From Kiritimatiellia bacterium (GTDB taxonomy: Bacteria > Verrucomicrobiota > Kiritimatiellia > JAAZAB01): a stretch of 64,000 bases of DNA. The stretch covers positions 448,001-512,000 of the forward strand of contig JAXGPF010000003.1 of assembly GCA_040767085.1 (NCBI GenBank), given 5' to 3'. The position numbers and the translations under genes are program-made. Below the pieces are notes generated by a model. The model searched no databases. It saw only the letters and a list, made by a program, of their open reading frames with translations, and was not told the DNA's origin. Below are positions 1 through 64,000 of the stretch, piece by piece (position 1 is the first letter of the stretch; every line of letters begins with the position of its first letter).

Positions 1-646
1 TCAACTTCCAGCGGGCCAGCCATGCAAGGTCGGCGTCGGTCATCGCCAACCCCCGACAGGCCAGGTCGGGCCAGTCGCGGATGGCTGGGAGCGGCACGAC
101 CAGCGGCGTCGCGGCAACGGCCGCGTCCGGCGGTTGGACCAATTGTGTCAGTGTGCGCGCGGCATACAGCAGCCCCAGGGAGGTATTGGCCATAATCCGC
201 AAATGCGCGGCGCCGGCCGCTGCTGGCAATTCGCTCCAAATGGCATACGCCTGGTCCTGGTTGGGAGTGGATTGGAGGAAGTCAACATGTTCTGATGGCA
301 GCGTCCCGGCGTCAGCTAGCTGTAAATGCAGCACGACCGCCGCCTGATCCGGCTGGCCCAGCGCCCAGGGCGCCAGCAGGCGGCGGATGGTTGCCGCCTC
401 CGGAGCGTCCCCCGGCAAGGCCGCCATATCCAAGGCCACCGCGCCGGCGGTTATTGCAAGCGCGCCGGTCACGCGAAGATGTTTAGGCAGGGGAATGACC
501 CGGTCAGCCCAGGGGATGGCGTCTTCCGCCGGCGGCCCGGGCAAACTCCCGTCCGCACCCAGCATGGCGGCGGCCAAACCGGCCAGTCCCAGCGTGACGA
601 CGCACCGCCTCACCCGGCCACCCCGCCTGTTGCCATTGATGATCAT
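1..646 (-). CDS. Exported glycoside hydrolase family 20-like protein (N-terminal domain 2); runs off the window edge
   Basis: Manual translation from ATG 646 is open to base 1: signal-peptide-like N-terminus, then VIPLPK...DQAYAI...GLLYAARTLTQL...IRDWPDLACRG, the typical GH20 domain-2 pattern. Missing from the ORF track because it has no stop in the window. Confidence 0.7.
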   Translation of the reverse strand, partial: MIINGNRRGGRVRRCVVTLGLAGLAAAMLGADGSLPGPPAEDAIPWADRVIPLPKHLRVTGALAITAGAVALDMAALPGDAPEAATIRRLLAPWALGQPDQAAVVLHLQLADAGTLPSEHVDFLQSTPNQDQAYAIWSELPAAAGAAHLRIMANTSLGLLYAARTLTQLVQPPDAAVAATPLVVPLPAIRDWPDLACRGLAMTDADLAWLARWKL

Positions 647-769
647 GTTTGCCCTTTGCTTGATTGGCCGGCTTACGTCAAACAACACAGCGCCGCTGAA
701 ATAGAATCATAAACACCGCCCGCTAAAACACCAATTGTAATTTTCGCCAATTTATTATAAATTATCGCC

Positions 770-1954
770 ATGCAACGCCCGCATAAATCGTCGGAAACCG
801 TGGCCGTCATCACCGTGAAAAACATGCCGCTCTGCCGCCACATGCACCAGGGCGTGGCCGATTATGCCGCGCGCCATGCCGGCTGGCGGCTGGAATTCAT
901 CTATCACAACAGCCCGCGCATGCGCACGCTCACTCCCGGCGTTTTTGGCGGGATCATCCTGACCAGCCTATTCCGCGATGCCATGCAACTGATCCGCGGC
1001 TGGCCGACGCCGCAGGTATGCATCAGCGGCAGCCGGAGCGGCACGCCGCCAAATTACCGCTTCCCTGTCATCCAGACCGACAATGCCGCCATCACCCGCA
1101 TGGCGGCGGAACACCTCTGGCGCCAGGGATGCCGCCGCCTGGTTTTTTATTGCATGCCGGCGGCCCTGGCGGACGGCACGGGCTGGCATGATGAACGCCG
1201 GACCGCTTTCCTGGAATGCGCGCAAAAATACGGCGCGGCGGATGGCACGGCTTTTTGCGGCCCCGCCAACATCCGCCCGCCGGACGATGCCTTCGCCATC
1301 ACGTTAAAATGGCTGCGGCGACTGCCGTTGCCGATTGGCATCATGGCCGCCAATGACGAACATGCCCGCATGTTGCTGGACGCCTGCGGCGAGCTCAAGC
1401 TGGAAGTTCCGCGCCAGGTGGCGGTGATCGGCGTGGATAACGATGAATTCATCTGCAATTTCACCGTGCCGCCGCTGTCAAGCGTCATCCAGAATGCCGA
1501 GCGCTCCGGCTTCGAAGCCGCGCGACTGCTGGACGCCCAGTTGCAGGGCCGGGCCGCGGAAAAATACATGCTGATGCCGCCCCGCGGCGTGGCCATCCGC
1601 CAGTCCACCGACCGCCTGGCCGTGAGCGATCCGGTGATGCGTAAGGCCATGGATTTCATCCGCCGGGATGCGCCGGGGCCAAACATCAGCGCCGCCGATG
1701 TTGCCGTCCGCGCGGGCATTTCGCGCGCCACGCTGAACAAGCAAGCGCGCCGCCTGACCGGGCAGACCATTCACGCCATCATCGCGGCGGAACGCCTGCG
1801 GCGCGCGCAGGCTTTATTGGAAAACACCAGCCTGCCCATGAAGCAGGTAGCGGGACAAGCCGGGTTCAGCTCCGTGCAATACATGCACAATATCTTCAAA
1901 AAGCAGACCGGCGGCAGCCCGGGCGATTGGCGGCGGCAGGCGCCGCCCCGCTGA
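770..1954 (+). CDS. XylR-type transcriptional regulator (periplasmic-binding-protein-like domain plus C-terminal AraC HTH)
   Basis: VPRQVAVIGVDNDE...PPLSSV sensor motif; C-terminal RAQALLENTSLPMKQVAGQAGFSSVQYMHNIFKKQTGGSPGDWR AraC signature. Confidence 0.9.
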   Translation: MQRPHKSSETVAVITVKNMPLCRHMHQGVADYAARHAGWRLEFIYHNSPRMRTLTPGVFGGIILTSLFRDAMQLIRGWPTPQVCISGSRSGTPPNYRFPVIQTDNAAITRMAAEHLWRQGCRRLVFYCMPAALADGTGWHDERRTAFLECAQKYGAADGTAFCGPANIRPPDDAFAITLKWLRRLPLPIGIMAANDEHARMLLDACGELKLEVPRQVAVIGVDNDEFICNFTVPPLSSVIQNAERSGFEAARLLDAQLQGRAAEKYMLMPPRGVAIRQSTDRLAVSDPVMRKAMDFIRRDAPGPNISAADVAVRAGISRATLNKQARRLTGQTIHAIIAAERLRRAQALLENTSLPMKQVAGQAGFSSVQYMHNIFKKQTGGSPGDWRRQAPPR

Positions 1955-2051
1955 TTTCAGCGCCGGCCCCCCTCCGGAAAACAACACGCCCCTCCGCGTC
2001 CGCCGGCATACGCCGCGGCCCGCGGAAGGGCGCTTAAGGAACTGAACCGTC

Positions 2052-2081
2052 ACGACATGCGCGCAACGGCGCGCATGTCGT
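2052..2081. terminator. Probable bidirectional terminator hairpin between convergent genes
   Basis: Perfect 13-bp stem ACGACATGCGCGC-AACG-GCGCGCATGTCGT between the stops at 1954 (+) and 2096 (-). Confidence 0.6.
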
Positions 2082-2095
2082 TGGTTAAAAGTTGC

Positions 2096-2497
2096 TTACG
2101 TCTTTTTGGGCACGGCGGTGTCGGCGTATTTGGATTCCTCGCCCACCACCACCAGATAGCCGTTGTCCACCAGCACCTGCAAGAGCGACGCCAAGGTCTC
2201 CTTGGTCATTTTCGATTCCGGGGCGACCACGACGGTGATGTACTGGCTGACTTTTTTCTGTTTCAAAATCTTGGGAATCTCGGAGACTTTGTAATTCTTG
2301 CCGTCCATCTCAAAAAGCTGGTCAACGGTCACCGTGGCGTAAATTTCCTCGGTGAACTGCAAGTCGCCGGCAGTCGCCGCCGTCGGCTTGAGCGCGGGCG
2401 CGGGTGCGGGTTTGACCGCGGATTTAGGCGTGGTCGAGCAGCCCGTCAAAAACGCAATCCCCACCGCTGCCACCGACATAATTAACAGGCGCTTCAT
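2096..2497 (-). CDS. Lipoprotein with a possible ExbD/TolR-like periplasmic domain
   Basis: MKR + hydrophobic stretch + LTGC lipobox, Pro/Ala linker; AGGAG SD upstream. The domain similarity is by eye only. Confidence 0.7.
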   Translation of the reverse strand: MKRLLIMSVAAVGIAFLTGCSTTPKSAVKPAPAPALKPTAATAGDLQFTEEIYATVTVDQLFEMDGKNYKVSEIPKILKQKKVSQYITVVVAPESKMTKETLASLLQVLVDNGYLVVVGEESKYADTAVPKKT

Positions 2498-2640
2498 AAC
2501 TCACTCTCCTTCTGTTGAACCCCGCCGCGTTCAGCCGCGGCAGGCACCAAGCCGCGCGGCACACGACAATTTAAACAAACTGGAGTAATGTTGATAAAAT
2601 CACCGCGATTGTCAAGCACTTTTTTCCAGGCAGTTTGGGC

Positions 2641-2853
2641 TTGCCTTATAGCGGCCGGCTTGATACTTTACTGGTTTTCACAAGGCGGATCGGGTCGGGC
2701 GCGGAAGCGCCGGCCCGACCGGCGGACAGATTTTTTGTCCGCCCCGCCAAATTAACAAGCCCGCAACGGCGGGCTGGAAGCGAGCGCCATCCCCGCCACC
2801 GGGACTGGCCAAAGCGGATTGTTCCCGACAGGGAACCAACCAAGGAGGTCGTT
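2641..2853 (+). promoter_or_regulatory. Putative sigma70 promoter and structured rpsB leader
   Basis: TTGCCT-17 bp-TACTTT at 2641-2669; four hairpins (2693-2720, 2721-2743, 2758-2775, 2821-2836) before the AGGAGG SD at 2843-2848. Confidence 0.4.
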
Positions 2854-3870
2854 GTGGCTGAAGCAGCATCCAAGCAGGAAGTCGTCAACATCGGAATCAA
2901 CGAATTGCTCGAAGCCGGCATGCACTTCGGGCATCAGAGCAAGCGCTGGAATCCGAAAATGAAGCGGTTCATCTTCGGCAAGCGCAACGGCATTTACATC
3001 ATCGATCTGACCAAGACCCTGGCCCAATTGCAACAGGCGCAGCAGTTCATTTACGAGACCGTGGCGCAAGGCCGCGGCATTTTGTTCGTGGGCACCAAGA
3101 AACAGGCCCAGGAAGCCATCAAGGAAGCGGCCACGCGCTGCGGCCAGCACTTTGTCAATAACCGCTGGCTGGGCGGCACCCTGACCAACCACCGCAACAT
3201 CCGCGTCAGCATCAAGCGCATGCAGCAGATTGAGGAGATGGAGAAAAAGGGCGCGATGGAAACCATGCCGATGAAGGAAGTCTCGCGTCTGCGCCACGAA
3301 CTGGCCCGGCACCAGCGTTTCCTCAGCGGACTGGCCAACATGAACGGCATGCCCGGCGCCATGGTGGTGATTGACGTCAACCGCGAATCCATCGCGGTCA
3401 AGGAAGCCAACCGGATGGGCATCCCGGTGGTGGCCACGGTGGACACGAATTGCGACCCGGACCCGATTGCCCATCCCATCCCCGGCAACGACGACTCCTC
3501 GCGGGCCGTGCGCCTGGTGCTGAATGTCATGGCCGACGCCATTATCCAGGCGTCCGCCGAATATGCCGCCGGCGCCGCCCAGCGCCAGGAGGACCAGGAA
3601 GCGCGCGCCAAGGAACGCGCCCTGCACAACGAGCAAACCGCGGCAGCCGACGCGGACGGCAAGTCCGATGCGACCCGGCCGCGCCCGCGCGGACGGCGCG
3701 ACGGCGACCGCGGCGGTGACCGCCGGCCGCGGCGCAGCGCCCCCGGCAGGTCTGATTCGCGGCCGGCGGAAGCCGGCGCCAAAAAAGCTCCGGCCAAGGC
3801 CGCGGCCAAGGCCGCCGCTCCGGCGCCAGCCGCCGAGGCAGCGCCCGCGCCCGCGAAATCAGCAGAGTAG
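2854..3870 (+). CDS. rpsB: 30S ribosomal protein S2
   Basis: LLEAGMHFGHQSKRWNPKM, ILFVGTKKQA, RWLGGTLTN, DTNCDPD, PGNDD; GTG start after AGGAGG; long low-complexity C-terminal tail. Confidence 0.98.
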   Translation: MAEAASKQEVVNIGINELLEAGMHFGHQSKRWNPKMKRFIFGKRNGIYIIDLTKTLAQLQQAQQFIYETVAQGRGILFVGTKKQAQEAIKEAATRCGQHFVNNRWLGGTLTNHRNIRVSIKRMQQIEEMEKKGAMETMPMKEVSRLRHELARHQRFLSGLANMNGMPGAMVVIDVNRESIAVKEANRMGIPVVATVDTNCDPDPIAHPIPGNDDSSRAVRLVLNVMADAIIQASAEYAAGAAQRQEDQEARAKERALHNEQTAAADADGKSDATRPRPRGRRDGDRGGDRRPRRSAPGRSDSRPAEAGAKKAPAKAAAKAAAPAPAAEAAPAPAKSAE

Positions 3871-3887
3871 TCCAGGCTTTGAACACT

Positions 3888-3951
3888 GAGGCGCTTTCAA
3901 AACTTCGGTTTTGAAGGAATTCAGAATTCAGGAGTCAGAATCCAGAATCAA
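3888..3951 (+). repeat. 64-bp dispersed repeat, copy 1 (hairpin plus heptamer run)
   Basis: 53/64 identical (hand alignment) to the reverse complement of 6354-6417; contains TTCAAAAC-N4-GTTTTGAA and TCAGAAT-type heptamers. Confidence 0.8.
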
Positions 3952-3976
3952 ATTTGTTAAGACAGGAAAGAGCACC

Positions 3977-4819
3977 ATGGAAATTTCAGCAGCATTGGTC
4001 AAGGAACTACGCGACGCCACCAACGTCGGCATGATGGAATGTAAACGCGCCCTCGTGGAAGCCAAGGGCGATAAGGCCGCGGCCATTAAGCTGCTGCGGG
4101 AACGCGGCATGGCCATCGCGGCTAAAAAATCCGGACGGGCGGCCAACCAGGGCGTCATCGCCTCGGCCATTATTGATGACGGCCGGACCGGCAGCCTGGT
4201 GGAAGTGAATTGCGAAACCGACTTCGTCGCCAAAAACGACGGTTTCCGGGCCTTCGTGCAGGAGTTGGCGGTGAAGGCGGCCGGAACCGACGGCCAGTTG
4301 GCGGAAACGTGCAAGACCGAGATTGTGGCTAAAATCGCGGAAATCGGGGAAAACATCCTGGCCCGCCGCAACCTGCGCTTCCAGGTTGCCGGCCCGGGCC
4401 GGGTGGCGTCTTACATCCACCATGGCAGCTCCATCGGCGTGCTGCTGGAAGCCGCGTGCGCCAAGCCGGAAACGGCCGACGCGGCCGTCATGGCGGATTT
4501 CCTGAAGGATGTCTGCATGCACATCGCCGCCTCGAGCCCGCGGTATGTTGACCGCGCCGCCGTCCCGCCGGCCGTTATCGCCGCCGAGCGCGAAATTTTC
4601 GCCAAGCAGGTGCAGGGTAAGCCCGCCAATATCATCGAAAAAATCGTGGACGGCAAGATGAACAAGTTTTACGAGCAAGTCTGCCTGCTCGAACAGCCTT
4701 TTGTGCGCGACCAGGAGCAGAAGGTGGGGCAACTGCTGCAACAGAAGAACAAGGAGGCCGGCGACACCATCGTCCTCCGCCGTTTCGCCCGCTTCCAGGT
4801 CGGCGAAGCGCTGGAATAA
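3977..4819 (+). CDS. tsf: Translation elongation factor Ts
   Basis: ISAALVKELRDATNVGMMECKRAL, EVNCETDFVAKN, MHIAA, CLLEQPFV; directly follows rpsB. Confidence 0.98.
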   Translation: MEISAALVKELRDATNVGMMECKRALVEAKGDKAAAIKLLRERGMAIAAKKSGRAANQGVIASAIIDDGRTGSLVEVNCETDFVAKNDGFRAFVQELAVKAAGTDGQLAETCKTEIVAKIAEIGENILARRNLRFQVAGPGRVASYIHHGSSIGVLLEAACAKPETADAAVMADFLKDVCMHIAASSPRYVDRAAVPPAVIAAEREIFAKQVQGKPANIIEKIVDGKMNKFYEQVCLLEQPFVRDQEQKVGQLLQQKNKEAGDTIVLRRFARFQVGEALE

Positions 4820-4825
4820 TCCATC

Positions 4826-5854
4826 ATGCGCCTGCCGGAAAAACTTTGGCGGATGGCCGGGATTCTGGCGGAATACCGGCTGCGCCGGGAACGCCTGCGC
4901 AGCCTGCCTTTGCGCCTCTGGATCGAGACGGCCAGTTGCTGCAACCTGCGCTGCATCATGTGCCCCAACCGGGACATGCCGGCGGCGCGCAAGGGGTTGA
5001 TGGAAATCGGCCTGTTCCGCAAGATCATTGACGAATGCGCCGCCTTTGCCGGCGATGTTTACCTGCACCACCGCGGCGAGCCGCTGCTGAATCCGGCGCT
5101 CTACGACATGATCAAGTACGCCCGCGCCGCGGGTCTGAAAACCCGGTTCCACAGCAACGGCACGTTGTTGAACGCCGAGCGCATTGATAAACTGCTGGAG
5201 GCCGGACCGGACTTGGTGTCGTTTTCCGTGGACGGTTTCGCCAAGGAGTCCTACGAGCAAATCCGCCAGGGCGCCAACTTCGAGCAAACCGTCGCCGGCA
5301 TCGTGCAACTGGCTGAAGCACGGCGCAAGCGCGGCCTGCGCCGGCCGTACCTGGTCATCGAAAAAATACGGTTCAACAATCCGGCCTTGAACTCCGAGAC
5401 GCCGGAAACCGCCGCCATCCGCGCGCGTTTCCTGGCGGCGGGCGTGGATGAAATCATCGAAAAACAGGAATACGTCTGGGCCGAGGAATCGGCGCCGGAA
5501 TGTGCGCAGCCGCAAGCTTTGAGCGCCTGCACTTTTCCCTGGTACGCCATGGTGGTCTGCTATGACGGCACGATCACCCCCTGCCCCCAGGATTTCCAGG
5601 CCGCCCTGAACATGGGCAATGCCCGGGAAAAATCCCTGCGTGAAATCTGGAATGACGCGCCTTACCGCGATTTACGCCGGGGATTCAAGACGGATATCCA
5701 ATCGCTGAGCCTCTGCCGTAAATGCGACCGGCTGCGCCGGCCGACCGTGGCCGGGGTGCCACTGCAATACATGGTCACGTTCCTGACCGACCAACTGGTC
5801 GGCTACAGCCGCTGGCGCAAGAAACTCGGCGCGCACGAGCGCAATCGGCAATGA
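4826..5854 (+). CDS. Radical SAM protein with SPASM/twitch domain
   Basis: CNLRCIMC (CxxxCxxC), GEPLL, C-terminal CTFPW...DGTITPC...MGN...SLREIWN...CRKC. Confidence 0.92.
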   Translation: MRLPEKLWRMAGILAEYRLRRERLRSLPLRLWIETASCCNLRCIMCPNRDMPAARKGLMEIGLFRKIIDECAAFAGDVYLHHRGEPLLNPALYDMIKYARAAGLKTRFHSNGTLLNAERIDKLLEAGPDLVSFSVDGFAKESYEQIRQGANFEQTVAGIVQLAEARRKRGLRRPYLVIEKIRFNNPALNSETPETAAIRARFLAAGVDEIIEKQEYVWAEESAPECAQPQALSACTFPWYAMVVCYDGTITPCPQDFQAALNMGNAREKSLREIWNDAPYRDLRRGFKTDIQSLSLCRKCDRLRRPTVAGVPLQYMVTFLTDQLVGYSRWRKKLGAHERNRQ

Positions 5855-5870
5855 ACCGATCTTCCGGGAT

Positions 5871-6417
5871 GAGTCTCTTTCAAAAGTGTTCAGTGTTCAG
5901 TGTTCAGTGTTCTACGACAACGTAATATGTGATATAGAACCAATAGCATCCCATAGAAAACCGCTTTATTTTCTCACAAAGACTCAAAGCCACAAAGAAG
6001 ATGGGATTATTTATTACGGAACCAGATAAGCGATTAGCCACCCGCCTTCGCTAAAGCTACGGCGGGCAAGCGCATGTACAGGAAAGAGCATGGATGTCAT
6101 GGAGTTGCAAGGGGATGTTGAAAACTGCCGCGCTGTCCGCTATGCGGACATGGCAGTCGTAAATAATCTGATTTTGTGCATCTTGCATTTTTGTGGCTAA
6201 TCTTGCTCTGCTTTGTGTGCCCAGTGGGTACGATGCCATTGCCAAAAAACCGGAACTTAAGATTATAAGCAATCTCCAATTTCCTTAAGAATATCGTCGT
6301 TTCCAGGTGATAAATTATATCTGTGGGATGACAGTGATATAGAACCATATATGTTAATTCTGAATTCTGACTCCTGAATCCGGAATTCATTCAAAACGTT
6401 AGTTTTGAAATTGGCTC
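5871..6417. mobile_element. AT-rich MITE-like composite element with nested small repeats
   Basis: Imperfect terminal inverted repeats GAGTCTCTTTCAAAA (5871-5885) and TTTTGAAATTGGCTC (6403-6417); (GTGTTCA)x3 from 5886; 14-bp direct repeat GTGATATAGAACCA at 5929 and 6334; hairpin CCCGCCTTCGCTAAAGCTACGGCGGG at 6041-6066; no convincing ORF. Confidence 0.5.
6354..6417 (-). repeat. 64-bp dispersed repeat, copy 2
   Basis: Reverse complement matches 3888-3951 at 53/64 positions. Confidence 0.8.
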
Positions 6418-6420
6418 GGA

Positions 6421-7605
6421 ATGAAAATACTTTTGCTCGCTCCCCACCCCTTCTACCGGGAACGCGGCACGCCCATCGCGGTCAACCTGCTGCTGCGCGC
6501 GCTTTCGGAACAGGGGCATCAGGTGGATGTCGTGACCTACCACCTCGGGACGGATGTCGCCTACCCCGGCATCACACTCCACCGCATCGCGCGCGTGCCC
6601 GGAATCCGCGACGTCCCGCCCGGTTTTTCCATCCGCAAGCTGATTTGCGACCTGTGGCTGCTGGCCAAGGCCTGGCGGCTGGCGACGCGCGGCGGCTATC
6701 AACTCGTCCACGCCGTGGAGGAATCCGTTTTTATCGCCATGCTGCTCAAAAAGATGCGGGGCCTTCCCTATGTCTGCGACATGGATTCCTCCATGCCCGC
6801 GCAGTTGGTCGAAAAATATCCCGCACTGCGGCTGATCGCGCCCGCCATGCGCCGGCTGGAAGGCGCCGCCGTGCGCCAGGCCCTGGCGGTGGTGGCCGTC
6901 TGCGACGCCCTGGCTAAGCTGGCGGCCGGCTACCAGGCGCGGCGGGTGTTTTTACTGCGCGATGTTTCGTTGCTGGAATTCGGGGAACCGCCGGCGCCTG
7001 GCGACAACCGCGAAGCCTTGCGCCGGGAACTGGGGATATCTGGCTTTTGCTTCATGTACATCGGCAACCTGGAAAAATATCAGGGGATAGACCTGCTGCT
7101 GGAGGCGTTGGCCCGATTGGTGCGGGCGGGCGGCGCCGGCGCCACCCTGGCCATTGTGGGCGGCGCGGCGGCCGACATTGCGCGCTACCGGCGGATGGCG
7201 GCATCCCTGGGCATCGGCCCGCAAACGGTTTTCACCGGACCGCAGCCGGTGGCCCGGATGGCGGCGCTTTTTCAGGCCGCGGACGCTTTGGTTTCCCCGC
7301 GCATCCGGGGCAACAACACCCCGATGAAGATTTACTCCTACATGGCCTCGGGCCGGCCGATCCTGGCCACCGACCTGCCGACGCATACCCAGGCGCTGAC
7401 GGCCAATGCGGCGCGGCTGGCGGCGCCGGAGCCGGCGGCGCTGGCCGAAGGCATGCGGGCCCTGATGGAAAATCCCGAGGATGGGCGGCGGCTGGCCGAG
7501 CGCGCGCGGCAACTGGCGGCCGAGCGCCACAGCGCGGCGGCCTTCCGCCAGGCCGCCGCGGAAATTTACCAATGGCTGGCCGGCGCGCTGGCCAAGGAAC
7601 CATAG
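6421..7605 (+). CDS. Glycosyltransferase family 4 (GT-B fold)
   Basis: MKILLLAP...GHQVDVVT, YIGNLEKYQGIDLLLEA, PMKIYSYMASGRPILATD. Confidence 0.93.
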   Translation: MKILLLAPHPFYRERGTPIAVNLLLRALSEQGHQVDVVTYHLGTDVAYPGITLHRIARVPGIRDVPPGFSIRKLICDLWLLAKAWRLATRGGYQLVHAVEESVFIAMLLKKMRGLPYVCDMDSSMPAQLVEKYPALRLIAPAMRRLEGAAVRQALAVVAVCDALAKLAAGYQARRVFLLRDVSLLEFGEPPAPGDNREALRRELGISGFCFMYIGNLEKYQGIDLLLEALARLVRAGGAGATLAIVGGAAADIARYRRMAASLGIGPQTVFTGPQPVARMAALFQAADALVSPRIRGNNTPMKIYSYMASGRPILATDLPTHTQALTANAARLAAPEPAALAEGMRALMENPEDGRRLAERARQLAAERHSAAAFRQAAAEIYQWLAGALAKEP

Positions 7606-7635
7606 CCCGCAGCACAACTGCCGGATTGAACGTAA

Positions 7636-7669
7636 CCTGAATCCGTGATGAGGCTCTCACGGATTCAGG
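7636..7669. terminator. Hairpin (terminator or REP-like) downstream of the GT4 gene
   Basis: Perfect 13-bp inverted repeat CCTGAATCCGTGA / TCACGGATTCAGG with an 8-nt loop; no U-tract. Confidence 0.45.
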
Positions 7670-8371
7670 CGTAATACGCCGCGCCAGGCTCCCGCCCACA
7701 ATTTCCGCAATACCCGGCCGGTGCGGTGTTCGGGGTTCTAATCACGGATGCAAGAGAATTATCCCTTGCAATTTAATACCGGCGGTATTACATCGCCAGT
7801 ATGATATCCATTAGAAATTTTCATGAATAATGCAGGCTAAACACCAAAAAAGGCGTATAATTTTCTATAATATATTTTTCTACAATCACTTACGGCTGCT
7901 TGACCACGTGTCCCCACAGAATATCGGAGGAATGACTGCATTCGGAGTTCGGTGTCCACTATCCCTGTGCGTTTACGACGTTTTCAAACCGGCGAAATCA
8001 GGCACTTTCACGCCGGCGGCGACAAATGGCCTGAAAAATATAACGGAGTGGAATTTTACCGGGTTTGGGGACGCTTGCCGGCGTGACGTGACCAGTATTG
8101 CCGCGCATTATGCTTGCATATCCGGCGGTTCGGGAATATAAAGTGGTGTGATTATGCCATGGTGTCTGTAGTGTCTGCCGGGGATTTGGCCGTGGTGCGT
8201 CTGGCTTGATGGTAGGCAGACAATGCTGGCGGGTGTGAGGGTATCTTGTTGGATAGTGTTTTTCCGACCAACAGATGCTATCCAGTAAAAAATGGCTAAT
8301 AAATGAGATAGCTCAGGATTTTAATGTTGCTTTTCCTGGATAAACGGCCGACAAAAGTGAACATCCCTGTT

Positions 8372-8390
8372 GGATAATATTATGTTCGGC
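8372..8390 (+). other. attI-like integron recombination site
   Basis: GGATAAT-ATTAT-GTTCGGC has the same TAA-N6-GTT spacing as attI1; GTTCGGC complements the R'' box GCCTAAC of the downstream attC at 6/7 positions, as expected at a cassette start. Confidence 0.5.
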
Positions 8391-8393
8391 AGG

Positions 8394-9023
8394 ATGAGAA
8401 TAATGCGATGTGACGTATGCAACACAGCAATAGCATCTGGCGCCGGAGAACGGGTAACGCCTGATGTCTTCAATTTCCTGCTAGACAACGGTTTTGGTCT
8501 TGATGAGACCAATATCAAGATGCTCACCGATGCCGGCATGCCGCGTTCTGCTGCCGAAGGGGCGCTAAGAGAGCAATACCGCCAGAGCAAGTCGGACTGG
8601 CTTCTCTGCGCCCACTGCGCAGCCAAGGCAAAGGCGGTTGTAGCCCAGAGCAGCGAGGAATGGGTCGATCCTCATTATTTGGCTGTCACCCGTACAGCCG
8701 AGGAAGTGGGGTTGGGATATGATATTGTCGGTGCACCTGTCGCATTGAGCCGTGCAGTTTGGAATGAATGCGTTGAATGGTCTGACCAAGATACGGAGCG
8801 CCAGACATATCAGGAGCAGGATGCCCGGCTTTGGGATGTCCTATTCACTGGTGGCGGCACATTACAGCTGAAGGTCAATGAGTTCCTGAAAGACCGAGTT
8901 CACCGGTATTCTGTGCAGTGCATCCCTCGCGATGGGAAGAGCACAGATGCCATCAAGATCAACTTGCTCGTAAGTCCGAGGAAGATTCGTGGGCAGATGT
9001 GGCTTGTAATAGACAAAGCCTAA
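8394..9023 (+). CDS. Gene-cassette ORF: N-terminal CxxC...CxxC region plus a DUF6573-like C-terminal domain
   Basis: CDVC...CAHC, then PVALSRAVWNECVEW...QEQDARLWDVL; the TAA stop lies inside the attC R'' box. The start could be 8394 or 8403. Confidence 0.7.
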   Translation: MRIMRCDVCNTAIASGAGERVTPDVFNFLLDNGFGLDETNIKMLTDAGMPRSAAEGALREQYRQSKSDWLLCAHCAAKAKAVVAQSSEEWVDPHYLAVTRTAEEVGLGYDIVGAPVALSRAVWNECVEWSDQDTERQTYQEQDARLWDVLFTGGGTLQLKVNEFLKDRVHRYSVQCIPRDGKSTDAIKINLLVSPRKIRGQMWLVIDKA

Positions 9024-9074
9024 CCAGCAGGTCCAGGCGACGCTTGACAGCGCGCCTGACCTGGACCGTTCGTT
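9018..9074 (+). mobile_element. Integron attC site (57 bp)
   Basis: R'' GCCTAAC, 5-nt spacer, L'' GGTCCAGG, central CG-A-CGC/GCG-CG stem, L' CCTGACC (leaves one extrahelical base in L''), 6-nt spacer, R' GTTCGTT. Confidence 0.88.
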
Positions 9075-9098
9075 ATGTACTCGATGGGTGGATAGGCG

Positions 9099-9170
9099 AT
9101 GAAGAGATTGCTGGTTGCATTTGTGGCGCTGGGTGTGGGGTTAATAGACCATACGTATCACGCTGTTTAA
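9099..9170 (+). pseudogene. Truncated second cassette ORF (signal-peptide stub)
   Basis: MKRLLVAFVALGVGLIDHTYHAV* begins 25 nt after the attC; no second attC follows. Confidence 0.4.
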
Positions 9171-9203
9171 CAAGTGGTTGTGTTATTCATCTAGGGGTAG
9201 ATC

Positions 9204-12200
9204 GTGGTTGATGAATTGATTAGCCAATTTTCGCCGGCGGCGTTCAGTGAATGGTGCCGGGAGAAGTTCGATCGCTTTACAGCCGACCCCCATACGGCGT
9301 CAGATGCCGGTGATTTCGCCCAAGCCGAAATCGTAGGCTATGTTCAGTCTCTGCCAGACGGAGAGGCGAATCGTCCCCTGCTGGTCATGGCCATCCATGC
9401 CGGAGAGCAGATCAATGAACGCTCCAGCCGCCGCCGGCAGTTCGACTTTGCCCGCAAACAACTCCAAGCCGCCATTGATAAGCCCCCCGCCAAGGTGAAG
9501 GGGCTGTTCACCCAAGGTCTGTTTGCCTTCTATGACAATGCCGGCGCCTTCCGTCTTAGTCTCGTCTCCGGGCGCGCGGATGGGAAAAGGCTTGGATACA
9601 GCGATTTCAAGCGCCAGTCTTTTTTTGTCACGGTGAACCGGAACAAGACCTTCCGCTCCCGGATGAAGTCACCCTTTGGCACCTACCAAGACCTTGCCGA
9701 AGCCTTCTCCGTTGAGGCCCTGACCAAGGAGTTCTACAATCGCCTTTTCGCCTGGTATGAACGCGCCATGGCGCCTGAATCCAAGATTACCTTTCCCAAT
9801 GACCTGGCTCGGGATGACGATGACCGCAACCTGCTCGCCGAGCATCTCATCCGCCTCATCACCCGCCTGATGTTCGTCTGGTTCATACGGCAGAAAAATC
9901 TGGTGCCGCCAACTCTCTTCGACGTTGCCGCGCTCAAACAGATCCTCAAGGATTTCAATCCGCTCTCATCAAAACAGGACAACTACTACCGTGCCATCCT
10001 TCAAAATCTCTTTTTCGCAACGCTGAACTGCGAGATCGTGGAACGCAAGTTTGCGCCGGAAGTGCATTGGCCAAAAAGCAAGGAACACTTTGGCATTAAG
10101 CTGCTCTATCGCTATCCCAAGGAGTTTGCATGTCCCGAAAAGGATGTTATCAGACTTTTTAGTAAAGTTCCCTTCCTCAACGGCGGCCTTTTCGAGTGCT
10201 TGGATAAGGATAATGATTACCAGGACGGCTTCAGCCGCAACGACAAGCGGCGCGCGCACATCCCCAATGCCCTTTTCTTCGATGACACGGGACTGATTAC
10301 CCTCTTCTCCCTTTATGATTTCACTGTGGATGAAAACGCTCCTAATGATGCCGACGTTGCCCTCGATCCCGAACTGCTCGGCAAAGTTTTCGAAAACCTG
10401 CTGGGAGCCTACAACCCGGAGACGCAGGATACCGCCCGTAAACAGAGCGGCTCCTTCTATACTCCCCGCGAGATTGTCAACTATATGGTGGACGAGAGTC
10501 TCGTCGCCCATCTTCGGACGCAAGTTCCCGAGGTGGAGGAATCCGCGATTCGCCTCCTGTTGGGCGAGGAAAATCTGCCCGACCTTCCCGAATCCATACG
10601 TCGCAAACTGGTCGAAGCCCTCTACCATTGCCGTATTCTCGACCCCGCCTGTGGCTCGGGCGCCTTTCCGATGGGACTCCTGCTCAAGATGGTGCACCTG
10701 CTTCAACGCCTTGACCCAAAAAACACTCTCTGGCACGAGGTGGTCATGGCGGAAACCGAGCGGGCGCTGGCCGCGGCCGAGACTCTGAGCGACCAGGAGA
10801 AAACCGAACGCCGCAAGCGCATTACCGACAGTTTTGAACAAAGCGTCAACGAACCCGATTACGCCCGCAAGCTCTACCTGATAGAGAATTGTATCTTCGG
10901 CGTGGACATCCAGTCAATCGCCGTCCAGATAGCCAAACTCCGCGCCTTTATCACACTGGTATGCGACCAGACGCCCACCGCGGATGCCGGCAAGAACTAC
11001 GGCATGCTCCCGCTGCCGAACCTGGAAACCAAGTTCGTCGCCGCCAACTCTCTAATCGGCTTAGCGTCCGATTTCGCGGACGGACTCAAGTCAGCCGATG
11101 GCATCAGCCTCTTGAACGATGACGTGCTGCACCGCCTGCGCGCGGAACTCGCCGATGTCCGCCACCGGCATTTTCGGGCGCGCACCGCCCCGGAAAAGAA
11201 CAAATGCCGCAAGCTGGACGACGATCTGCGCGGCAAGATCAAAACGCGCCTCGTCGAGCTTGCCAGCAAGCCGGACGCCGAGAAGATCGCCCTATGGCGG
11301 ACTGAAATCGAAAAATTCCAGCAGCAGCGCCAGGCCGTCGAAAAGGAAGACTGGCGGGACGTCGTCCAGGCCAAGCCCACGCAAGGCGACATGTTCGAGC
11401 AAGCGCCGCCGCCGGTCCAAACCGTGCTGCGGCTGGATGTGAACAAGGAACAGCGGGATCGGATTGATAGCGACATCCGCCGCCTTACCCGCTCCATCGA
11501 GGCCGAGGAATACCGGGCCAGGAACAAGAGCGCCTTCCAGAAGGAGGCCGATAGGCTGGCTTCTTGGGATCCCTACGACCAGAACGCATCGTCTCCATTT
11601 TTTGATCCGCAGTGGATGTTTGACGTTAGAAGCGGCTTTGACATCGTCATCGGCAACCCGCCTTATGGTTTTCGGAGCGTCCTGTCCAAGGACGACAAAG
11701 TGTATTATCGCAAGGTAGAAGGCATCACGTTCCCGTCTGGAGACAGCGCAGAATTATTTGTGATCAAGACATTAAAAAACCATGTTGGCGCCGTTGGATC
11801 TCTCACATTCATCATCCCGAAGAAATCTCTTTACGGGGAATCTTGGTCTAATATCAGGCAAGTGTGGTTAACTAATAGTCTTGGGTTCCTGATGGACGCA
11901 AGCCAAGCGTTTGAAAACGTTCTGCTCGAACAAGTCGCTTTTTTGATTTCCAAGAATCGGTCGCAAGCGCATCCTGTTACGATTGGATGCCTCGATAATA
12001 CGCAGAAAAGGATTCATGTATTCGGTTCTTTCACGCGTGAGCGCATTTTGTCAACAGACGGGAGAAACGCACAGATATATAGGGGGCTCTATCCTGTGTC
12101 ATTGCTCGAAAAGATAAAATCAAGGTCTGTTGAAGACACGCGGACAATTCTCAAGGCAGAAATCGGCATATCGAATATCACACAAGATCTAACACTCTCT

Positions 12201-12869
12201 CCAAATGGCAATTACCCTTGTTTGAAAGGTATTGATCTTTTGCGGTATGGCGTTAAGCCAACAGTGCGTTACTTGCGCGGCAAAGTGGCGCAAGAGTACA
12301 TTAAGGAATACTCACACCAAAAAATCGTCTCACAGAAAATTGTGGCGCATCTTACGAAACCTATGCCACATATCCTTCTTGCACTCACGTGGGACACAGA
12401 GAAACGCCTGCTACATGATACGTGCGTCGAAATCCGAGTGTTGGACGATCGGTTAAAGAGTCTCTTTGTTCTTGCCTATCTGCAATCCGCTTTCATTTCA
12501 TGGTACGCATACAATCTTGTATACAATCGTGCATGTCGAACGATGGACTTCATCAACTACTACGTAACTCAACTTCCATTTCCCCAGATTGTCCTTGATA
12601 ATCCTATGGTGCAAAATCCCATAGTTGATTTGGCGCATAAAATAATTGTTGCCAAGAAAGCGGATTTCTGCGCTGATACTTCAAAAGATGAAATCAAAAT
12701 CAACGTTCTCGTTTACAAACTATATGGCCTGATAGACAAAGAGATTGCGATTGTGGAAGGGCGGGAGGCCAGCACAAAACGGCCGGCCTACGCCGCCAAA
12801 CCTGCCAAGCCGTCCGCCACCCGCAAGCCCCGAAAGAGCGTAATGGTTGACGATCCGGGCCTGGCGTGA
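9204..12869 (+). CDS. Type IIG / Eco57I-like restriction-modification protein (N6-adenine methyltransferase with C-terminal TRD)
   Basis: PFLNGGLF, DPELLGKVFENLL, RKQSGSFYTPREIV, motif I ILDPACGSGAF, IFGVDI, motif IV FDIVIGNPPY; TaqI-like tail INVLVYKLYGL. Confidence 0.9.
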   Translation: MVDELISQFSPAAFSEWCREKFDRFTADPHTASDAGDFAQAEIVGYVQSLPDGEANRPLLVMAIHAGEQINERSSRRRQFDFARKQLQAAIDKPPAKVKGLFTQGLFAFYDNAGAFRLSLVSGRADGKRLGYSDFKRQSFFVTVNRNKTFRSRMKSPFGTYQDLAEAFSVEALTKEFYNRLFAWYERAMAPESKITFPNDLARDDDDRNLLAEHLIRLITRLMFVWFIRQKNLVPPTLFDVAALKQILKDFNPLSSKQDNYYRAILQNLFFATLNCEIVERKFAPEVHWPKSKEHFGIKLLYRYPKEFACPEKDVIRLFSKVPFLNGGLFECLDKDNDYQDGFSRNDKRRAHIPNALFFDDTGLITLFSLYDFTVDENAPNDADVALDPELLGKVFENLLGAYNPETQDTARKQSGSFYTPREIVNYMVDESLVAHLRTQVPEVEESAIRLLLGEENLPDLPESIRRKLVEALYHCRILDPACGSGAFPMGLLLKMVHLLQRLDPKNTLWHEVVMAETERALAAAETLSDQEKTERRKRITDSFEQSVNEPDYARKLYLIENCIFGVDIQSIAVQIAKLRAFITLVCDQTPTADAGKNYGMLPLPNLETKFVAANSLIGLASDFADGLKSADGISLLNDDVLHRLRAELADVRHRHFRARTAPEKNKCRKLDDDLRGKIKTRLVELASKPDAEKIALWRTEIEKFQQQRQAVEKEDWRDVVQAKPTQGDMFEQAPPPVQTVLRLDVNKEQRDRIDSDIRRLTRSIEAEEYRARNKSAFQKEADRLASWDPYDQNASSPFFDPQWMFDVRSGFDIVIGNPPYGFRSVLSKDDKVYYRKVEGITFPSGDSAELFVIKTLKNHVGAVGSLTFIIPKKSLYGESWSNIRQVWLTNSLGFLMDASQAFENVLLEQVAFLISKNRSQAHPVTIGCLDNTQKRIHVFGSFTRERILSTDGRNAQIYRGLYPVSLLEKIKSRSVEDTRTILKAEIGISNITQDLTLSPNGNYPCLKGIDLLRYGVKPTVRYLRGKVAQEYIKEYSHQKIVSQKIVAHLTKPMPHILLALTWDTEKRLLHDTCVEIRVLDDRLKSLFVLAYLQSAFISWYAYNLVYNRACRTMDFINYYVTQLPFPQIVLDNPMVQNPIVDLAHKIIVAKKADFCADTSKDEIKINVLVYKLYGLIDKEIAIVEGREASTKRPAYAAKPAKPSATRKPRKSVMVDDPGLA

Positions 12870-12926
12870 TCCGGCCTTGCGGAACGACGAGGATGGGGAT
12901 AGAATGCGGGCATACGGAGAAAAATT

Positions 12927-13265
12927 ATGAGTGCGCCAAGCATATCGGATTCCATTCACAGTTACGTCAGACAACTGGTTAAGCACTTCAACCCGCAAAC
13001 CGTGCTTTTGTTCGGTTCCCAAGCCACGGGAACATCAGACGCGGACAGCGACGTTGATCTTCTGGTGGTCATGGAGCACGACAAGAAGCGCGATGTCGAG
13101 CAAGAGATCGAAATTGATCGGACGCTTTCGCGCCCATTTCCACTGGATATCCTGGTCCGCAGGCCGGTGGAGGTGCGCCGGCGGTTGGCGGCGCGCGACA
13201 TGGCTCTGACCACCATGTTCAAAACAGGAAAGAGGCTGTATGAACGTTCGCCACATCACGCTTGA
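12927..13265 (+). CDS. Minimal nucleotidyltransferase (MNT antitoxin)
   Basis: LLFGSQATG...DSDVDLLVV motif; 112 aa. Confidence 0.9.
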   Translation: MSAPSISDSIHSYVRQLVKHFNPQTVLLFGSQATGTSDADSDVDLLVVMEHDKKRDVEQEIEIDRTLSRPFPLDILVRRPVEVRRRLAARDMALTTMFKTGKRLYERSPHHA

Positions 13266-13641
13266 GTGGGTCGGGAAGGCGGAGGAGGATGCCGCCGTTG
13301 CCGAGCGCGAGAACCGTGTGCGCAAGCATTTTTCGCCGGGAACGGTCTGCTATCATGCCCAGCAGTGTATCGAGAAATACCTTAAGGCGGTCTTGCAGAA
13401 ACTGGCGCGACCCATCCCGAAGACGCATGATCTCTACATACTTCTCGGTCTTTGCGGCGTGGATCGTTTCGGGGCCGCCGTTGATCGGGACGGGCTTGTC
13501 AGTTTGACGCGGTACGCCACGCGTTTCCGTTATCCTGGAGAATCCGCAACAAAGGACGATGCGAAACTGGCTATCCTACTTATGCGCCGATATCGTAAAG
13601 CGCTCCGCGAACATCTGGATTTGCAGGACAACAAGTCCTGA
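13240..13641 (+). CDS. HEPN domain protein (partner of the MNT)
   Basis: CYHAQQCIEKYLKA...PKTHDL...RYP; overlaps the MNT gene. Confidence 0.9.
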   Translation: MNVRHITLEWVGKAEEDAAVAERENRVRKHFSPGTVCYHAQQCIEKYLKAVLQKLARPIPKTHDLYILLGLCGVDRFGAAVDRDGLVSLTRYATRFRYPGESATKDDAKLAILLMRRYRKALREHLDLQDNKS

Positions 13642-13666
13642 TTGTCAGAAGGTTTGGACTCCACCT

Positions 13667-16600
13667 ATGCCCACGAACCTCTTCATCACCAATGGCGCAA
13701 GCGGCAACCTGGGCCAGCGCCTGCGCGAACTGATCTCAACGAGCCGGGAGATGCGGGCGCTGGTGGGCTTTTTCTATTTCTCCGGCGTCAAGGTGCTTTA
13801 TGAAGCATTGCGGGCCAACCCAACCATCAAATTGCGTGTGCTGGTGGGAATGGAAGCCGAAGAACACTGCGGTCAATTGCAGGAACTGGTGCTATCCTGT
13901 GGCGAAAAGAGCCGGGGCGAGACTCAGGATGCCTATGTGGACAATCTGCGCCGCGCGCTACGTTTCGCATCCCTGGATAAACAATCCTTTCATGAAAGAA
14001 TCGGCGCTTTTGTCGAGCTTGTCCGCGAAGGCCGCCTGGTCATCCGCAAGACGCGGGAGCCCAATCACGCGAAACTCTACCTGTTCGACATCGCCGAGCC
14101 CTACTGCAAGGTGAAACCGGGCGTATGGATCAGCGGCAGCAGCAATCTCACGCTGCCCGGCCTGGAGTCGCAGGGAGAGCTGAACCTTGACCTATCGGAC
14201 TTTGGCTTTGCCGAGGCCGGTGCTTATTTCGACGAACTCTGGCGCGACGCGGTTCCACTCACTGAAAACGAGAACGTGCGGCAGAGGATTCTCTCCCTGA
14301 TCGACCGCGCCTCTATCGTTTCTCCTGTCACTCCGTTTGAGGCATACATGCTGGTCCTGAAGAACTACGTGGAGCACCGCATGCTGGCGGACCACGGAGG
14401 CCGGATGAACCGCATTCTGGAAGACGCCGGTTATATCCGGTACACCTACCAGGTGGACGCCGTGAATCAGGCCATTGCCACGCTGGACGGCTATAACGGC
14501 GTCATCGTGGCCGATGTAGTAGGCCTCGGCAAAACCATCATCGCCTGCCTGATTGCCCGTTTGCGCGGCCGCCGCGGCATTGTTATTGCTCCGCCTGGCC
14601 TGATAGGTGATCGCAACGCTACCACTGGCTGGCGCGCCTATCTGCGAGAGTTTAAACTTCATGACTGGGAAGTGCGTTCCTGCGGTAGCCTGGATGAAAT
14701 CCGCGCCTACGTCGAACGCGACGCAACCTTCCGCACTGTGATCGTGGATGAGGCCCATCGCTTTCGCAACCAGAACACCGAAGACTATGACGACCTTTTG
14801 CAGACATGCCGCGGCAAAGAGGTGATCCTGCTCACCGCCACGCCTTTCAACAATCGTCCCGCCGACCTGCTCTCGCTCCTGAAACTCTTTTTGCCGCCGA
14901 AGAATTGCCCGCTAGTCCTTGATGGCAACATGGAGGCCGATTTCAGGGACTACAACGAGATTTTCCGCATGATTGGCTTCGTGTTGAAGAACATGAAGAC
15001 TGCCGAAAAGTATGATGAAGTCTGCCGGATGCTTGAACGACTCCACATCGCCTTGACGCCTGAAGCAGGGAACTACAAGAAGATTAAGGAAGCGCTCGGC
15101 AAGCGCTCAGCCGACGTTGCCCGCAAGATGCGCGCTATCATTGAACCGGTCACCATCCGCCGTAACCGCCTCGACCTCAAGGGCAACCCGGACTATGCCA
15201 GGGAGATCACGACACTTTCAAACGTGCGCCCCCCGGCCGAGCAATTCTACTTCCTGTCCAAAAAACAGAGCGATTTCTACGATCGGGTCATCTCCGAATA
15301 CTTCGGTCCCAACGGCCGGTTCCACGGCTCTATCTACCGCCCCGTGCAGTACGATACCTCGGATGACCGGGAAGAAGCCCAGCAGATCAACATGTTCGCA
15401 TTTATGCGCGGCCTCTTTGTGCGCCGCTTCGAAAGTTCCTTCGGCGCCTTCGCCAGGAGCCTGGAAAATGCAATCACCATGCATGAGAAGGTCGAGGAAT
15501 TCGCAAAGGACACCGGCACGTTGCTTGTAAACCGCACCTTGATGGACAAGATTCTTATGGAGGAAGATGATCGGAAACAGGAAGAACTCCTGCAAGAGAT
15601 GATCCGTAATCTTAAGAAAGGCGAAACCCCTGGCCACCAACAGGTCTATCATCTCGACCAACACTTCGATAAAGAGCGTTTCTTCCGCGACCTCAAGGCG
15701 GACATCAAACTCCTTCGCGTCGTCAAGGAGGAGATGAAGGACTTAAACCTTGAGATGCACGACCCCAAAGCCCAACGCATCATTGAGATTCTAAAATCTG
15801 TTCTCGCCCACACCTGTAAGGAAATCACCGGAAAACAGCAGCGCAAGGTACTGATCTTCAGCGAATACGCCGACACTGTAGATCACCTGCAAGGCTATCT
15901 CGATATCGCCCTGCCCAGTAAAGTCCTGGTGGTGAACGACCGACTTTCACGCGAGATGGACCGCACGGTCAAGGCCAACTTCGATGCTTCCTTGCCGGAT
16001 GCCGAGCAGGAGGACGAATTTCAAATCCTGCTCTCCACCGACCGCATGAGTGAAGGTTACAATCTCAATCGCGCCGGCCTGGTCATTAATTACGACATTC
16101 CCTGGAACCCCACCCGCGTCATCCAGCGTGTGGGCCGTATCAACCGCATCGGCAAAAAGGTCTACGAAAACCTGTACATTTTCAACTTCTTCCCCACCGA
16201 GCAGGGCGCGGACATCCACCGCAGCCGGCAGATTGCCGGCGAGAAGATGTTCCTGATCCACTCGACCATTGGCGAGGACGTGCAGATCCTGGCCCCGGAC
16301 GAGGAACCCACAGCCGCTGGGCTCTTCCAGAAGGTCAACGCCGACGCCGAAGAACAGGAAGGCGAGAGTTTCCTTACAAAGGCTCAGCGGGAACTGAAAC
16401 GGCTCTCCCAGCGCCACCCGGAAATACTGGAGCGTATCGCCCAACTCCCCCCGCGAGTCAAGACAGCCTCCAAACACCCACCGGAAGGCGTGTATTTTTT
16501 CAAACGCCGCGGCGCGGCCCTGTTTGCCCTGCTGCACAACGCCGATGCCGTCATCCCCGTTACTATCGAAGAAGGCATCGAGGCGATCCGTTGCGAACCG

Positions 16601-17026
16601 GCCGAACCGCGCGTCGAATTCGCTTCAGACTTTTGGTCAAAGTATGGAGCGCTCTGCACCTACACGCGCGCCGCGCAACAGGAAACACCCGCCACACAAG
16701 GGTGGGTGGCCCGCGCCCGAAATCAACTCTTGTCATTACTCGCCACGGCCCCAGAAACCCGCCGGCAGTTCCTCGAGTTGCTCATAGAAGACATCCAGTA
16801 CTATGGCACCTTGTCCGAGCGTACGTTACGCAAGATCGCTAAACCGGACATCACTGATCCAGATGGTCTTCGCGAGATCGAAAAGCTCCTGGACGCACTG
16901 AAAGGCGAACTCGGTCCCGACTACCTTTCGATTTACAAGAAGGTGGGGGTTGAGGACCAAGTGATTATAACCATCGAACAACAAGGCAGGATTACAGAAC
17001 CTCCTACACAAGGGATTCCCACTTAA
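13667..17026 (+). CDS. PLD-family nuclease fused to a SNF2-like helicase
   Basis: NHAKLYLFD...SGSSNLT (PLD nuclease motif), ADVVGLGKT (Walker A), VDEAH, LLTATP, SEGYNL, NPTRVIQRVGRINRIG. Confidence 0.9.
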   Translation: MPTNLFITNGASGNLGQRLRELISTSREMRALVGFFYFSGVKVLYEALRANPTIKLRVLVGMEAEEHCGQLQELVLSCGEKSRGETQDAYVDNLRRALRFASLDKQSFHERIGAFVELVREGRLVIRKTREPNHAKLYLFDIAEPYCKVKPGVWISGSSNLTLPGLESQGELNLDLSDFGFAEAGAYFDELWRDAVPLTENENVRQRILSLIDRASIVSPVTPFEAYMLVLKNYVEHRMLADHGGRMNRILEDAGYIRYTYQVDAVNQAIATLDGYNGVIVADVVGLGKTIIACLIARLRGRRGIVIAPPGLIGDRNATTGWRAYLREFKLHDWEVRSCGSLDEIRAYVERDATFRTVIVDEAHRFRNQNTEDYDDLLQTCRGKEVILLTATPFNNRPADLLSLLKLFLPPKNCPLVLDGNMEADFRDYNEIFRMIGFVLKNMKTAEKYDEVCRMLERLHIALTPEAGNYKKIKEALGKRSADVARKMRAIIEPVTIRRNRLDLKGNPDYAREITTLSNVRPPAEQFYFLSKKQSDFYDRVISEYFGPNGRFHGSIYRPVQYDTSDDREEAQQINMFAFMRGLFVRRFESSFGAFARSLENAITMHEKVEEFAKDTGTLLVNRTLMDKILMEEDDRKQEELLQEMIRNLKKGETPGHQQVYHLDQHFDKERFFRDLKADIKLLRVVKEEMKDLNLEMHDPKAQRIIEILKSVLAHTCKEITGKQQRKVLIFSEYADTVDHLQGYLDIALPSKVLVVNDRLSREMDRTVKANFDASLPDAEQEDEFQILLSTDRMSEGYNLNRAGLVINYDIPWNPTRVIQRVGRINRIGKKVYENLYIFNFFPTEQGADIHRSRQIAGEKMFLIHSTIGEDVQILAPDEEPTAAGLFQKVNADAEEQEGESFLTKAQRELKRLSQRHPEILERIAQLPPRVKTASKHPPEGVYFFKRRGAALFALLHNADAVIPVTIEEGIEAIRCEPAEPRVEFASDFWSKYGALCTYTRAAQQETPATQGWVARARNQLLSLLATAPETRRQFLELLIEDIQYYGTLSERTLRKIAKPDITDPDGLREIEKLLDALKGELGPDYLSIYKKVGVEDQVIITIEQQGRITEPPTQGIPT

Positions 17027-17043
17027 CAAGAAAGGACACCTGC

Positions 17044-17193
17044 GTGAAGCATTTTCTTTCCCTTCTGAAGTCACGCGACATCTCTAAGTCCCCCAAGGAA
17101 GACATCCGCGTCATTGGCATAGACCTTGGCACCACCATCTCAACGGTTTCGGAATTCCTCTGGAAAGCCGGTCAAGCCAGCATATATAATTGA
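17044..17193 (+). pseudogene. 5' stub of an Hsp70/DnaK-like gene
   Basis: AAAGGA SD, GTG start, MKHFLSLLKSRDISKSPKEDIRVIGIDLGTTISTVSEF...IYN* (49 aa). IGIDLGTT is the Hsp70 phosphate-1 motif. Confidence 0.7.
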
Positions 17194-17361
17194 TAATAAA
17201 CGGTTTGAGATCATCATCCGGCGGTATTCACAACTTAAAAGTTGTTTTTTTACCTGAAATCAGATTTGTAAGCAACGGGCGGTTCGCGCACAATCCATGC
17301 GGATTCCTGACATGTTATCGGGATTTCGTGCTTGCAGCGGTTTTACCATAAGCAGCTTACA

Positions 17362-18351
17362 TTACTCTTCGATATTCCGCGCCCCGCCATCACGCGCGGC
17401 TTCCGCCACGCGGACGGCACACAAGCCATCCTGCAAATCCGGGGCGGCAGCCGAGCCGGAACGCAGCATTTCCAGAAAGGCCGCGGTCTCGCCCAGTGTG
17501 CCGGTCTTTTCATAAAACGGCATATCTTCCGGCGCCTGCCATTCCAGGCTGATTTTTTTGCTTTCCCAGATCGTCAGCTTTCCTTGCTCCACATCCAGCC
17601 GCACATGATAATTTCGCCCGAATACCTCATAAGATTCTTCATAATTGCCGGCGTCGAAGCCCATGACGCAAAACCCGACCGCGCCGTTATCGAATTCCAG
17701 GCGCACGCCGGCATTGTTCATTCTTTCCGGAGCGCGGTTGGAAGACACCGCCATCACCCGCGCCGGCGCCGCGAGCGACATGACCGTGTCATACACATGA
17801 ATCCCGGTTGAATACATGTTTTCCGGTTCCACGCGGCTGTTGCGGACAATGCGCCCCAGTATTAACTCCGGCGGCCGCTGCTCCCGCGCGCCGGCCAGCC
17901 AGTTTTGCGCCCGGGCCATGGCCGGGCCGAACCGCCGGTTGAACGACACCATGTTTTTCACGCCGCGGCGTTTGGCGATTTCCGCCAGTGCGGCAGTTTC
18001 GGCGGCCGACCAGCCCGGCGGCTTTTCGATCAGCGCGTTGAATCCGCGTTCCATGACGTCGCCGCCAATCGGCCGCAGCAGTTTCGGTCCGACGATCACC
18101 AGCACGCCATCCGGCTTTTCCCGCTCCAGCATTTCGACATAATCGGCATCAATCCGGGCAAACCCGAAATCCGCGGCGTATTTTGACGCGCGCGCGGCGT
18201 CCAGGTCGCAGACCGACGCCAGTTCCACGAACGCGGGCTGATCATATCGGATGCGCGCCAGCGCCTGCCCGTGAAACTGGGAATGCCCGCCCGCGCCGAT
18301 CACGCAGATGCGCAAGGGGTGATGACTGTCACGTTTATCGGCCTGGTTCAT
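17362..18351 (-). CDS. Gfo/Idh/MocA family oxidoreductase
   Basis: ICVIGAG Rossmann motif, LIEKP, SFNRRF, GIHVYD. Confidence 0.92.
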   Translation of the reverse strand: MNQADKRDSHHPLRICVIGAGGHSQFHGQALARIRYDQPAFVELASVCDLDAARASKYAADFGFARIDADYVEMLEREKPDGVLVIVGPKLLRPIGGDVMERGFNALIEKPPGWSAAETAALAEIAKRRGVKNMVSFNRRFGPAMARAQNWLAGAREQRPPELILGRIVRNSRVEPENMYSTGIHVYDTVMSLAAPARVMAVSSNRAPERMNNAGVRLEFDNGAVGFCVMGFDAGNYEESYEVFGRNYHVRLDVEQGKLTIWESKKISLEWQAPEDMPFYEKTGTLGETAAFLEMLRSGSAAAPDLQDGLCAVRVAEAARDGGARNIEE

Positions 18352-18656
18352 TTTCGGGTAACACTTTTCCGGTAAAATCGTCCGGTGTTTCCCGCAAAAT
18401 CACCATTCGTTTATGCGGGTTGTTCAGGCTGTGGACTGCCAAGCTCCGCCGGGAGCGCTGCCGCCATTCCCCCCGAACCCCGCGTTTCTCAACCTGTTTT
18501 TTTGAAAGACAATTCCCCCAAAAAACTGGCGTAAGAATAACCGCATTGGACGTCCGCTGTCAAAGTAAAAAAAACGCGGAAAACCAGGGGGGAGTAATTC
18601 GTTGATATTCAATCGGTTACGACAAGAAGAAAAATTTAATATTTTTTAGAAAAATG

Positions 18657-18685
18657 TTGACGCCGCGGCGTTTTTTTTGTATCTT
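18657..18685 (+). promoter_or_regulatory. Putative sigma70 promoter
   Basis: TTGACG-17 bp-TATCTT with an AT-rich upstream tract; AAAGGAG SD and ATG at 18728 follow. Confidence 0.5.
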
Positions 18686-19089
18686 GCGTGTCTTGTTGTA
18701 ATAATCTAATCAGAAAGGAGTTGCCCCATGTCCGCTACACACATCGCCGAATCGAAACCAAAATCCCCGCGCCATGGCAACGGCGCATTCTGCCAGGCAC
18801 CATCACTTCTCATTTTGCAAACTGTGTCCAGTGCGGTAACCCATGCCATACGTAAATTCTCGATTCCGCCATTACCAACGACTTTCTTCTAAAGCACAAA
18901 GGCGTCGAGCAATAAGGAGCGCACGTGCGAAAACATGGGAAGCGCAGCCCGCCGGTGCCGGATATCGAAGTTAACCGTTCAGGGATTCGGGTATCTGAAA
19001 AAGTTCCGTCATAAGGATTGCCGTGAAAACAAAATCACCGGCGGCGCAGTCAACAGGATGTTCTGCCGCCGGCTGCGATCGAATTATCC

Positions 19090-20566
19090 GTCTTCCGCAA
19101 AAAATCTGCCGCCGCGCGCACGCAGGCATTGGCTGTCGCGGCGTTGTCGCGGAAAACACCGGTCTCACGGCTGGCCGCCGCCAGCGGTGTCAGCCGGAAG
19201 TTTGTGTATCGGCAATCGGCAAAAGCGAACAATATTTTAGACCAAGCGTTCGACGACAAATTCCCCTGAAACGAGGAGGTCTTGTTTTATCTGCCGGTGA
19301 CAAAGGCATGGCTCCCCGTAAGCCGTTCTCGGTCTGGTTTTAATCAGCGTCACAGCTCATTCCGGGGCGTGGTGGAGTTCATGCGCGACCTGCTGGACTT
19401 CGATATTTCCATTGGCTCGTGCATAACACGCTTATGGATGCCGTTGGCAAAGCTAAACCGTTAACGCCAGGCGTTTGGGTCTGTCAGAGTCGGCGCCCCG
19501 CTGATGAAATATTCCAGGCGCGGCAGCCGGTATTGGTCGGCGCGGACGCTGATTCCACATATTGCTATCTTTTGAGTCTGGAAAACTCGCGCGATGGCGA
19601 CACATGGGCATTGCGGCTGATGGAGCTCGGCGACAAAGGCCTTCAGCCGGATTACACTGTTGCCGACGGCGGCTTGGGACTCCGAGCCGTCGGGCAAACG
19701 CTGGCATGGCCGGATATTTCATGCCGAGGAGATGTGTTTCACGCACTCTTGGATATGGGGCGACTGACGGTATATCTGGAGAATCGCGCATTCGGCGCAA
19801 TGTCGGCTCTCGAAAAACGGAGGCAAAAATGACCAAAGCAAAAAGAAAAGGCAATGGCAACAAATACTCGAAACGTCTCGCCGTGGCCAGTCCAGGCCGA
19901 AGCCGCGGCTATCAATCTGGCCGATGATATAAGCACCTTGGCCGGATGGCTGCCACCGGCGTATATTCTTTCTCTGGCGGGCGGCAACGTTGACACCCGC
20001 CGGCAACTGTTGGATTTCGTGATTGAATCGTTGCGGCAAAGAGAACATCTGCGTCCGCACAGAATCCAGCCGGTGCGTGTCATGTTGGAAAACCAACGCG
20101 ACCTGCTCCTGGCCTTTGCGCAGGAAATAGACGATAGGCTCATTGCATCCGCCAACGAACTCAGCTTGGATCATCCGACCATGCGCCGGCTCTTTAATCA
20201 GCGCATCAAGGAACGCGCGTCCGACCAGGACCACATTGCTGATGATATTCCGTGTGAACAATCAGATGAACAATCAGAGCGCGCGGAGCAAAGCGTCCGG
20301 AAAATCATCGCCGGCACGTTGTCCGCGCCAGCTCCATTATTGAGAACATCAACAGCCGTCTCCGGCGCTACTTTTCCTGCGCCGCCAGATCGGAAACGGC
20401 TATCTGGACCTACTCCGTTTCTTCTTCAACCATCGGCGATTCCTGCGCGGTAGACATCCCGAGCGCGTTGATAAAAGTCCCGCCGGAGTACTATCCGGCA
20501 AAACTCATCCTGCTGGCTGAATTGCTGAGGTTTGGAAATGTTCAAGCGCAGCCAGACAAACCATAA
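19090..20566 (+). pseudogene. Degenerate DDE transposase-like gene (many frameshifts and stops)
   Basis: Fragments across frames: VSRLAAASGVSRKFVYRQ (HTH), VLFYLPVTKAWL, DEIFQARQPVLVGADADSTYCYLL, TVADGGLGLRA, CRGDVFHAL, RASSIIENINSRLRRY. Boundaries are approximate. Confidence 0.7.
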
Positions 20567-20929
20567 TCCCGCCCAAGTCCGATCAAATTCTTGCGCATTC
20601 ATGCGTGACAGGCGTATACTGCCTTCTGTTACCCAAAAAGGCATGTTTTTGAACCATGCCCGTTTATCTGTTTTCCTGGTTTTTGCATTCATAAAAAAGA
20701 TACCAATCCGGTTGTAATCGCCGCGCTGTGGGCGGCATGCGCAACAAAGTTGCGCCGCTACAGAAGATTCATAACTTGACAACGATGTAAATACAATAAA
20801 GTTTTTTCATGATTGCCGGAGCCGGCAGAAAAATTCCGCCGGCATAGGCTTGACAATCAGGCTGGTTTTGCGATTATGGCGGGTTAACAGGTCATGTTAA
20901 AGCAATGTTTTCAAGGTTGGCAAAAGAAA

Positions 20930-22315
20930 ATGGACAACCGCATCCCCCAACGATCCGCCCCGCCGGAACCGGAACAGGCCGCGGCGGCCGTGCGCCCGCC
21001 TATTTGCAATTGGACGCCGGAGCATGAGCCGCCGGAAATTGCGGCGTTTTTCGCCCGGCCGGCCTTCGACCCCCGGGCCGAGCAAATCGCGCGCGAAGCC
21101 CTGGCGGACATCCGGGCGCGGGGGGACGCGGCCGTGCTGGATTGCATCCGCAAATTTGAAAATCAAACCCTGGCCGCGGATAATTTGCGGGTCTCCCGGC
21201 CGGAGATCAACGCGGCCCGCGAGCAGGTGGACAGCGATTTCGTCGCCGCCTGCCGCGAGGCCCATGCCCGGATCGCGCAATTCGCCCGCGCGGGGATGAA
21301 GAAGGATTGGACCACCGCCACCCCCAAGGGCGGCGTGGTGGGCGAACAATTTTCGCCTTTGGAGCGCGTCGGCGCTTACGTCCCCGGCGGCGCCGCCCCG
21401 CTGGTCTCCACCGCCCTGATGACCATTACCCTGGCGAAGGCGGCCGGGGTGCCGGAAATCGTCGCCTGCTCGCCCGCGGCGGCGGACGGCGCGATGAACC
21501 CTTACCTGCTCTATGCCATGGAAATGGCCGGCGCCACGGAAATTTACCGTATCGGCGGCATCCAGGCCATCGGCGCCATGGCCTACGGCACGGCCACGAT
21601 TAAAAAAGTCCTGAAGATCGTGGGCCCGGGCGGCCCCTATGTGACCGCCGCCAAGCGCCAGGTGTATGGCGCCGCGGCGCTGGACCTGGTGGCTGGGCCC
21701 AGCGAAATCGCCATCCTGGCCGACGACAGCGCCGTGCCCGAACAGGTGGCCGCGGACCTGCTCTCGCAGGCGGAACACGGCACGGGCAGCGAAAAAATTC
21801 TGCTGGTCACCACTGCCGCGCGACTGGCGCAGGCGGTGCAAGTTGAACTGGCGCGCCAGACGGCGACCCTGACCCGCCGTGACGCTATCCGCCGGATTTT
21901 GGACGATGGCGCGCTGATTGTGGTGGTCAACCACCTGGATCACGGCATGGAATTATGCAACCGGTTTGCCCCGGAACATCTGGAGATCATCGTCCGCGAG
22001 CCGCGCAACTGGCTGAAAAAAGTGCGCAATGCCGGGGCCGTCTTTGTCGGCGCCTGGACGCCCGAATGCGTGGGCGACTTCGTGGCCGGCCCCAGCCATG
22101 TCCTGCCCACGGGCGGCGCCGCGGCCATGTTTTCCGGGCTGACGGTGGACGATTTCCGCAAGCGCACCAGCGTCATTTCCTTCACCCGCGCCGATTTGCA
22201 CGCAACGCTCGATACGATTGAGACCTTCGGCCGGGTGGAAGGACTGGACGCCCACGCCCGCTCCGCGCGTATCCGGTTCGCCAAAACCGCGCCGCCGCCG
22301 GCCAGCCTTGAATAA
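20930..22315 (+). CDS. hisD: Histidinol dehydrogenase
   Basis: VGAYVPGG, GGIQAIGAMAYGT, AGPSEI, DLLSQAEH, APEHLE, GDFVAGPSHVLPT, EGLDAH. Confidence 0.97.
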   Translation: MDNRIPQRSAPPEPEQAAAAVRPPICNWTPEHEPPEIAAFFARPAFDPRAEQIAREALADIRARGDAAVLDCIRKFENQTLAADNLRVSRPEINAAREQVDSDFVAACREAHARIAQFARAGMKKDWTTATPKGGVVGEQFSPLERVGAYVPGGAAPLVSTALMTITLAKAAGVPEIVACSPAAADGAMNPYLLYAMEMAGATEIYRIGGIQAIGAMAYGTATIKKVLKIVGPGGPYVTAAKRQVYGAAALDLVAGPSEIAILADDSAVPEQVAADLLSQAEHGTGSEKILLVTTAARLAQAVQVELARQTATLTRRDAIRRILDDGALIVVVNHLDHGMELCNRFAPEHLEIIVREPRNWLKKVRNAGAVFVGAWTPECVGDFVAGPSHVLPTGGAAAMFSGLTVDDFRKRTSVISFTRADLHATLDTIETFGRVEGLDAHARSARIRFAKTAPPPASLE

Positions 22316-22317
22316 GC

Positions 22318-23394
22318 ATGCAAAATTCCGAAAACCTGATTCGTGCCAGCGTCCGGAGGATGCAGGGCTACACTCCCGGAGAACAGCCCACTGATCCGGC
22401 GGTCACCAAGCTCAATACCAACGAAAACCCCTACCCGCCCTCGCCCCTGGTGCGCGAGGCGCTTGCCGCTTACGCCGCCGACAGTCTCCGGCTTTACCCC
22501 GACCCGCTCTGCAAAACCGTCCGCCGCGCCCTAGCCGACTTGCACCATTGCGACATCGAGCAGGTTTTTTTCGGCAACGGCTCGGATGAAATCCTGCGCC
22601 TGTGCGCCGAGGCTTTCGTGGGCAACGACGGCGCCATCGGATATTTCGATCCGTCATACTCGCTTTACCCGGTGCTGACCCAAATTCGCGATGTCCGGGC
22701 GCTGCCGGTCCCGCTTAACCGCGCGCTGGACTGGCCCGACCCCGATCCGGCGGCCGCGGATTTGTTTTTCCTGACCAATCCCAACGCGCCCGGCGGGCGG
22801 CATTATCCGGCCGCGCAGGTGGAACAGTTCTGCCGCCAGGCGCGCGGCGTGGTGGTGATTGATGAAGCTTACGTGGATTTTGCCGAGTTTGACTGCGCGC
22901 GGCTGGCTTTGACCCTGCCCAACACCCTGGCGCTGCGGACCCTGTCCAAATCTTATTCCCTCGCCGGCCTGCGCGCCGGGTACGCTCTCGGCCCGCCGCC
23001 GCTGATCGCGGCCATGTACAAGATCAAGGATTCCTACAATGTCAACCGCCTGATACAGGCGCTGGCATTCGCGGCCATCAACGATCAGGCATACATGCGG
23101 GCGCAAGTGAACAGGATCAAGCAGACCCGACGGCGCCTGGCCGGAGAATTAACGCGGATGGGGTGCGAGGTCTGGCCCTCGTCCGCCAATTTCCTCTGGT
23201 TGGTCCCGCCGGCGCCCGGCGCGGCGCGGCTGTATGAACTGCTGAAGGAACGCGGCATCCTGGTGCGCTATTTCCCCGGGCCGCGCACCGGCGCCAACCT
23301 GCGCATCAGCATCGGCACGGACGCGCAGACCGACCGGCTGCTGGAAACCATGCGCGCGCTGGGCCTGCAACCGCCCCGGCGGGGCGGGGTGTAA
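22318..23394 (+). CDS. hisC: Histidinol-phosphate aminotransferase
   Basis: KLNTNENPYPPSP, GNGSDE, NPNAP, IDEAYVDF, RTLSKSYSLAGLRAGY. Confidence 0.97.
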   Translation: MQNSENLIRASVRRMQGYTPGEQPTDPAVTKLNTNENPYPPSPLVREALAAYAADSLRLYPDPLCKTVRRALADLHHCDIEQVFFGNGSDEILRLCAEAFVGNDGAIGYFDPSYSLYPVLTQIRDVRALPVPLNRALDWPDPDPAAADLFFLTNPNAPGGRHYPAAQVEQFCRQARGVVVIDEAYVDFAEFDCARLALTLPNTLALRTLSKSYSLAGLRAGYALGPPPLIAAMYKIKDSYNVNRLIQALAFAAINDQAYMRAQVNRIKQTRRRLAGELTRMGCEVWPSSANFLWLVPPAPGAARLYELLKERGILVRYFPGPRTGANLRISIGTDAQTDRLLETMRALGLQPPRRGGV

Positions 23395-23559
23395 GACTAA
23401 CCTTGCGCTCCGGCGGCACCAGGTCGCCAGGGGCGGGCGGATACGTGGACCGCCCCCGCGTACCGGCGCGGCGGTGATTTCAAATTGACGCTGGCGCCGC
23501 TCCGGGGTATGCTTATTACTGGATTTCACATTGTTCCAGGATATCGAGGGGAACCGCAT

Positions 23560-24150
23560 ATGCGCGCCAGAACCGCCGCCGTCAAACGCACCACCCGCGA
23601 AACCAGCATCGCCCTGTCCCTCAACCTGGATGGCCAGGGTCGTTGCCGGATCGCTTCCGGCATGCCGTTTTTAGACCACATGCTGGAACTGCTGGCCCGC
23701 CACGCCTTGCTCGACCTGCGCCTGGAAGCCCGGGGCGACCTGGCGGTGGATTATCATCATACGGTAGAAGATATCGGCTTGTGCCTGGGCCAGGCGCTGG
23801 ATGAGGCCCTGGGTCCGCGCCGGGGCATTGCGCGTTACGGACATGCTTATGTGCCGATGGACGAAGCGCTCTGCCGGGCCGCGGTGGACCTGGGCGGCCG
23901 TCCGTTCCTGCATTATGAAATTGCCTGCCGCAAGCAGAAAATCCGGGATTTCAATCTCGGTCTGATCGAGGAAATGCTGCGCGCCTTCACCGTGCAGGGC
24001 CGGCTTAACCTGCACATTACGCATTTCTACGGCAAAGACCCGCACCATGCCGTGGAGTCGGTATTCAAGGCCCTCGCGCGCGCCCTGCGCATGGCGCTGG
24101 CGCGCGATCCGCGCGAAACCGGCATACCATCCAGCAAGGGGCGGATATGA
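23560..24150 (+). CDS. hisB: Imidazoleglycerol-phosphate dehydratase
   Basis: RTTRET, FLDHML, GDLAVDYHHTVEDIG, PMDEAL, HHAVESVFKA, PSSKG; ATG after GAGGGG. Confidence 0.97.
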   Translation: MRARTAAVKRTTRETSIALSLNLDGQGRCRIASGMPFLDHMLELLARHALLDLRLEARGDLAVDYHHTVEDIGLCLGQALDEALGPRRGIARYGHAYVPMDEALCRAAVDLGGRPFLHYEIACRKQKIRDFNLGLIEEMLRAFTVQGRLNLHITHFYGKDPHHAVESVFKALARALRMALARDPRETGIPSSKGRI

Positions 24151-24884
24151 AGTCCGGCTTCACGGTCATACCCGCCATTGACCTGCGCGGCGGACAATGC
24201 GTCCGCTTGCGCCAGGGTCTGGCCAGCCAGGCCACCGTTTATTCCAGCGCGCCCGAGGATATGGCCCGCCACTGGGCCGCGCAGGGCGCCGCCGCCCTGC
24301 ATATCGTGGACCTGGACGGCGCTTTCGCCGGCCGGCCGGCGCACACGGACGTGATCCGCGCCATGATCGCCGCCGTCCGCCATATCCCCGTGCAGGTCGG
24401 CGGCGGCTTGCGCACCGACGAGGATGTGCAGAACGTGCTCGACGCCGGCGCCGCGCGGGCGATCATCGGCACGCGCGCCTTGAGTTCGGCAGCGGAACTC
24501 CGGCGCCTGGCCGGCAAATTCGGCCAGCGTCTGGCCGTGGGCATTGACGCCCGCAATGGGATGGTCCAGGTCAGGGGCTGGACGGAAACCACCACCACGG
24601 ACGCCGCAGATCTCGCCCGGAGCGCCGCCGAGGCCGGCATCCACACGATCATTTACACCGACACCGCCACCGACGGGATGCTGCAAGGGCCCAATTACCC
24701 GGCCCTGGAGCGCCTGTGCCGCGCCGCCGCCTGCCGGGTGATTGCCTCCGGCGGCGTAGCCGCGGCGGAACATATCCGCCGCCTGGCGCAGATGCAATTG
24801 CCCAACCTGGCCGGCGTCATCGTCGGCAAGGCCCTTTACGAACAAACCGCCACGCTGCCGGAACTGCTGGAGGCAGCGGGATGA
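24147..24884 (+). CDS. hisA: ProFAR isomerase
   Basis: IPAIDLRGGQCVRLRQG, LHIVDLDGA, VQVGGGLR, DGMLQGPN, IASGGV, GVIVGKALY. Confidence 0.97.
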   Translation: MKSGFTVIPAIDLRGGQCVRLRQGLASQATVYSSAPEDMARHWAAQGAAALHIVDLDGAFAGRPAHTDVIRAMIAAVRHIPVQVGGGLRTDEDVQNVLDAGAARAIIGTRALSSAAELRRLAGKFGQRLAVGIDARNGMVQVRGWTETTTTDAADLARSAAEAGIHTIIYTDTATDGMLQGPNYPALERLCRAAACRVIASGGVAAAEHIRRLAQMQLPNLAGVIVGKALYEQTATLPELLEAAG

Positions 24885-24928
24885 TGGCGCGCGACAACGG
24901 TTTTGCATATACAAGATTGACCATGCGG

Positions 24929-25000
24929 CTGTAGTGGCGCCACTGCGTTGCGCAATCCGCTTGGGTTCGGGGAATGACGTATACCGTGCGGCCGCTACAG
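24929..25000. repeat. GTAG-type REP-like inverted pair
   Basis: CTGTAGTGGC at 24929 and GCCGCTACAG ending at 25000 (9/10 complementary). Confidence 0.35.
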
Positions 25001-25045
25001 ACGGAGGGTTTGGCGCCGGTTTAGAAAACTAAAGGTTGTTTCAGC

Positions 25046-26329
25046 ATGATTTTGAACGCTCAGATTTCCACCCTGCCGAACGGACTGCGCGTGGCGAGTT
25101 CCACCATGCCCGGGCTGCAAAGCGCGGCCATGGGCGTCTGGGTGGGTGTAGGCGGCCGGCATGAATGCCGCACCACGACCGGCATCAGCCATTTCATCGA
25201 ACACATGCTGTTCAAGGGCACCACCCAGCGCAGCGCCCGGGAAATCACCCGCGCCATCGAGGGACGCGGCGGCTATTTCAACGCATTCACCCAGGAAGAA
25301 TCCACCTGTTATTACGCCCGCGCGGCAGGCCGGCATCTCTGGCATGTCCTGGAGGTCATGGCCGACATGTACCTCCGGCCGCGGTTCGCCGCGGATGATA
25401 TCGCGCGCGAAAAAGACGTCATCCTGGAAGAACTCCAGATGATCAACGACCAGCCGGAGCAATTGGTGCAGGAGATGCTCAACACCATGCTCTGGCGCAA
25501 TCACGAGCTGGGCCGGCCGCTCACCGGCACGCCGGAAACCCTGCAAAGGATCAACCGCGAACATCTGTTGGCCTTTAAAAACAAGAAATATGTTCCTGAA
25601 AACACGCTCTTCGTGTTTGCCGGGCCCATGGCGCACGCGGAATGCATCGCCCAAACCCACGCGCTCACGCGGCGCCTGCGGCGCAAACCCGAGCCGGTCT
25701 ACCGCCTGGTGACCCGGTCCGTCGAGCAGGAGCGGCTGCAATTGCGCGCCCGGGAGATCGAGCAGACCCACCTGGCGCTGGGTTTCCGCCTGTTCGGCCG
25801 GTTCGACAAGCGCCGGTACGCCCTGCGCCTGCTGAACGTGGTGCTGGGCGAAAACATGAGTTCCCGCCTCTTTCAGAGCGTCCGCGAAAAACACGGTCTG
25901 GCTTACGCGGTACATTCCGCCGCGCAATTGTTCGCCGATACCGGCGTCCTGGCGGTCAGCGCCGGCGTGGACACCAGCCGCGCCGACCGCGCGCTGGAGC
26001 TGATCGTGCGGGAATTAAATGTCCTGAAAAAAACCGCCGTGCCGGCGCGCGAGATGGCGGAAGCCCGCGAATACGCCATCGGCAGCCTGCTGCTCGCCTT
26101 GGAAAATCCCGCCGGCCACATGCACTGGCTGGGCGAAAGCATTCTCAACTACGGACGGATTGTCCCGCCCGAGGAAATCATTGCCGGCCTGAACGCCGTT
26201 GCGGCGGAAGACCTGCGCCGGCTGGCCGGCGAATTTTTCCGACCCGACCGCACCAGCCTGGCGGTGCTGACCGGCGCCAAGTCCGCCATTTCCGCGCGGC
26301 GGGCGGAGACGCTGCTGGACGCACTGTGA
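25046..26329 (+). CDS. M16 family zinc peptidase
   Basis: LPNGLRV, GISHFIEHMLFKGT (HxxEH), NAFT, MSSRLFQSVREKHGLAY. Confidence 0.95.
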   Translation: MILNAQISTLPNGLRVASSTMPGLQSAAMGVWVGVGGRHECRTTTGISHFIEHMLFKGTTQRSAREITRAIEGRGGYFNAFTQEESTCYYARAAGRHLWHVLEVMADMYLRPRFAADDIAREKDVILEELQMINDQPEQLVQEMLNTMLWRNHELGRPLTGTPETLQRINREHLLAFKNKKYVPENTLFVFAGPMAHAECIAQTHALTRRLRRKPEPVYRLVTRSVEQERLQLRAREIEQTHLALGFRLFGRFDKRRYALRLLNVVLGENMSSRLFQSVREKHGLAYAVHSAAQLFADTGVLAVSAGVDTSRADRALELIVRELNVLKKTAVPAREMAEAREYAIGSLLLALENPAGHMHWLGESILNYGRIVPPEEIIAGLNAVAAEDLRRLAGEFFRPDRTSLAVLTGAKSAISARRAETLLDAL

Positions 26330-26387
26330 GGCGCGCGCCGGCGCGGCGCCGCCCCGCGCGTAGGAAACCCGCAAAGCTATAAACACC

Positions 26388-27529
26388 ATGAATAATACCG
26401 CTTCCGCCCAGCCCAAAAAATTCTTCCGCGGCAAAGTCTTCCCCGTCTTGCTGGGACTGCTGGTGATTATCCTGGCCCTGCTGGCGGGGGCGCACCTGGT
26501 GCTGGAACGTCATTGTGCTGTCATGGCCCGGCAACGGATTCTGCCCTGGCTTCAGGCGCGCTACCAGGCCAATGTGCAGCTGCAGAACATTTCCATCAAC
26601 ATCCTGACAGGCGTGCTGGTGGTGGAAGGCGCTACCATCGGCAATCCGCCCGGCTTTGCCGGCGCCGCCATAGCCGAGATGCCGCACTTTCGCCTGCGGC
26701 TGGCGCTGCACGACCTCTGGCGCAAAGACACCGTCACCATCCGCAGCCTGCGCATCCGTGACGCCCGGCTCAACCTTATCCGCAATCCGCAAGGGCAGTT
26801 GAACCTGGCCGGCGCGCGCGAGCTGCCGGCGGCGGCGCGCCGGGTTCATCCGGACCGGACGCACGGCCGGCCACGCCGGAATCGTCCCGGCCGCCGATGC
26901 TGGAAAAACCGCCGCGCCTGGCGGTTGACAAAGCGCGCATCCATACGCGCTTACTGTATGTGCTCACAGCCCGATTTTCCAGCCGGCGCCCCTGGAACTG
27001 GAACTGGACCTGCAGATTGCCCTGGACCGCCTGGCCAACTACGGCCGGAACGACAGGTTAACCGGAAGGTTACAGGTGGATGGCACCATCTGCGCCGCCG
27101 GCCGCACGCCCCTGGAATTGCGCGGCCGGATGGCGCGCTGACGGACCGCATCAATTGACCTTCGAACTCACCGGCTCCACCAAGCCGTTCAACTTGACCG
27201 ACGCCCCGCCGCTGGCCGCCTGGCTGGGCGTGGAGCAGGGATTGGCCGCCTGCACGATCACGCTGGCCGTGAGCAACAACGTTCTGGACCCCGACAAATC
27301 CATCCTGCATTTCAACTTCAGCGAAGCGCGCCTGGCCCCGGCGGCCCGCCGGCGCCTGCACGGCATCGCCCTGCCGCGGGTTTTCACACTGCGCATTCCG
27401 CTCAGCGGCACGCTGGAATCGCCCCACGCCGACTTCGAAGCCGCGATCGCCGGCCTGCTGACCAGCGACGATGTCATCGAGATCTTTTTTGCAGGGACTC
27501 TACCAGGCTGGCGGCCAGGCCGGCGCTGA
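26388..27529 (+). pseudogene. AsmA-like membrane-anchored protein with several frameshifts (pseudogene or sequencing indels)
   Basis: N-terminal TM, then beta-rich ISINILTG...IGNPPGF...LNL. Plausible protein continues in alternating frames (PPRLAVDKARIHTRLLYV; LELELDLQIALDRLANY; LTFELTGS...FTLRIPLSGTLESP) with shifts near 26850, 26970 and 27140. Confidence 0.6.
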
Positions 27530-27661
27530 CGCTGCGGCCCAGGCGCCGGCGGCACTACCGTAACACATCTGCTGACCACGGCTTGCGCATAAGACATGCC
27601 CTAAGTCGGGACGAGGCGTCACCTCGGATCGCCTTTATTTTCTAAATTCGGATGTTTTAGT

Positions 27662-27910
27662 GCCTTAAACCACAGCACCTGCCAAAAAAAACAAGAAAAT
27701 CGGAGGGCAGGTGCTGTGGTTTTTAAGGCGCAGTGCAAGTGCAGGCAACAAGTACAGGCTTGTCCAGTAGCAACTGGATGCAGTCAGTCCGGCATAGCCG
27801 GACAGGGAGCGGATGATTCCGGATTGGTTCCGGATCAAACTACACTTTCACTTGTACCTTGCACTTTCGACGGCAGTCCGGCGGCCGCCGGATTGTGGCC
27901 GCAGGCCGCC
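27662..27910 (+). other. Highly structured non-coding segment (candidate ncRNA or mobile-element end)
   Basis: Long inverted repeat at 27662-27683/27706-27729, a closed multibranch at 27732-27865 with three inner hairpins, and a further hairpin at 27875-27894. Confidence 0.45.
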
Positions 27911-27972
27911 TTGTTAGTTTCTTGCGGTCGCTCAGGTAACCCATGTTGTTTTTATCTAGCCAAATTTTTTAC

Positions 27973-29351
27973 TGTTCGTAACAAGTCAAGTGTCCGCTTT
28001 TTTGTAACAAGTGATCTGTCCGATTTGTTATTGTGTGTTGTTGCTCCTGGGGTGAGGATTTTCCCTCCCCCGCGGGGAAGAAAAAGTTTATGCGACGTCC
28101 TCCAGCGACGCCGAAATGTTCAACGGTCCTTGGTAGCGGCCAACCACATGCGGGCCATAACGGATGGACACCGTGCCATCGAGGTGCTCGCAGACTTTAA
28201 CCCGGCACTTGGCGAAGCTGAAACGCCATTTTGATGGTCCAATCTGCAAGCGGCGACTCCCGACAGCCACGGTATTGTCATTTTGAACCTCTCGCGCATG
28301 CTGCACAGAAAATGCTGTCCAAATCCTGCTCACCGCAAGGCACGAAACACGTTCCTGTTTCCCGCGCCTTCACCTTCATGTTGCGATTGAAGGAAGGCAG
28401 AAACTGTTGTTGAATATAGACGTTGGCCTCGGCCATCGTCCGGATTCCCGCCTGCCTTAATTCCTGCGGCAGGCGCTGCGCCAGGTCTTAAACATCCGCT
28501 CTATTCGCCCACGTCCCTGGGGGCTATAGCTCGGAATATGTTCGATCCCCAACTGTTGCAACGCCCGTCCAATTTGCGTCAATTGACGCCGGTCCACCCG
28601 CCCCGCCTTCTTTGGGCGTATAAAAGAAATGACTGCCACGATCCGTGTACAGACTGCAGAAAACCCCATGTTTAATAATGACTTCTTTCAACCCCTTCAT
28701 CACCGTTAATGTCCCTTCCTGGGGCACAAGATAGGCCGTGTAGACTTCGCTGGTGGCATCGTCCATCACCAGGATCGAATCCTGCTTCTGGCCCGCCAGC
28801 AGGGGCAACCAGGCATGGGTGCTGCCATCCACCATCAACATCATCCCCGCCATTGGTCGCCGTTCCCGCTGCTGCCGATGCGGCCCTCGTTTCCGGGCCT
28901 TCGCCACCAACCCGGCCGTCTGCAAGGCGCTCTTGACCCACTGATAACTGAGCTCGATCCCATGCTCCGCCTGCAGCTTCTCGTGAAAATGCCTCACATT
29001 GAAATCCATGTATTCTTCTCGGTACAACCTCAGCACCTGCTTCACCGTCGCAAGGGGCACGCGCCGCGGCGGTATCTTCCGCCGACGATCCAGCAGCCCG
29101 TCGTAACCATACCGCTCGCGCGCCCTTTCCAGCGCCGCATGGTCGGTAGCTCACACCTAGTATCTCCGCCGCCTCCCACCACATTAACCGCCCTTCAATC
29201 GCACGCAAGATCACTTCCTGTACCTTCATTGCCCGCTCCAGTGCTGCCTTCGGATATTCATCCATATAACCCCCTTTGAATGCACCATCCTGACAGCTTT
29301 AAGCGGACAAATCATTTGTTAATTATGCGGCCAAGTCATTTGTTTACGACA
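27973..29351 (-). mobile_element. IS1202/ISNCY-type insertion sequence, 1379 bp
   Basis: Ends TGTTCGTAACAAGTCAAGTGTCCGC and (reverse complement) TGTCGTAAACAAATGACTTGGCCGC, each followed by a second TAACAA(G/A)TGAT(C/T)TGTCCG repeat; TGT...ACA termini; no target duplication. Confidence 0.8.
28088..29265 (-). pseudogene. Frameshifted DDE transposase (rve-like) of the IS
   Basis: Fragments AMKVQEVILRA...EAAEILGVS, DFNVRHFHEKL, MVDGSTHAW, VMDDATS, LYTDRGSHF, TQIGRALQQLGIEHI...SPQGRGRIERMFKT, REVQNDNTV split over at least four frame changes. Confidence 0.85.
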
Positions 29352-30168
29352 GAGCGCAGAACAGATGGTCGAGTTCTACCTACAGAAGGGTCCCCGCATC
29401 TTCGCTGACATCGCAGGCGCCCGTACTCTCCAGCACTGGTTCCACAGGAAATTCCCTAAAGACGTACTCAGAGATGCGCTGCGTGACCCGCAAGTCTTCG
29501 GTGAGAAGACACTGGGCGAAAGCGTCAAGCGACTAGTCATCCCTTCATACAATCTGGGCGAAGACGATGTTTATCTCTTCAAGACGCCGCATCATGAACG
29601 ACTTAAGCGTGATTGGAAAGTGCCAGCATGGCAGGTGGCATTGGCCACCAGTGCTGCACCGACATACTTCCCTGCAAGTCGGTATGTGGAAAACGTGCGA
29701 CACATTGATGGGGGAGTTTGGGCCAACAACCCTATCATGGTAGGCGTTGTTGAGGCCGTAAGCATGCTGTCGGTGCCTCTTGAAAGCATCTATGTGCTAA
29801 GTCTTGGCACATCAGATGCCGTTGTTCGACGTCCATCTTCTTTGGACTCCGGCGGGAAGTTAAAATGGGCGAACCATGCGGCGCAACTGATTATGCGTGG
29901 GCAAAGTCTTGGCGCATGGAAACAGGTAAGCCACCTTCTTGGCGACGGTAGAGTCAGTAGAATCGACCCCAAAGTCCCAGATGGGCTTTTTGCTCTGGAT
30001 AAGGCTAACACGGGAAAAGAACTTATCGCTAAAGCCGCGCATGAAAGCAGGATTCACATGCCGGAGATTGAAGCAAGATTTATGGGCCATAAAAGTGGTG
30101 ACTATGTCCCATGTCATGGGGGAGTGCCATCTAGAGGAGCCGAAGAGGAGAGCAACAATGCTAATTGA
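29352..30168 (+). pseudogene. CBASS patatin-like phospholipase effector, 5'-truncated by the IS
   Basis: FKTPHH, ALATSAAPTYFP, HIDGGVWANNP, VLSLGT are present; the GGGxxG and catalytic GxSxG motifs are absent, and the frame (SAEQMVEFY) abuts the IS end. Confidence 0.85.
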
Positions 30169-31336
30169 CAGTACCAAATCGGAGAGGCTGAGCGAAATAT
30201 TTGGATACATCGGCGAAGAACTTGATATTCCTGAAAATATCTTCTTAACCGCAAGAAGACGGTATTCGATGCTTGCAGATTGGCTCAAGGATGATCATCT
30301 GGAGCGGTTTGCATCCGACGCCAGCATCTACCATCAAGGATCACTTCGCCTTGGGACGGCAGTGCGTCCTGTCAAGGATAATGATGAGTATGATGTTGAC
30401 CTTGTCTATTGTAGGGACATCAAAAAAGAGAGTACAACACAAGAGAAACTCAAGAACGAGCTCGAAGAACAGTTGCGCAGATATCTTAGGCACCTTCAGG
30501 CACAGAAGGAGAGCTTGCCGGAACTTGTTGCTGGGCGGCGATGCTGGACGCTCGACTACAAGGGGCAGTTCCATATGGATTTGTTGCCAGCAATTCCTGA
30601 CGACGAAGCTGATGCCTACAATCTCCGCAACATTTGTGACGGTATCATTATACCCGATCGCAAGCTTCATGAGTGGCAACACAGTAATCCTAAGGGATAT
30701 GCGGACTGGTTTAGTGAACAACAGAAGGTGTTGCTTACTGAATGGCGAGCAAAGATGGCAAAAGCACAAGATGTAGATATAGAGACGATTCCTAAGGAAA
30801 GAGTGCCTACTCCGTTGAGGAGGGTCGTTCAAATACTGAAACGGCACCGCGATATCCGCTATCATGGAACTCCAGATGATAAGCCGATTTCCATAATCAT
30901 CACAACATTAGCTGCCAAGGCCTATAGCGGAGAAGTAAATATCTATGACGCTCTAGCATCTACCGTGACAAAAATGCGGGATGGCATCATGAAGGTGAAT
31001 GGTGAATGGTGGGTTTCGAATCCCATAAATCCCAACGAGAACTTCGCAGATAAGTGGAAGGAAGGCGAAGATCCGCAGAGAGCTATGCGTTTCTTCGAGT
31101 GGCTTGACCAGGTTGAAGCAGACATTACTGCTGCAGGAAAACAGACTGGCATTCATCGTCTTGTGGAAAGCCTTTCTCCGGTCTTTGGTAGCGCACTAGT
31201 GAAGCGTGCGGCGGAACGGTACGGAAAGTCGGTCGATGGTGCACATCAGAGCGGAACCCTGAAGATGGCCGCGAAGACAGGGATACTGGGTGTCATCGGG
31301 ACAACAGTAAAGAAAAATACCTGGTATGGGTCCTAA
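30158..31336 (+). CDS. CBASS cGAS/DncV-like nucleotidyltransferase (CD-NTase)
   Basis: QGSLRLGTAVRP...EYDVDLV...HMDLLPA, SNPKGYADWF, QILKRHRD, KPISIIITTLAA, NPNENFADKW; C-terminus KKNTWYGS; GAGGAG SD before ATG 30158. Confidence 0.92.
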   Translation: MLIDSTKSERLSEIFGYIGEELDIPENIFLTARRRYSMLADWLKDDHLERFASDASIYHQGSLRLGTAVRPVKDNDEYDVDLVYCRDIKKESTTQEKLKNELEEQLRRYLRHLQAQKESLPELVAGRRCWTLDYKGQFHMDLLPAIPDDEADAYNLRNICDGIIIPDRKLHEWQHSNPKGYADWFSEQQKVLLTEWRAKMAKAQDVDIETIPKERVPTPLRRVVQILKRHRDIRYHGTPDDKPISIIITTLAAKAYSGEVNIYDALASTVTKMRDGIMKVNGEWWVSNPINPNENFADKWKEGEDPQRAMRFFEWLDQVEADITAAGKQTGIHRLVESLSPVFGSALVKRAAERYGKSVDGAHQSGTLKMAAKTGILGVIGTTVKKNTWYGS

Positions 31337-31805
31337 TAAGACATATTTTAATACCCATTCGGGGCCGTTGACGATTGCCGTTCAGGGGGCTGGATTGAGG
31401 CGGCAAATCCCATCCTCGACACTTCAGTTTAACAAAAATGTTTCTCTCACATGGATTGGGTGTGTGCAACCGAGCGAGCTCAGTGATTTCTACACGATCA
31501 AAATAAAGTACAGATTGCGTGAGCGACCGCATGTCAGCGTCCTGGCGCCGGAGCTGATGCCTCGGAAAGGTGAACGGATACCTCACCTATTCCCGGGGAA
31601 GGAGCTATGCCTCTTCCGTTACAAATACTACGAATGGAACTCACGCATGCATCTTGCTGATACCATCCTACCGTGGTCATCAATCTGGCTGTTGCACTAT
31701 GAGATATGGCATGCAACCGGAGTTTGGTGCGGCAGTAAACAGGAGCACCCAGAGGACAATATGCTGAAGGAGCCGGAACAGATGACCGAGGATATAAACA
31801 AATGA
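31326..31805 (+). CDS. CBASS-associated stand-alone E2-like (ubiquitin-conjugating fold) protein
   Basis: LTWIGCVQPS...YTIKIKY...PHVSV...IPHLFPGKELCLF...W...LADTILPW..W...YEIW..TG.W.G; overlaps the CD-NTase stop. Confidence 0.8.
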   Translation: MGPNKTYFNTHSGPLTIAVQGAGLRRQIPSSTLQFNKNVSLTWIGCVQPSELSDFYTIKIKYRLRERPHVSVLAPELMPRKGERIPHLFPGKELCLFRYKYYEWNSRMHLADTILPWSSIWLLHYEIWHATGVWCGSKQEHPEDNMLKEPEQMTEDINK

Positions 31806-34800
31806 GCCGATCAATGGGTTCCGAACACAACACCGTGCAAGCGCCACTGATTAGGTATGCGGAGGAAGTCGGATGGACTTATGTGCCGCCCTCCGAGTCC
31901 GTGATCTTGCGGAAAGGCAAAGGCGGATTGCTGTTCAACCGGATTCTGGCTGAGAAGTTGATCAAGCTGAATCCCGGACTGATGACCGCAGACAATGCGC
32001 ATGCTGTCATCCGCCGGATTGAGGGCGCGCGGAACACAATCGAAGGCAACGCGGAAATATTGGCATGGCTGCGCGGCGAACAAAGCATCCACGACGAGGA
32101 CGATAATCGCGAACGGAATGTGACGGTTGTTGATTTCTTACGGCCGGACGCCAATGCTTTCCACGTCACACCGGAATGGCAATACACAAATGGGCGGGAA
32201 ACCCGCCGCGCGGATGTGATGTTCCTGGTCAACGGCATCCCTGTCGCCATCGTTGAGACCAAGAATGCCGCCAAAACCGGCGGCATCGCGGAAGGCCTGA
32301 TCCAAATCCGGGAATACCACCATGAAACCCCGGAAATGCTGACCACGCCCCAAGTTTTCAATATCACCCAATTGCTGGATTTTCACTATGGCGCAACCTG
32401 GAATCTTGACCGGAAAAATCTGTTCAAATGGAAGGAAGTTGAAAAGGAGTTTATCGCACCGGACGCCGCATCCGCCGCGAACACGCATTCCTTCGAAGCC
32501 CGGGTGACGTCGTTTTTCGACCGCCGCCGGTTTCTGACAATGTTGAAGGAATGGATTTTGTTTTTCTATAAAGACGATGAACTCCAAAAAACCGTTCTGC
32601 GCCCGCATCAAACCCGGGCGGTGGAACGGATTCTAACCCGCTGCGCCGACGCCAAACGCGCCACCGGCCTGATCTGGCACACCCAGGGTTCCGGCAAAAC
32701 CTTCACCATGATCACCGCGGCGCGGATGATTTTGCAGGACCGCTCAAGGTTCGGCAAGGCAACAGTCATCCTGATGATTGACCGCAACGAGTTGGAGGGC
32801 CAACTGGCCGGCTGGGTGGACCGCATTCTGGGTGAGATGAAGGCCCATGACATCACCATCGCATACGCCGACAGCAAACGCCGACTGCGCGAATTGCTGG
32901 CGGGCGACTTCCGCGGGCTGATCGTCTCGATGATTCACAAATTCGACGGCATCCGGAAGGACATCAATACCCGCGACAATATCTTTGTGCTCGTGGATGA
33001 GGCGCACCGCACCACCGGCGGCCATCTCGGCAATTACCTATTGGGGGCTTTGCCGAAAGCCACCTTGATCGGCTTCACCGGCACACCCATTGACAAAACC
33101 GCCTACGGCAAGGGCACGTTCAAGGTTTTTGGCCGTGAAGATGCGCGGGGATACCTGGATAAATATACCATCGCCGAGTCCATTGAGGACGGAACCACCG
33201 TGCCATTGAAATACACACTGGCGCCGAGTGAAATCCGGGTGCCCAGACAACAACTTGAGGAAGAATTCCTGGATCTTGCCCACGCCCAAGGTGTAACCGA
33301 TGTGGATGAATTGAATAAAATCCTGGATCAGGCCATGCGATTGAAGGCTTTTTTAAAGGCGGATGACCGCATCGGTAAAGTCGCGTCATTCGTAGCGGAG
33401 CATTTTACGAAAAATGTCGAGCCGTTGGGCTACAAAGCCTTCCTGGTGGCCGTTGACCGCGAGGCCTGCGCGCTTTACAAAGCGGCGCTCGACAAGCTGC
33501 TGCCCCCGGAATATTCCCTGCCTGTTTACACACCCGCGCAACATGACAGCGAAAAATATCCGCTGGTGCACAAACACCAAACGACACCCGAGGCGGAAAA
33601 AAAGGCGCGCAAACTGTTTCTGAAGGCCGATACTTTGCCTAAAATACTCATCGTTACCGATAAACTTTTGACGGGATTTGACGCGCCGGTGCTGTATTGC
33701 ATGTATCTGGACAAGCCCATGCGGGATCATGTCCTGCTCCAGGCAATTGCCCGGGTAAACCGGCCTTATGAAACCGCACCCCGACCGGCGCAACGGAATG
33801 GGGAGGGCAAAACGCCGCTCTCACATAACACGCCGCCTTCCACGGTGATCACTCCCGTGCCGACCCGGAAACCATGCGGATTGGTGGTTGATTTCATCGG
33901 CATATTCGAGAAATTGGAAAAAGCCTTGGCGTTCGACTCGGATGTGGTCACTGGTGTTATTGAAGACCTTGATCTCCTTTTCGACAAGTTCAAGGCGCTC
34001 ATGAACGGGCCGGCGCAGGAATATCTGCGCCTCTGCCGCGGGCCAGTTGACGATAAAACTGTCGAGCAGGCCATTGAACTATTCGCCGATCCGGCCAAAC
34101 GCGAAGCTTTTCTGAAGGTTTACAAGCAACTTGAGACGCTCTATGAAATTCTTTCGCCATCGCCGGTTTTGCGGGATTTTGTCGAGGATTTTGGCTGTCT
34201 CTCCCTCTTGTATCAAATCGTCCGAAATGCATTTCGCAAGCAGACCGTCTTCTACGACGACTTGGCCGGCAAAACCGAGCAGTTGGTGCGGGAAAAGGCG
34301 ACAAGCTACGGCCTTGACACCACCTTAGCCGTTGTGAAAATTGACGCTCAAACGTTGGAAGCCATCAAATCGCGCGGCGGCTCTGACAAGGCCAAAATCA
34401 TCAACCTGACCAACAGTATCAGGCGGACGACGCTTGAGGATGCCGACGCCAACCCATACCTCAAACCTATCGGCGACCGCGCGGAAGCCATCATGGACGC
34501 CTACGATCAGCGCCAAAACACAACCACGGAAGCGCTTAAACAGATTGAAGCGTTGATCCGAGAAATCATTGAAGCGCAAAAGCAGCAGACACAAATGGGG
34601 TTTGACGCGGCAACCTTCGCCTGTTTCTGGACCTTGAAACAGGCCAACGTGGAACATCCCAAGCAAGCCGCGCCTATCATCCGAGCACTCTTCAGCCGAT
34701 TCCCACACCATCGCGACAACGCAACGGAATTGCGCCAACTTAAAGCCGAACTGTACAAGACTTTGCTGCCGCTGGTTGGCAAAACAAACATGATCCCCTT

Positions 34801-34834
34801 GGCGGAAAAACTGCTCCGCGCGGAGGGGCAATGA
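31802..34834 (+). CDS. hsdR: Type I restriction enzyme R subunit
   Basis: RADVMFLVNGIPVAIVETK, QIREY, IWHTQGSGKT, DEAHR, GFTGTP, KLLTGFDAP, MYLDKP, LLQAIARVNR. Confidence 0.93.
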   Translation: MSRSMGSEHNTVQAPLIRYAEEVGWTYVPPSESVILRKGKGGLLFNRILAEKLIKLNPGLMTADNAHAVIRRIEGARNTIEGNAEILAWLRGEQSIHDEDDNRERNVTVVDFLRPDANAFHVTPEWQYTNGRETRRADVMFLVNGIPVAIVETKNAAKTGGIAEGLIQIREYHHETPEMLTTPQVFNITQLLDFHYGATWNLDRKNLFKWKEVEKEFIAPDAASAANTHSFEARVTSFFDRRRFLTMLKEWILFFYKDDELQKTVLRPHQTRAVERILTRCADAKRATGLIWHTQGSGKTFTMITAARMILQDRSRFGKATVILMIDRNELEGQLAGWVDRILGEMKAHDITIAYADSKRRLRELLAGDFRGLIVSMIHKFDGIRKDINTRDNIFVLVDEAHRTTGGHLGNYLLGALPKATLIGFTGTPIDKTAYGKGTFKVFGREDARGYLDKYTIAESIEDGTTVPLKYTLAPSEIRVPRQQLEEEFLDLAHAQGVTDVDELNKILDQAMRLKAFLKADDRIGKVASFVAEHFTKNVEPLGYKAFLVAVDREACALYKAALDKLLPPEYSLPVYTPAQHDSEKYPLVHKHQTTPEAEKKARKLFLKADTLPKILIVTDKLLTGFDAPVLYCMYLDKPMRDHVLLQAIARVNRPYETAPRPAQRNGEGKTPLSHNTPPSTVITPVPTRKPCGLVVDFIGIFEKLEKALAFDSDVVTGVIEDLDLLFDKFKALMNGPAQEYLRLCRGPVDDKTVEQAIELFADPAKREAFLKVYKQLETLYEILSPSPVLRDFVEDFGCLSLLYQIVRNAFRKQTVFYDDLAGKTEQLVREKATSYGLDTTLAVVKIDAQTLEAIKSRGGSDKAKIINLTNSIRRTTLEDADANPYLKPIGDRAEAIMDAYDQRQNTTTEALKQIEALIREIIEAQKQQTQMGFDAATFACFWTLKQANVEHPKQAAPIIRALFSRFPHHRDNATELRQLKAELYKTLLPLVGKTNMIPLAEKLLRAEGQ

Positions 34835-35301
34835 ATCAAAAATTCAAGCCGCACGGAACCGGCCGGCCAGGCGCCGACCGGCGCGCCATGGACCGCCGCA
34901 AAGCCTGTTTCAAGACGGCAGTCCGCGCCTGGGCCATGCGTCTGAAGGTGCAACCAGCACAAATCCGCGTACAGCAAATGCGCAACAAATGGGCCTCATG
35001 TTCACCCGGCCAATGGATCAGTTTCAACACAAATCTTTTGGGCGCGGATACGGAATTCCAAGACTATGTGATGGTGCACGAATTGCTCCATTTGCGCATA
35101 CCGAATCACGGCAAACTGTTCAAGGCGCTCATGACCATACACCTGCCCGGGTGGGAGCAATGGGACGTGGATTCCGCCGATTTGCGCACGGCTGCATCAT
35201 TCTCGGCGGCTCGCTCCCGCGCCAGGCGGGACAAGCCGGAGGTTTACCCCGCTTTGAGCGGGGTCTCGCCCTACCCACGACAAAGGCTTATGAAACGGTA
35301 G
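34831..35301 (+). CDS. YgjP/DUF45-like zinc metallopeptidase
   Basis: MRNKWASCS...DYVMVHELLHLRIPNHGKLF; common partner downstream of hsdR; the C-terminus reads into a REP-like repeat. Confidence 0.85.
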   Translation: MNQKFKPHGTGRPGADRRAMDRRKACFKTAVRAWAMRLKVQPAQIRVQQMRNKWASCSPGQWISFNTNLLGADTEFQDYVMVHELLHLRIPNHGKLFKALMTIHLPGWEQWDVDSADLRTAASFSAARSRARRDKPEVYPALSGVSPYPRQRLMKR

Positions 35302-35324
35302 GGCGAGGTCTCCGTACCGAGCCG
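35207..35324. repeat. GTAG-family REP-like inverted pair with nested small hairpins
   Basis: CTCGCCCTACC (35265-35275) pairs with GGTAGGGCGAG (35297-35307); CGGCTCG (35207) pairs with CGAGCCG (35318-35324); inner hairpins TCCCGC..GCGGGA and ACCCCGCT..AGCGGGGT. Confidence 0.6.
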
Positions 35325-35440
35325 TCTGTTCTGAGAATGACGCAGCCGTGCGATTTGCGGATGGGTGAATCAAAAAAGATTGGTCTGTCCGCGTCAAGTT
35401 GATATGATACACGCACATCACATCAAATGAAAAGTCAGAC

Positions 35441-37072
35441 ATGTCCAAAACGCCAAAATTAATCATTGCCGGCTGGCTGGCAGCCGTGCTGGCGGCGTTG
35501 GGGCTGACTGCCGCCAACCTGGTCCTGGGCGATTTGAACCAGGACGAAGGCTGGTACTTATACGCCGCGCGGCTGGTGGCCGGCGGCGCTGTCCCCTACC
35601 GCGATTTCGCCTATACCCAGGGCCCGCTGCTGCCACTGGTTTACGCGCCGTTTGACCGGTTCGTCGCCGCCTGGGGGCTGGCCGGCGGCCGCCTGATCAC
35701 CGCCGGGTTCGGCTGGCTGGCGGCGCTGCTGGCCGCCGGCCTGGCGGCGCGGCTGGCGGGACCGCGGCGTCGCGAAGCGGCGCTCCTGGCCTTCGCCCTG
35801 ATTGCCGTCAATGTCTACCAGAGCTCTTTTACTACGGTCGTCAAAACCTACTCCTTGACCGCTTTTTGCCTGGCGGGCGGCTTCCTGGCGCTGGCCGGCG
35901 GCCTGGAACGCCGACAGCGCGCGAAGCTCTGGTTGGCAGGCGCCTTGATGACGCTGGCGGCAGGCACCCGCAGTTCGGCGGCGATGGCGCCGCTGGCCGT
36001 CCTCTGCGTCTTGTGGGCCGGCCGGCGGCGCGCCGGACTGCCGGCCGCCTGGCTGCATTTCCTGGCCGGCGGCGCAGTGGCCGGCGTGGCGCTCATGCTG
36101 CCTTTCTTCGCCATGGCGCCGGAAAATTTCTGGTTCAACGTGGTGAGTTATCACGCCCTGCGCGATCCGGGCACGCTGTTGCAGGCGCTGGTGTACAAGG
36201 CCGGCTTCATCTCGCGCATGGTCCAAGCCTATTTCGCCGCCCTGGCCTTGCTGGCGCTGGCCGCGGTCCGGATCGAACGCCCGCCGGCGGCCGCCGGCCA
36301 ACCGCCCGGCGCGCCGGACCATATCCGCCTGACGATGCCGGCGCTCTGGCTGGCCCTGGCCGGCATCACCTTGCTGCACCTGCTCGCGCCATTTCCCTAT
36401 GACGACTACCAGGCGTTCGCCTACCCCCTGCTTTGCAGCGCAACCGCGGCCCTGGCCATCCGCCGCCTGACCGCGACACCCGCCGCCGCTGTCCGCCTGG
36501 CTTTGCTCGGGGTGCTGGTCGCCGGCGCCGCCGCCATTTCCTCCCCCTTGAACCAGGATTGGTTCATCCAGGGCCGGGACCGCATCTGGTGGCAGATCAA
36601 GGACACCCCGCCGCTTTTCAAACTGCGCGCCGCCGCGCGCCTGATCCAGTCGCTGAGCGGCCCGGACGATTTATTACTGACCCAGGATCCCTACCTGGCG
36701 GTCGAAGCCAACCGGCGGTTGCCGCCGGGACTGGAACTGGGGCAATTCTGTTATTTTCCCGGGCTGATGGACGAGCAGGCGCGGCGGCGGCGCGTGCTGA
36801 ACCGCGGCGCCATGACCGACCTCCTGCGCCATTGCCCGGCACCGGTCGCTGCCCTGAGCGGGTACGCCCTGGCGCTGGAATCACCGCAAATCCAGCCGGT
36901 GCCGGAAGCAGACCGGGAATATTTTCGCGGCATCATCGCGCAACGCTACACACCCCTGCGGGAAATTCCGCGGTTCGGCCAGGCAGCCACCACGCTGGAA
37001 ATTCTGATCCGGGCGCCGGCCGCCGCGGCCGCGCCCGCCCGCATTTCAAACACCCAGGAATCCCAACCATGA
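35441..37072 (+). CDS. Polytopic GT-C fold glycosyltransferase (ArnT/GT39-like)
   Basis: First TM followed by DEGWY...VPYRDF...GPLLP; many hydrophobic helices; C-terminal soluble domain. Confidence 0.75.
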   Translation: MSKTPKLIIAGWLAAVLAALGLTAANLVLGDLNQDEGWYLYAARLVAGGAVPYRDFAYTQGPLLPLVYAPFDRFVAAWGLAGGRLITAGFGWLAALLAAGLAARLAGPRRREAALLAFALIAVNVYQSSFTTVVKTYSLTAFCLAGGFLALAGGLERRQRAKLWLAGALMTLAAGTRSSAAMAPLAVLCVLWAGRRRAGLPAAWLHFLAGGAVAGVALMLPFFAMAPENFWFNVVSYHALRDPGTLLQALVYKAGFISRMVQAYFAALALLALAAVRIERPPAAAGQPPGAPDHIRLTMPALWLALAGITLLHLLAPFPYDDYQAFAYPLLCSATAALAIRRLTATPAAAVRLALLGVLVAGAAAISSPLNQDWFIQGRDRIWWQIKDTPPLFKLRAAARLIQSLSGPDDLLLTQDPYLAVEANRRLPPGLELGQFCYFPGLMDEQARRRRVLNRGAMTDLLRHCPAPVAALSGYALALESPQIQPVPEADREYFRGIIAQRYTPLREIPRFGQAATTLEILIRAPAAAAAPARISNTQESQP

Positions 37073-38088
37073 AAGTCGCACTATTAGGCCTGGCGCAAAC
37101 CGGCCGCAAAACGTTTTTTTCGCTGCTGACCGGCCGCGAGGTGCCGCCCGGCCTGAAGGAAGGCGAAAGCCTGGAAGGCAATGCGCCCATCCGCGATCCG
37201 CGCGTTGACAAATTGTCGGCCATGTACCGGCCGGAGCGCACTAAATACGCGGAAAACCGGATTGTGCTCTGTCCGCCGATCGCCGCCGGCCGGCGCGACT
37301 GGCTGGACTCCGCCAAGCGCTGCGACCTGCTCTGCCTGCTGGTGCGCGCTTTCACCGATCCGGCGGTTTACCACCAGGACGGCAGCGTGGATGCCGCGCG
37401 CGACCGCGGCGCGCTGGAGTCGGAACTCTGGGCCGCCGACCTGGAACTGGTGGAGAAGCGCCTGGACCGCATCGCGCGCGAAAAGAAGGCCGGCCAGGAC
37501 GCCCACCAGGTCCTGGAAGAGCGCACGCTGGAAAAGATCAAGGCGCACCTGGAAACGGCGATGAAAATCAGCATGCCCGCCGGCCTGGAACCGCATGAAG
37601 TGGACACGATCCGCAGCCTGGAACTGCTGTCGTTAAAGCCGGTGCTGTGGGTTTACAACGTGGATGAGGATCAGTTGCGGCAACCCGGCGACGACTGCAA
37701 GGTCTCCTGCCGGATTGAACGCGAAATCATGGAACTGGAGCCGGCCGAACGCGAAGCCTACCTGCGCGACCTGGGCGTGGCGCAATCCGGCCTGGAACGC
37801 CTGAACCAGGCGGCTTACGCCGCGCTGGGGCTGATGTCATTTTATACCGTGGGCCCGGACGAAGTCCGCGCCTGGACCATTCGCGTCGGCACGCTGGCCC
37901 CGGCCGCCGGCGGCAAGGTGCACACCGACATCGAACGCGGATTCATTCGCGCCGAAATCATGCGTTACGACGACCTGATCGCCGCCGGCGGCGAAGAGGC
38001 GCTGCGCGCCCAGGGCAAAATTCAGCTCAAGGGCCGGGATTACGTCATCGCCGACGGCGATATCTGCCATTTCCGGTTCAACGTTTGA
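37069..38088 (+). CDS. YchF/Ola1-like protein with a degenerate P-loop
   Basis: DPRVDKLS, ADLELVEKRL, LLSLKP...NVDE, SFYTVGPDEVRAWTI, AGGKVHTDIERGFIRAE, GRDYVIADGDICHFRFNV; G1 reads GLAQTGRKT. Confidence 0.88.
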   Translation: MKVALLGLAQTGRKTFFSLLTGREVPPGLKEGESLEGNAPIRDPRVDKLSAMYRPERTKYAENRIVLCPPIAAGRRDWLDSAKRCDLLCLLVRAFTDPAVYHQDGSVDAARDRGALESELWAADLELVEKRLDRIAREKKAGQDAHQVLEERTLEKIKAHLETAMKISMPAGLEPHEVDTIRSLELLSLKPVLWVYNVDEDQLRQPGDDCKVSCRIEREIMELEPAEREAYLRDLGVAQSGLERLNQAAYAALGLMSFYTVGPDEVRAWTIRVGTLAPAAGGKVHTDIERGFIRAEIMRYDDLIAAGGEEALRAQGKIQLKGRDYVIADGDICHFRFNV

Positions 38089-38144
38089 GCGGCAGGGAGT
38101 GGCCGGCAAGACGGGGCATGGAAACCGGCGCTATAAATATTTTT

Positions 38145-39678
38145 GTTTCCTCACCAGAATTTGTGGGTGATTACCGGTTCGGGCAATTGCCCAAGGGTAT
38201 GATATAGCGCCATTTCCGCGCCATGAAAAGTTCTGAAGCCATAAGATCGTTTGGTAACCACTCGAGCTTTATTGTTCAAGCCCTCGGTTGCGCCAGTAAA
38301 AACCTCGTTTCTGGCTCTGATCCAGTTCAAAAGCAGCTCCTCGTGTTTAGCAATGGTTTTAGCCGCCTTAATGATTGGCGCAATGCGGCTACGACAGGCG
38401 CGCTTGACCCATGCCTGGAGATAATTACGCGCCCAGGTTGGGCTGTGATAGCTCCAAAAATGCTGAAAGCTTTCCTTGAACAAATAGGCGCGGCCGGTTT
38501 GCAGTCTTGTGCCCAATATCCGATCAAGCATTTCGCGAGCTTTGCCGCGCACGCGGGTTTTGCGGCGCAGCAAGGTCCAGCGCATTTTCTTGAGTTTTTG
38601 CTTGGCCGCCGGACGCGCTGTCATCGCCGCCATATCCCGGCGCCGGACCTCGTCCACGGCGGCATTCAAGGTTTGCACGACATGGAAGCGGTCAATCATG
38701 TGGCAACCGTGGCTGAGGCTCGCAGCAATGACTTTCAGATAAGGTCGCCACATATCGCTACATATATGTCGAATGCCGGCCAGCACGGGTTTTCCCAAAG
38801 ATTGCAACCCTTTACGCAGCGCGGCCGCCCGGCGGGTTTGGCCGACCCAGAGCAATCGGCGGCATTGCGCATCAATCTGATAGATCAAGGTCAGATAGTT
38901 CTTGCTCTTTTTACCGTTGCCTACGTGGAGTTCATCAACACCAATCGCCGTTATATTGGCCAATTCCCGGTGCGCCAAGCCCCATTCCACCATCCACTCG
39001 ACCGACCGATAAACCGCCTGCCAACTGACTTTGAAAATCAGCGCCGTCTCTTTCCAGGACAACCTCCGCGCCCAGTTCCCCAAAAAAAGCATCAGCGCCT
39101 TGCTGTAGGGTCGTTTGCCATCGCTCCAAGGCAGCGCTTCCACCACCACGCCATGTTCGGGGCAATTTACCCGGCGCGGACTATAATGCAAAAAAGCCGG
39201 CACATTCAAAATGGGCACAAACGCCCATATCCGTTCAGGCAGAGTGTCGTATGTCGCCAGCGGTCGCCCGCAACGCGAGCAGCATGCCGCGCGTTGGCGA
39301 TGCGGACGAATGCTTATATCCACTTTCCATTGGCCGCGACGATCCAAAACCATACAAGTTTCCTGATAAATAAAACGTTTCAAAGGTTGCAAACGATTCA
39401 AAATTGTTTTAAGTTTCACCTTGGGCTGGTCCTCCTTTTTTTGTGTTCACCCATTGCATACGCAATGGATTACGGAAAGGCCAGCCTATTTTTTTGCCGC
39501 CGCTTTATCTCCGTTCCGCCATCGCGCCAATCAGGAGTTATTAATCAGGCTGCTGCGGGGCCGCCAAACGCCCAAAGCGGCAGGCTGTTAATAACTCCAC
39601 CATCTTTTGGCGCCATTGCTTGGAGAACTTCTTAAACTTTAAAACCTGTTTTTTACCCACAAATTCTGGTTAGGAGCC
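38145..39678 (-). mobile_element. ISL3 family insertion sequence, 1534 bp, with an 8-bp target-site duplication
   Basis: Inverted repeats GTTTCCTCACCAGAATTTGTGGGT and (reverse complement) GGCTCCTAACCAGAATTTGTGGGT; ATATTTTT flanks both sides (38137-38144, 39679-39686). Confidence 0.95.
38151..39419 (-). CDS. ISL3 family transposase (intact ORF)
   Basis: CSRC...RRVNCPEHG zinc finger, IGVDE, CSDMWRPY, DRFHVV, EGLNNKARVVTKRSYGFR. Confidence 0.95.
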   Translation of the reverse strand: MKLKTILNRLQPLKRFIYQETCMVLDRRGQWKVDISIRPHRQRAACCSRCGRPLATYDTLPERIWAFVPILNVPAFLHYSPRRVNCPEHGVVVEALPWSDGKRPYSKALMLFLGNWARRLSWKETALIFKVSWQAVYRSVEWMVEWGLAHRELANITAIGVDELHVGNGKKSKNYLTLIYQIDAQCRRLLWVGQTRRAAALRKGLQSLGKPVLAGIRHICSDMWRPYLKVIAASLSHGCHMIDRFHVVQTLNAAVDEVRRRDMAAMTARPAAKQKLKKMRWTLLRRKTRVRGKAREMLDRILGTRLQTGRAYLFKESFQHFWSYHSPTWARNYLQAWVKRACRSRIAPIIKAAKTIAKHEELLLNWIRARNEVFTGATEGLNNKARVVTKRSYGFRTFHGAEMALYHTLGQLPEPVITHKFW

Positions 39679-40722
39679 ATATTTTTTAAAGAACGCCGTG
39701 GATTTATTCCCGCCCCAGGCATGAGGGCCGGGATGGAGATCGAGTTCCAGGCGGTCGCACGCGCCCGCGGCGCGATAAATGGCCTTCAACCGCTGAAAAC
39801 ACTGCATGGCCGTGTCAATTTTGAAGCAGGCGTCATTGGCGCCGATATCAACCAACAACGGGCGCGGCGCCAGCAGCCCCTGCAGGTCGGGCAGATTGAC
39901 CAGCTTGAACAGTCCCGGGGCCACCTGCATGCCGCAGTAATTGATGTCGCGGATGCCGAACGCCTCCCACAAGTCGCTGTAACAAATGATTTCCGCGGCT
40001 TGGAAACGCGCGTCGCAGAGCGCCATCCAGAGCGCCATCGTGCCGCCGCCGCTCAATCCCATGACGCCCAGGCGCCGGCCGTCCACCTGGGGCAGGCCGG
40101 CGACAAAGTCGGTGGCGGCCCGGCCGTGCGCCACGTTGATAGCGAGGGAAGTTGTGCCCAGCATGGTGGCGTGCAGGTAGTAGAGGTTGCACCAGTCGCG
40201 GCCGCCGGCCACCGCCAGGTGGTTGGGCTTGCGGGCGTCGTTGCGTTCGCCAAATCCGATCCAATCCAGGGAGTAGGTGACAAACCCCTGCTGCGCCATC
40301 ACTTCCCCGTAATTATAGCGGCTATTGGCGATGGCCTGGCGCAGATCGGGATCGGAATCGTTGCCCATGACCGGCTCCTTGCCGTGGGGGCCATGGCCAT
40401 GGCTGCACAGGATGGCCGGACGTTTTTCGCGTTTTTTCAGGCCCTGCGGCAGGTTGACCAGCACCGTGGCCGCCAGGTGTTTTTGGACATCAATGATCCA
40501 TTTCTGCCGGACCAGGCCCTTGTCCTCCCACTGCGCCACCAAGGTCGGATTTAATTTCACCCGCCGCGGAAAATCACCCAGCGTCCCCAGGACCTGCGGA
40601 AGGGCGTGCTTGCGCCAGGCGCGGAAATCATCCCGGGTCCGGCCGCGGAAAGCGCACGCCGGCCGGTGTTCCGCAGCCCACGCGGCGAACATTTTCTGCG
40701 GGCTTAAATTACGCGCATGCAT
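39670..40722 (-). CDS. Alpha/beta hydrolase (dienelactone hydrolase / acetyl esterase-like)
   Basis: PAILCSHGHG, DWIGFGER, LGVMGLSGGG nucleophile elbow, LLAPRPLL, HPGPH; stop codon supplied by the ISL3 end. Confidence 0.88.
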   Translation of the reverse strand: MHARNLSPQKMFAAWAAEHRPACAFRGRTRDDFRAWRKHALPQVLGTLGDFPRRVKLNPTLVAQWEDKGLVRQKWIIDVQKHLAATVLVNLPQGLKKREKRPAILCSHGHGPHGKEPVMGNDSDPDLRQAIANSRYNYGEVMAQQGFVTYSLDWIGFGERNDARKPNHLAVAGGRDWCNLYYLHATMLGTTSLAINVAHGRAATDFVAGLPQVDGRRLGVMGLSGGGTMALWMALCDARFQAAEIICYSDLWEAFGIRDINYCGMQVAPGLFKLVNLPDLQGLLAPRPLLVDIGANDACFKIDTAMQCFQRLKAIYRAAGACDRLELDLHPGPHAWGGNKSTAFFKKYGS

Positions 40723-40754
40723 AGATGGCGGATGGCGGCATTCCCGGAACGCAG

Positions 40755-43460
40755 TTACAGCCCGACGCTGACGCGGCCGCGCGGGAATTCGGTGAACCAG
40801 AACTGCAGCCAGACCTCGTAGTCGTCGTCTTCCCATTCGTAACCCAATTCCACGGCCACGCAATCAATCGTGCGGCGGATTGAAATGCCCCAGGCTTCCA
40901 TCTCGCTTTCCTCGAATTCGTAGCGGGTGAAGGCCTTGTAACCCCAGTTGATGAAGGGATTGATCCGCAGTTCCGCGTTCAACAGATTGTTGGCATCCAG
41001 GCGGTAGCGGTGTTCCAACTCGCAGGACCAGAAAGTGTGCTCTTCCCAGATCAGGCGGGTATTCAAGGCCTTCAATTCCGACTCGTACTGATCGTACCGG
41101 CCGTCAACCCGGACATCCACCCAGTCCCATGGCTCGGAGCGGACATCGAAGAAAAAGTCGTCGAAATCCTCCTCGCCCACCTGAGGATCGAGCCGGTAAT
41201 ACGTCCAGAGATCCGCGTTGATGAGATCGTAGATCTCGCGGCGCTTGGTCTGGATCTTGTTGCGCAAGCCGAGCTTGATGTCATTGCGCCGGTCCAATTC
41301 ATCCAGTTCGTCGAACTGGTAGAGGTCGGCCGGCCGCAGATTGGGTTCGGGAATATAGGTATAGTCGGCGTAAGGTTCGACAATGTGCCGCAGGTTGTTG
41401 ATGAAATCGCCCGGATGCGTCTGCCAGACCTTGAAGGCCTTGAAGGAGGATTCCAGGCCCAATTCGTACAAATTGCGGAAATCGGCGTCCAGTTCGCGCA
41501 TGTAGCGGTTGGTGGAAACGGTGGAGACGGCGACCCCGTTTGTGCCGACCGAGGTGTTGGTGGCGACCACGCGGTAGTCTTCCTTGGTATGGGAATAATA
41601 AGTGCCGCGGTAGCCGGCGCGGGGAATCAGGTTGAGGAAGCCGAAGAATTTCACCGGATAGTTGACGGAGTGCCCGGTATGGATGCGGCCGGCGGAATAA
41701 TCCTGCTGGTTGGTGGCGTTCTCCTCCCAGACTTTCTCCAGGTAGGCGGCGGAGTTTTCGCTTTCGTAGTAGAAGCGGCTGTCTCCGATTTCCTGCCGGG
41801 TGATGTCGAAATTGACTTCCGGCACGCGGTCCACGGCCGTGTAGAAATCGTTGAAGCGTTTCTGGGCCTGGATGCTGAGCGAATAATTCTCCGTGCGGTG
41901 GCCAAGGACGAGATAATTCTCGGGCTCGGGATAAGTCTTGTATTCCTCGCGGAAAAACTGCTGGATCACCTTGGGATCGCTGAGGTAATTCGCCTGCAAC
42001 AGCAGGTAATCGTTGTCGGTAAACGACTGGTTATGGTACAGGCGCAGGCGGTAGCGGTCCTCGTCGAGGGGATAGGCCTGTTCCTTGCCTTCGTCCGGCC
42101 GGGAATCGCCGGTGTAATAAGTGATCAGATCGCCAAACCACCGGTCATCGTTGGCCTCCATTTCATCCAGACTGCGGTACCGGCGGCCGACATTCCAGAT
42201 ATCGGTGATTTCCTCGTCGTCATCGTCGGATTCATAACGCTCCGTGGACAGGCCGCGGGCGTTGCCGCTGGAACTCCACATCAGATCCTGGCCGACGCCT
42301 AAACCGCGGCGGGTGCGGACGTCCACGTGAGTGGTGGCTTCCAGATGGCGCGCGAGGCGGTAATTCAGGGCGGTCAGAACGAACAGGCCCATGCGGCTGT
42401 TATAGCCCGGCACGATGCTGATGAAGTTGCGGGTGCCGATATTCTGGAACCAGAATGGGAAATAGAAGACGGGGATGCCGCCCATGTACATCACCACGTG
42501 ATAGGCGCGGACGGAATGGTTGGGGATGATGCGGGCGGTTTTGGCCCGCAAGTACACCGCCGGGTCATCGCCCTCGCAGGTGGTGAAGCTGGCGTCGCTC
42601 AGCAGGAATTCATCGCCGGTGGTTCTCTGGGACGATTTGGCGTTGACGTAGAACGGCGCGAGGAAGGCCCGGAATTCGCCGAAGTCGCCGCGCTTGGACT
42701 GGAAGTTGTAGCTCAGGCGGTCGCCCACCCAGGTATCGTTGCCGCGCTGGAAAGCCACGCGGCCATCGGCCATCACATCCTGGGATTGCAGGTTGACCAC
42801 GGCGTAATCGCTGCGCAGGACTTCATCGTCCTTGCGCACGACGACATTGCCGGTGGCGATCATGATGTCCTTTTCATGCTCGAAATCCAGGCTGTCAGCC
42901 TTGACGTCCAACGGCTGGACATGGCGGCGGGCCAACTCGTCGGGGTAAGCGTCCTCCAGCAAGGCGCGGTTAAGTTGCACCAGGGCGGCGCCGCGGGGGG
43001 CGGTTTTCAGCAATTTACGGGTAGCCGGGCTGAGGGCAACCCCTTCAAAGCGCTGGGGGTCATAGAGATTGCCGGCGCGCATCTGGCGGTTAAGGTCGTT
43101 CACCACCGCCTGGGACAAGGCGGAGGGCGGCGGGACGGATGCGTCGCCATAGGCGCCGAGCATGCGGCGGGTGGCGGGCGCGCAATGATCGCGCAAGTAC
43201 CGGGAAAGCGGATCGCGCGCCAGGCGCAGGCGGGTCAGCAGCCCGGCAGGGTCGCGGACGTCCCCGGGCTCCAGCAATTCGGTCATTTCGCTGTGCACGG
43301 TTGCCGGCGCGGCGGCCAGGCCGGTCTCCTCCGGCACGGCCGGGGGAGCGGCCCCGGCGCCGCAGGCCAGCAGGCCGGCGGCCGCCAAAGACGCCGCGTC
43401 GCGCCAAAACGCGGCGCGGCCGCCGGCGGACCGGCGCCAATGCATATGTCGTTTATCCAT
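40755..43460 (-). CDS. lptD: LPS-assembly protein LptD (OstA-like domain plus beta-barrel) with an extra N-terminal domain
   Basis: VKADSLDF...ATGNVVV, ASFTTC, PVFYFPF, PGYNSRMG, LRHIVEP...Y.YIP, LYQFDELD; start codon uncertain. Confidence 0.85.
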   Translation of the reverse strand: MDKRHMHWRRSAGGRAAFWRDAASLAAAGLLACGAGAAPPAVPEETGLAAAPATVHSEMTELLEPGDVRDPAGLLTRLRLARDPLSRYLRDHCAPATRRMLGAYGDASVPPPSALSQAVVNDLNRQMRAGNLYDPQRFEGVALSPATRKLLKTAPRGAALVQLNRALLEDAYPDELARRHVQPLDVKADSLDFEHEKDIMIATGNVVVRKDDEVLRSDYAVVNLQSQDVMADGRVAFQRGNDTWVGDRLSYNFQSKRGDFGEFRAFLAPFYVNAKSSQRTTGDEFLLSDASFTTCEGDDPAVYLRAKTARIIPNHSVRAYHVVMYMGGIPVFYFPFWFQNIGTRNFISIVPGYNSRMGLFVLTALNYRLARHLEATTHVDVRTRRGLGVGQDLMWSSSGNARGLSTERYESDDDDEEITDIWNVGRRYRSLDEMEANDDRWFGDLITYYTGDSRPDEGKEQAYPLDEDRYRLRLYHNQSFTDNDYLLLQANYLSDPKVIQQFFREEYKTYPEPENYLVLGHRTENYSLSIQAQKRFNDFYTAVDRVPEVNFDITRQEIGDSRFYYESENSAAYLEKVWEENATNQQDYSAGRIHTGHSVNYPVKFFGFLNLIPRAGYRGTYYSHTKEDYRVVATNTSVGTNGVAVSTVSTNRYMRELDADFRNLYELGLESSFKAFKVWQTHPGDFINNLRHIVEPYADYTYIPEPNLRPADLYQFDELDELDRRNDIKLGLRNKIQTKRREIYDLINADLWTYYRLDPQVGEEDFDDFFFDVRSEPWDWVDVRVDGRYDQYESELKALNTRLIWEEHTFWSCELEHRYRLDANNLLNAELRINPFINWGYKAFTRYEFEESEMEAWGISIRRTIDCVAVELGYEWEDDDYEVWLQFWFTEFPRGRVSVGL

Positions 43461-43564
43461 ATTACAGCCGACCTGAACGCCGGGGAGGGCCGGCGTGACT
43501 TTTTGCGACATAGAACAGCTTGTGTTTCTAGCACAGCCGCCGGAGAAAACCAAGCTTAATTCCA

Positions 43565-45187
43565 TCAACCGCCGTTTTTTCGTTCCGGCGGGTTTTTCAC
43601 GGCCGGGCCGGTATGGGAAAAGAGCACCTCGTTGGTCACGGCATCGGCCACGGTGATTTCCTCGATATGGCAATTGGGGTCGGCGCGGAACCGGAGCCGG
43701 CCGCTGAACTTGTTCTGCATGGTCAGCAGCAACTCTTCATCCTCTTCGCGCAGCCTGGTCAGGATGGCGGGATTGATGACGATGCGCAGTTCCGGCACCG
43801 GCTGCGAGCGTTCGCGATACTGGCGCAGGATGGCCATCAAGCGGCGCTGGATTTCGACGCTCATGTTCAGCGGCGATTTGACGCTGCCGCGCCCGGCGCA
43901 ATACGGACAATCCATGTACATGGTGGCCTCGATGCTTTCATCCACCCGCTGGCGGGTCATTTCGATCAGCCCCAGCGGGGAAATCGGCAGCACGTTGGTG
44001 CGGGCCCGATCCTTGCGCAAGGCTTCCTTCAGCGCCTGGTAAATGGCGTTGCGGTGTTTTTTATGGCGCATGTCAATCAGGTCGATCACCACCAGCCCGC
44101 CGACGTTGCGCAGGCGCAATTGCCGGGCCACCTCCTGGACGGCCTCGGTATTGACCTGCAGGATGGTCTCGTCCTGGTTGGAGGCGCCGCGATGCTGGCC
44201 GGTGTTGACATCCACGGCGATCAGCGCCTCGGTCTCATCGAAGACCAGGCAGCCGCCGGATTTCAGCATAACCTTGCGCCGGAAGGCGTCGGCCAACTGG
44301 CGTTCGACGTCGTACTGCTCGAAGATCGGCCGGCTGCCCTCGTAAAGCTTGATGCGGTTGCGCATCCGGCGGGAAATATTCGCGAGGATATCGCGCACGC
44401 GCGCGTAATCCTCCGGCGAGTCGATGACAATACTGTCGATATCCTCAGTGACGGAGTCGCGCACCACGCGTTCCACCAGGTCCGGCTCCTGGTAGAGGCA
44501 GGCCGGGGGGCGCTTGGTTTCGTTGGCGGAACTGATGGCGCTCCAGGTGGCCAGCAGGCCGCGCAAATCGCGCACGAACCCGGTGCTGCTGACCCCGGCG
44601 CCGGCCGTGCGGATGATCAGGCCGCAGCCATCCGGCACCGGCAGCCGGACGAGGATTTTTTTCAGGCGCTTGCGCTCCTTTTCATCCTCGATTTTTTTGG
44701 AAATGCCGCGCAGCTTGCTGCCCGGCATCAACACAAAATAACGGCTGGGGATGCTGAGGCTGGCGGTGGCGCGCGGGCCCTTGGTGCCGATCGGGCCCTT
44801 GGAAATCTGGACGATGATCTGGGAGCCGACGGCAAAATGGCGGGAAATTTCCTCGCGGGTGAACTGCCGGCGGCGGGTGATGGTGCGTCCCTGTTCCTCG
44901 CCCTCGGCCGCGGCCAACCGGCTCAAATCCTCCGGGAACATGTCCCAGTAATGGATGAAGGCGTTTTTCTTCATGCCAATATCGATAAAGGCGGCCTGCA
45001 AGCCATCCTCCAGGTTCTGCACCACGCCCTTGAAAACGCTGCCGACAATCCGGCTGGCGGTGGGATGTTCGACCTTGTATTCCTCCATCCGGCCGTTTTC
45101 CATCACGGCGACGCGCGACTCAAGGCTTTCCACGCTGACGATGATTTCCTTCTTGTTGGCGGTCTTCCTGCGGCGAAATCCAAACAT
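43565..45187 (-). CDS. rng: Rne/Rng family ribonuclease (RNase G-like)
   Basis: LQAAFIDIG, VQISKGPIGTKGPR, GLIIRT, LKSGG.LVFDETEALIAVDVNTG, RQLRLRNVGGLVVIDLIDM, GLIEMTRQR, CPYCAGRG. Confidence 0.93.
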   Translation of the reverse strand: MFGFRRRKTANKKEIIVSVESLESRVAVMENGRMEEYKVEHPTASRIVGSVFKGVVQNLEDGLQAAFIDIGMKKNAFIHYWDMFPEDLSRLAAAEGEEQGRTITRRRQFTREEISRHFAVGSQIIVQISKGPIGTKGPRATASLSIPSRYFVLMPGSKLRGISKKIEDEKERKRLKKILVRLPVPDGCGLIIRTAGAGVSSTGFVRDLRGLLATWSAISSANETKRPPACLYQEPDLVERVVRDSVTEDIDSIVIDSPEDYARVRDILANISRRMRNRIKLYEGSRPIFEQYDVERQLADAFRRKVMLKSGGCLVFDETEALIAVDVNTGQHRGASNQDETILQVNTEAVQEVARQLRLRNVGGLVVIDLIDMRHKKHRNAIYQALKEALRKDRARTNVLPISPLGLIEMTRQRVDESIEATMYMDCPYCAGRGSVKSPLNMSVEIQRRLMAILRQYRERSQPVPELRIVINPAILTRLREEDEELLLTMQNKFSGRLRFRADPNCHIEEITVADAVTNEVLFSHTGPAVKNPPERKNGG

Positions 45188-45203
45188 AAATCCTTCCCTT
45201 TCG

Positions 45204-46385
45204 TTAATTCCGTTCTCCTCTGATATATACACTTTGCACGATTCCGAGCGCGCTCATGGCGCCAACCATGAACGTGCCGCCATAGCTCAGCAGCGGCAGC
45301 GGCAGCCCGGTGATCGGCAAAAGACCGATGGTCATGGCGATATTGACAAACACATGGCAGAAAATCAGCGCGGTAATTCCGGCGCACAGCAGGCGGCCGA
45401 TCCGGTCGGGCGCGGCAAGCGCGGCGCGCAAGCCGCCGTAGACGATCACGGCCATGAGGCTCAGCACGGCCAGCGACCCCGCAAAGCCCTTTTCCTCGGC
45501 GATCACCGAAAAGATGAAATCGTTGGGGGCGACCGTGCGCGGCAGGAATCCCAGAATGTTCTGGGTGCCCTGCTGGAAGCCCTTCCCCCAGAGCCGGCCG
45601 GAGCCGACGGCAATTTGCGACTGGGCCTTGTTCCAGCCCGCGTCCAGCGGGTCGGCATCGCGCTTCAGAAAGACCATGACGCGATTTTTCTGGTAGGCGC
45701 TGATGCCGCAGCGTTCCAGTAAAATTTCATGGCGCGCCTCATCCCAACCGAGCGCCGGCGGCGCCAGCAACAGGATCAGGACCGCCGCCAATGCCAGCGC
45801 GCCGGCGCCGGCAAGTCCCCAGAGGGTCCGGGCCGGCACGCCGGCCGCCAGCATGACGCTGCCCAGCACCGGCAACAGGACCAGGGCGGTGCCCAGGTCC
45901 GGCTGGGAAGCGATCAGGAAGAACGGCGCCAGGGTCAGCCCCAGCCCGAGCAGCACCAGCCGGCGGTGGCGGGGGTTGCGGGCCGGCGCGCCGAAGAGGC
46001 GGGCCAGCGCCAGGATCAGCCCCAGTTTGGCGAACTCCGCCGGCTGCAACAGGCGCACGCCGGCGAATTGAATCCAGCGGCGGGCGCCGGAAATCCTTAC
46101 GCCGACGCCCGGGACGAACACCAGCAGCAGGAGCGCCAGCCCCAGAAAGTAGAGCCACCAGGCGCGGTGATACCAATGGTGGTAGTCGGTGAAAGCGAAT
46201 CCCAGGAAACATGCGATCCCCAGGCCGGCCCAGAGCATTTGTTTCAGGTACAGCGTTTGATAGGCCGCGCTCTGGGACTGGCCGGCGCTGAAGATAAACG
46301 CCACGCCGATGCCCAGGAGCAGGGTGACGGCCAGCACGACGCTCCAATCCATCCGCCTGAATAATATGCCCAGCCGGCGCATCAT
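45204..46385 (-). CDS. rodA: Rod shape-determining SEDS protein RodA
   Basis: GARRWI, QPAEFAK, QPDLGTA, QSQIAVGSG, DFIFSVIAEE, PITGLPLPLLSYGG; follows PBP2. Confidence 0.95.
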   Translation of the reverse strand: MMRRLGILFRRMDWSVVLAVTLLLGIGVAFIFSAGQSQSAAYQTLYLKQMLWAGLGIACFLGFAFTDYHHWYHRAWWLYFLGLALLLLVFVPGVGVRISGARRWIQFAGVRLLQPAEFAKLGLILALARLFGAPARNPRHRRLVLLGLGLTLAPFFLIASQPDLGTALVLLPVLGSVMLAAGVPARTLWGLAGAGALALAAVLILLLAPPALGWDEARHEILLERCGISAYQKNRVMVFLKRDADPLDAGWNKAQSQIAVGSGRLWGKGFQQGTQNILGFLPRTVAPNDFIFSVIAEEKGFAGSLAVLSLMAVIVYGGLRAALAAPDRIGRLLCAGITALIFCHVFVNIAMTIGLLPITGLPLPLLSYGGTFMVGAMSALGIVQSVYIRGERN

Positions 46386-48196
46386 ATCGATTCCTCCGGC
46401 ACTTGAAACAGGGAACAAAGCAACTGGCGCATGCGCGGCCCGACCTCGGCGCCGCCGGCCGTGCCGATTTCCTCCACCACCATGGCCACCGCGTACCGCG
46501 GATGCTCGAAGGGCGCAAAGGCGATCATCCAGCCATGTTTGCGGCCATCCTGCTTGCGTCCGTATTCGGCCGTGCCGGTCTTGCCGGCAACGCTCACCCC
46601 GGGCACCTGCCCCCGCCGGCCCGTGCCGGCGGAGCCCTGGACGACGTCCAGCATGCCGGCCCGCACCAGGTCCAGATTCCCCGGACGCCAGTTGATTTTG
46701 CGGACCATCACCGGCGGCTCTTCTTGAAAACCGGCGGACAATGTCCGCCGCCGGCCGAGCACCAGGCGCGGGCGGTACACAAACCCGCCGTTGGCGATCG
46801 CCGCCGTTACCACGGCCATCTGCAGGGGCGTGACCAGCAAGGCGCCCTGGCCGATGGCGATGTTGCAGGTATCGCCCTCCCGCCAGCCTTCGCCGCGCGC
46901 CTGCTGTTTCCAGGCCCGGCCGGGCAGCAGGCCGGCCGCCTCGGCCTCGGCGGCAATGCCGGTCCGCCGGCCCAATCCCAGCATCCGGGAGGTTGCCTGG
47001 ATGGCATCAATCCCGCACATCAGGCCGGCCTGGTAAAAAAACACATTGCAGGAAACTTCCAGGGAGCGGCGCAAGTTCACCACGCCGTGGACATGCCCTT
47101 GGTAGCATGCAAAGGTCTGGTTGCCCAGTTTGAAAGATCCCGGGCAATCCACCGTGAAAGCGGCATTGATTACGCCTTGCTCCAACGCCGCCAAGCCCAC
47201 CACCGGCTTGAAAATACTGCCCGGGGGATAGGTGCCGCCCAGCGCGCGATTCACGAGAGGCTTATCAGGATCCGCCAGCAGGCGGGACCAGACCGTCCGC
47301 GTCAATGTGGGGCAGAACCAGTTGGGGTCAATCCCGGGAGAACTGGCCAGGGCCAGCACGTCGCCGTTCGCCGGGTCCAGCACCACCGCCGCGCCCGCCA
47401 CGCCCTCCAAGGCGCGTTCCGCCGCGCGCTGGATATCCAGCGCCAGGGTCAGGGTCAAGTCGCCGCCCGGCACGGCCGGGCGGGCGCCGATTTCATCGTG
47501 CCGGAATCCGGCCACATCCACCCGCACCAGTTGCCCGCCCGCCCGGCCGGAAAGGAACTCGTCAAAGCGCCGTTCAAGTCCGGCGCGGCCCGCCAAATCC
47601 GGCAGGTAATAATGGTAGTTTTCCTCGTCATCCACATGCTCCAATTTGCCTACATACCCCAGTAAATGGCCGGCCGCCGCCCCTTGCGGGTACACGCGCT
47701 CGAAATCCACGACAAGGTCCACCGCCCGCAGGCCGGCGCCCGCCTCCGCCAGGCGCGCCATTTCCCGCTGGTCCAGATTGCGCCAGGCCACCAGCGGCAG
47801 CGCGCGGCGGTAGAAAAGGTGTTCCTCGATTTGCCGGTCGGAAACCGGCGAAGCCATACCGGTCAAGCCGGCCACCTGGTCCAGCAGCCGCCGGACGGCG
47901 CGCACGGTCTTGCCCTGCCGCCCGGCCTGGCGGAGTTCCTCCAGGTAGACGGCAATGCCATACCCGGGGCGATTGTCGGCCAGACAAACCCCGTTGCGGT
48001 CGAAAATGCGGCCGCGCACACCGGGAATGCGCACCCGGCGGACGGATTGCCGTTCCAGGCTGACCTCATACTGCGAGCCCAGCCCCAATTGCATGCGCCA
48101 GAGCGCCAGCAGCAACAGCAGCAGGCCGGCGAACATGCCCGACCAAAGCCACAGCAGGCGCCGCATTTCATGTTTTGTCAAAGATACCGAACTCAT
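46382..48196 (-). CDS. mrdA: Penicillin-binding protein 2
   Basis: RGRIFDRNG, YPPGSIFK (SxxK), SCN, AIGQG...TPLQ, AGKTGTAE. Confidence 0.95.
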   Translation of the reverse strand: MSSVSLTKHEMRRLLWLWSGMFAGLLLLLLALWRMQLGLGSQYEVSLERQSVRRVRIPGVRGRIFDRNGVCLADNRPGYGIAVYLEELRQAGRQGKTVRAVRRLLDQVAGLTGMASPVSDRQIEEHLFYRRALPLVAWRNLDQREMARLAEAGAGLRAVDLVVDFERVYPQGAAAGHLLGYVGKLEHVDDEENYHYYLPDLAGRAGLERRFDEFLSGRAGGQLVRVDVAGFRHDEIGARPAVPGGDLTLTLALDIQRAAERALEGVAGAAVVLDPANGDVLALASSPGIDPNWFCPTLTRTVWSRLLADPDKPLVNRALGGTYPPGSIFKPVVGLAALEQGVINAAFTVDCPGSFKLGNQTFACYQGHVHGVVNLRRSLEVSCNVFFYQAGLMCGIDAIQATSRMLGLGRRTGIAAEAEAAGLLPGRAWKQQARGEGWREGDTCNIAIGQGALLVTPLQMAVVTAAIANGGFVYRPRLVLGRRRTLSAGFQEEPPVMVRKINWRPGNLDLVRAGMLDVVQGSAGTGRRGQVPGVSVAGKTGTAEYGRKQDGRKHGWMIAFAPFEHPRYAVAMVVEEIGTAGGAEVGPRMRQLLCSLFQVPEESI

Positions 48197-48704
48197 CCCC
48201 GATCAAACTCCTCCGGCAGCCGGTCATTTTTTCCAAACTTTCCAGCGCCATAAAAACCCAGGGCATCAACAACATGCCCTGCAAGCCCGCGCCCAGCATT
48301 TTCAACGCCGCCATCGCAGGCGGAACGGCGCGCATCTGCTCCAGCCGCAAGGACAGCACTACGTACATGATCAATGTAAGGGCCGCCGCCGCCGCCGCGC
48401 CAATCGCCATATGGGTCAGCCACTGGCGGATGAACACAAATCCGCGATTGCGGCTGACCGCGGCCACCAGCAGGCTGAAGGCCAGGGGGGTGCTGCCGGG
48501 CGGCAGGCCGCCGATGGCATCGGCCATGACGCCCGCGACCAAGGCCGCCGCGAGCGCGGCGACCAGCGAATGATTGAGCGCATAATACATGACCACGCAT
48601 AATACTGCCGGCAGGCGGGTCTGCCCGCCCAAGTGCCAGGCCGGCACGGCGTTTTCCAACACCACCGCCGCGCCCAAGGCTAACCTCATGATCAACCAGA
48701 CCAT
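48168..48704 (-). CDS. mreD: Rod shape-determining protein MreD
   Basis: Small hydrophobic ORF with G.MAD motif between mreC and mrdA; the call rests mainly on synteny. Confidence 0.75.
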   Translation of the reverse strand: MVWLIMRLALGAAVVLENAVPAWHLGGQTRLPAVLCVVMYYALNHSLVAALAAALVAGVMADAIGGLPPGSTPLAFSLLVAAVSRNRGFVFIRQWLTHMAIGAAAAAALTLIMYVVLSLRLEQMRAVPPAMAALKMLGAGLQGMLLMPWVFMALESLEKMTGCRRSLIGDEFGIFDKT

Positions 48705-48705
48705 T

Positions 48706-49536
48706 TTACGGCGCCTCCGCGAGACCAACGTCATCCGGCGCCGCCAGGCCGGCATCCATGACCAAAAAGACCAGATGCAAATCGCGGAAATCCGCGGCGG
48801 GCAGGATTTCCGCGGATTGATACAATCCGGTGGCATCCAGCCGCACCTGGCGAACATAACCGATCGGCAGCCCGGCGGGAAACACCCCGCCCAGGCCGGA
48901 AGTTACAACTTCATCGCCGGGCCCGATGGCCGTCTCGCGGGCAATGAAATCCATCCGGCAGAGGGCGGGCCCGCGCAGGCGCATGCCCTCCCCCTGCACA
49001 ATGCCGAAAGCGTTGACCCGCGGAATCACGCCGGCCACCCGGCAGGCCGGATCGATCATGAACAAAACATCCGCCGTCCGGTCCGAAACCGACGCCACCC
49101 GGCCCACCAATCCTTCCGCCGCCAGCACCGGCACGCCCGGCGAAATCCCTTCCCGCGCGCCGCGATCCAGGCGGGCGGTCTGCCACCAGCTATTCAGATC
49201 GCGCGCCATGATTTGGGCCGCTTGCAGGCGATAGGGGGTGTTCCGGGCCAGACCAAGCAGTTTGCGCAAATCCCGGTTTTCGCGCTCCAGCGCCTGCAAC
49301 CCGCGGGTTTCCATGGTCAAGCGGGCGACTTGCTCGCGCAATCGCACGATTTCCACATCCCGCGCCGGCCCGTCCAAAGCCCGGCGCAACCGACTCCAGC
49401 CCTGCCAGTCCGTCAGAAAAGGCGCAAAGGCATCCCGCACAGCGGCATGCAGGCGGCGCGTGGCCGGTTCCGGCAGGAGCCAGAGGCTCAGGACCGCCAG
49501 GCCGGCGCAGATTATGCTGTAAACCGCGGATCTCAC
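48706..49536 (-). CDS. mreC: Rod shape-determining protein MreC
   Basis: TM, coiled coil LERENRDLRKLL, GLVGRV, GDEVVTSGLGGVFPAGLPIG. Confidence 0.93.
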   Translation of the reverse strand: MRSAVYSIICAGLAVLSLWLLPEPATRRLHAAVRDAFAPFLTDWQGWSRLRRALDGPARDVEIVRLREQVARLTMETRGLQALERENRDLRKLLGLARNTPYRLQAAQIMARDLNSWWQTARLDRGAREGISPGVPVLAAEGLVGRVASVSDRTADVLFMIDPACRVAGVIPRVNAFGIVQGEGMRLRGPALCRMDFIARETAIGPGDEVVTSGLGGVFPAGLPIGYVRQVRLDATGLYQSAEILPAADFRDLHLVFLVMDAGLAAPDDVGLAEAP

Positions 49537-49644
49537 ATCGAATCAACTTGCAAACCAGTCCGAAAATACAGGCGGGATCGGCGGGGATGGAAAGCGGGCT
49601 TCGACGGCAGGCGCAACGCGCGGAGACAGGGCCAACACCAACGA

Positions 49645-50694
<1,050 letters not shown>

Positions 50695-50759
50695 TCAGTT
50701 CGGCATATATTGTTGAATAGTTGCGCCGCTGTCAACAGCAAAATCCATGGAGTAAATTA

Positions 50760-50789
50760 TTGACAGTCAGGCGGTTCTTTTAGCATAAT
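50760..50789 (+). promoter_or_regulatory. Putative sigma70 promoter (possibly near-leaderless transcript)
   Basis: TTGACA-18 bp-CATAAT ending 10 nt before ATG 50799; no SD visible. Confidence 0.5.
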
Positions 50790-50798
50790 CCCCGGCCT

Positions 50799-51908
50799 AT
50801 GCGGCATTCCCGGGAATTTTTAAGGCAAATCGGCGGGGAATTCAACCTCCCCGGCGTCTTCCAATGCGCCGAACCCTACGGCACCGGCCACATCAACGAC
50901 ACTTACCATGTCCGCTGGCTGGTCAACCAAACTCCGCGCGAATACATCCACCAGCGCATCAACCATTTCGTTTTCAAGGAGCCCGCGCGCCTGATGGACA
51001 ACATCGGCCGGGTCACCGCCCACCTGCGGGACAAAATCGCCCGCCGCCCGGGGGCGCAGCCGGAACGCGAAGCCCTGACCGTCGTGCCGGCCCGCGATGG
51101 CCGGCTTTTCTTCCAGGATGACCGGGGCGATTTCTGGCGCACTTATATTTTTATCACCCAGGCCCGCACCTACGACATCTGCCAGGACGAACGCCTGGCC
51201 CGCGAGGCGGCGCGCGCCTTCGGACAGTTCCAGGCGGACCTGTCCGACTGGAACGGGACGCGCTTGCACGAAACCATCCCCTGGTTCCACCACGCGCCCC
51301 GGCGGATCGAGGCCCTGGAGGACGCCATCGCCCGCGACCCGCATAACCGCGCCGCCGGCGCCCGCCCTGAAATCGATTTCTGCCTGAAGCACAAACCCAT
51401 GACCGGACTGCTGACGGATTTAATCGCGCGCGGCAGCATGCCCGAGCGCATCACCCATAACGACACCAAAATCAACAACGTCATGATTGACAACGACTCC
51501 GGCCGGGGAATCTGCGTGATTGACCTGGACACCGTCATGGCCGGCTGCGTGCTGTACGATTTCGGCGACATGGTGCGTTCCATCACCCGGACCTGCGCCG
51601 AGGACGAGCCCGACCCTGACCGCGTCGGCATGAACCTCCGCATGTTCGAGGCGCTGGTATCGGGCTATCTCGCATCCGCCGGCGCTTTTCTCATCCCGGT
51701 GGAAATCGAGCACCTGGCGTTTTCCGGGCAGTTGATCACCTTGATCATCGGCATCCGGTTTCTCACCGACTACCTGCAAGGCGATGTTTATTTCAAAACC
51801 CACCGCCCGGGGCAAAACCTCGATCGCGCGCGGGTGCAGTTCGAAATGGTCGAGCACATGGAAAATTCCTTCGACCAGATGCGCCGGATTGTCGGAAAAT
51901 ATTGCTGA
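50799..51908 (+). CDS. APH-family phosphotransferase, N-acetylhexosamine 1-kinase-like
   Basis: GTGHINDTY, QRINHFVF, AFGQFQ, ETIPWFH, RITHNDTKINN, VIDLDTVM, YDFGD, IRFLTDYLQGDVYFK. Confidence 0.85.
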   Translation: MRHSREFLRQIGGEFNLPGVFQCAEPYGTGHINDTYHVRWLVNQTPREYIHQRINHFVFKEPARLMDNIGRVTAHLRDKIARRPGAQPEREALTVVPARDGRLFFQDDRGDFWRTYIFITQARTYDICQDERLAREAARAFGQFQADLSDWNGTRLHETIPWFHHAPRRIEALEDAIARDPHNRAAGARPEIDFCLKHKPMTGLLTDLIARGSMPERITHNDTKINNVMIDNDSGRGICVIDLDTVMAGCVLYDFGDMVRSITRTCAEDEPDPDRVGMNLRMFEALVSGYLASAGAFLIPVEIEHLAFSGQLITLIIGIRFLTDYLQGDVYFKTHRPGQNLDRARVQFEMVEHMENSFDQMRRIVGKYC

Positions 51909-51969
51909 CCGCCGGCCTGGATCCTAATGCGCTTGAAATGCATGCCCGGATCAGGCATATTTAGTGGCC

Positions 51970-53175
51970 ATGCCATCAGATGTCATAAAACAACTGCTCG
52001 GACGCGGATTCCAAATCCCATGCCCGGAATCCGTATGCATCGCCCCGGAAATCCCCCCGGAACGCTTCGCCCCGGGAACGGTCATCCATCCCGGGTGCCG
52101 GATTCTCGGTAAAAACACGTCCATCGGACCCGGCTGCGAAATCGGCCGGGAAGCCCCGGCCACCGTGGAAGACTGCCAACTGGGCGCGGCCGTGCAATTA
52201 AAAGGCGGGTATTTCAGCCAATCGGTGTTCCTGGACCGCGCCCAGATGGGCAGCGGCGCCCATGTGCGGCCGGGATGCCTGCTGGAAGAGGATGCCGGCG
52301 GCGCGCACTCGGTCGGCCTGAAACAAACCGTCCTGATGCCATATGTCACGCTCGGCAGCCTGATCAATTTCTGCGATTGCCTGATGGCCGGCGGAACCTC
52401 CCGCAAAAACCACAGCGAAGTCGGATCCGCTTACATTCATTTCAATTTTACGCCGCACCAGGACAAGGCCACGCCTTCGCTGCTCGGCGATGTCCCGGCC
52501 GGCGTGCTGCTGGATCAGCCCCCGATTTTCCTGGGGGGCCAGGGCGGCCTGGTCGGCCCGGCGCGGGTGGCTTACGGCGCGGTCGTGCCGGCCGGCCTGA
52601 TCGTCCGCGGCGAGATTGATGCGCCGGGCTTGTATATCCCCCCAACCGGCCATAAACCGCCATCCCGCGATTATCAGCCCGGACGTTACAACCGGATTGA
52701 CCGGATTCTGGCCGCCAACCTGCGGTATATCGGCAACATTATCGCCTTGCGCGCCTGGTACGATCATGTCCGGGCGCCATTCATGCGGGCAGACCCGTTT
52801 CAAGCCGCCTGCCATGCCGGGGCTTTGAAATGCCTGGACGCCATCCTGGAAGAGCGGTTGTGCCGCCTGGACGAGCTGGCCGGCAAAATGCCCGCGTCCA
52901 TCAAGCTGCACACCGCAGTGCCCGCCGATGATTTTGCCGGCAACGAATGCCTGCTGCAGCAACAACGATTGCTCGAGCGCTGGCCGGCCATGCGCGGGCA
53001 AATCCAGGAAATCGTGCCGCGGTCCAGGCGGCCGGACGCAATTTTACTGGAGGAATTGGCCGGCCAGGACGGGCAACCTTACCTGGATGCCATCCGCTCG
53101 TTGACGCCCGCCGCCCGTCAATGCGCCCAGGCATGGCTGGCAACGATTGTCGCCGCCGCAAGCGCAATATGCTGA
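51970..53175 (+). CDS. GlmU-related left-handed beta-helix (hexapeptide) protein
   Basis: Hexapeptide-like repeats, GAHVRPGCLL, VGLKQT, LGSLINFCD...SEVGS; no N-terminal LAAG..R nucleotidyltransferase motif; adjacent to glmM. Confidence 0.7.
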   Translation: MPSDVIKQLLGRGFQIPCPESVCIAPEIPPERFAPGTVIHPGCRILGKNTSIGPGCEIGREAPATVEDCQLGAAVQLKGGYFSQSVFLDRAQMGSGAHVRPGCLLEEDAGGAHSVGLKQTVLMPYVTLGSLINFCDCLMAGGTSRKNHSEVGSAYIHFNFTPHQDKATPSLLGDVPAGVLLDQPPIFLGGQGGLVGPARVAYGAVVPAGLIVRGEIDAPGLYIPPTGHKPPSRDYQPGRYNRIDRILAANLRYIGNIIALRAWYDHVRAPFMRADPFQAACHAGALKCLDAILEERLCRLDELAGKMPASIKLHTAVPADDFAGNECLLQQQRLLERWPAMRGQIQEIVPRSRRPDAILLEELAGQDGQPYLDAIRSLTPAARQCAQAWLATIVAAASAIC

Positions 53176-53186
53176 CACAGAGTTAA

Positions 53187-53235
53187 GTGTTCGGGGTTCG
53201 GTGTTCGGGGTTCGGTGTTCGGGGTTCGGTGTTGA
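53187..53235 (+). repeat. Heptamer tandem array (GTGTTCG GGGTTCG)x3 GTGTTGA
   Basis: Seven 7-bp units flanked by GAGTT/AACTC. Confidence 0.9.
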
Positions 53236-53269
53236 ACTCGGTTTAATCCGCCGTAAGGGGAACCATACC

Positions 53270-54619
53270 ATGGCACGACTATTCGGAACTGACGGCGTAC
53301 GCGGGGTGGCTAACATTCATCCCATGACCGCGGAAATGGCGCTGGCCATCGGCCGCGCCACGGCGCACATCTGCAAGCGCCACAATCACCGCCACCGGAT
53401 CGTCATCGGCAAGGACACCCGCATCAGCGGTTACATGCTGGAAAATGCCCTGACGGCCGGCATCTGCTCCATGGGCGTGGACGTCCTGCTGGTCGGGCCC
53501 ATGCCCACTCCGGGCATCGCCTTCATCACCCACAGCATGCGCGCCGACGCCGGCGTGGTGATTTCCGCCTCGCATAATCCCTACCAAGACAATGGCATCA
53601 AGCTCTTTTCGCGCGACGGGTTCAAGCTTCCGGACAGCATCGAGGATGAAATCGAAAACCTGATCACCACGGAAAAAATCCGCGGCATCCGCCCCACCGC
53701 CGCCGAAATCGGCAAGGCCTTCCGCATTGACGACGCCATCGGCCGCTACATCGTCTTCTGCAAAAACACCTTCCCGGACGACCTCAGCCTCAGCGGCCTG
53801 AAAATCGTTCTGGACTGCGCCAACGGCGCCACATATAAAGTGGCCCCGATCATTTTCGCCGAACTGGGCGCGGATGTCACCACGATCCACGACCACCCGG
53901 ACGGCATGAACATCAACGACCATTGCGGCGCCATCGCGCCGCGGGATTTGGCGCAAAAAGTGCGGGAAACCGGCGCCGATGTCGGGCTGGCGTTTGACGG
54001 CGACGGCGACCGCATGCTGGCGGTGGACGAACAGGGCGGCCTGCTGACCGGCGACCACGTCATCGCCATCTGCGCGCAACACCTGCACCAGGCCGGCCGC
54101 TTGCACAACAACCTCGTCATCACCACCCCCATGAGCAACTTCGGCTTCCGCGTGGCGATGCGCGCCATGGGCATCGAGACCGCGGAAGCCGACGTCGGCG
54201 ACCGGTATGTCCTGAAATTGATGCGCGAACGCGGCGCCGTGCTGGGCGGCGAGGATTCGGGTCACATCATCTTCCTGGAACACCATACCACCGGCGACGG
54301 CATCATTTCGGCCCTGCAACTGCTGGCCATCCGGCAGGCGGGCGGCCGCAAATTATCGGCCATGGCGCAGGTCATCCAGCGCGCGCCGCAGCAACTGATC
54401 AACATCGCCGTGCCGGCCAAGCCGCCCCTGGAAACCATCGCGCCCCTGCAGGACGCCATCCGGGCCGCGGATGCGGAATTGGCCGGCCGGGGCCGCGTGC
54501 TGATCCGTTATTCCGGCACCCAGGCCATCTGCCGGGTCATGGTGGAAAGCATGGACGACCAGTTGACCAGACAACTGGCCGAGCGGCTCGCCGGCGTCGT
54601 CCGCGCGCACGTGCGGTAA
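53270..54619 (+). CDS. glmM: Phosphoglucosamine mutase
   Basis: LFGTDGVRG, IGKDTRISGYMLE, ISASHNPYQDNGIK, FDGDGDR, VGDRYV, GGEDSGH, TGDG, RYSGT. Confidence 0.96.
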   Translation: MARLFGTDGVRGVANIHPMTAEMALAIGRATAHICKRHNHRHRIVIGKDTRISGYMLENALTAGICSMGVDVLLVGPMPTPGIAFITHSMRADAGVVISASHNPYQDNGIKLFSRDGFKLPDSIEDEIENLITTEKIRGIRPTAAEIGKAFRIDDAIGRYIVFCKNTFPDDLSLSGLKIVLDCANGATYKVAPIIFAELGADVTTIHDHPDGMNINDHCGAIAPRDLAQKVRETGADVGLAFDGDGDRMLAVDEQGGLLTGDHVIAICAQHLHQAGRLHNNLVITTPMSNFGFRVAMRAMGIETAEADVGDRYVLKLMRERGAVLGGEDSGHIIFLEHHTTGDGIISALQLLAIRQAGGRKLSAMAQVIQRAPQQLINIAVPAKPPLETIAPLQDAIRAADAELAGRGRVLIRYSGTQAICRVMVESMDDQLTRQLAERLAGVVRAHVR

Positions 54620-54700
54620 CCGGCCCGCGGGAACGGCGAACGCTTGCGCTGGGAGGCCGGCGGGGTATCGGCGTTATCAACCGTTAACCGGATCAAGGCT

Positions 54701-55090
54701 TCATTCCGCGCTTCCGCCGAGGTAGCGTTCTCCCGCGGCGACAGCCCGGACCGCAGGAATCAACTCTTCGGCGGCGCGGTGCTTGGAAACAAAGCCGAGC
54801 GCACCGGCGTGCAGCACTGCGCGCACCAGGGCCGCACCGGCATGATTGGAAAGCGCCAGGATGCGTGTTTCCGGGCGCTCCGCCAAAATGACAGCCGTGG
54901 CATTGATACCATTCATCCCCGGCAACATGACATCCATAACCACGACATCGGGGCGGTATTGCCTGGCGGCCTCAATCCCGGCTTCCGCCGACCCGACATC
55001 CGCCACGACCAACAGATCCGGTTCCTGGCCAAGCATGCGCTTGACCTGCTCGCGAATCGGAACATGATCGTCCACCAATAAAATTTTCAT
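54701..55090 (-). CDS. Stand-alone NarL-type receiver domain protein
   Basis: ILLVDDH...VVVMDVMLPGMNG...GALGFVSK; ends where the HTH would begin. Confidence 0.85.
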   Translation of the reverse strand: MKILLVDDHVPIREQVKRMLGQEPDLLVVADVGSAEAGIEAARQYRPDVVVMDVMLPGMNGINATAVILAERPETRILALSNHAGAALVRAVLHAGALGFVSKHRAAEELIPAVRAVAAGERYLGGSAE

Positions 55091-55215
55091 TTGTCCCAAC
55101 TTTCGCCATCACGCGCACGGCGGCGCCGGCATACCCCGAGATTCATCCGGCGCCGGCCGATCCAAGGGCCGCCGCCGCCGGCCCGGCATCGCGGCGGGCA
55201 CAAGCGCTGCCCGGC

Positions 55216-55878
55216 TCAATTTTCCACCGCCGTGAGTCCTTCGCGGATCGCGTATTTCGTCAGTTCCGCCACGCTATGCAGGTTGAGTTTCTCCATGATA
55301 TTGTGGCGATGGGTCTCGACGGTTTTAACGCTGACCTCGATCGCGCCGGCGATATCCTTAGTGCTCCGGCCCTCGGCGATCATTTGCAACACTTCGCGCT
55401 CCCGGTCGGAGAGCACGACAAAAGCGGGGGCCTTGCTCATGGGCTGGGATAGTTCGACGTACGCATCCACCACGCCGCGCGCCACCCCGGAGCTGAGATA
55501 TTTCTTGCCGGCCATCACTTCACGGATGGCGCGCACCAGTTCTTCGCAGGCGGTTTGCTTGAGAATATAAGCCGACGCGCCGGCCGCAAACATCTCGCGC
55601 ACAAAGCGCTGATTCGCATGCCCCGAAAGAGCCACCACCTTTAGGTTGGGATTGGTTTTGACGATCTTGCGCGTCGCATCGATGCCGTTCAAATCCGGCA
55701 TCGCGACGTCCATGACCACAACATGGGCGCCAGACTTGCGGGCCAGGTCCACGACGGCCATCCCGTCCGCGGCCGTGCCGACCACCGTCATCCCCCGCTC
55801 CTTCTCGATCATGGCCTGCAAACCCTCGCGCATCATTTGATGGTCGTCTGCCAGCAAAATTCGGATTTCCATGCGCAA
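55216..55878 (-). CDS. NarL/LuxR family response regulator
   Basis: LLADDH, MDVAMPDLNG, LSDREREVLQMIAEG...SVKTVETHRHNIMEKL. Confidence 0.95.
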   Translation of the reverse strand: MRMEIRILLADDHQMMREGLQAMIEKERGMTVVGTAADGMAVVDLARKSGAHVVVMDVAMPDLNGIDATRKIVKTNPNLKVVALSGHANQRFVREMFAAGASAYILKQTACEELVRAIREVMAGKKYLSSGVARGVVDAYVELSQPMSKAPAFVVLSDREREVLQMIAEGRSTKDIAGAIEVSVKTVETHRHNIMEKLNLHSVAELTKYAIREGLTAVEN

Positions 55879-56349
55879 CTCCGTTAATATCCTTTTCCCT
55901 AACTTTTAAATTATGACGCGGATGCCTTAAAACTGCAAGTTAATACCACGCAACCCGTCAAAACTCCATGATTTTCCACGGCCGCGGCGCGCCGGGAATA
56001 TTGCCGAAAGAACACTCCGATTCGTTGTTTTAATGGTAGGACAAACCAATCGCCCCGGGTATCGGGGAAACCCCTGGAACCACCTGCTAAAAACCTTAGC
56101 GGGCTGGGGGCGCGCCAACATTTCAAATTTTCCCCCGATGACCAGCTTCCGGCAGCTTGGCAGGTTTCAAGCCGGTGAAGATCGCGTAAAGCGCCGGCAA
56201 CGGCGGAAATAATGATTGACATTCATTTCAAAAACGCTGAAATTGCCAAAAAGCAAGGAGCATAAAATTTCATCCGGGAATTGGCGGCAGGCATGAACCA
56301 TGCCGCAAATCCGGCATGGCGCCGGGCCGCCCGCGCCCAAGGCAAACAA

Positions 56350-57837
56350 ATGAATATTCTGCTGATCTACCCGGAATTCCCGGACACGTTCTGGAGTTTC
56401 AAACACGCGCTGGCGTTCGTCGGCAAGCGGGCGGCGTTGCCGCCGCTGGGACTGCTGACCGTCGCCGCCATGCTGCCGCGGGAATGGTCCCAGCGGCTGG
56501 TGGACGCCAATGTGCGGAAACTGGCCAAAGCGGACCTGGCCTGGGCCGACTGCGCGTTCATCAGCGCCATGGGCGTCCAACGCGCATCGGCCCGGCGGAT
56601 CATCAGCCAGTGCCGCGAAGCGGGATTGCGGATCGTGGCCGGCGGGCCGCTGTTTCAAACCGCCAGCGAGCAGATCGCCGCCGTGGACCATTTCGTATTG
56701 AACGAGGCGGAACTGACACTGCCGCTTTTCCTGCGCGACCTGGCGCAAGGGCAGCCGCGGCGGGTCTATGCCTCCGACCGGTTTGCCGACCTGCAACAAA
56801 CCCCCTTGCCGCGTTGGGATTTGCTGGAGATCAAACGTTATGGCTGCATGAGCCTTCAATTCTCGCGCGGCTGCCCGTATAACTGCGATTTCTGCAATGT
56901 CACCGCCCTGCTCGGACGCCGTGTCCGCATGAAATCGGCGGCGCAAATCGTCGCCGAATTGGACGGCATCTACCGGCGCGGCTGGCGCGGCGATGTGTTT
57001 TTCGTGGACGACAATTTCATCGGCAACCGGGTCTTCCTGAAGGCGCAACTCCTGCCGGCCCTGATCGCGTGGCGGCGGCGCAAGACCGGGGTGCTTTTTT
57101 TCACCGAGGCTTCGATCAATCTGGCCGATGACCCGGAGTTGATGGATATGATGGTTGCGGCCGGATTCAACAAGGTGTTTATCGGGATCGAGACCCCGGA
57201 CGAAGCCAGCCTGGCCGAGTGCAGCAAACTGCAGAACAAGCATCGTAATCTCGTGGAGGATGTGAAGCGCATCCAGCGGGCCGGGCTGCAGGTGCAGGGC
57301 GGATTCATCGTGGGATTCGACCACGACCGCCCTTCGATTTTCCAGCGCCAGATTGACTTCATTCAGAAGAGCGGCATTGTGACCGCCATGGTCGGCCTGC
57401 TGCAAGCCCCGCCGGGCACACGGCTTTACGAGCGGATGAAATGCGCCGGCCGGCTGCGGGGGGAATCGTCCGGCGACAACGTGGACGGCACAACCAACAT
57501 TGTCCCGGTGATGAACCTTGAAATGCTGCGCGCGGGCTACCAGAGCATTCTGCGGCACATCTACTCCCCGGAGCACTACTACGCGCGGATCAAGACCTTT
57601 CTCCGCGAATACACCCCGCCCCGGCGCCGCGGCCTCCCCCGGTTCTCCCACCTGCTCGCGCTGGCGCGCTCCTTCTACCGGCTGGGGATCGTGGGCCAGG
57701 AACGGCTGTACTACTGGAAACTCCTGCTTTGGACGCAATTCCGGCGGCCCCGGCTCATCCCCGAAGCCGTGATTCTGGCCATCTACGGGCGCCACTTCCG
57801 CAAGGTCTGCGAGCCGCTGGCGCAAAACCGCGACTAG
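56350..57837 (+). CDS. B12-binding radical SAM protein (DUF4070-type C-terminus)
   Basis: FPDTFWSF, PPLGLLTVAAMLP, RGCPYNCDFC, FVDDNFIGN, GFIVGFDHD, PGTRLY. Confidence 0.92.
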   Translation: MNILLIYPEFPDTFWSFKHALAFVGKRAALPPLGLLTVAAMLPREWSQRLVDANVRKLAKADLAWADCAFISAMGVQRASARRIISQCREAGLRIVAGGPLFQTASEQIAAVDHFVLNEAELTLPLFLRDLAQGQPRRVYASDRFADLQQTPLPRWDLLEIKRYGCMSLQFSRGCPYNCDFCNVTALLGRRVRMKSAAQIVAELDGIYRRGWRGDVFFVDDNFIGNRVFLKAQLLPALIAWRRRKTGVLFFTEASINLADDPELMDMMVAAGFNKVFIGIETPDEASLAECSKLQNKHRNLVEDVKRIQRAGLQVQGGFIVGFDHDRPSIFQRQIDFIQKSGIVTAMVGLLQAPPGTRLYERMKCAGRLRGESSGDNVDGTTNIVPVMNLEMLRAGYQSILRHIYSPEHYYARIKTFLREYTPPRRRGLPRFSHLLALARSFYRLGIVGQERLYYWKLLLWTQFRRPRLIPEAVILAIYGRHFRKVCEPLAQNRD

Positions 57838-57865
57838 TCCCTGCCGCGGCCGGGACGCGCGGGCA

Positions 57866-58381
57866 TCATTCCACGACCAGATGTTCGGCCCGGAATGCGC
57901 CGATTTCCACCGCCACACGATCGCCGGACTGGATGCTGGCGCCCGGATTGGCAAACAGGATGACGTAAATCCGGCCCGCTTCCGGCCGGACCGCCGTCGA
58001 ACGCAGCGTTCCCATCTTGGGCATCTTGGGCACCTTATGCCGTTCACCCGTGGCCTCGTTAATCAACCATGCCGCCTGCGCGCTATCGGTCAGTGCCGCC
58101 GCTTTATCGGGATCGAGCACCCGGTAACGGAAGTCGAGGATATGCCCCTGGGCCGACAGCCGCAGGCTTTCAACACGCATGCCCCACCGTTCCGCCAAGT
58201 CGGCCGCCGCCGCGCTTGACAGGATGGTGGTTGACCGAGCGTGGTTGGCCGCCGCATCCGGCGGCGGCGGGCGGGCGGACGGCAGTGGCGCCACGCATCC
58301 GACCGTCAGCATAAGCATCAAAACCGACGACGACGCCCGGAAAGGTAGACGAAGATGATGGTTAACGACCATGGGGATCAT
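57866..58381 (-). CDS. Hypothetical lipoprotein, last gene of the multicopper oxidase operon
   Basis: Hydrophobic stretch ending LTVGC, Pro-rich linker, beta-rich domain (LDFRYRVLDPDKA...LFANPG); ATGA overlap with the upstream gene. Confidence 0.7.
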   Translation of the reverse strand: MIPMVVNHHLRLPFRASSSVLMLMLTVGCVAPLPSARPPPPDAAANHARSTTILSSAAAADLAERWGMRVESLRLSAQGHILDFRYRVLDPDKAAALTDSAQAAWLINEATGERHKVPKMPKMGTLRSTAVRPEAGRIYVILFANPGASIQSGDRVAVEIGAFRAEHLVVE

Positions 58382-59703
58382 GGCAAATCAACTTCAACTT
58401 TGTAGACCCGCACCCGGCCAGGCGGAGTATTGGTATCCGTTAAGGTCGTCACATTGTCGGCGCCAGGTTCAAGCCCGGTCGCGGGCTCCCATGGTCCGCC
58501 GCCCGGCAGGAGCTGATTGCGGGAAAACAAGCGGTAGCTGCGCCCGGCCGAGGTGTCACCCACCTGCACCTGTTTTCCCCCGCCATTCACGGCAATACCG
58601 GCTATGCGCACATACGACTGCCCATCCAGCGGTTTGGTGTCCGCTACATATTCCTGCAGGTTGGAAAACCCGTCGCCATCCGCATCGGCATCCGGCACGC
58701 CATTGGTATAACCGCCGAACCAGGTCTCCTCCCAGGCATCCGGCAAACCGTTGGCATTGGAATCCAGCGGTTTCGGCGGATTGCTCACCGCGCGACGGTC
58801 ATACCAGGTCAGCGCCGGCAAGGCCGGATTGGCGACCAGCACATCGACGGTCTTGCGCGGCGGCAACATGACGCTGTACTGCCATTTTCGGAACGCGTAA
58901 GGGAACCCGTCCTCGGCCACGATCTGGCCATAGGCGTTAGCAAGCACGGGCATGCGGAGCCGGGACCCCGCATTGATCATGCGGAACAGCACCCGTTCGC
59001 CATCCGCCGCCGCGGTTGTCCAGACGCCATTGGTGCGGTCCTCGCCGTTCAACAGGTAATACCCGGCCTGGTAGTCCATCGTGCTGGAAACCATCCGGCC
59101 GGGGCCGAAGTTGTCATGGGAAACCGCTTGCGTGAGCCGCGGTTCGATTTCGGAATAGAACAGCAAAACCGCGCGGTCATACACCACGTTCGAATAGGCC
59201 TGCCCGGGCTGATAATCTTGAATCACCGCGCCGTAAAGGCCCATGGAGCATTGGACGGCCGGATGGGACCCGCTGTGATACAAATATGTCCCGGGCCGGA
59301 TGCCGGTCCAGACGTAATCCACCGGAGCGTTATTGCCTGGCGCCGTTTCCAGCGCATAAGCGACCGCCCGGCCGGCGCCGTTGCGCACCGGCGCCTGACC
59401 GGTAGCCAGGGGTTGGCCCGGAATCACCAGCGAAACGGGCTCCGGCAGATCGTTATCCAGGTGGATGGTCAAAACCGTGTCGCCCGGGGGCACCGTTAAA
59501 ACCGGGCCTGGCACGGTTACGGCGCCATCCCGGCTGGCAAAACCGGTATCCCGCGCAAATCCCCATTGCGCCATCCGCCCGCCGTTGTTGGGGAGCGCAT
59601 TGGTCACCGGCGCCGCCCGTAGAAAAAATTCCGCACCTTGAACGGATGCCGCCATCCCGAGCATCAGGACTGCGCCCCATCCGCCGCTGAGTATGTTTTT
59701 CAT
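58378..59703 (-). CDS. Exported two-domain cupredoxin protein lacking the copper motifs, with C-terminal DxDGDG/sorting-like domain (subunit C)
   Basis: Signal peptide, WGF...VPGPVL, PVSLVIPG, PGTYLYHSG...MGLYG, YYLLNG, LFRMINAG; tail DSNANGLPDAWE...DADGDGFSNLQEY. Confidence 0.8.
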   Translation of the reverse strand: MKNILSGGWGAVLMLGMAASVQGAEFFLRAAPVTNALPNNGGRMAQWGFARDTGFASRDGAVTVPGPVLTVPPGDTVLTIHLDNDLPEPVSLVIPGQPLATGQAPVRNGAGRAVAYALETAPGNNAPVDYVWTGIRPGTYLYHSGSHPAVQCSMGLYGAVIQDYQPGQAYSNVVYDRAVLLFYSEIEPRLTQAVSHDNFGPGRMVSSTMDYQAGYYLLNGEDRTNGVWTTAAADGERVLFRMINAGSRLRMPVLANAYGQIVAEDGFPYAFRKWQYSVMLPPRKTVDVLVANPALPALTWYDRRAVSNPPKPLDSNANGLPDAWEETWFGGYTNGVPDADADGDGFSNLQEYVADTKPLDGQSYVRIAGIAVNGGGKQVQVGDTSAGRSYRLFSRNQLLPGGGPWEPATGLEPGADNVTTLTDTNTPPGRVRVYKVEVDLP

Positions 59704-59758
59704 TAAAGTCCATCCTTCCTGATATTTTCCTGGCAACATTAAATTGCACCGCACCGCA

Positions 59759-61042
59759 TTAATGCATGGGCATACTGTTGGTTGTGGGCGGCATTACCAT
59801 CATCATGGTTGACATGCCGCCGGGGAACACATTGTTGTTCACGATCTCTTTTTCGTTGTGCGAATGCCACATGAACATGAAGGCGCCGTGCGGGTTAAGC
59901 CCTTCGTGGGCGGGCGGCAGCATGCCCATCCCCCCCAGGAAAGGACTGCCGCTATAATGCCCGCCGTAGGTCAAGTCCATGTCGCTCGGCAGGATGACGG
60001 GAAACGGCTTGCCGTGATCGGGGGCATATTCATGGGGCTGCATGGGCTCGTTGGTGCTGGTATGCCCGTAAATATCCCATCCCAATTTGGCGCCGGTCCA
60101 CTCGAAAACCGCATCCGTCGTCTGCCCGGGCGCCACGGTAATCGTGAATTCCGATCCGGCCAGATCCGGCCCGGAAACTCCCGGCTGGCTTTCCAGCATA
60201 CGCCCGTCACGCGCCAGGATGGCGGCATTATTCCCATGGAAATGGAAGGGGTGCGCATCACGGCCGGCGCCCACCAGCCGCATGAGGAGTTTTTCGCCCG
60301 GCAGCATTGCGGGTTGGCAATCATAGGGCTGGTGCGGCAGCCACGGCGCGAACGCCGGCAGCATGGTGTCCGGCGAGCAGCGTCCATTGATAAACCAATA
60401 CACGGGCCAGAAAGCCGTCATATCCGCCCGGGCCGGCCGGCCCGCTTCGATCGCCGCATGCACATCGGGATCAATCTCGGTCAGCAAGAACAGATATTCC
60501 TGGTCGAAAACGGTAGCCGCATGGTCATACGCCTGCGTACTCACGGCCGGCCGAACGATCAAAGCGCCGACTAAGCCCATCTCGACCTGCAGGTCCTGGC
60601 GCGTTCCGCTCTGGTAAAGATAGGTTCCGGGCTGGTGGGCCGTGAAATGGTATGATACCGTGCCGCCATTCGGTGGCGCTTCCCGGGTCAGGGCGCCGGC
60701 CGCTCCGCCCGCCGCGGTGACGCCGACCTGCCCGGGGAAAACCATGGACACGGGCGTCGTCAAGGTGTTGCGCAGATTGATTTGGACGCTGGCGCCCTGG
60801 CGCACGATCAGGGTCGGGCCGGGATATTGCATGGCGCCGGATCCGACCGCAAACCCCCACATGTAAATCGAAGCGCCGTCGGGCGTCAGGATATGCCCGT
60901 CGCGGGCCGTCAGTTCAACCACGCCGCCATCGGCCACCGCCAGGCCGTCAATCCAATGCCGCGCGGCGGAGGCCGGGTTGAGGGCGAGTGCCAGCAGCCC
61001 TGCCGTGCAGATCGCCAAATGCGCTGTTTGGTTATATCTCAT
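59759..61042 (-). CDS. Exported two-domain multicopper oxidase-like protein with Cu ligands only in domain 2 (subunit B)
   Basis: Signal peptide, PGPTLIV; domain 1 degenerate (PVSMVFPG, YLYQSG); domain 2 has HPFHFHG and WHSHNEKE. Confidence 0.85.
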   Translation of the reverse strand: MRYNQTAHLAICTAGLLALALNPASAARHWIDGLAVADGGVVELTARDGHILTPDGASIYMWGFAVGSGAMQYPGPTLIVRQGASVQINLRNTLTTPVSMVFPGQVGVTAAGGAAGALTREAPPNGGTVSYHFTAHQPGTYLYQSGTRQDLQVEMGLVGALIVRPAVSTQAYDHAATVFDQEYLFLLTEIDPDVHAAIEAGRPARADMTAFWPVYWFINGRCSPDTMLPAFAPWLPHQPYDCQPAMLPGEKLLMRLVGAGRDAHPFHFHGNNAAILARDGRMLESQPGVSGPDLAGSEFTITVAPGQTTDAVFEWTGAKLGWDIYGHTSTNEPMQPHEYAPDHGKPFPVILPSDMDLTYGGHYSGSPFLGGMGMLPPAHEGLNPHGAFMFMWHSHNEKEIVNNNVFPGGMSTMMMVMPPTTNSMPMH

Positions 61043-61131
61043 CTCGCGTTTCCTTCCTTATGGCCTGATTATACCGCCCGCCGCCGCCCATCCACGGACC
61101 GGGTAAGTTCGGGATGCAAGGCGTTGGGCAA

Positions 61132-63654
61132 TCACTGAATCACTATCTCGGTCATCATTCCGCCGTAATCTTCCGCCCCGTTGCAAAGGTCTTCCACGTC
61201 GGTGGAATACAACATATAGGTTCCAACCGGCACCCCGGCTGTGTCCAGGATGGCATCACAGGCTTCGCCGCCGCCCAAAGTGACCGACATGGTCCGGTAA
61301 TAGAGGTTGGCGCCGAGCAGCGGCCCGGCGCCATCCGGGTCGGAACCGCGCAGCAGCCGGGCGGAGCGGCCGACGACGAGCATGGGCAGGCCGAGCACCG
61401 TTACGGTATGATACTTGACGGTATCCAGGCTCGAGAGCCGCAGCAGGATTTTCTGGCCTTGTTTGGCGACAATCAAGGCCGGCAGCTTTTGGGCGTCAAA
61501 GCCATTGACATTGGCGATATAACCCGGGTTGATGGTGTCCGGATACCCGCGTCCGTTGATCCAGGGATAATCGTCCTTCATCATGGAAAACGACAACGGC
61601 TGGACGTCGATGCTCTGGTCGTGAAATCTGCTGTCGAACCCGCCGAGTTGCAGGAGGTAATCGACGTCGTAATGCGTTGACCCGTCGCCGTCGTTATACG
61701 CATACCGGTACCCGTTGGAATGGACGAAGCCGCCGCCCAGCACGGTTCCGTCGGGCAGGTTGTTTTGAATCGGATCCACGGACACATTTCCCAGCATCCC
61801 CATTTGCATATGTTCGGTGGCTTCCACGTGGCAGTGGTACATGAACGTGCCGGGCTCAACGATCTCATAGTAATACGTCAGCGTGCCGCCCATGTTGATG
61901 GCGATGGACCCCATCGGCTCGCCGTCAAAGATCGTCGCCGCATTGGGGAAGCCATGGAAGTGCACGGTATGCGGATCGAACAAGTCGGGACGCATCAGCA
62001 TGCCCACGTTGCTCAGGCGCAGGAAGACGCGCTGCCCTTCCTTGAACCGCAGGGTCGGCCCGGATAATTCCGCCGCCAGCATGCCGGCCATCATTTTCCG
62101 GTCCGGCGGGATGCCGGTAAGGTCCGAGAAACCGAAGCAATAGAAATCGCGTCCGTCGCCGCCCTTGATAAATCCATCGCCCGCCCCCAGGTGAACGTTG
62201 ACATAGTCGTTGCTGACGTTGCCGTCGCCGTCCGTGTCAATGCCGTCCAGGTCAGGCACGTAATCGGCCGGGACGCCGAAATATGCGCTGCTCACGTAAT
62301 TACCCACCGCCGCCCCGACAACCAGGCCATTGCTGTTGCCGAACGAGAAATGTATCCCGGCCCAGAGCCGGGAATCGGCGGCTTCCCGCGCCGCCTGCCC
62401 AAAACCGGTATACATCCGGTTGGTGGACATCATGTTGTAAGGCCGGACGGTAAACGCCATGGCATCCGTGCCGAAAAAATTTGACAACACGGCGGCCGCC
62501 GCCGCGCTGAAAAGGCTGTGCGCCGACACGTACTCGGGAAAACGGGGCGTATTGGTGACATACGGAACCCAGTTGGCATCGGCCGCGGTCAAAGGATTGC
62601 CGTCGGTTTCGGCCGCCCGGATTGCCGTAATGGGCCGCCAGGCGTTGTAATGGTATTTGGCGTCCCAGGCGCTGATGCCGGCGTCCGCCAAAGCCACATT
62701 GAGCTGCGCAAACAGGCGCGCGCTATCGGCCAGCCCCAGATTGGTGGCAACCGACCGGGCGATTTCATTCCACCGCCCGACAGTCGTCGCCGTCCCGGGC
62801 ATATCCACCCAGAACCAGACGATTTTGGGCTGCTCGGCATTGGTCCAGACCACGTTGGTCGAATACTGCCTGACTTCTTCCAGGGCGGCGGCATACTCGG
62901 CGCCCGCCAGCGGCGGCGGCGGCGGCGGGCGGAATTGGCCGCCACCCGTCATGGCAAACGGCATGACCATGGCCCAGTGGGGCATCATGGCCGGCTGATA
63001 GTCCGGGAAAGTCGGCTGCCAATCCCCGGCGTTGGTGCCCGGAACATAGGGCGTCATATTGGTGGACATCGCGGACATGTCATCCGCCCGCATGGCCACG
63101 ATTTGCCGGCCCACGTAGTTTCCGAGCACCATCCCGTTGGTACGGGCCTGGGCATCCGGCTCCGCCGCCAGCGAGGCGGCCAGGGCGGCGTCCAGGGCCG
63201 CGATGTTGTTGGTATAGAGCGCGGTCAGGACGGCATGCGCGGCGGCGGCGGCGGCGGCCGGGGTGGAACAAGGTTGCCGGGGGGTGACCGACACCATGTA
63301 GGCCGCGCGCGACCGGTCAATGGAATTGACCGCATCATACATGGCGGCATGGGTCATGGCCAGCGACCGGGACGCCGTAATGGCCATCTGTTGATTGCCG
63401 GCAATCAGCGACACCGCGATGACATTCCAGTTCGAGACCACATCCGCGCCAGCCGCGGTTACCAGCATTCCGGCCGCTACGGCCATGCGCGCCAGCCTGG
63501 CGGCGGGCGTTGCTGAAACACGCGCCTGGACAGGCGCGCGCCACACGCGTCCGAACCGCCGCCCTGCCCCGCGGCCGGCAGCAGGCGCCGGCCAGACATG
63601 CTTTAAAATACCGCTAACGGCATTGCGCGTGTGCATATTCATCCCTATGTTCAT
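61132..63654 (-). CDS. Fusion of a vanadium haloperoxidase/PAP2 domain and a two-domain multicopper oxidase (subunit A)
   Basis: DVVSNWN, AMYDAVN, KYHYNAWRP, FPEYVSAHS, SRLWAGIHF; linker DTDGDG; then HTVHFHG and YHCHVEATEHMQMGM; GGAGG SD upstream. Confidence 0.85.
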   Translation of the reverse strand: MNIGMNMHTRNAVSGILKHVWPAPAAGRGAGRRFGRVWRAPVQARVSATPAARLARMAVAAGMLVTAAGADVVSNWNVIAVSLIAGNQQMAITASRSLAMTHAAMYDAVNSIDRSRAAYMVSVTPRQPCSTPAAAAAAAHAVLTALYTNNIAALDAALAASLAAEPDAQARTNGMVLGNYVGRQIVAMRADDMSAMSTNMTPYVPGTNAGDWQPTFPDYQPAMMPHWAMVMPFAMTGGGQFRPPPPPPLAGAEYAAALEEVRQYSTNVVWTNAEQPKIVWFWVDMPGTATTVGRWNEIARSVATNLGLADSARLFAQLNVALADAGISAWDAKYHYNAWRPITAIRAAETDGNPLTAADANWVPYVTNTPRFPEYVSAHSLFSAAAAAVLSNFFGTDAMAFTVRPYNMMSTNRMYTGFGQAAREAADSRLWAGIHFSFGNSNGLVVGAAVGNYVSSAYFGVPADYVPDLDGIDTDGDGNVSNDYVNVHLGAGDGFIKGGDGRDFYCFGFSDLTGIPPDRKMMAGMLAAELSGPTLRFKEGQRVFLRLSNVGMLMRPDLFDPHTVHFHGFPNAATIFDGEPMGSIAINMGGTLTYYYEIVEPGTFMYHCHVEATEHMQMGMLGNVSVDPIQNNLPDGTVLGGGFVHSNGYRYAYNDGDGSTHYDVDYLLQLGGFDSRFHDQSIDVQPLSFSMMKDDYPWINGRGYPDTINPGYIANVNGFDAQKLPALIVAKQGQKILLRLSSLDTVKYHTVTVLGLPMLVVGRSARLLRGSDPDGAGPLLGANLYYRTMSVTLGGGEACDAILDTAGVPVGTYMLYSTDVEDLCNGAEDYGGMMTEIVIQ

Positions 63655-64000
63655 GGATTAACCTCCGCGTTTTCGGATTGATCCAATTCGATCCGATAAA
63701 ACAGCCGATCCGGCAAATCCGGAAGATTGTCCACCCGGTTCAACGGTTGGTCGGCCGGCAAATGTTCCATGACGGGTACATAGCCGCCGCTCTCGATATC
63801 CGCGGTACGGGTGATATCATACGCCTTGCCCCAGACACTTTGCCATTGGAGCCGGATACCATCCCCCCCGCGCTCAACGGCGGTAATCCGCAGCAGCGAT
63901 TCCGCGTCGCGCGGATCGGTTCCGGCATAATATTCATCCAGGTCGCGGAATCCGTCGCCATCCGCGTCCGAGACAGCCGTCACGACAAGCCCGAACGCTC
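63651..64000 (-). CDS. 3' end of an exported protein with a DxDGDG/sorting-like C-terminal domain (5' part outside the window)
   Basis: DADGDGFRDLDEYYAGTDPRDAESLLRI...LQWQSVWGKAYDI...FYRI; frame open to the window edge; ATGA overlap with the next gene. Confidence 0.75.
   Translation of the reverse strand, partial: AFGLVVTAVSDADGDGFRDLDEYYAGTDPRDAESLLRITAVERGGDGIRLQWQSVWGKAYDITRTADIESGGYVPVMEHLPADQPLNRVDNLPDLPDRLFYRIELDQSENAEVNP

Follow-up and report, generated by a model that had tools for sequence, protein, structure and literature searches.

Two-domain multicopper oxidases (MCOs) of type C, such as the Nitrosomonas europaea blue copper oxidase (3g5w) and mgLAC (2zwn), are homotrimers with all eight cluster histidines in one chain and three active sites per trimer. 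In homotrimeric two-domain MCOs, the cluster is formed where domain 1 of a chain meets domain 2 of its neighbour. The six-domain MCOs (ceruloplasmin, hephaestin, and MnxG), the proposed end state of a route from two-domain trimers, have several T1 sites and a single trinuclear cluster, placed at one domain interface, in a single polypeptide. In the Mnx complex of Bacillus sp. PL-12 (MnxG with MnxE and MnxF), MnxG supplies every copper-site ligand of the oxidase, and neither accessory subunit is paralogous to an MCO.

A cluster of Sideroxydans lithotrophicus ES-1 (Slit_1812-1818) is described, in passages of a recent preprint, as encoding three cupredoxin proteins, two of them with MCO motifs and the third, much larger, without; SCO1/SenC, a cytochrome, and two small proteins are encoded alongside. 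An extracellular location is predicted for the proteins, and the cluster showed higher abundance on magnetite than on Fe(II)-citrate (Keffer et al., bioRxiv 10.1101/2024.09.20.614158). Neither "trimer" nor "AlphaFold" is used in that text, and the passages drawn on here say nothing of split ligands or of a heteromer; our literature search for a published description of a split-ligand heteromer found none.

The window (the whole 64,000-nucleotide stretch of Kiritimatiellia DNA analysed here) carries genes for three two-domain MCO paralogs (A, B, and C) and for a short fourth protein, D. A and B find their closest matches, in sequence and in fold, among type C two-domain MCOs, which likewise have two cupredoxin domains per chain and the T1 site in domain 1; the H-x-x-H-x-H and H-C-H...H...M motifs of these enzymes align position by position with those of A. 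In contrast to type C enzymes, the eight cluster histidines are divided over two chains (domain 1 of A and domain 2 of B), the third chain has none, and there would be one site per assembly. The three paralogs probably assemble into one heteromeric multicopper oxidase that has only one active site. The comparison with six-domain MCOs covered the shared MCO domains; those enzymes are one polypeptide with several T1 sites, whereas here there are three genes and one T1 site. The Mnx complex is comparable as an MCO that is active only within a multi-protein complex from a single operon, with small accessory subunits and an extracellular metal.

Gene Organization

All genes of the cassette lie on the minus strand:

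63651-64000, minus: 3′ end of the upstream gene, which continues past the window edge (309 aa in the genome)
61132-63654, minus: gene A, longest ORF, 840 aa; haloperoxidase-like domain, Ca-type DxDxDG linker, and two-domain MCO module
59759-61042, minus: gene B, ORF, 427 aa; two-domain MCO paralog
58378-59754, minus: gene C, longest ORF, 458 aa; ligand-free two-domain MCO paralog plus tail
57866-58381, minus: gene D, ORF, 171 aa; small protein with signal peptide and beta-sandwich

The start of D and the stop of C share 4 bases, and the stop of the upstream gene overlaps the longest-ORF start of A. The first ~45 residues of A are without counterpart in homologs, so its true start may lie later; the likely start of C, read by eye, is the ATG at 59703 (MKNILSG...). 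A first-pass annotation of this DNA had described the four genes, and A-D are indeed minus-strand ORFs in which every motif that it quoted was read back in place; its end point of 62200, however, marks only the start of the oxidase module of A, and gene A extends to 63654. Its central proposal, that no chain is complete and that domain 1 of A and domain 2 of B together would supply exactly one T1 site and one eight-histidine cluster, is supported by the conserved split and gene triplet, but it overlooked the haloperoxidase-like fusion and the upstream continuation of the operon into the gene of a giant surface protein.

Copper Ligands of A and B

The ligand-bearing module of A and the motifs of A and B are as follows:

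61135-62202, minus: two-domain MCO module of A, residues 485-840 (Pfam, 3g5w alignment, motif read-back)
61951-61971, minus: HTVHFHG, domain 1 of A, residues 562-568 (read back from sequence)
61795-61836, minus: HCHVEATEHMQMGM, domain 1 of A, residues 607-620 (read back from sequence)
Minus, domain 2 of A: degenerate motifs HTVTVLG (residues 749-755) and YMLYSTD (residues 813-819) (read back from sequence)
60233-60253, minus: HPFHFHG, domain 2 of B, residues 264-270 (read back)
59858-59869, minus: WHSH, domain 2 of B, residues 392-395, with Ser where Cys is expected (read back)

Pfam identifies Cu-oxidase_3/2 and PAP2 in A, Cu-oxidase_3/_2 in B, and Cu-oxidase_3 in C. The best solved relative of the MCO part of A, and of B, is the two-domain MCO 3g5w (E 3.7e-11 and 3.9e-10, respectively), and profile comparison shows A and B to be collinear paralogs (hhalign, E 2.6e-23). 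The B model matches the two-domain MCOs 3gdc, 3g5w, 7rab, and 2zwn at TMt 0.65-0.69 (Foldseek), with domain 2 poorly modelled; the monomer model is weak there (pLDDT ~40-75, mean 64).

Alignment to 3g5w places a full T1 set in domain 1 of A (H562, C608, H615, and M620), alongside four cluster histidines (H565, H567, H607, and H609), and the H-C-H link from T1 to cluster is intact. The ligand patterns were followed through 77-80 orthologs and are no chance event. In an alignment of 78 ortholog rows, the ligands of A (H82, H85, H87, H127, C128, H129, H135, and M140 in module numbering) are conserved in 77-78; the corresponding positions in domain 2 of A are not histidine there, and that domain has no ligand set. 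In B, the ortholog alignment reveals no ligand set in domain 1 and no T1 site. Its four cluster histidines lie in domain 2, in the H264/H267/H269 region (H264-P-x-H267-x-H269) plus H393-S394-H395; H264, H267, and H269 are kept in 81/81 rows, and H393, S394, H395, and E399 in 80/81. B also has an invariant insert of ~70 residues (~320-390) bearing H327, E338, D342, H343, and K345, and a Sec-type signal peptide (read by eye). With four cluster histidines in domain 1 of A, four in domain 2 of B, and none in C, the arrangement of all eight in one chain is absent; the ligand count permits exactly one trinuclear cluster per ABC unit, whose six-domain ring we infer. A composite copper site formed by A and B is very probable from these patterns.

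The three proteins could also be separate homo-oligomers, none of them an oxidase, with A a blue-copper electron carrier and B and C copper-binding or structural, serving for instance in sequestering or resisting copper. Their closest NCBIfam match is the copper-resistance CopA subfamily (38-44 bits against a cut-off of 479), and SCO1/SenC and cytochromes are found at some loci, both in keeping with such roles. This arrangement would leave the four domain-1 cluster histidines of A and the four domain-2 histidines of B without purpose, yet they are conserved in 77-81 of 78-81 rows, and the intact link in A also argues against it; we regard it as very improbable.

Conservation and Age of the Cassette

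Relatives of B were found in 466 species, and the best 80 loci, from many phyla, were kept. The gene immediately upstream of B is A in 78/80 (both exceptions fall at contig starts), the one immediately downstream is C in 79/80 (the exception falls at a contig end), and D follows C in 71/80 (the misses are eight contig ends and one real absence, at L045). All four are in order at 69 of the 80 loci, with median ORF gaps of 4, 4, and 24 bases, and A, B, and C are separate genes in 78-80/80. The check proposed in the first-pass annotation, of the ligand pattern and the gene triplet across genomes, thus turned out in its favour, both holding across phyla. The genome of the window and each of five other genomes have one A-type gene, adjoining B. 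Among 101 sampled genomes (family of a Gallionella MAG), nine have an A-type gene, with B adjacent in eight; for the A-type gene of G249, a search with the B query found no B.

A 116-module tree resolves A, B, and C into one group apiece (support 1.0, 0.99, and 0.998, respectively); judged from these sequences, the three are old clades, distinct from one another. Across 66 loci, the median identity between pairs is 61 percent for A, 58 for B, 47 for C, and 41 for D, an order (A and B above C and D) that fits two catalytic and two structural subunits. Taken together, the ligand split, the synteny, and the old separate clades make a heteromeric single-site oxidase the best reading of the cassette. 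The seven-gene layout described for Slit_1812-1818 occurs, with the same ligand split, in G285, a member of the same family as Sideroxydans. This version belongs to a divergent subfamily: its identity to A and B is 47-49 percent, its C protein is 2879 aa long, and it lacks a haloperoxidase-like domain. The Slit_1812-1818 cluster itself, compared through the published passages on it, appears to be homologous.

Protein C

The MCO part of C (~residues 41-330) is collinear with B across both cupredoxin domains (hhalign, E 6e-47). A search of 74 aligned rows for ligand sets found none, neither a T1 site nor cluster histidines. The first-pass annotation had seen an anchor-like C-terminal domain in C, a description that fits the tail:

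58381-58719, minus: tail of C, 113 residues; TSP3-like Ca motif and beta-rich end (sequence)

Other lineages carry Big_9/cadherin-like, lectin-like, or FG-GAP domains at this position. Only two copies of the tail are present in the genome, in C and at the end of the upstream 309-aa gene. The last beta-strand of short C orthologs is seemingly missing from C in this lineage, and the tail stands in its place.

Because one A-B pair is enough for one interface, it is paralogy and synteny only that place C in the ring. The site might instead be held by an A-B heterodimer or other oligomer, with C a cupredoxin-derived adhesin or carrier that travels with the operon outside the ring, a role compatible with its lack of ligands, its faster evolution (47 versus 58-61 percent median identity), its highly variable adhesin- or lectin-type extensions, and the apparent replacement of its last strand in this lineage. 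We consider that arrangement unlikely, since C stands behind B in 79/80 loci at a median gap of 4 bases, remains collinear with B in both cupredoxin domains, and is an old separate clade; rare B-C fusions exist (two metagenome proteins, P0243 and P0244, among 19 longer B relatives, join B to a C-like module), and the known two-domain MCOs are closed trimers. Membership of C in the same ring as A and B is the likelier placement, predicted with somewhat less assurance than the heteromeric oxidase as a whole.

Haloperoxidase-like Domain of A

The N-terminal ~480 residues of A, upstream of the MCO module, are vanadium-haloperoxidase/PAP2-like:

62287-63447, minus: vanadium-haloperoxidase/PAP2-like domain of A, ~residues 70-456 (4cit alignment, Pfam PAP2)
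62632-62658, minus: site motif KYHYNAWRP (read back)
62518-62526, minus: site motif SAH (read back)
62350-62370, minus: site motif RLWAGIH (read back)

Residues 174-455 (280 residues) align with the Zobellia galactanivorans vanadium iodoperoxidase (4cit; E 6.2e-32); the Pfam PAP2 match is barely above its cut-off (27.8 versus 27.2 bits), and that to VCPO_2nd is below (16.4 versus 27). The set that binds vanadate in vanadium-dependent haloperoxidases (Lys, Arg, Ser-Gly-His, Arg, and His, on a two-bundle helical fold) is present in A as K333, R340, S377, H379, R429, and H435, with Gly replaced by Ala in Ser-x-His; in an alignment of 19 full-length A homologs, the first five are invariant (19/19) and H435 is found in 18. 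The Zobellia iodoperoxidase (4cit/4usz) has these vanadate-site residues in common with A and differs in having Ser-Gly-His in place of Ser-Ala-His; the domain of A is in addition fused to an MCO subunit. By its residues, the domain keeps an intact vanadate/phosphate site, and by sequence a vanadate enzyme that oxidises halides with H2O2, or a PAP2 phosphatase, would fit equally well.

In 14 of the 80 loci the haloperoxidase-like module occurs as a fusion with A, as a fusion with B, or as a gene of its own. Here it is part of A; P0241 and P0242 carry it on B, and in L025 it stands alone between C and D. We count these placements as a link among the genes of the cassette.

Protein D

D may be an assembly factor, as the first-pass annotation suggested; it is conserved in 71/80 loci. 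Its signal peptide includes a lipobox-like LTVGC (...MLMLTVGC, Cys29; the residue at -3 is Thr, atypical for a lipobox), followed by a beta-sandwich domain (residues ~56-171). A rough script found a strict lipobox in 27/71 D orthologs; several more have Gly-Cys and others lack the Cys, so that D is not clearly a lipoprotein in most lineages. Pfam and NCBIfam searches assigned D to no family, and its own family comprises 2372 cluster representatives at E <= 0.001. The AlphaFold model (pLDDT 86.4) resembles 6p17 (Z 6.0) and 3zk0 (Z 5.3) only at values inside the tool's stated noise range, giving no assignable fold family. No conserved Cys, His, or Met was found in the 72-row alignment, and the absence of conserved His/Met copper ligands rules against a PCuAC-type copper chaperone. 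That D is a bound subunit is possible, though we lean slightly against it.

Genomic Surroundings and Habitat

The upstream gene encodes the C-terminal end of a giant surface protein; in relatives this end is continuous with a 1462-aa SdrD_B/beta-helix protein; here an ISL3 transposase gene lies between the 1462-aa and 309-aa pieces, and five relatives have a single gene. This insertion, just upstream of the cassette, could disturb operon expression. The stretch occurs in wastewater and anaerobic-digester metagenomes. Such a source is an odd home for an O2-dependent enzyme.

The split surface-protein gene and the largely anoxic habitat might suggest that in this genome the cassette is in decay, the insertion having silenced it or left it without use, whatever its role in other genomes. 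A-D are intact ORFs with every conserved ligand, however, 95 percent identical to those of a relative (L004) that has no split, and near-identical copies recur in several metagenome studies, so that we regard decay as very improbable.

Of the 30 N-terminal extensions scanned, 14 join giant SdrD_B/beta-helix/Big_9 regions to A, and adhesin- or lectin-type domains follow C in other lineages. Downstream neighbours at 24 loci include subtilases (14), SCO1/SenC (6), cytochromes c (6), and T2SS genes (3), and Peptidase_C25 with an MtrC-like multihaem cytochrome in 2. The adhesin fusions, together with nearby proteases, SCO1, cytochromes c, and MtrC-like cytochromes, point to a cell-surface location.

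Proposed Assembly and Function

In the heteromeric single-site oxidase that we propose, all chains would be exported by Sec and loaded with copper outside the cytoplasm. The sole complete O2-reducing centre would form at the interface of A(d1) and B(d2), and C would close the six-domain ring, giving each ABC unit one T1 site and one trinuclear cluster (~4 Cu). Single electrons would enter at the T1 site of A, and O2 would be reduced to water. Attachment to the cell surface may come from C's tail and the giant adhesin-like product of the upstream gene, perhaps with a contribution from D. In this lineage, the haloperoxidase-like domain of A would add a second activity, dependent on peroxide or phosphate. 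The substrate is a guess; as a tentative first choice among possible roles, the assembly may oxidise reduced metals or minerals outside the cell (Fe(II), Mn(II)) from its place on the surface, or act as a cytochrome-fed electron sink to O2.

Organization and Copper Ligands of the Cassette

The window lies on contig C22 of a 4.08-Mb genome, and close relatives of its proteins are labeled Kiritimatiellia. Three two-domain multicopper oxidase (MCO) paralogs (A, B, and C) and a small protein (D) are arranged head to tail, with the stop of C and the start of D sharing four bases:

61132–63654, minus strand: gene A, 840-aa ORF with Pfam MCO domains (residues 528–628 and on)
59759–61042, minus strand: gene B, 427-aa ORF with Pfam MCO domains
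58378–59754, minus strand: gene C, 458-aa ORF with Pfam MCO domains
57866–58381, minus strand: gene D, 171-aa ORF with no Pfam domain

The first-pass annotation ended the cassette at 62200, which is only the start of the oxidase module of A (residues 485–840); gene A extends 480 codons further. No NCBIfam model was reached by A, B, C, or D (top score 44 bits against a cut-off of 479). The solved structures nearest to the oxidase parts are two-domain MCOs and copper nitrite reductases; the Nitrosomonas europaea structure 3g5w matches A at E 3.7e-11 and B at E 3.9e-10, and a Foldseek search with the B model placed 3gdc, 3g5w, 7rab, and 2zwn among the leading PDB matches.

Domain 1 of A carries H562-T-V-H565-F-H567-G followed by H607-C608-H609, H615, and M620, which align residue for residue to the type-1 copper (T1) and trinuclear-cluster motifs of 3g5w; the equivalent places in its domain 2 read HTVTVLG and YMLYSTD. 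Domain 2 of B contains H264-P-F-H267-F-H269-G and W-H393-S394-H395, domain 1 of B is without ligands, and C has neither the domain 1 nor the domain 2 set. All motifs quoted in the first-pass annotation for these chains were recovered at the expected positions. Profile comparison identifies the three proteins as collinear paralogs over both domains (E 6e-47 for B and C, 2.6e-23 for A and B), and in the profile alignments the ligand motifs of one protein face degenerate stretches of another. The alignments show that the predicted T1 site, with the His-Cys-His bridge to the domain 1 half-cluster, occurs solely in A, and the predicted domain 2 half-cluster solely in B.

An N-D-G-D-G-S-T loop between the two cupredoxin domains of A (residues 654–660; 174–180 of the module) is invariant in 77–78 of 78 rows. 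In B, the last strands of domain 2 are separated by an insert of about 70 residues (320–390; 59873–60085) that scarcely varies from phylum to phylum (W322, D323, Y325, G326, H327, E338, D342, H343, and K345). With H327, E338, D342, H343, and K345, this insert could be a metal site, a substrate site, or a subunit contact; the monomer model of B has low confidence in domain 2 and is too poor to place it.

Conservation and Distribution

B relatives are widespread: a search of about 185,000 species genomes with a profile of B relatives identified carriers in 466 of them, and the 80 best loci were retained for analysis. Clusters of B-type proteins numbered about 8,000. A Myxococcus sp. and a Methylocaldum sp. 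isolate are among the carriers. By record title, the 80 loci comprise 22 from Beta- or Gammaproteobacteria (including Gallionella, Sideroxydans, Methylocaldum, and Hydrogenophilus), 14 from Planctomycetota, 12 from Nitrospirota, 10 from Myxococcota, Bdellovibrionota, or "Deltaproteobacteria," eight from Kiritimatiellia or Verrucomicrobiota, two each from Lentisphaerae and Hydrogenedentes, one each from Omnitrophota, Acidobacteria, and Bacteroidales, and seven unclassified.

Six-frame ORFs of these loci were classified with the window's proteins as queries. Among the best 80 of the 466, 78 have an A-type gene immediately upstream of B (the two misses are contig starts), and 79 a C-type gene immediately downstream (the single miss is a contig end). 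D follows C in 71, eight misses being at contig ends and one real (locus L045); the complete order A-B-C-D is found in 69. The eight ligand positions of A domain 1 are kept in 77–78 of 78 aligned rows, H264, H267, and H269 of B in 81/81, and H393, S394, and H395 in 80/81. In B, the Ser at the position of the T1 Cys does not vary, nor does E399, which follows the last His by four residues; across the aligned ortholog rows, no His set was found in domain 2 of A, in domain 1 of B, or in C. The ligand split and the gene triplet, from which the first-pass annotation had proposed a single-site A-B-C heterotrimer, are thus conserved across phyla in these best 80 loci.

In a FastTree phylogeny of 116 modules from every second locus, A, B, and C form separate groups (support 1.0, 0.99, and 0.998), which indicates that the triplication is older than the spread of the cassette across phyla. 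Median identities are 61% for A, 58% for B, 47% for C, and 41% for D; the slower evolution of A and B is as expected for catalytic subunits compared with structural ones.

The window's genome has one copy each of A, B, C, and D, and in each of five other carriers a single strong A-type match adjoins B. Distribution is rare and patchy: of 201 genomes sampled from the phylum of the window, two contain B, one of them being the window's own. The family of a Gallionella MAG was sampled with 101 genomes, of which nine have an A-type gene and six a B-type gene (E ≤ 1e-40); a looser threshold added two genomes with B directly after A, and one genome (G249) has an A-type gene for which no B was found even at that threshold. 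This sample also contains a second, divergent cassette subfamily (47–49% identity) with the ligand split unchanged. In genome G285 (C1:1829001–1850000; loci L084 and L085) it encodes A′ (528 aa), B′ (527 aa), C′ (2879 aa), and D′ (170 aa; 42% identical to D), with genes for a LolA-like protein, SCO1/SenC, and a cytochrome c behind them on the same strand.

Proposed Assembly and Mechanism

In two-domain MCO trimers, the cluster sits where domain 1 of a chain meets domain 2 of the neighboring chain. By this arrangement, domain 1 of A would dock on domain 2 of B to form one trinuclear cluster, 12–13 Å from the T1 site of A, and C would take the third ring place through copper-free interfaces with domain 1 of B and domain 2 of A. 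The ABC unit would bind about four copper ions, and four one-electron oxidations at the T1 site of A would reduce one O2 to water. A complex prediction of the A module (residues 9–360), B (44–413), and C (44–321), with C as partner, counts neither for nor against this assembly, as one control scored close to the complex.

An invariant Glu precedes the T1 His in A (E614-H615), as it does in 3g5w, and resembles the acidic residue beside the T1 His of ferroxidases. The chains carry Sec-type signal peptides (read by eye), by which A, B, and C would be exported; copper would then be loaded outside the cytoplasm, which fits the SCO1/SenC genes near the cassette in other loci.

D is modeled confidently as a β-sandwich (pLDDT 86) and belongs to a family of 2372 cluster representatives that corresponds to no Pfam family. 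Foldseek against the PDB returned nothing at E ≤ 0.001, a VIA search gave best scores within the tool's stated noise range (Z 7.4 for archaeal FlaF/FlaG, 6.0 for PCuAC), and a protein atlas search reached unnamed clusters only. A role as copper chaperone was considered and rejected, since the D orthologs have no conserved Cys, His, or Met.

Haloperoxidase-Like Domain

Over residues 174–455, A aligns to the Zobellia galactanivorans vanadium iodoperoxidase (4cit, E 6.2e-32) and more weakly to fungal vanadium chloroperoxidases; in Pfam, PAP2 is barely over its cut-off and VCPO_2nd under it. The vanadate/phosphate-site residues K333, R340, S377, H379, and R429 are present in 19/19 full-length homologs and H435 in 18/19, although A has Ser-Ala-His where Ser-Gly-His is expected. 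This domain could catalyze H2O2-driven halide oxidation, remove peroxide, or act as a phosphatase. It is connected to the oxidase module by a DxDxDG-type linker which, like the N-D-G-D-G-S-T loop, looks by eye like a calcium-binding motif.

Of the 80 loci, 14 contain the haloperoxidase-like module, and these belong exclusively to Kiritimatiellia, Planctomycetota, or unclassified bacteria. The module is an N-terminal fusion partner of A in the window and of B in two metagenome proteins (P0241 and P0242), and is a free gene between C and D at locus L025; such movement is expected if A and B share one assembly. No description of a haloperoxidase–MCO fusion was found in the literature searched, and the domain on an MCO subunit brings two classes of oxidative enzyme together in a previously unreported combination.

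Surface Parts and Neighboring Genes

In 14 of 30 scanned N-terminal extensions (32 are ≥120 aa), A is the end of a 1600–2500-residue protein; the giant fusions contain SdrD_B, CarboxypepD_reg, β-helix, and Big_9/cadherin-like domains. The window's genome encodes the surface parts as separate genes upstream of A, for a 1462-aa SdrD_B/β-helix protein and a 309-aa protein, the 3′ end of the latter gene forming the last 350 bases of the window (63651–64000). The two parts are a single continuous ORF in five relatives, and here an ISL3-family transposase gene (422 aa; DDE_Tnp_ISL3, E 1e-60) lies between them, past the window end (locus L003:7581–9119; about 512581–514119 of G000:C22, the window's contig); the giant surface-protein gene of the operon is thus split here by an insertion sequence. 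Between the upstream genes there is also an ORF of 470 aa, which is unlikely to be a real gene (atlas recognition 972, no Pfam domain, ISL3 transposase on the opposite strand). Further upstream of the giant surface protein, a 473-aa FG-GAP repeat protein is encoded (L003:13587–15008).

C (tail at 58381–58719) and the upstream 309-aa protein share a 113-residue end composed of a TSP3-like calcium motif and a β-rich terminus. A general sorting signal was ruled out: the genome has only two copies, both in the A-D operon, to which the tail is therefore specific. In the window's lineage it seems to occupy the position of the last strand of short C orthologs. In other lineages, 13 of 28 scanned C-terminal extensions of C (51 in all) carry Big_9/cadherin-like repeats, and others Golvesin_C, malectin, BACON, laminin-G, or FG-GAP domains.

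Past D, the genes at 24 loci include subtilases (14), SCO1/SenC (six), cytochromes c (six, often joined to a periplasmic-binding-protein fold), type II secretion genes (three), and Peptidase_C25 with an MtrC/MtrF-like multiheme cytochrome (two). Promoter and terminator scans of 57400–64000 gave sites no more numerous than in shuffled sequence. Convergent to D is a B12-binding radical SAM protein with DUF4070 (56281–57837, plus strand), for which no operon link was seen in other loci. Elsewhere the window holds a defense-type island (9204–17026 and 29939–34834) encoding an Eco57I-like methylase/restriction fusion (1221 aa), an SNF2-type helicase (1155 aa), a SMODS/CD-NTase-like nucleotidyltransferase (465 aa), and a type I restriction R subunit (1010 aa).

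Habitat

DNA of the organism was detected in wastewater and anaerobic-digester metagenomes, and no RNA data set was listed as containing this stretch. Run X14, from a biogas fermenter, contains contigs of a 90–95% identical relative over 58377–63369 (C, B, and most of A); the run is labeled RNA-Seq, yet is probably DNA. Such habitats therefore contain at least two related strains with the cassette. The same setting is a point against an O2-dependent role, because of the source of oxidant.

Relation to Known Oxidases

Few metalloenzymes are as well studied as MCOs, whose two-domain forms are taught as homotrimers with three identical sites. Two-domain MCOs are defined by having all eight cluster His residues in one chain and six-domain MCOs by being a single polypeptide; A-B-C has neither feature and would work most like an unfused ceruloplasmin-type ring. 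Its parts are ordinary MCO domains, so it is not a new kind of enzyme. No description of a heteromeric, heterotrimeric, or split MCO was found in the literature searched, whose supplements may hold more. Two candidate precedents were rejected on the available portions of their sources: the Nitrospina MCO is a different, MnxG-like protein (PMC3578206), and the Nmar_1354 "heterotrimer" is built from a single gene product that occurs in forms with and without the pendant domain (PMC11761707).

In Sideroxydans lithotrophicus ES-1, a three-cupredoxin cluster reached higher abundance on magnetite than with Fe(II)-citrate (Keffer et al., 10.1101/2024.09.20.614158). As described in the available passages, two of its cupredoxin proteins have MCO motifs and the third, without them, is much larger, with adhesin- and lyase-like domains; two small proteins, SCO1/SenC, and a cytochrome complete the cluster, and the proteins are predicted to be extracellular. 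The G285 layout is an exact match to this cluster as described. Split ligands are absent from these passages, and "trimer" and "AlphaFold" from the text available. The SCO1/SenC and cytochrome neighbors of the A-D cassette also resemble genes that, in the accessible part of He et al. 2017 (PMC5566968), adjoin OmpB/MofA-type extracellular MCOs of metal reducers and oxidizers.

Taken together, the neighbors and fusions (giant adhesins, proteases, SCO1, cytochromes c, and MtrC-like cytochromes) and the reported magnetite induction suggest that the cassette may be an as yet unassigned player in extracellular Fe/Mn oxidation or in electron disposal to O2; the neighbors and the magnetite result would favor extracellular Fe(II) or Mn(II), or cytochrome electrons, as substrate. 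A joint reading, doubtful as a whole, is that A-B-C is an obligate heterotrimer, a stand-alone, unfused equivalent of ceruloplasmin and other six-domain oxidases, and a living intermediate on the proposed evolutionary path to them from two-domain trimers. It would act as a surface-tethered terminal or metal oxidase wired to extracellular electron transfer and, in the Kiritimatiellia-type lineage, would be covalently joined to a vanadium-haloperoxidase-like enzyme in one surface machine using O2 and H2O2. Points against the proposed A-B-C oxidase are the insertion-sequence split of the upstream gene, the G249 A-type gene with no B found, the absence of D at L045, and the tail that in this lineage seems to stand in for the last strand of C.

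If the joint reading is true, O2 and H2O2 might serve, for example, to oxidize halide or iodide, to attack refractory polymers, or to let an anaerobe scavenge oxidants. In the proposed A-B-C assembly as such, the active site would be divided between two gene products, with a third paralog as a putative ligand-free ring member. This would be a new quaternary design for the MCO class, and a long-standing model for the origin of six-domain oxidases would become directly testable at the bench.
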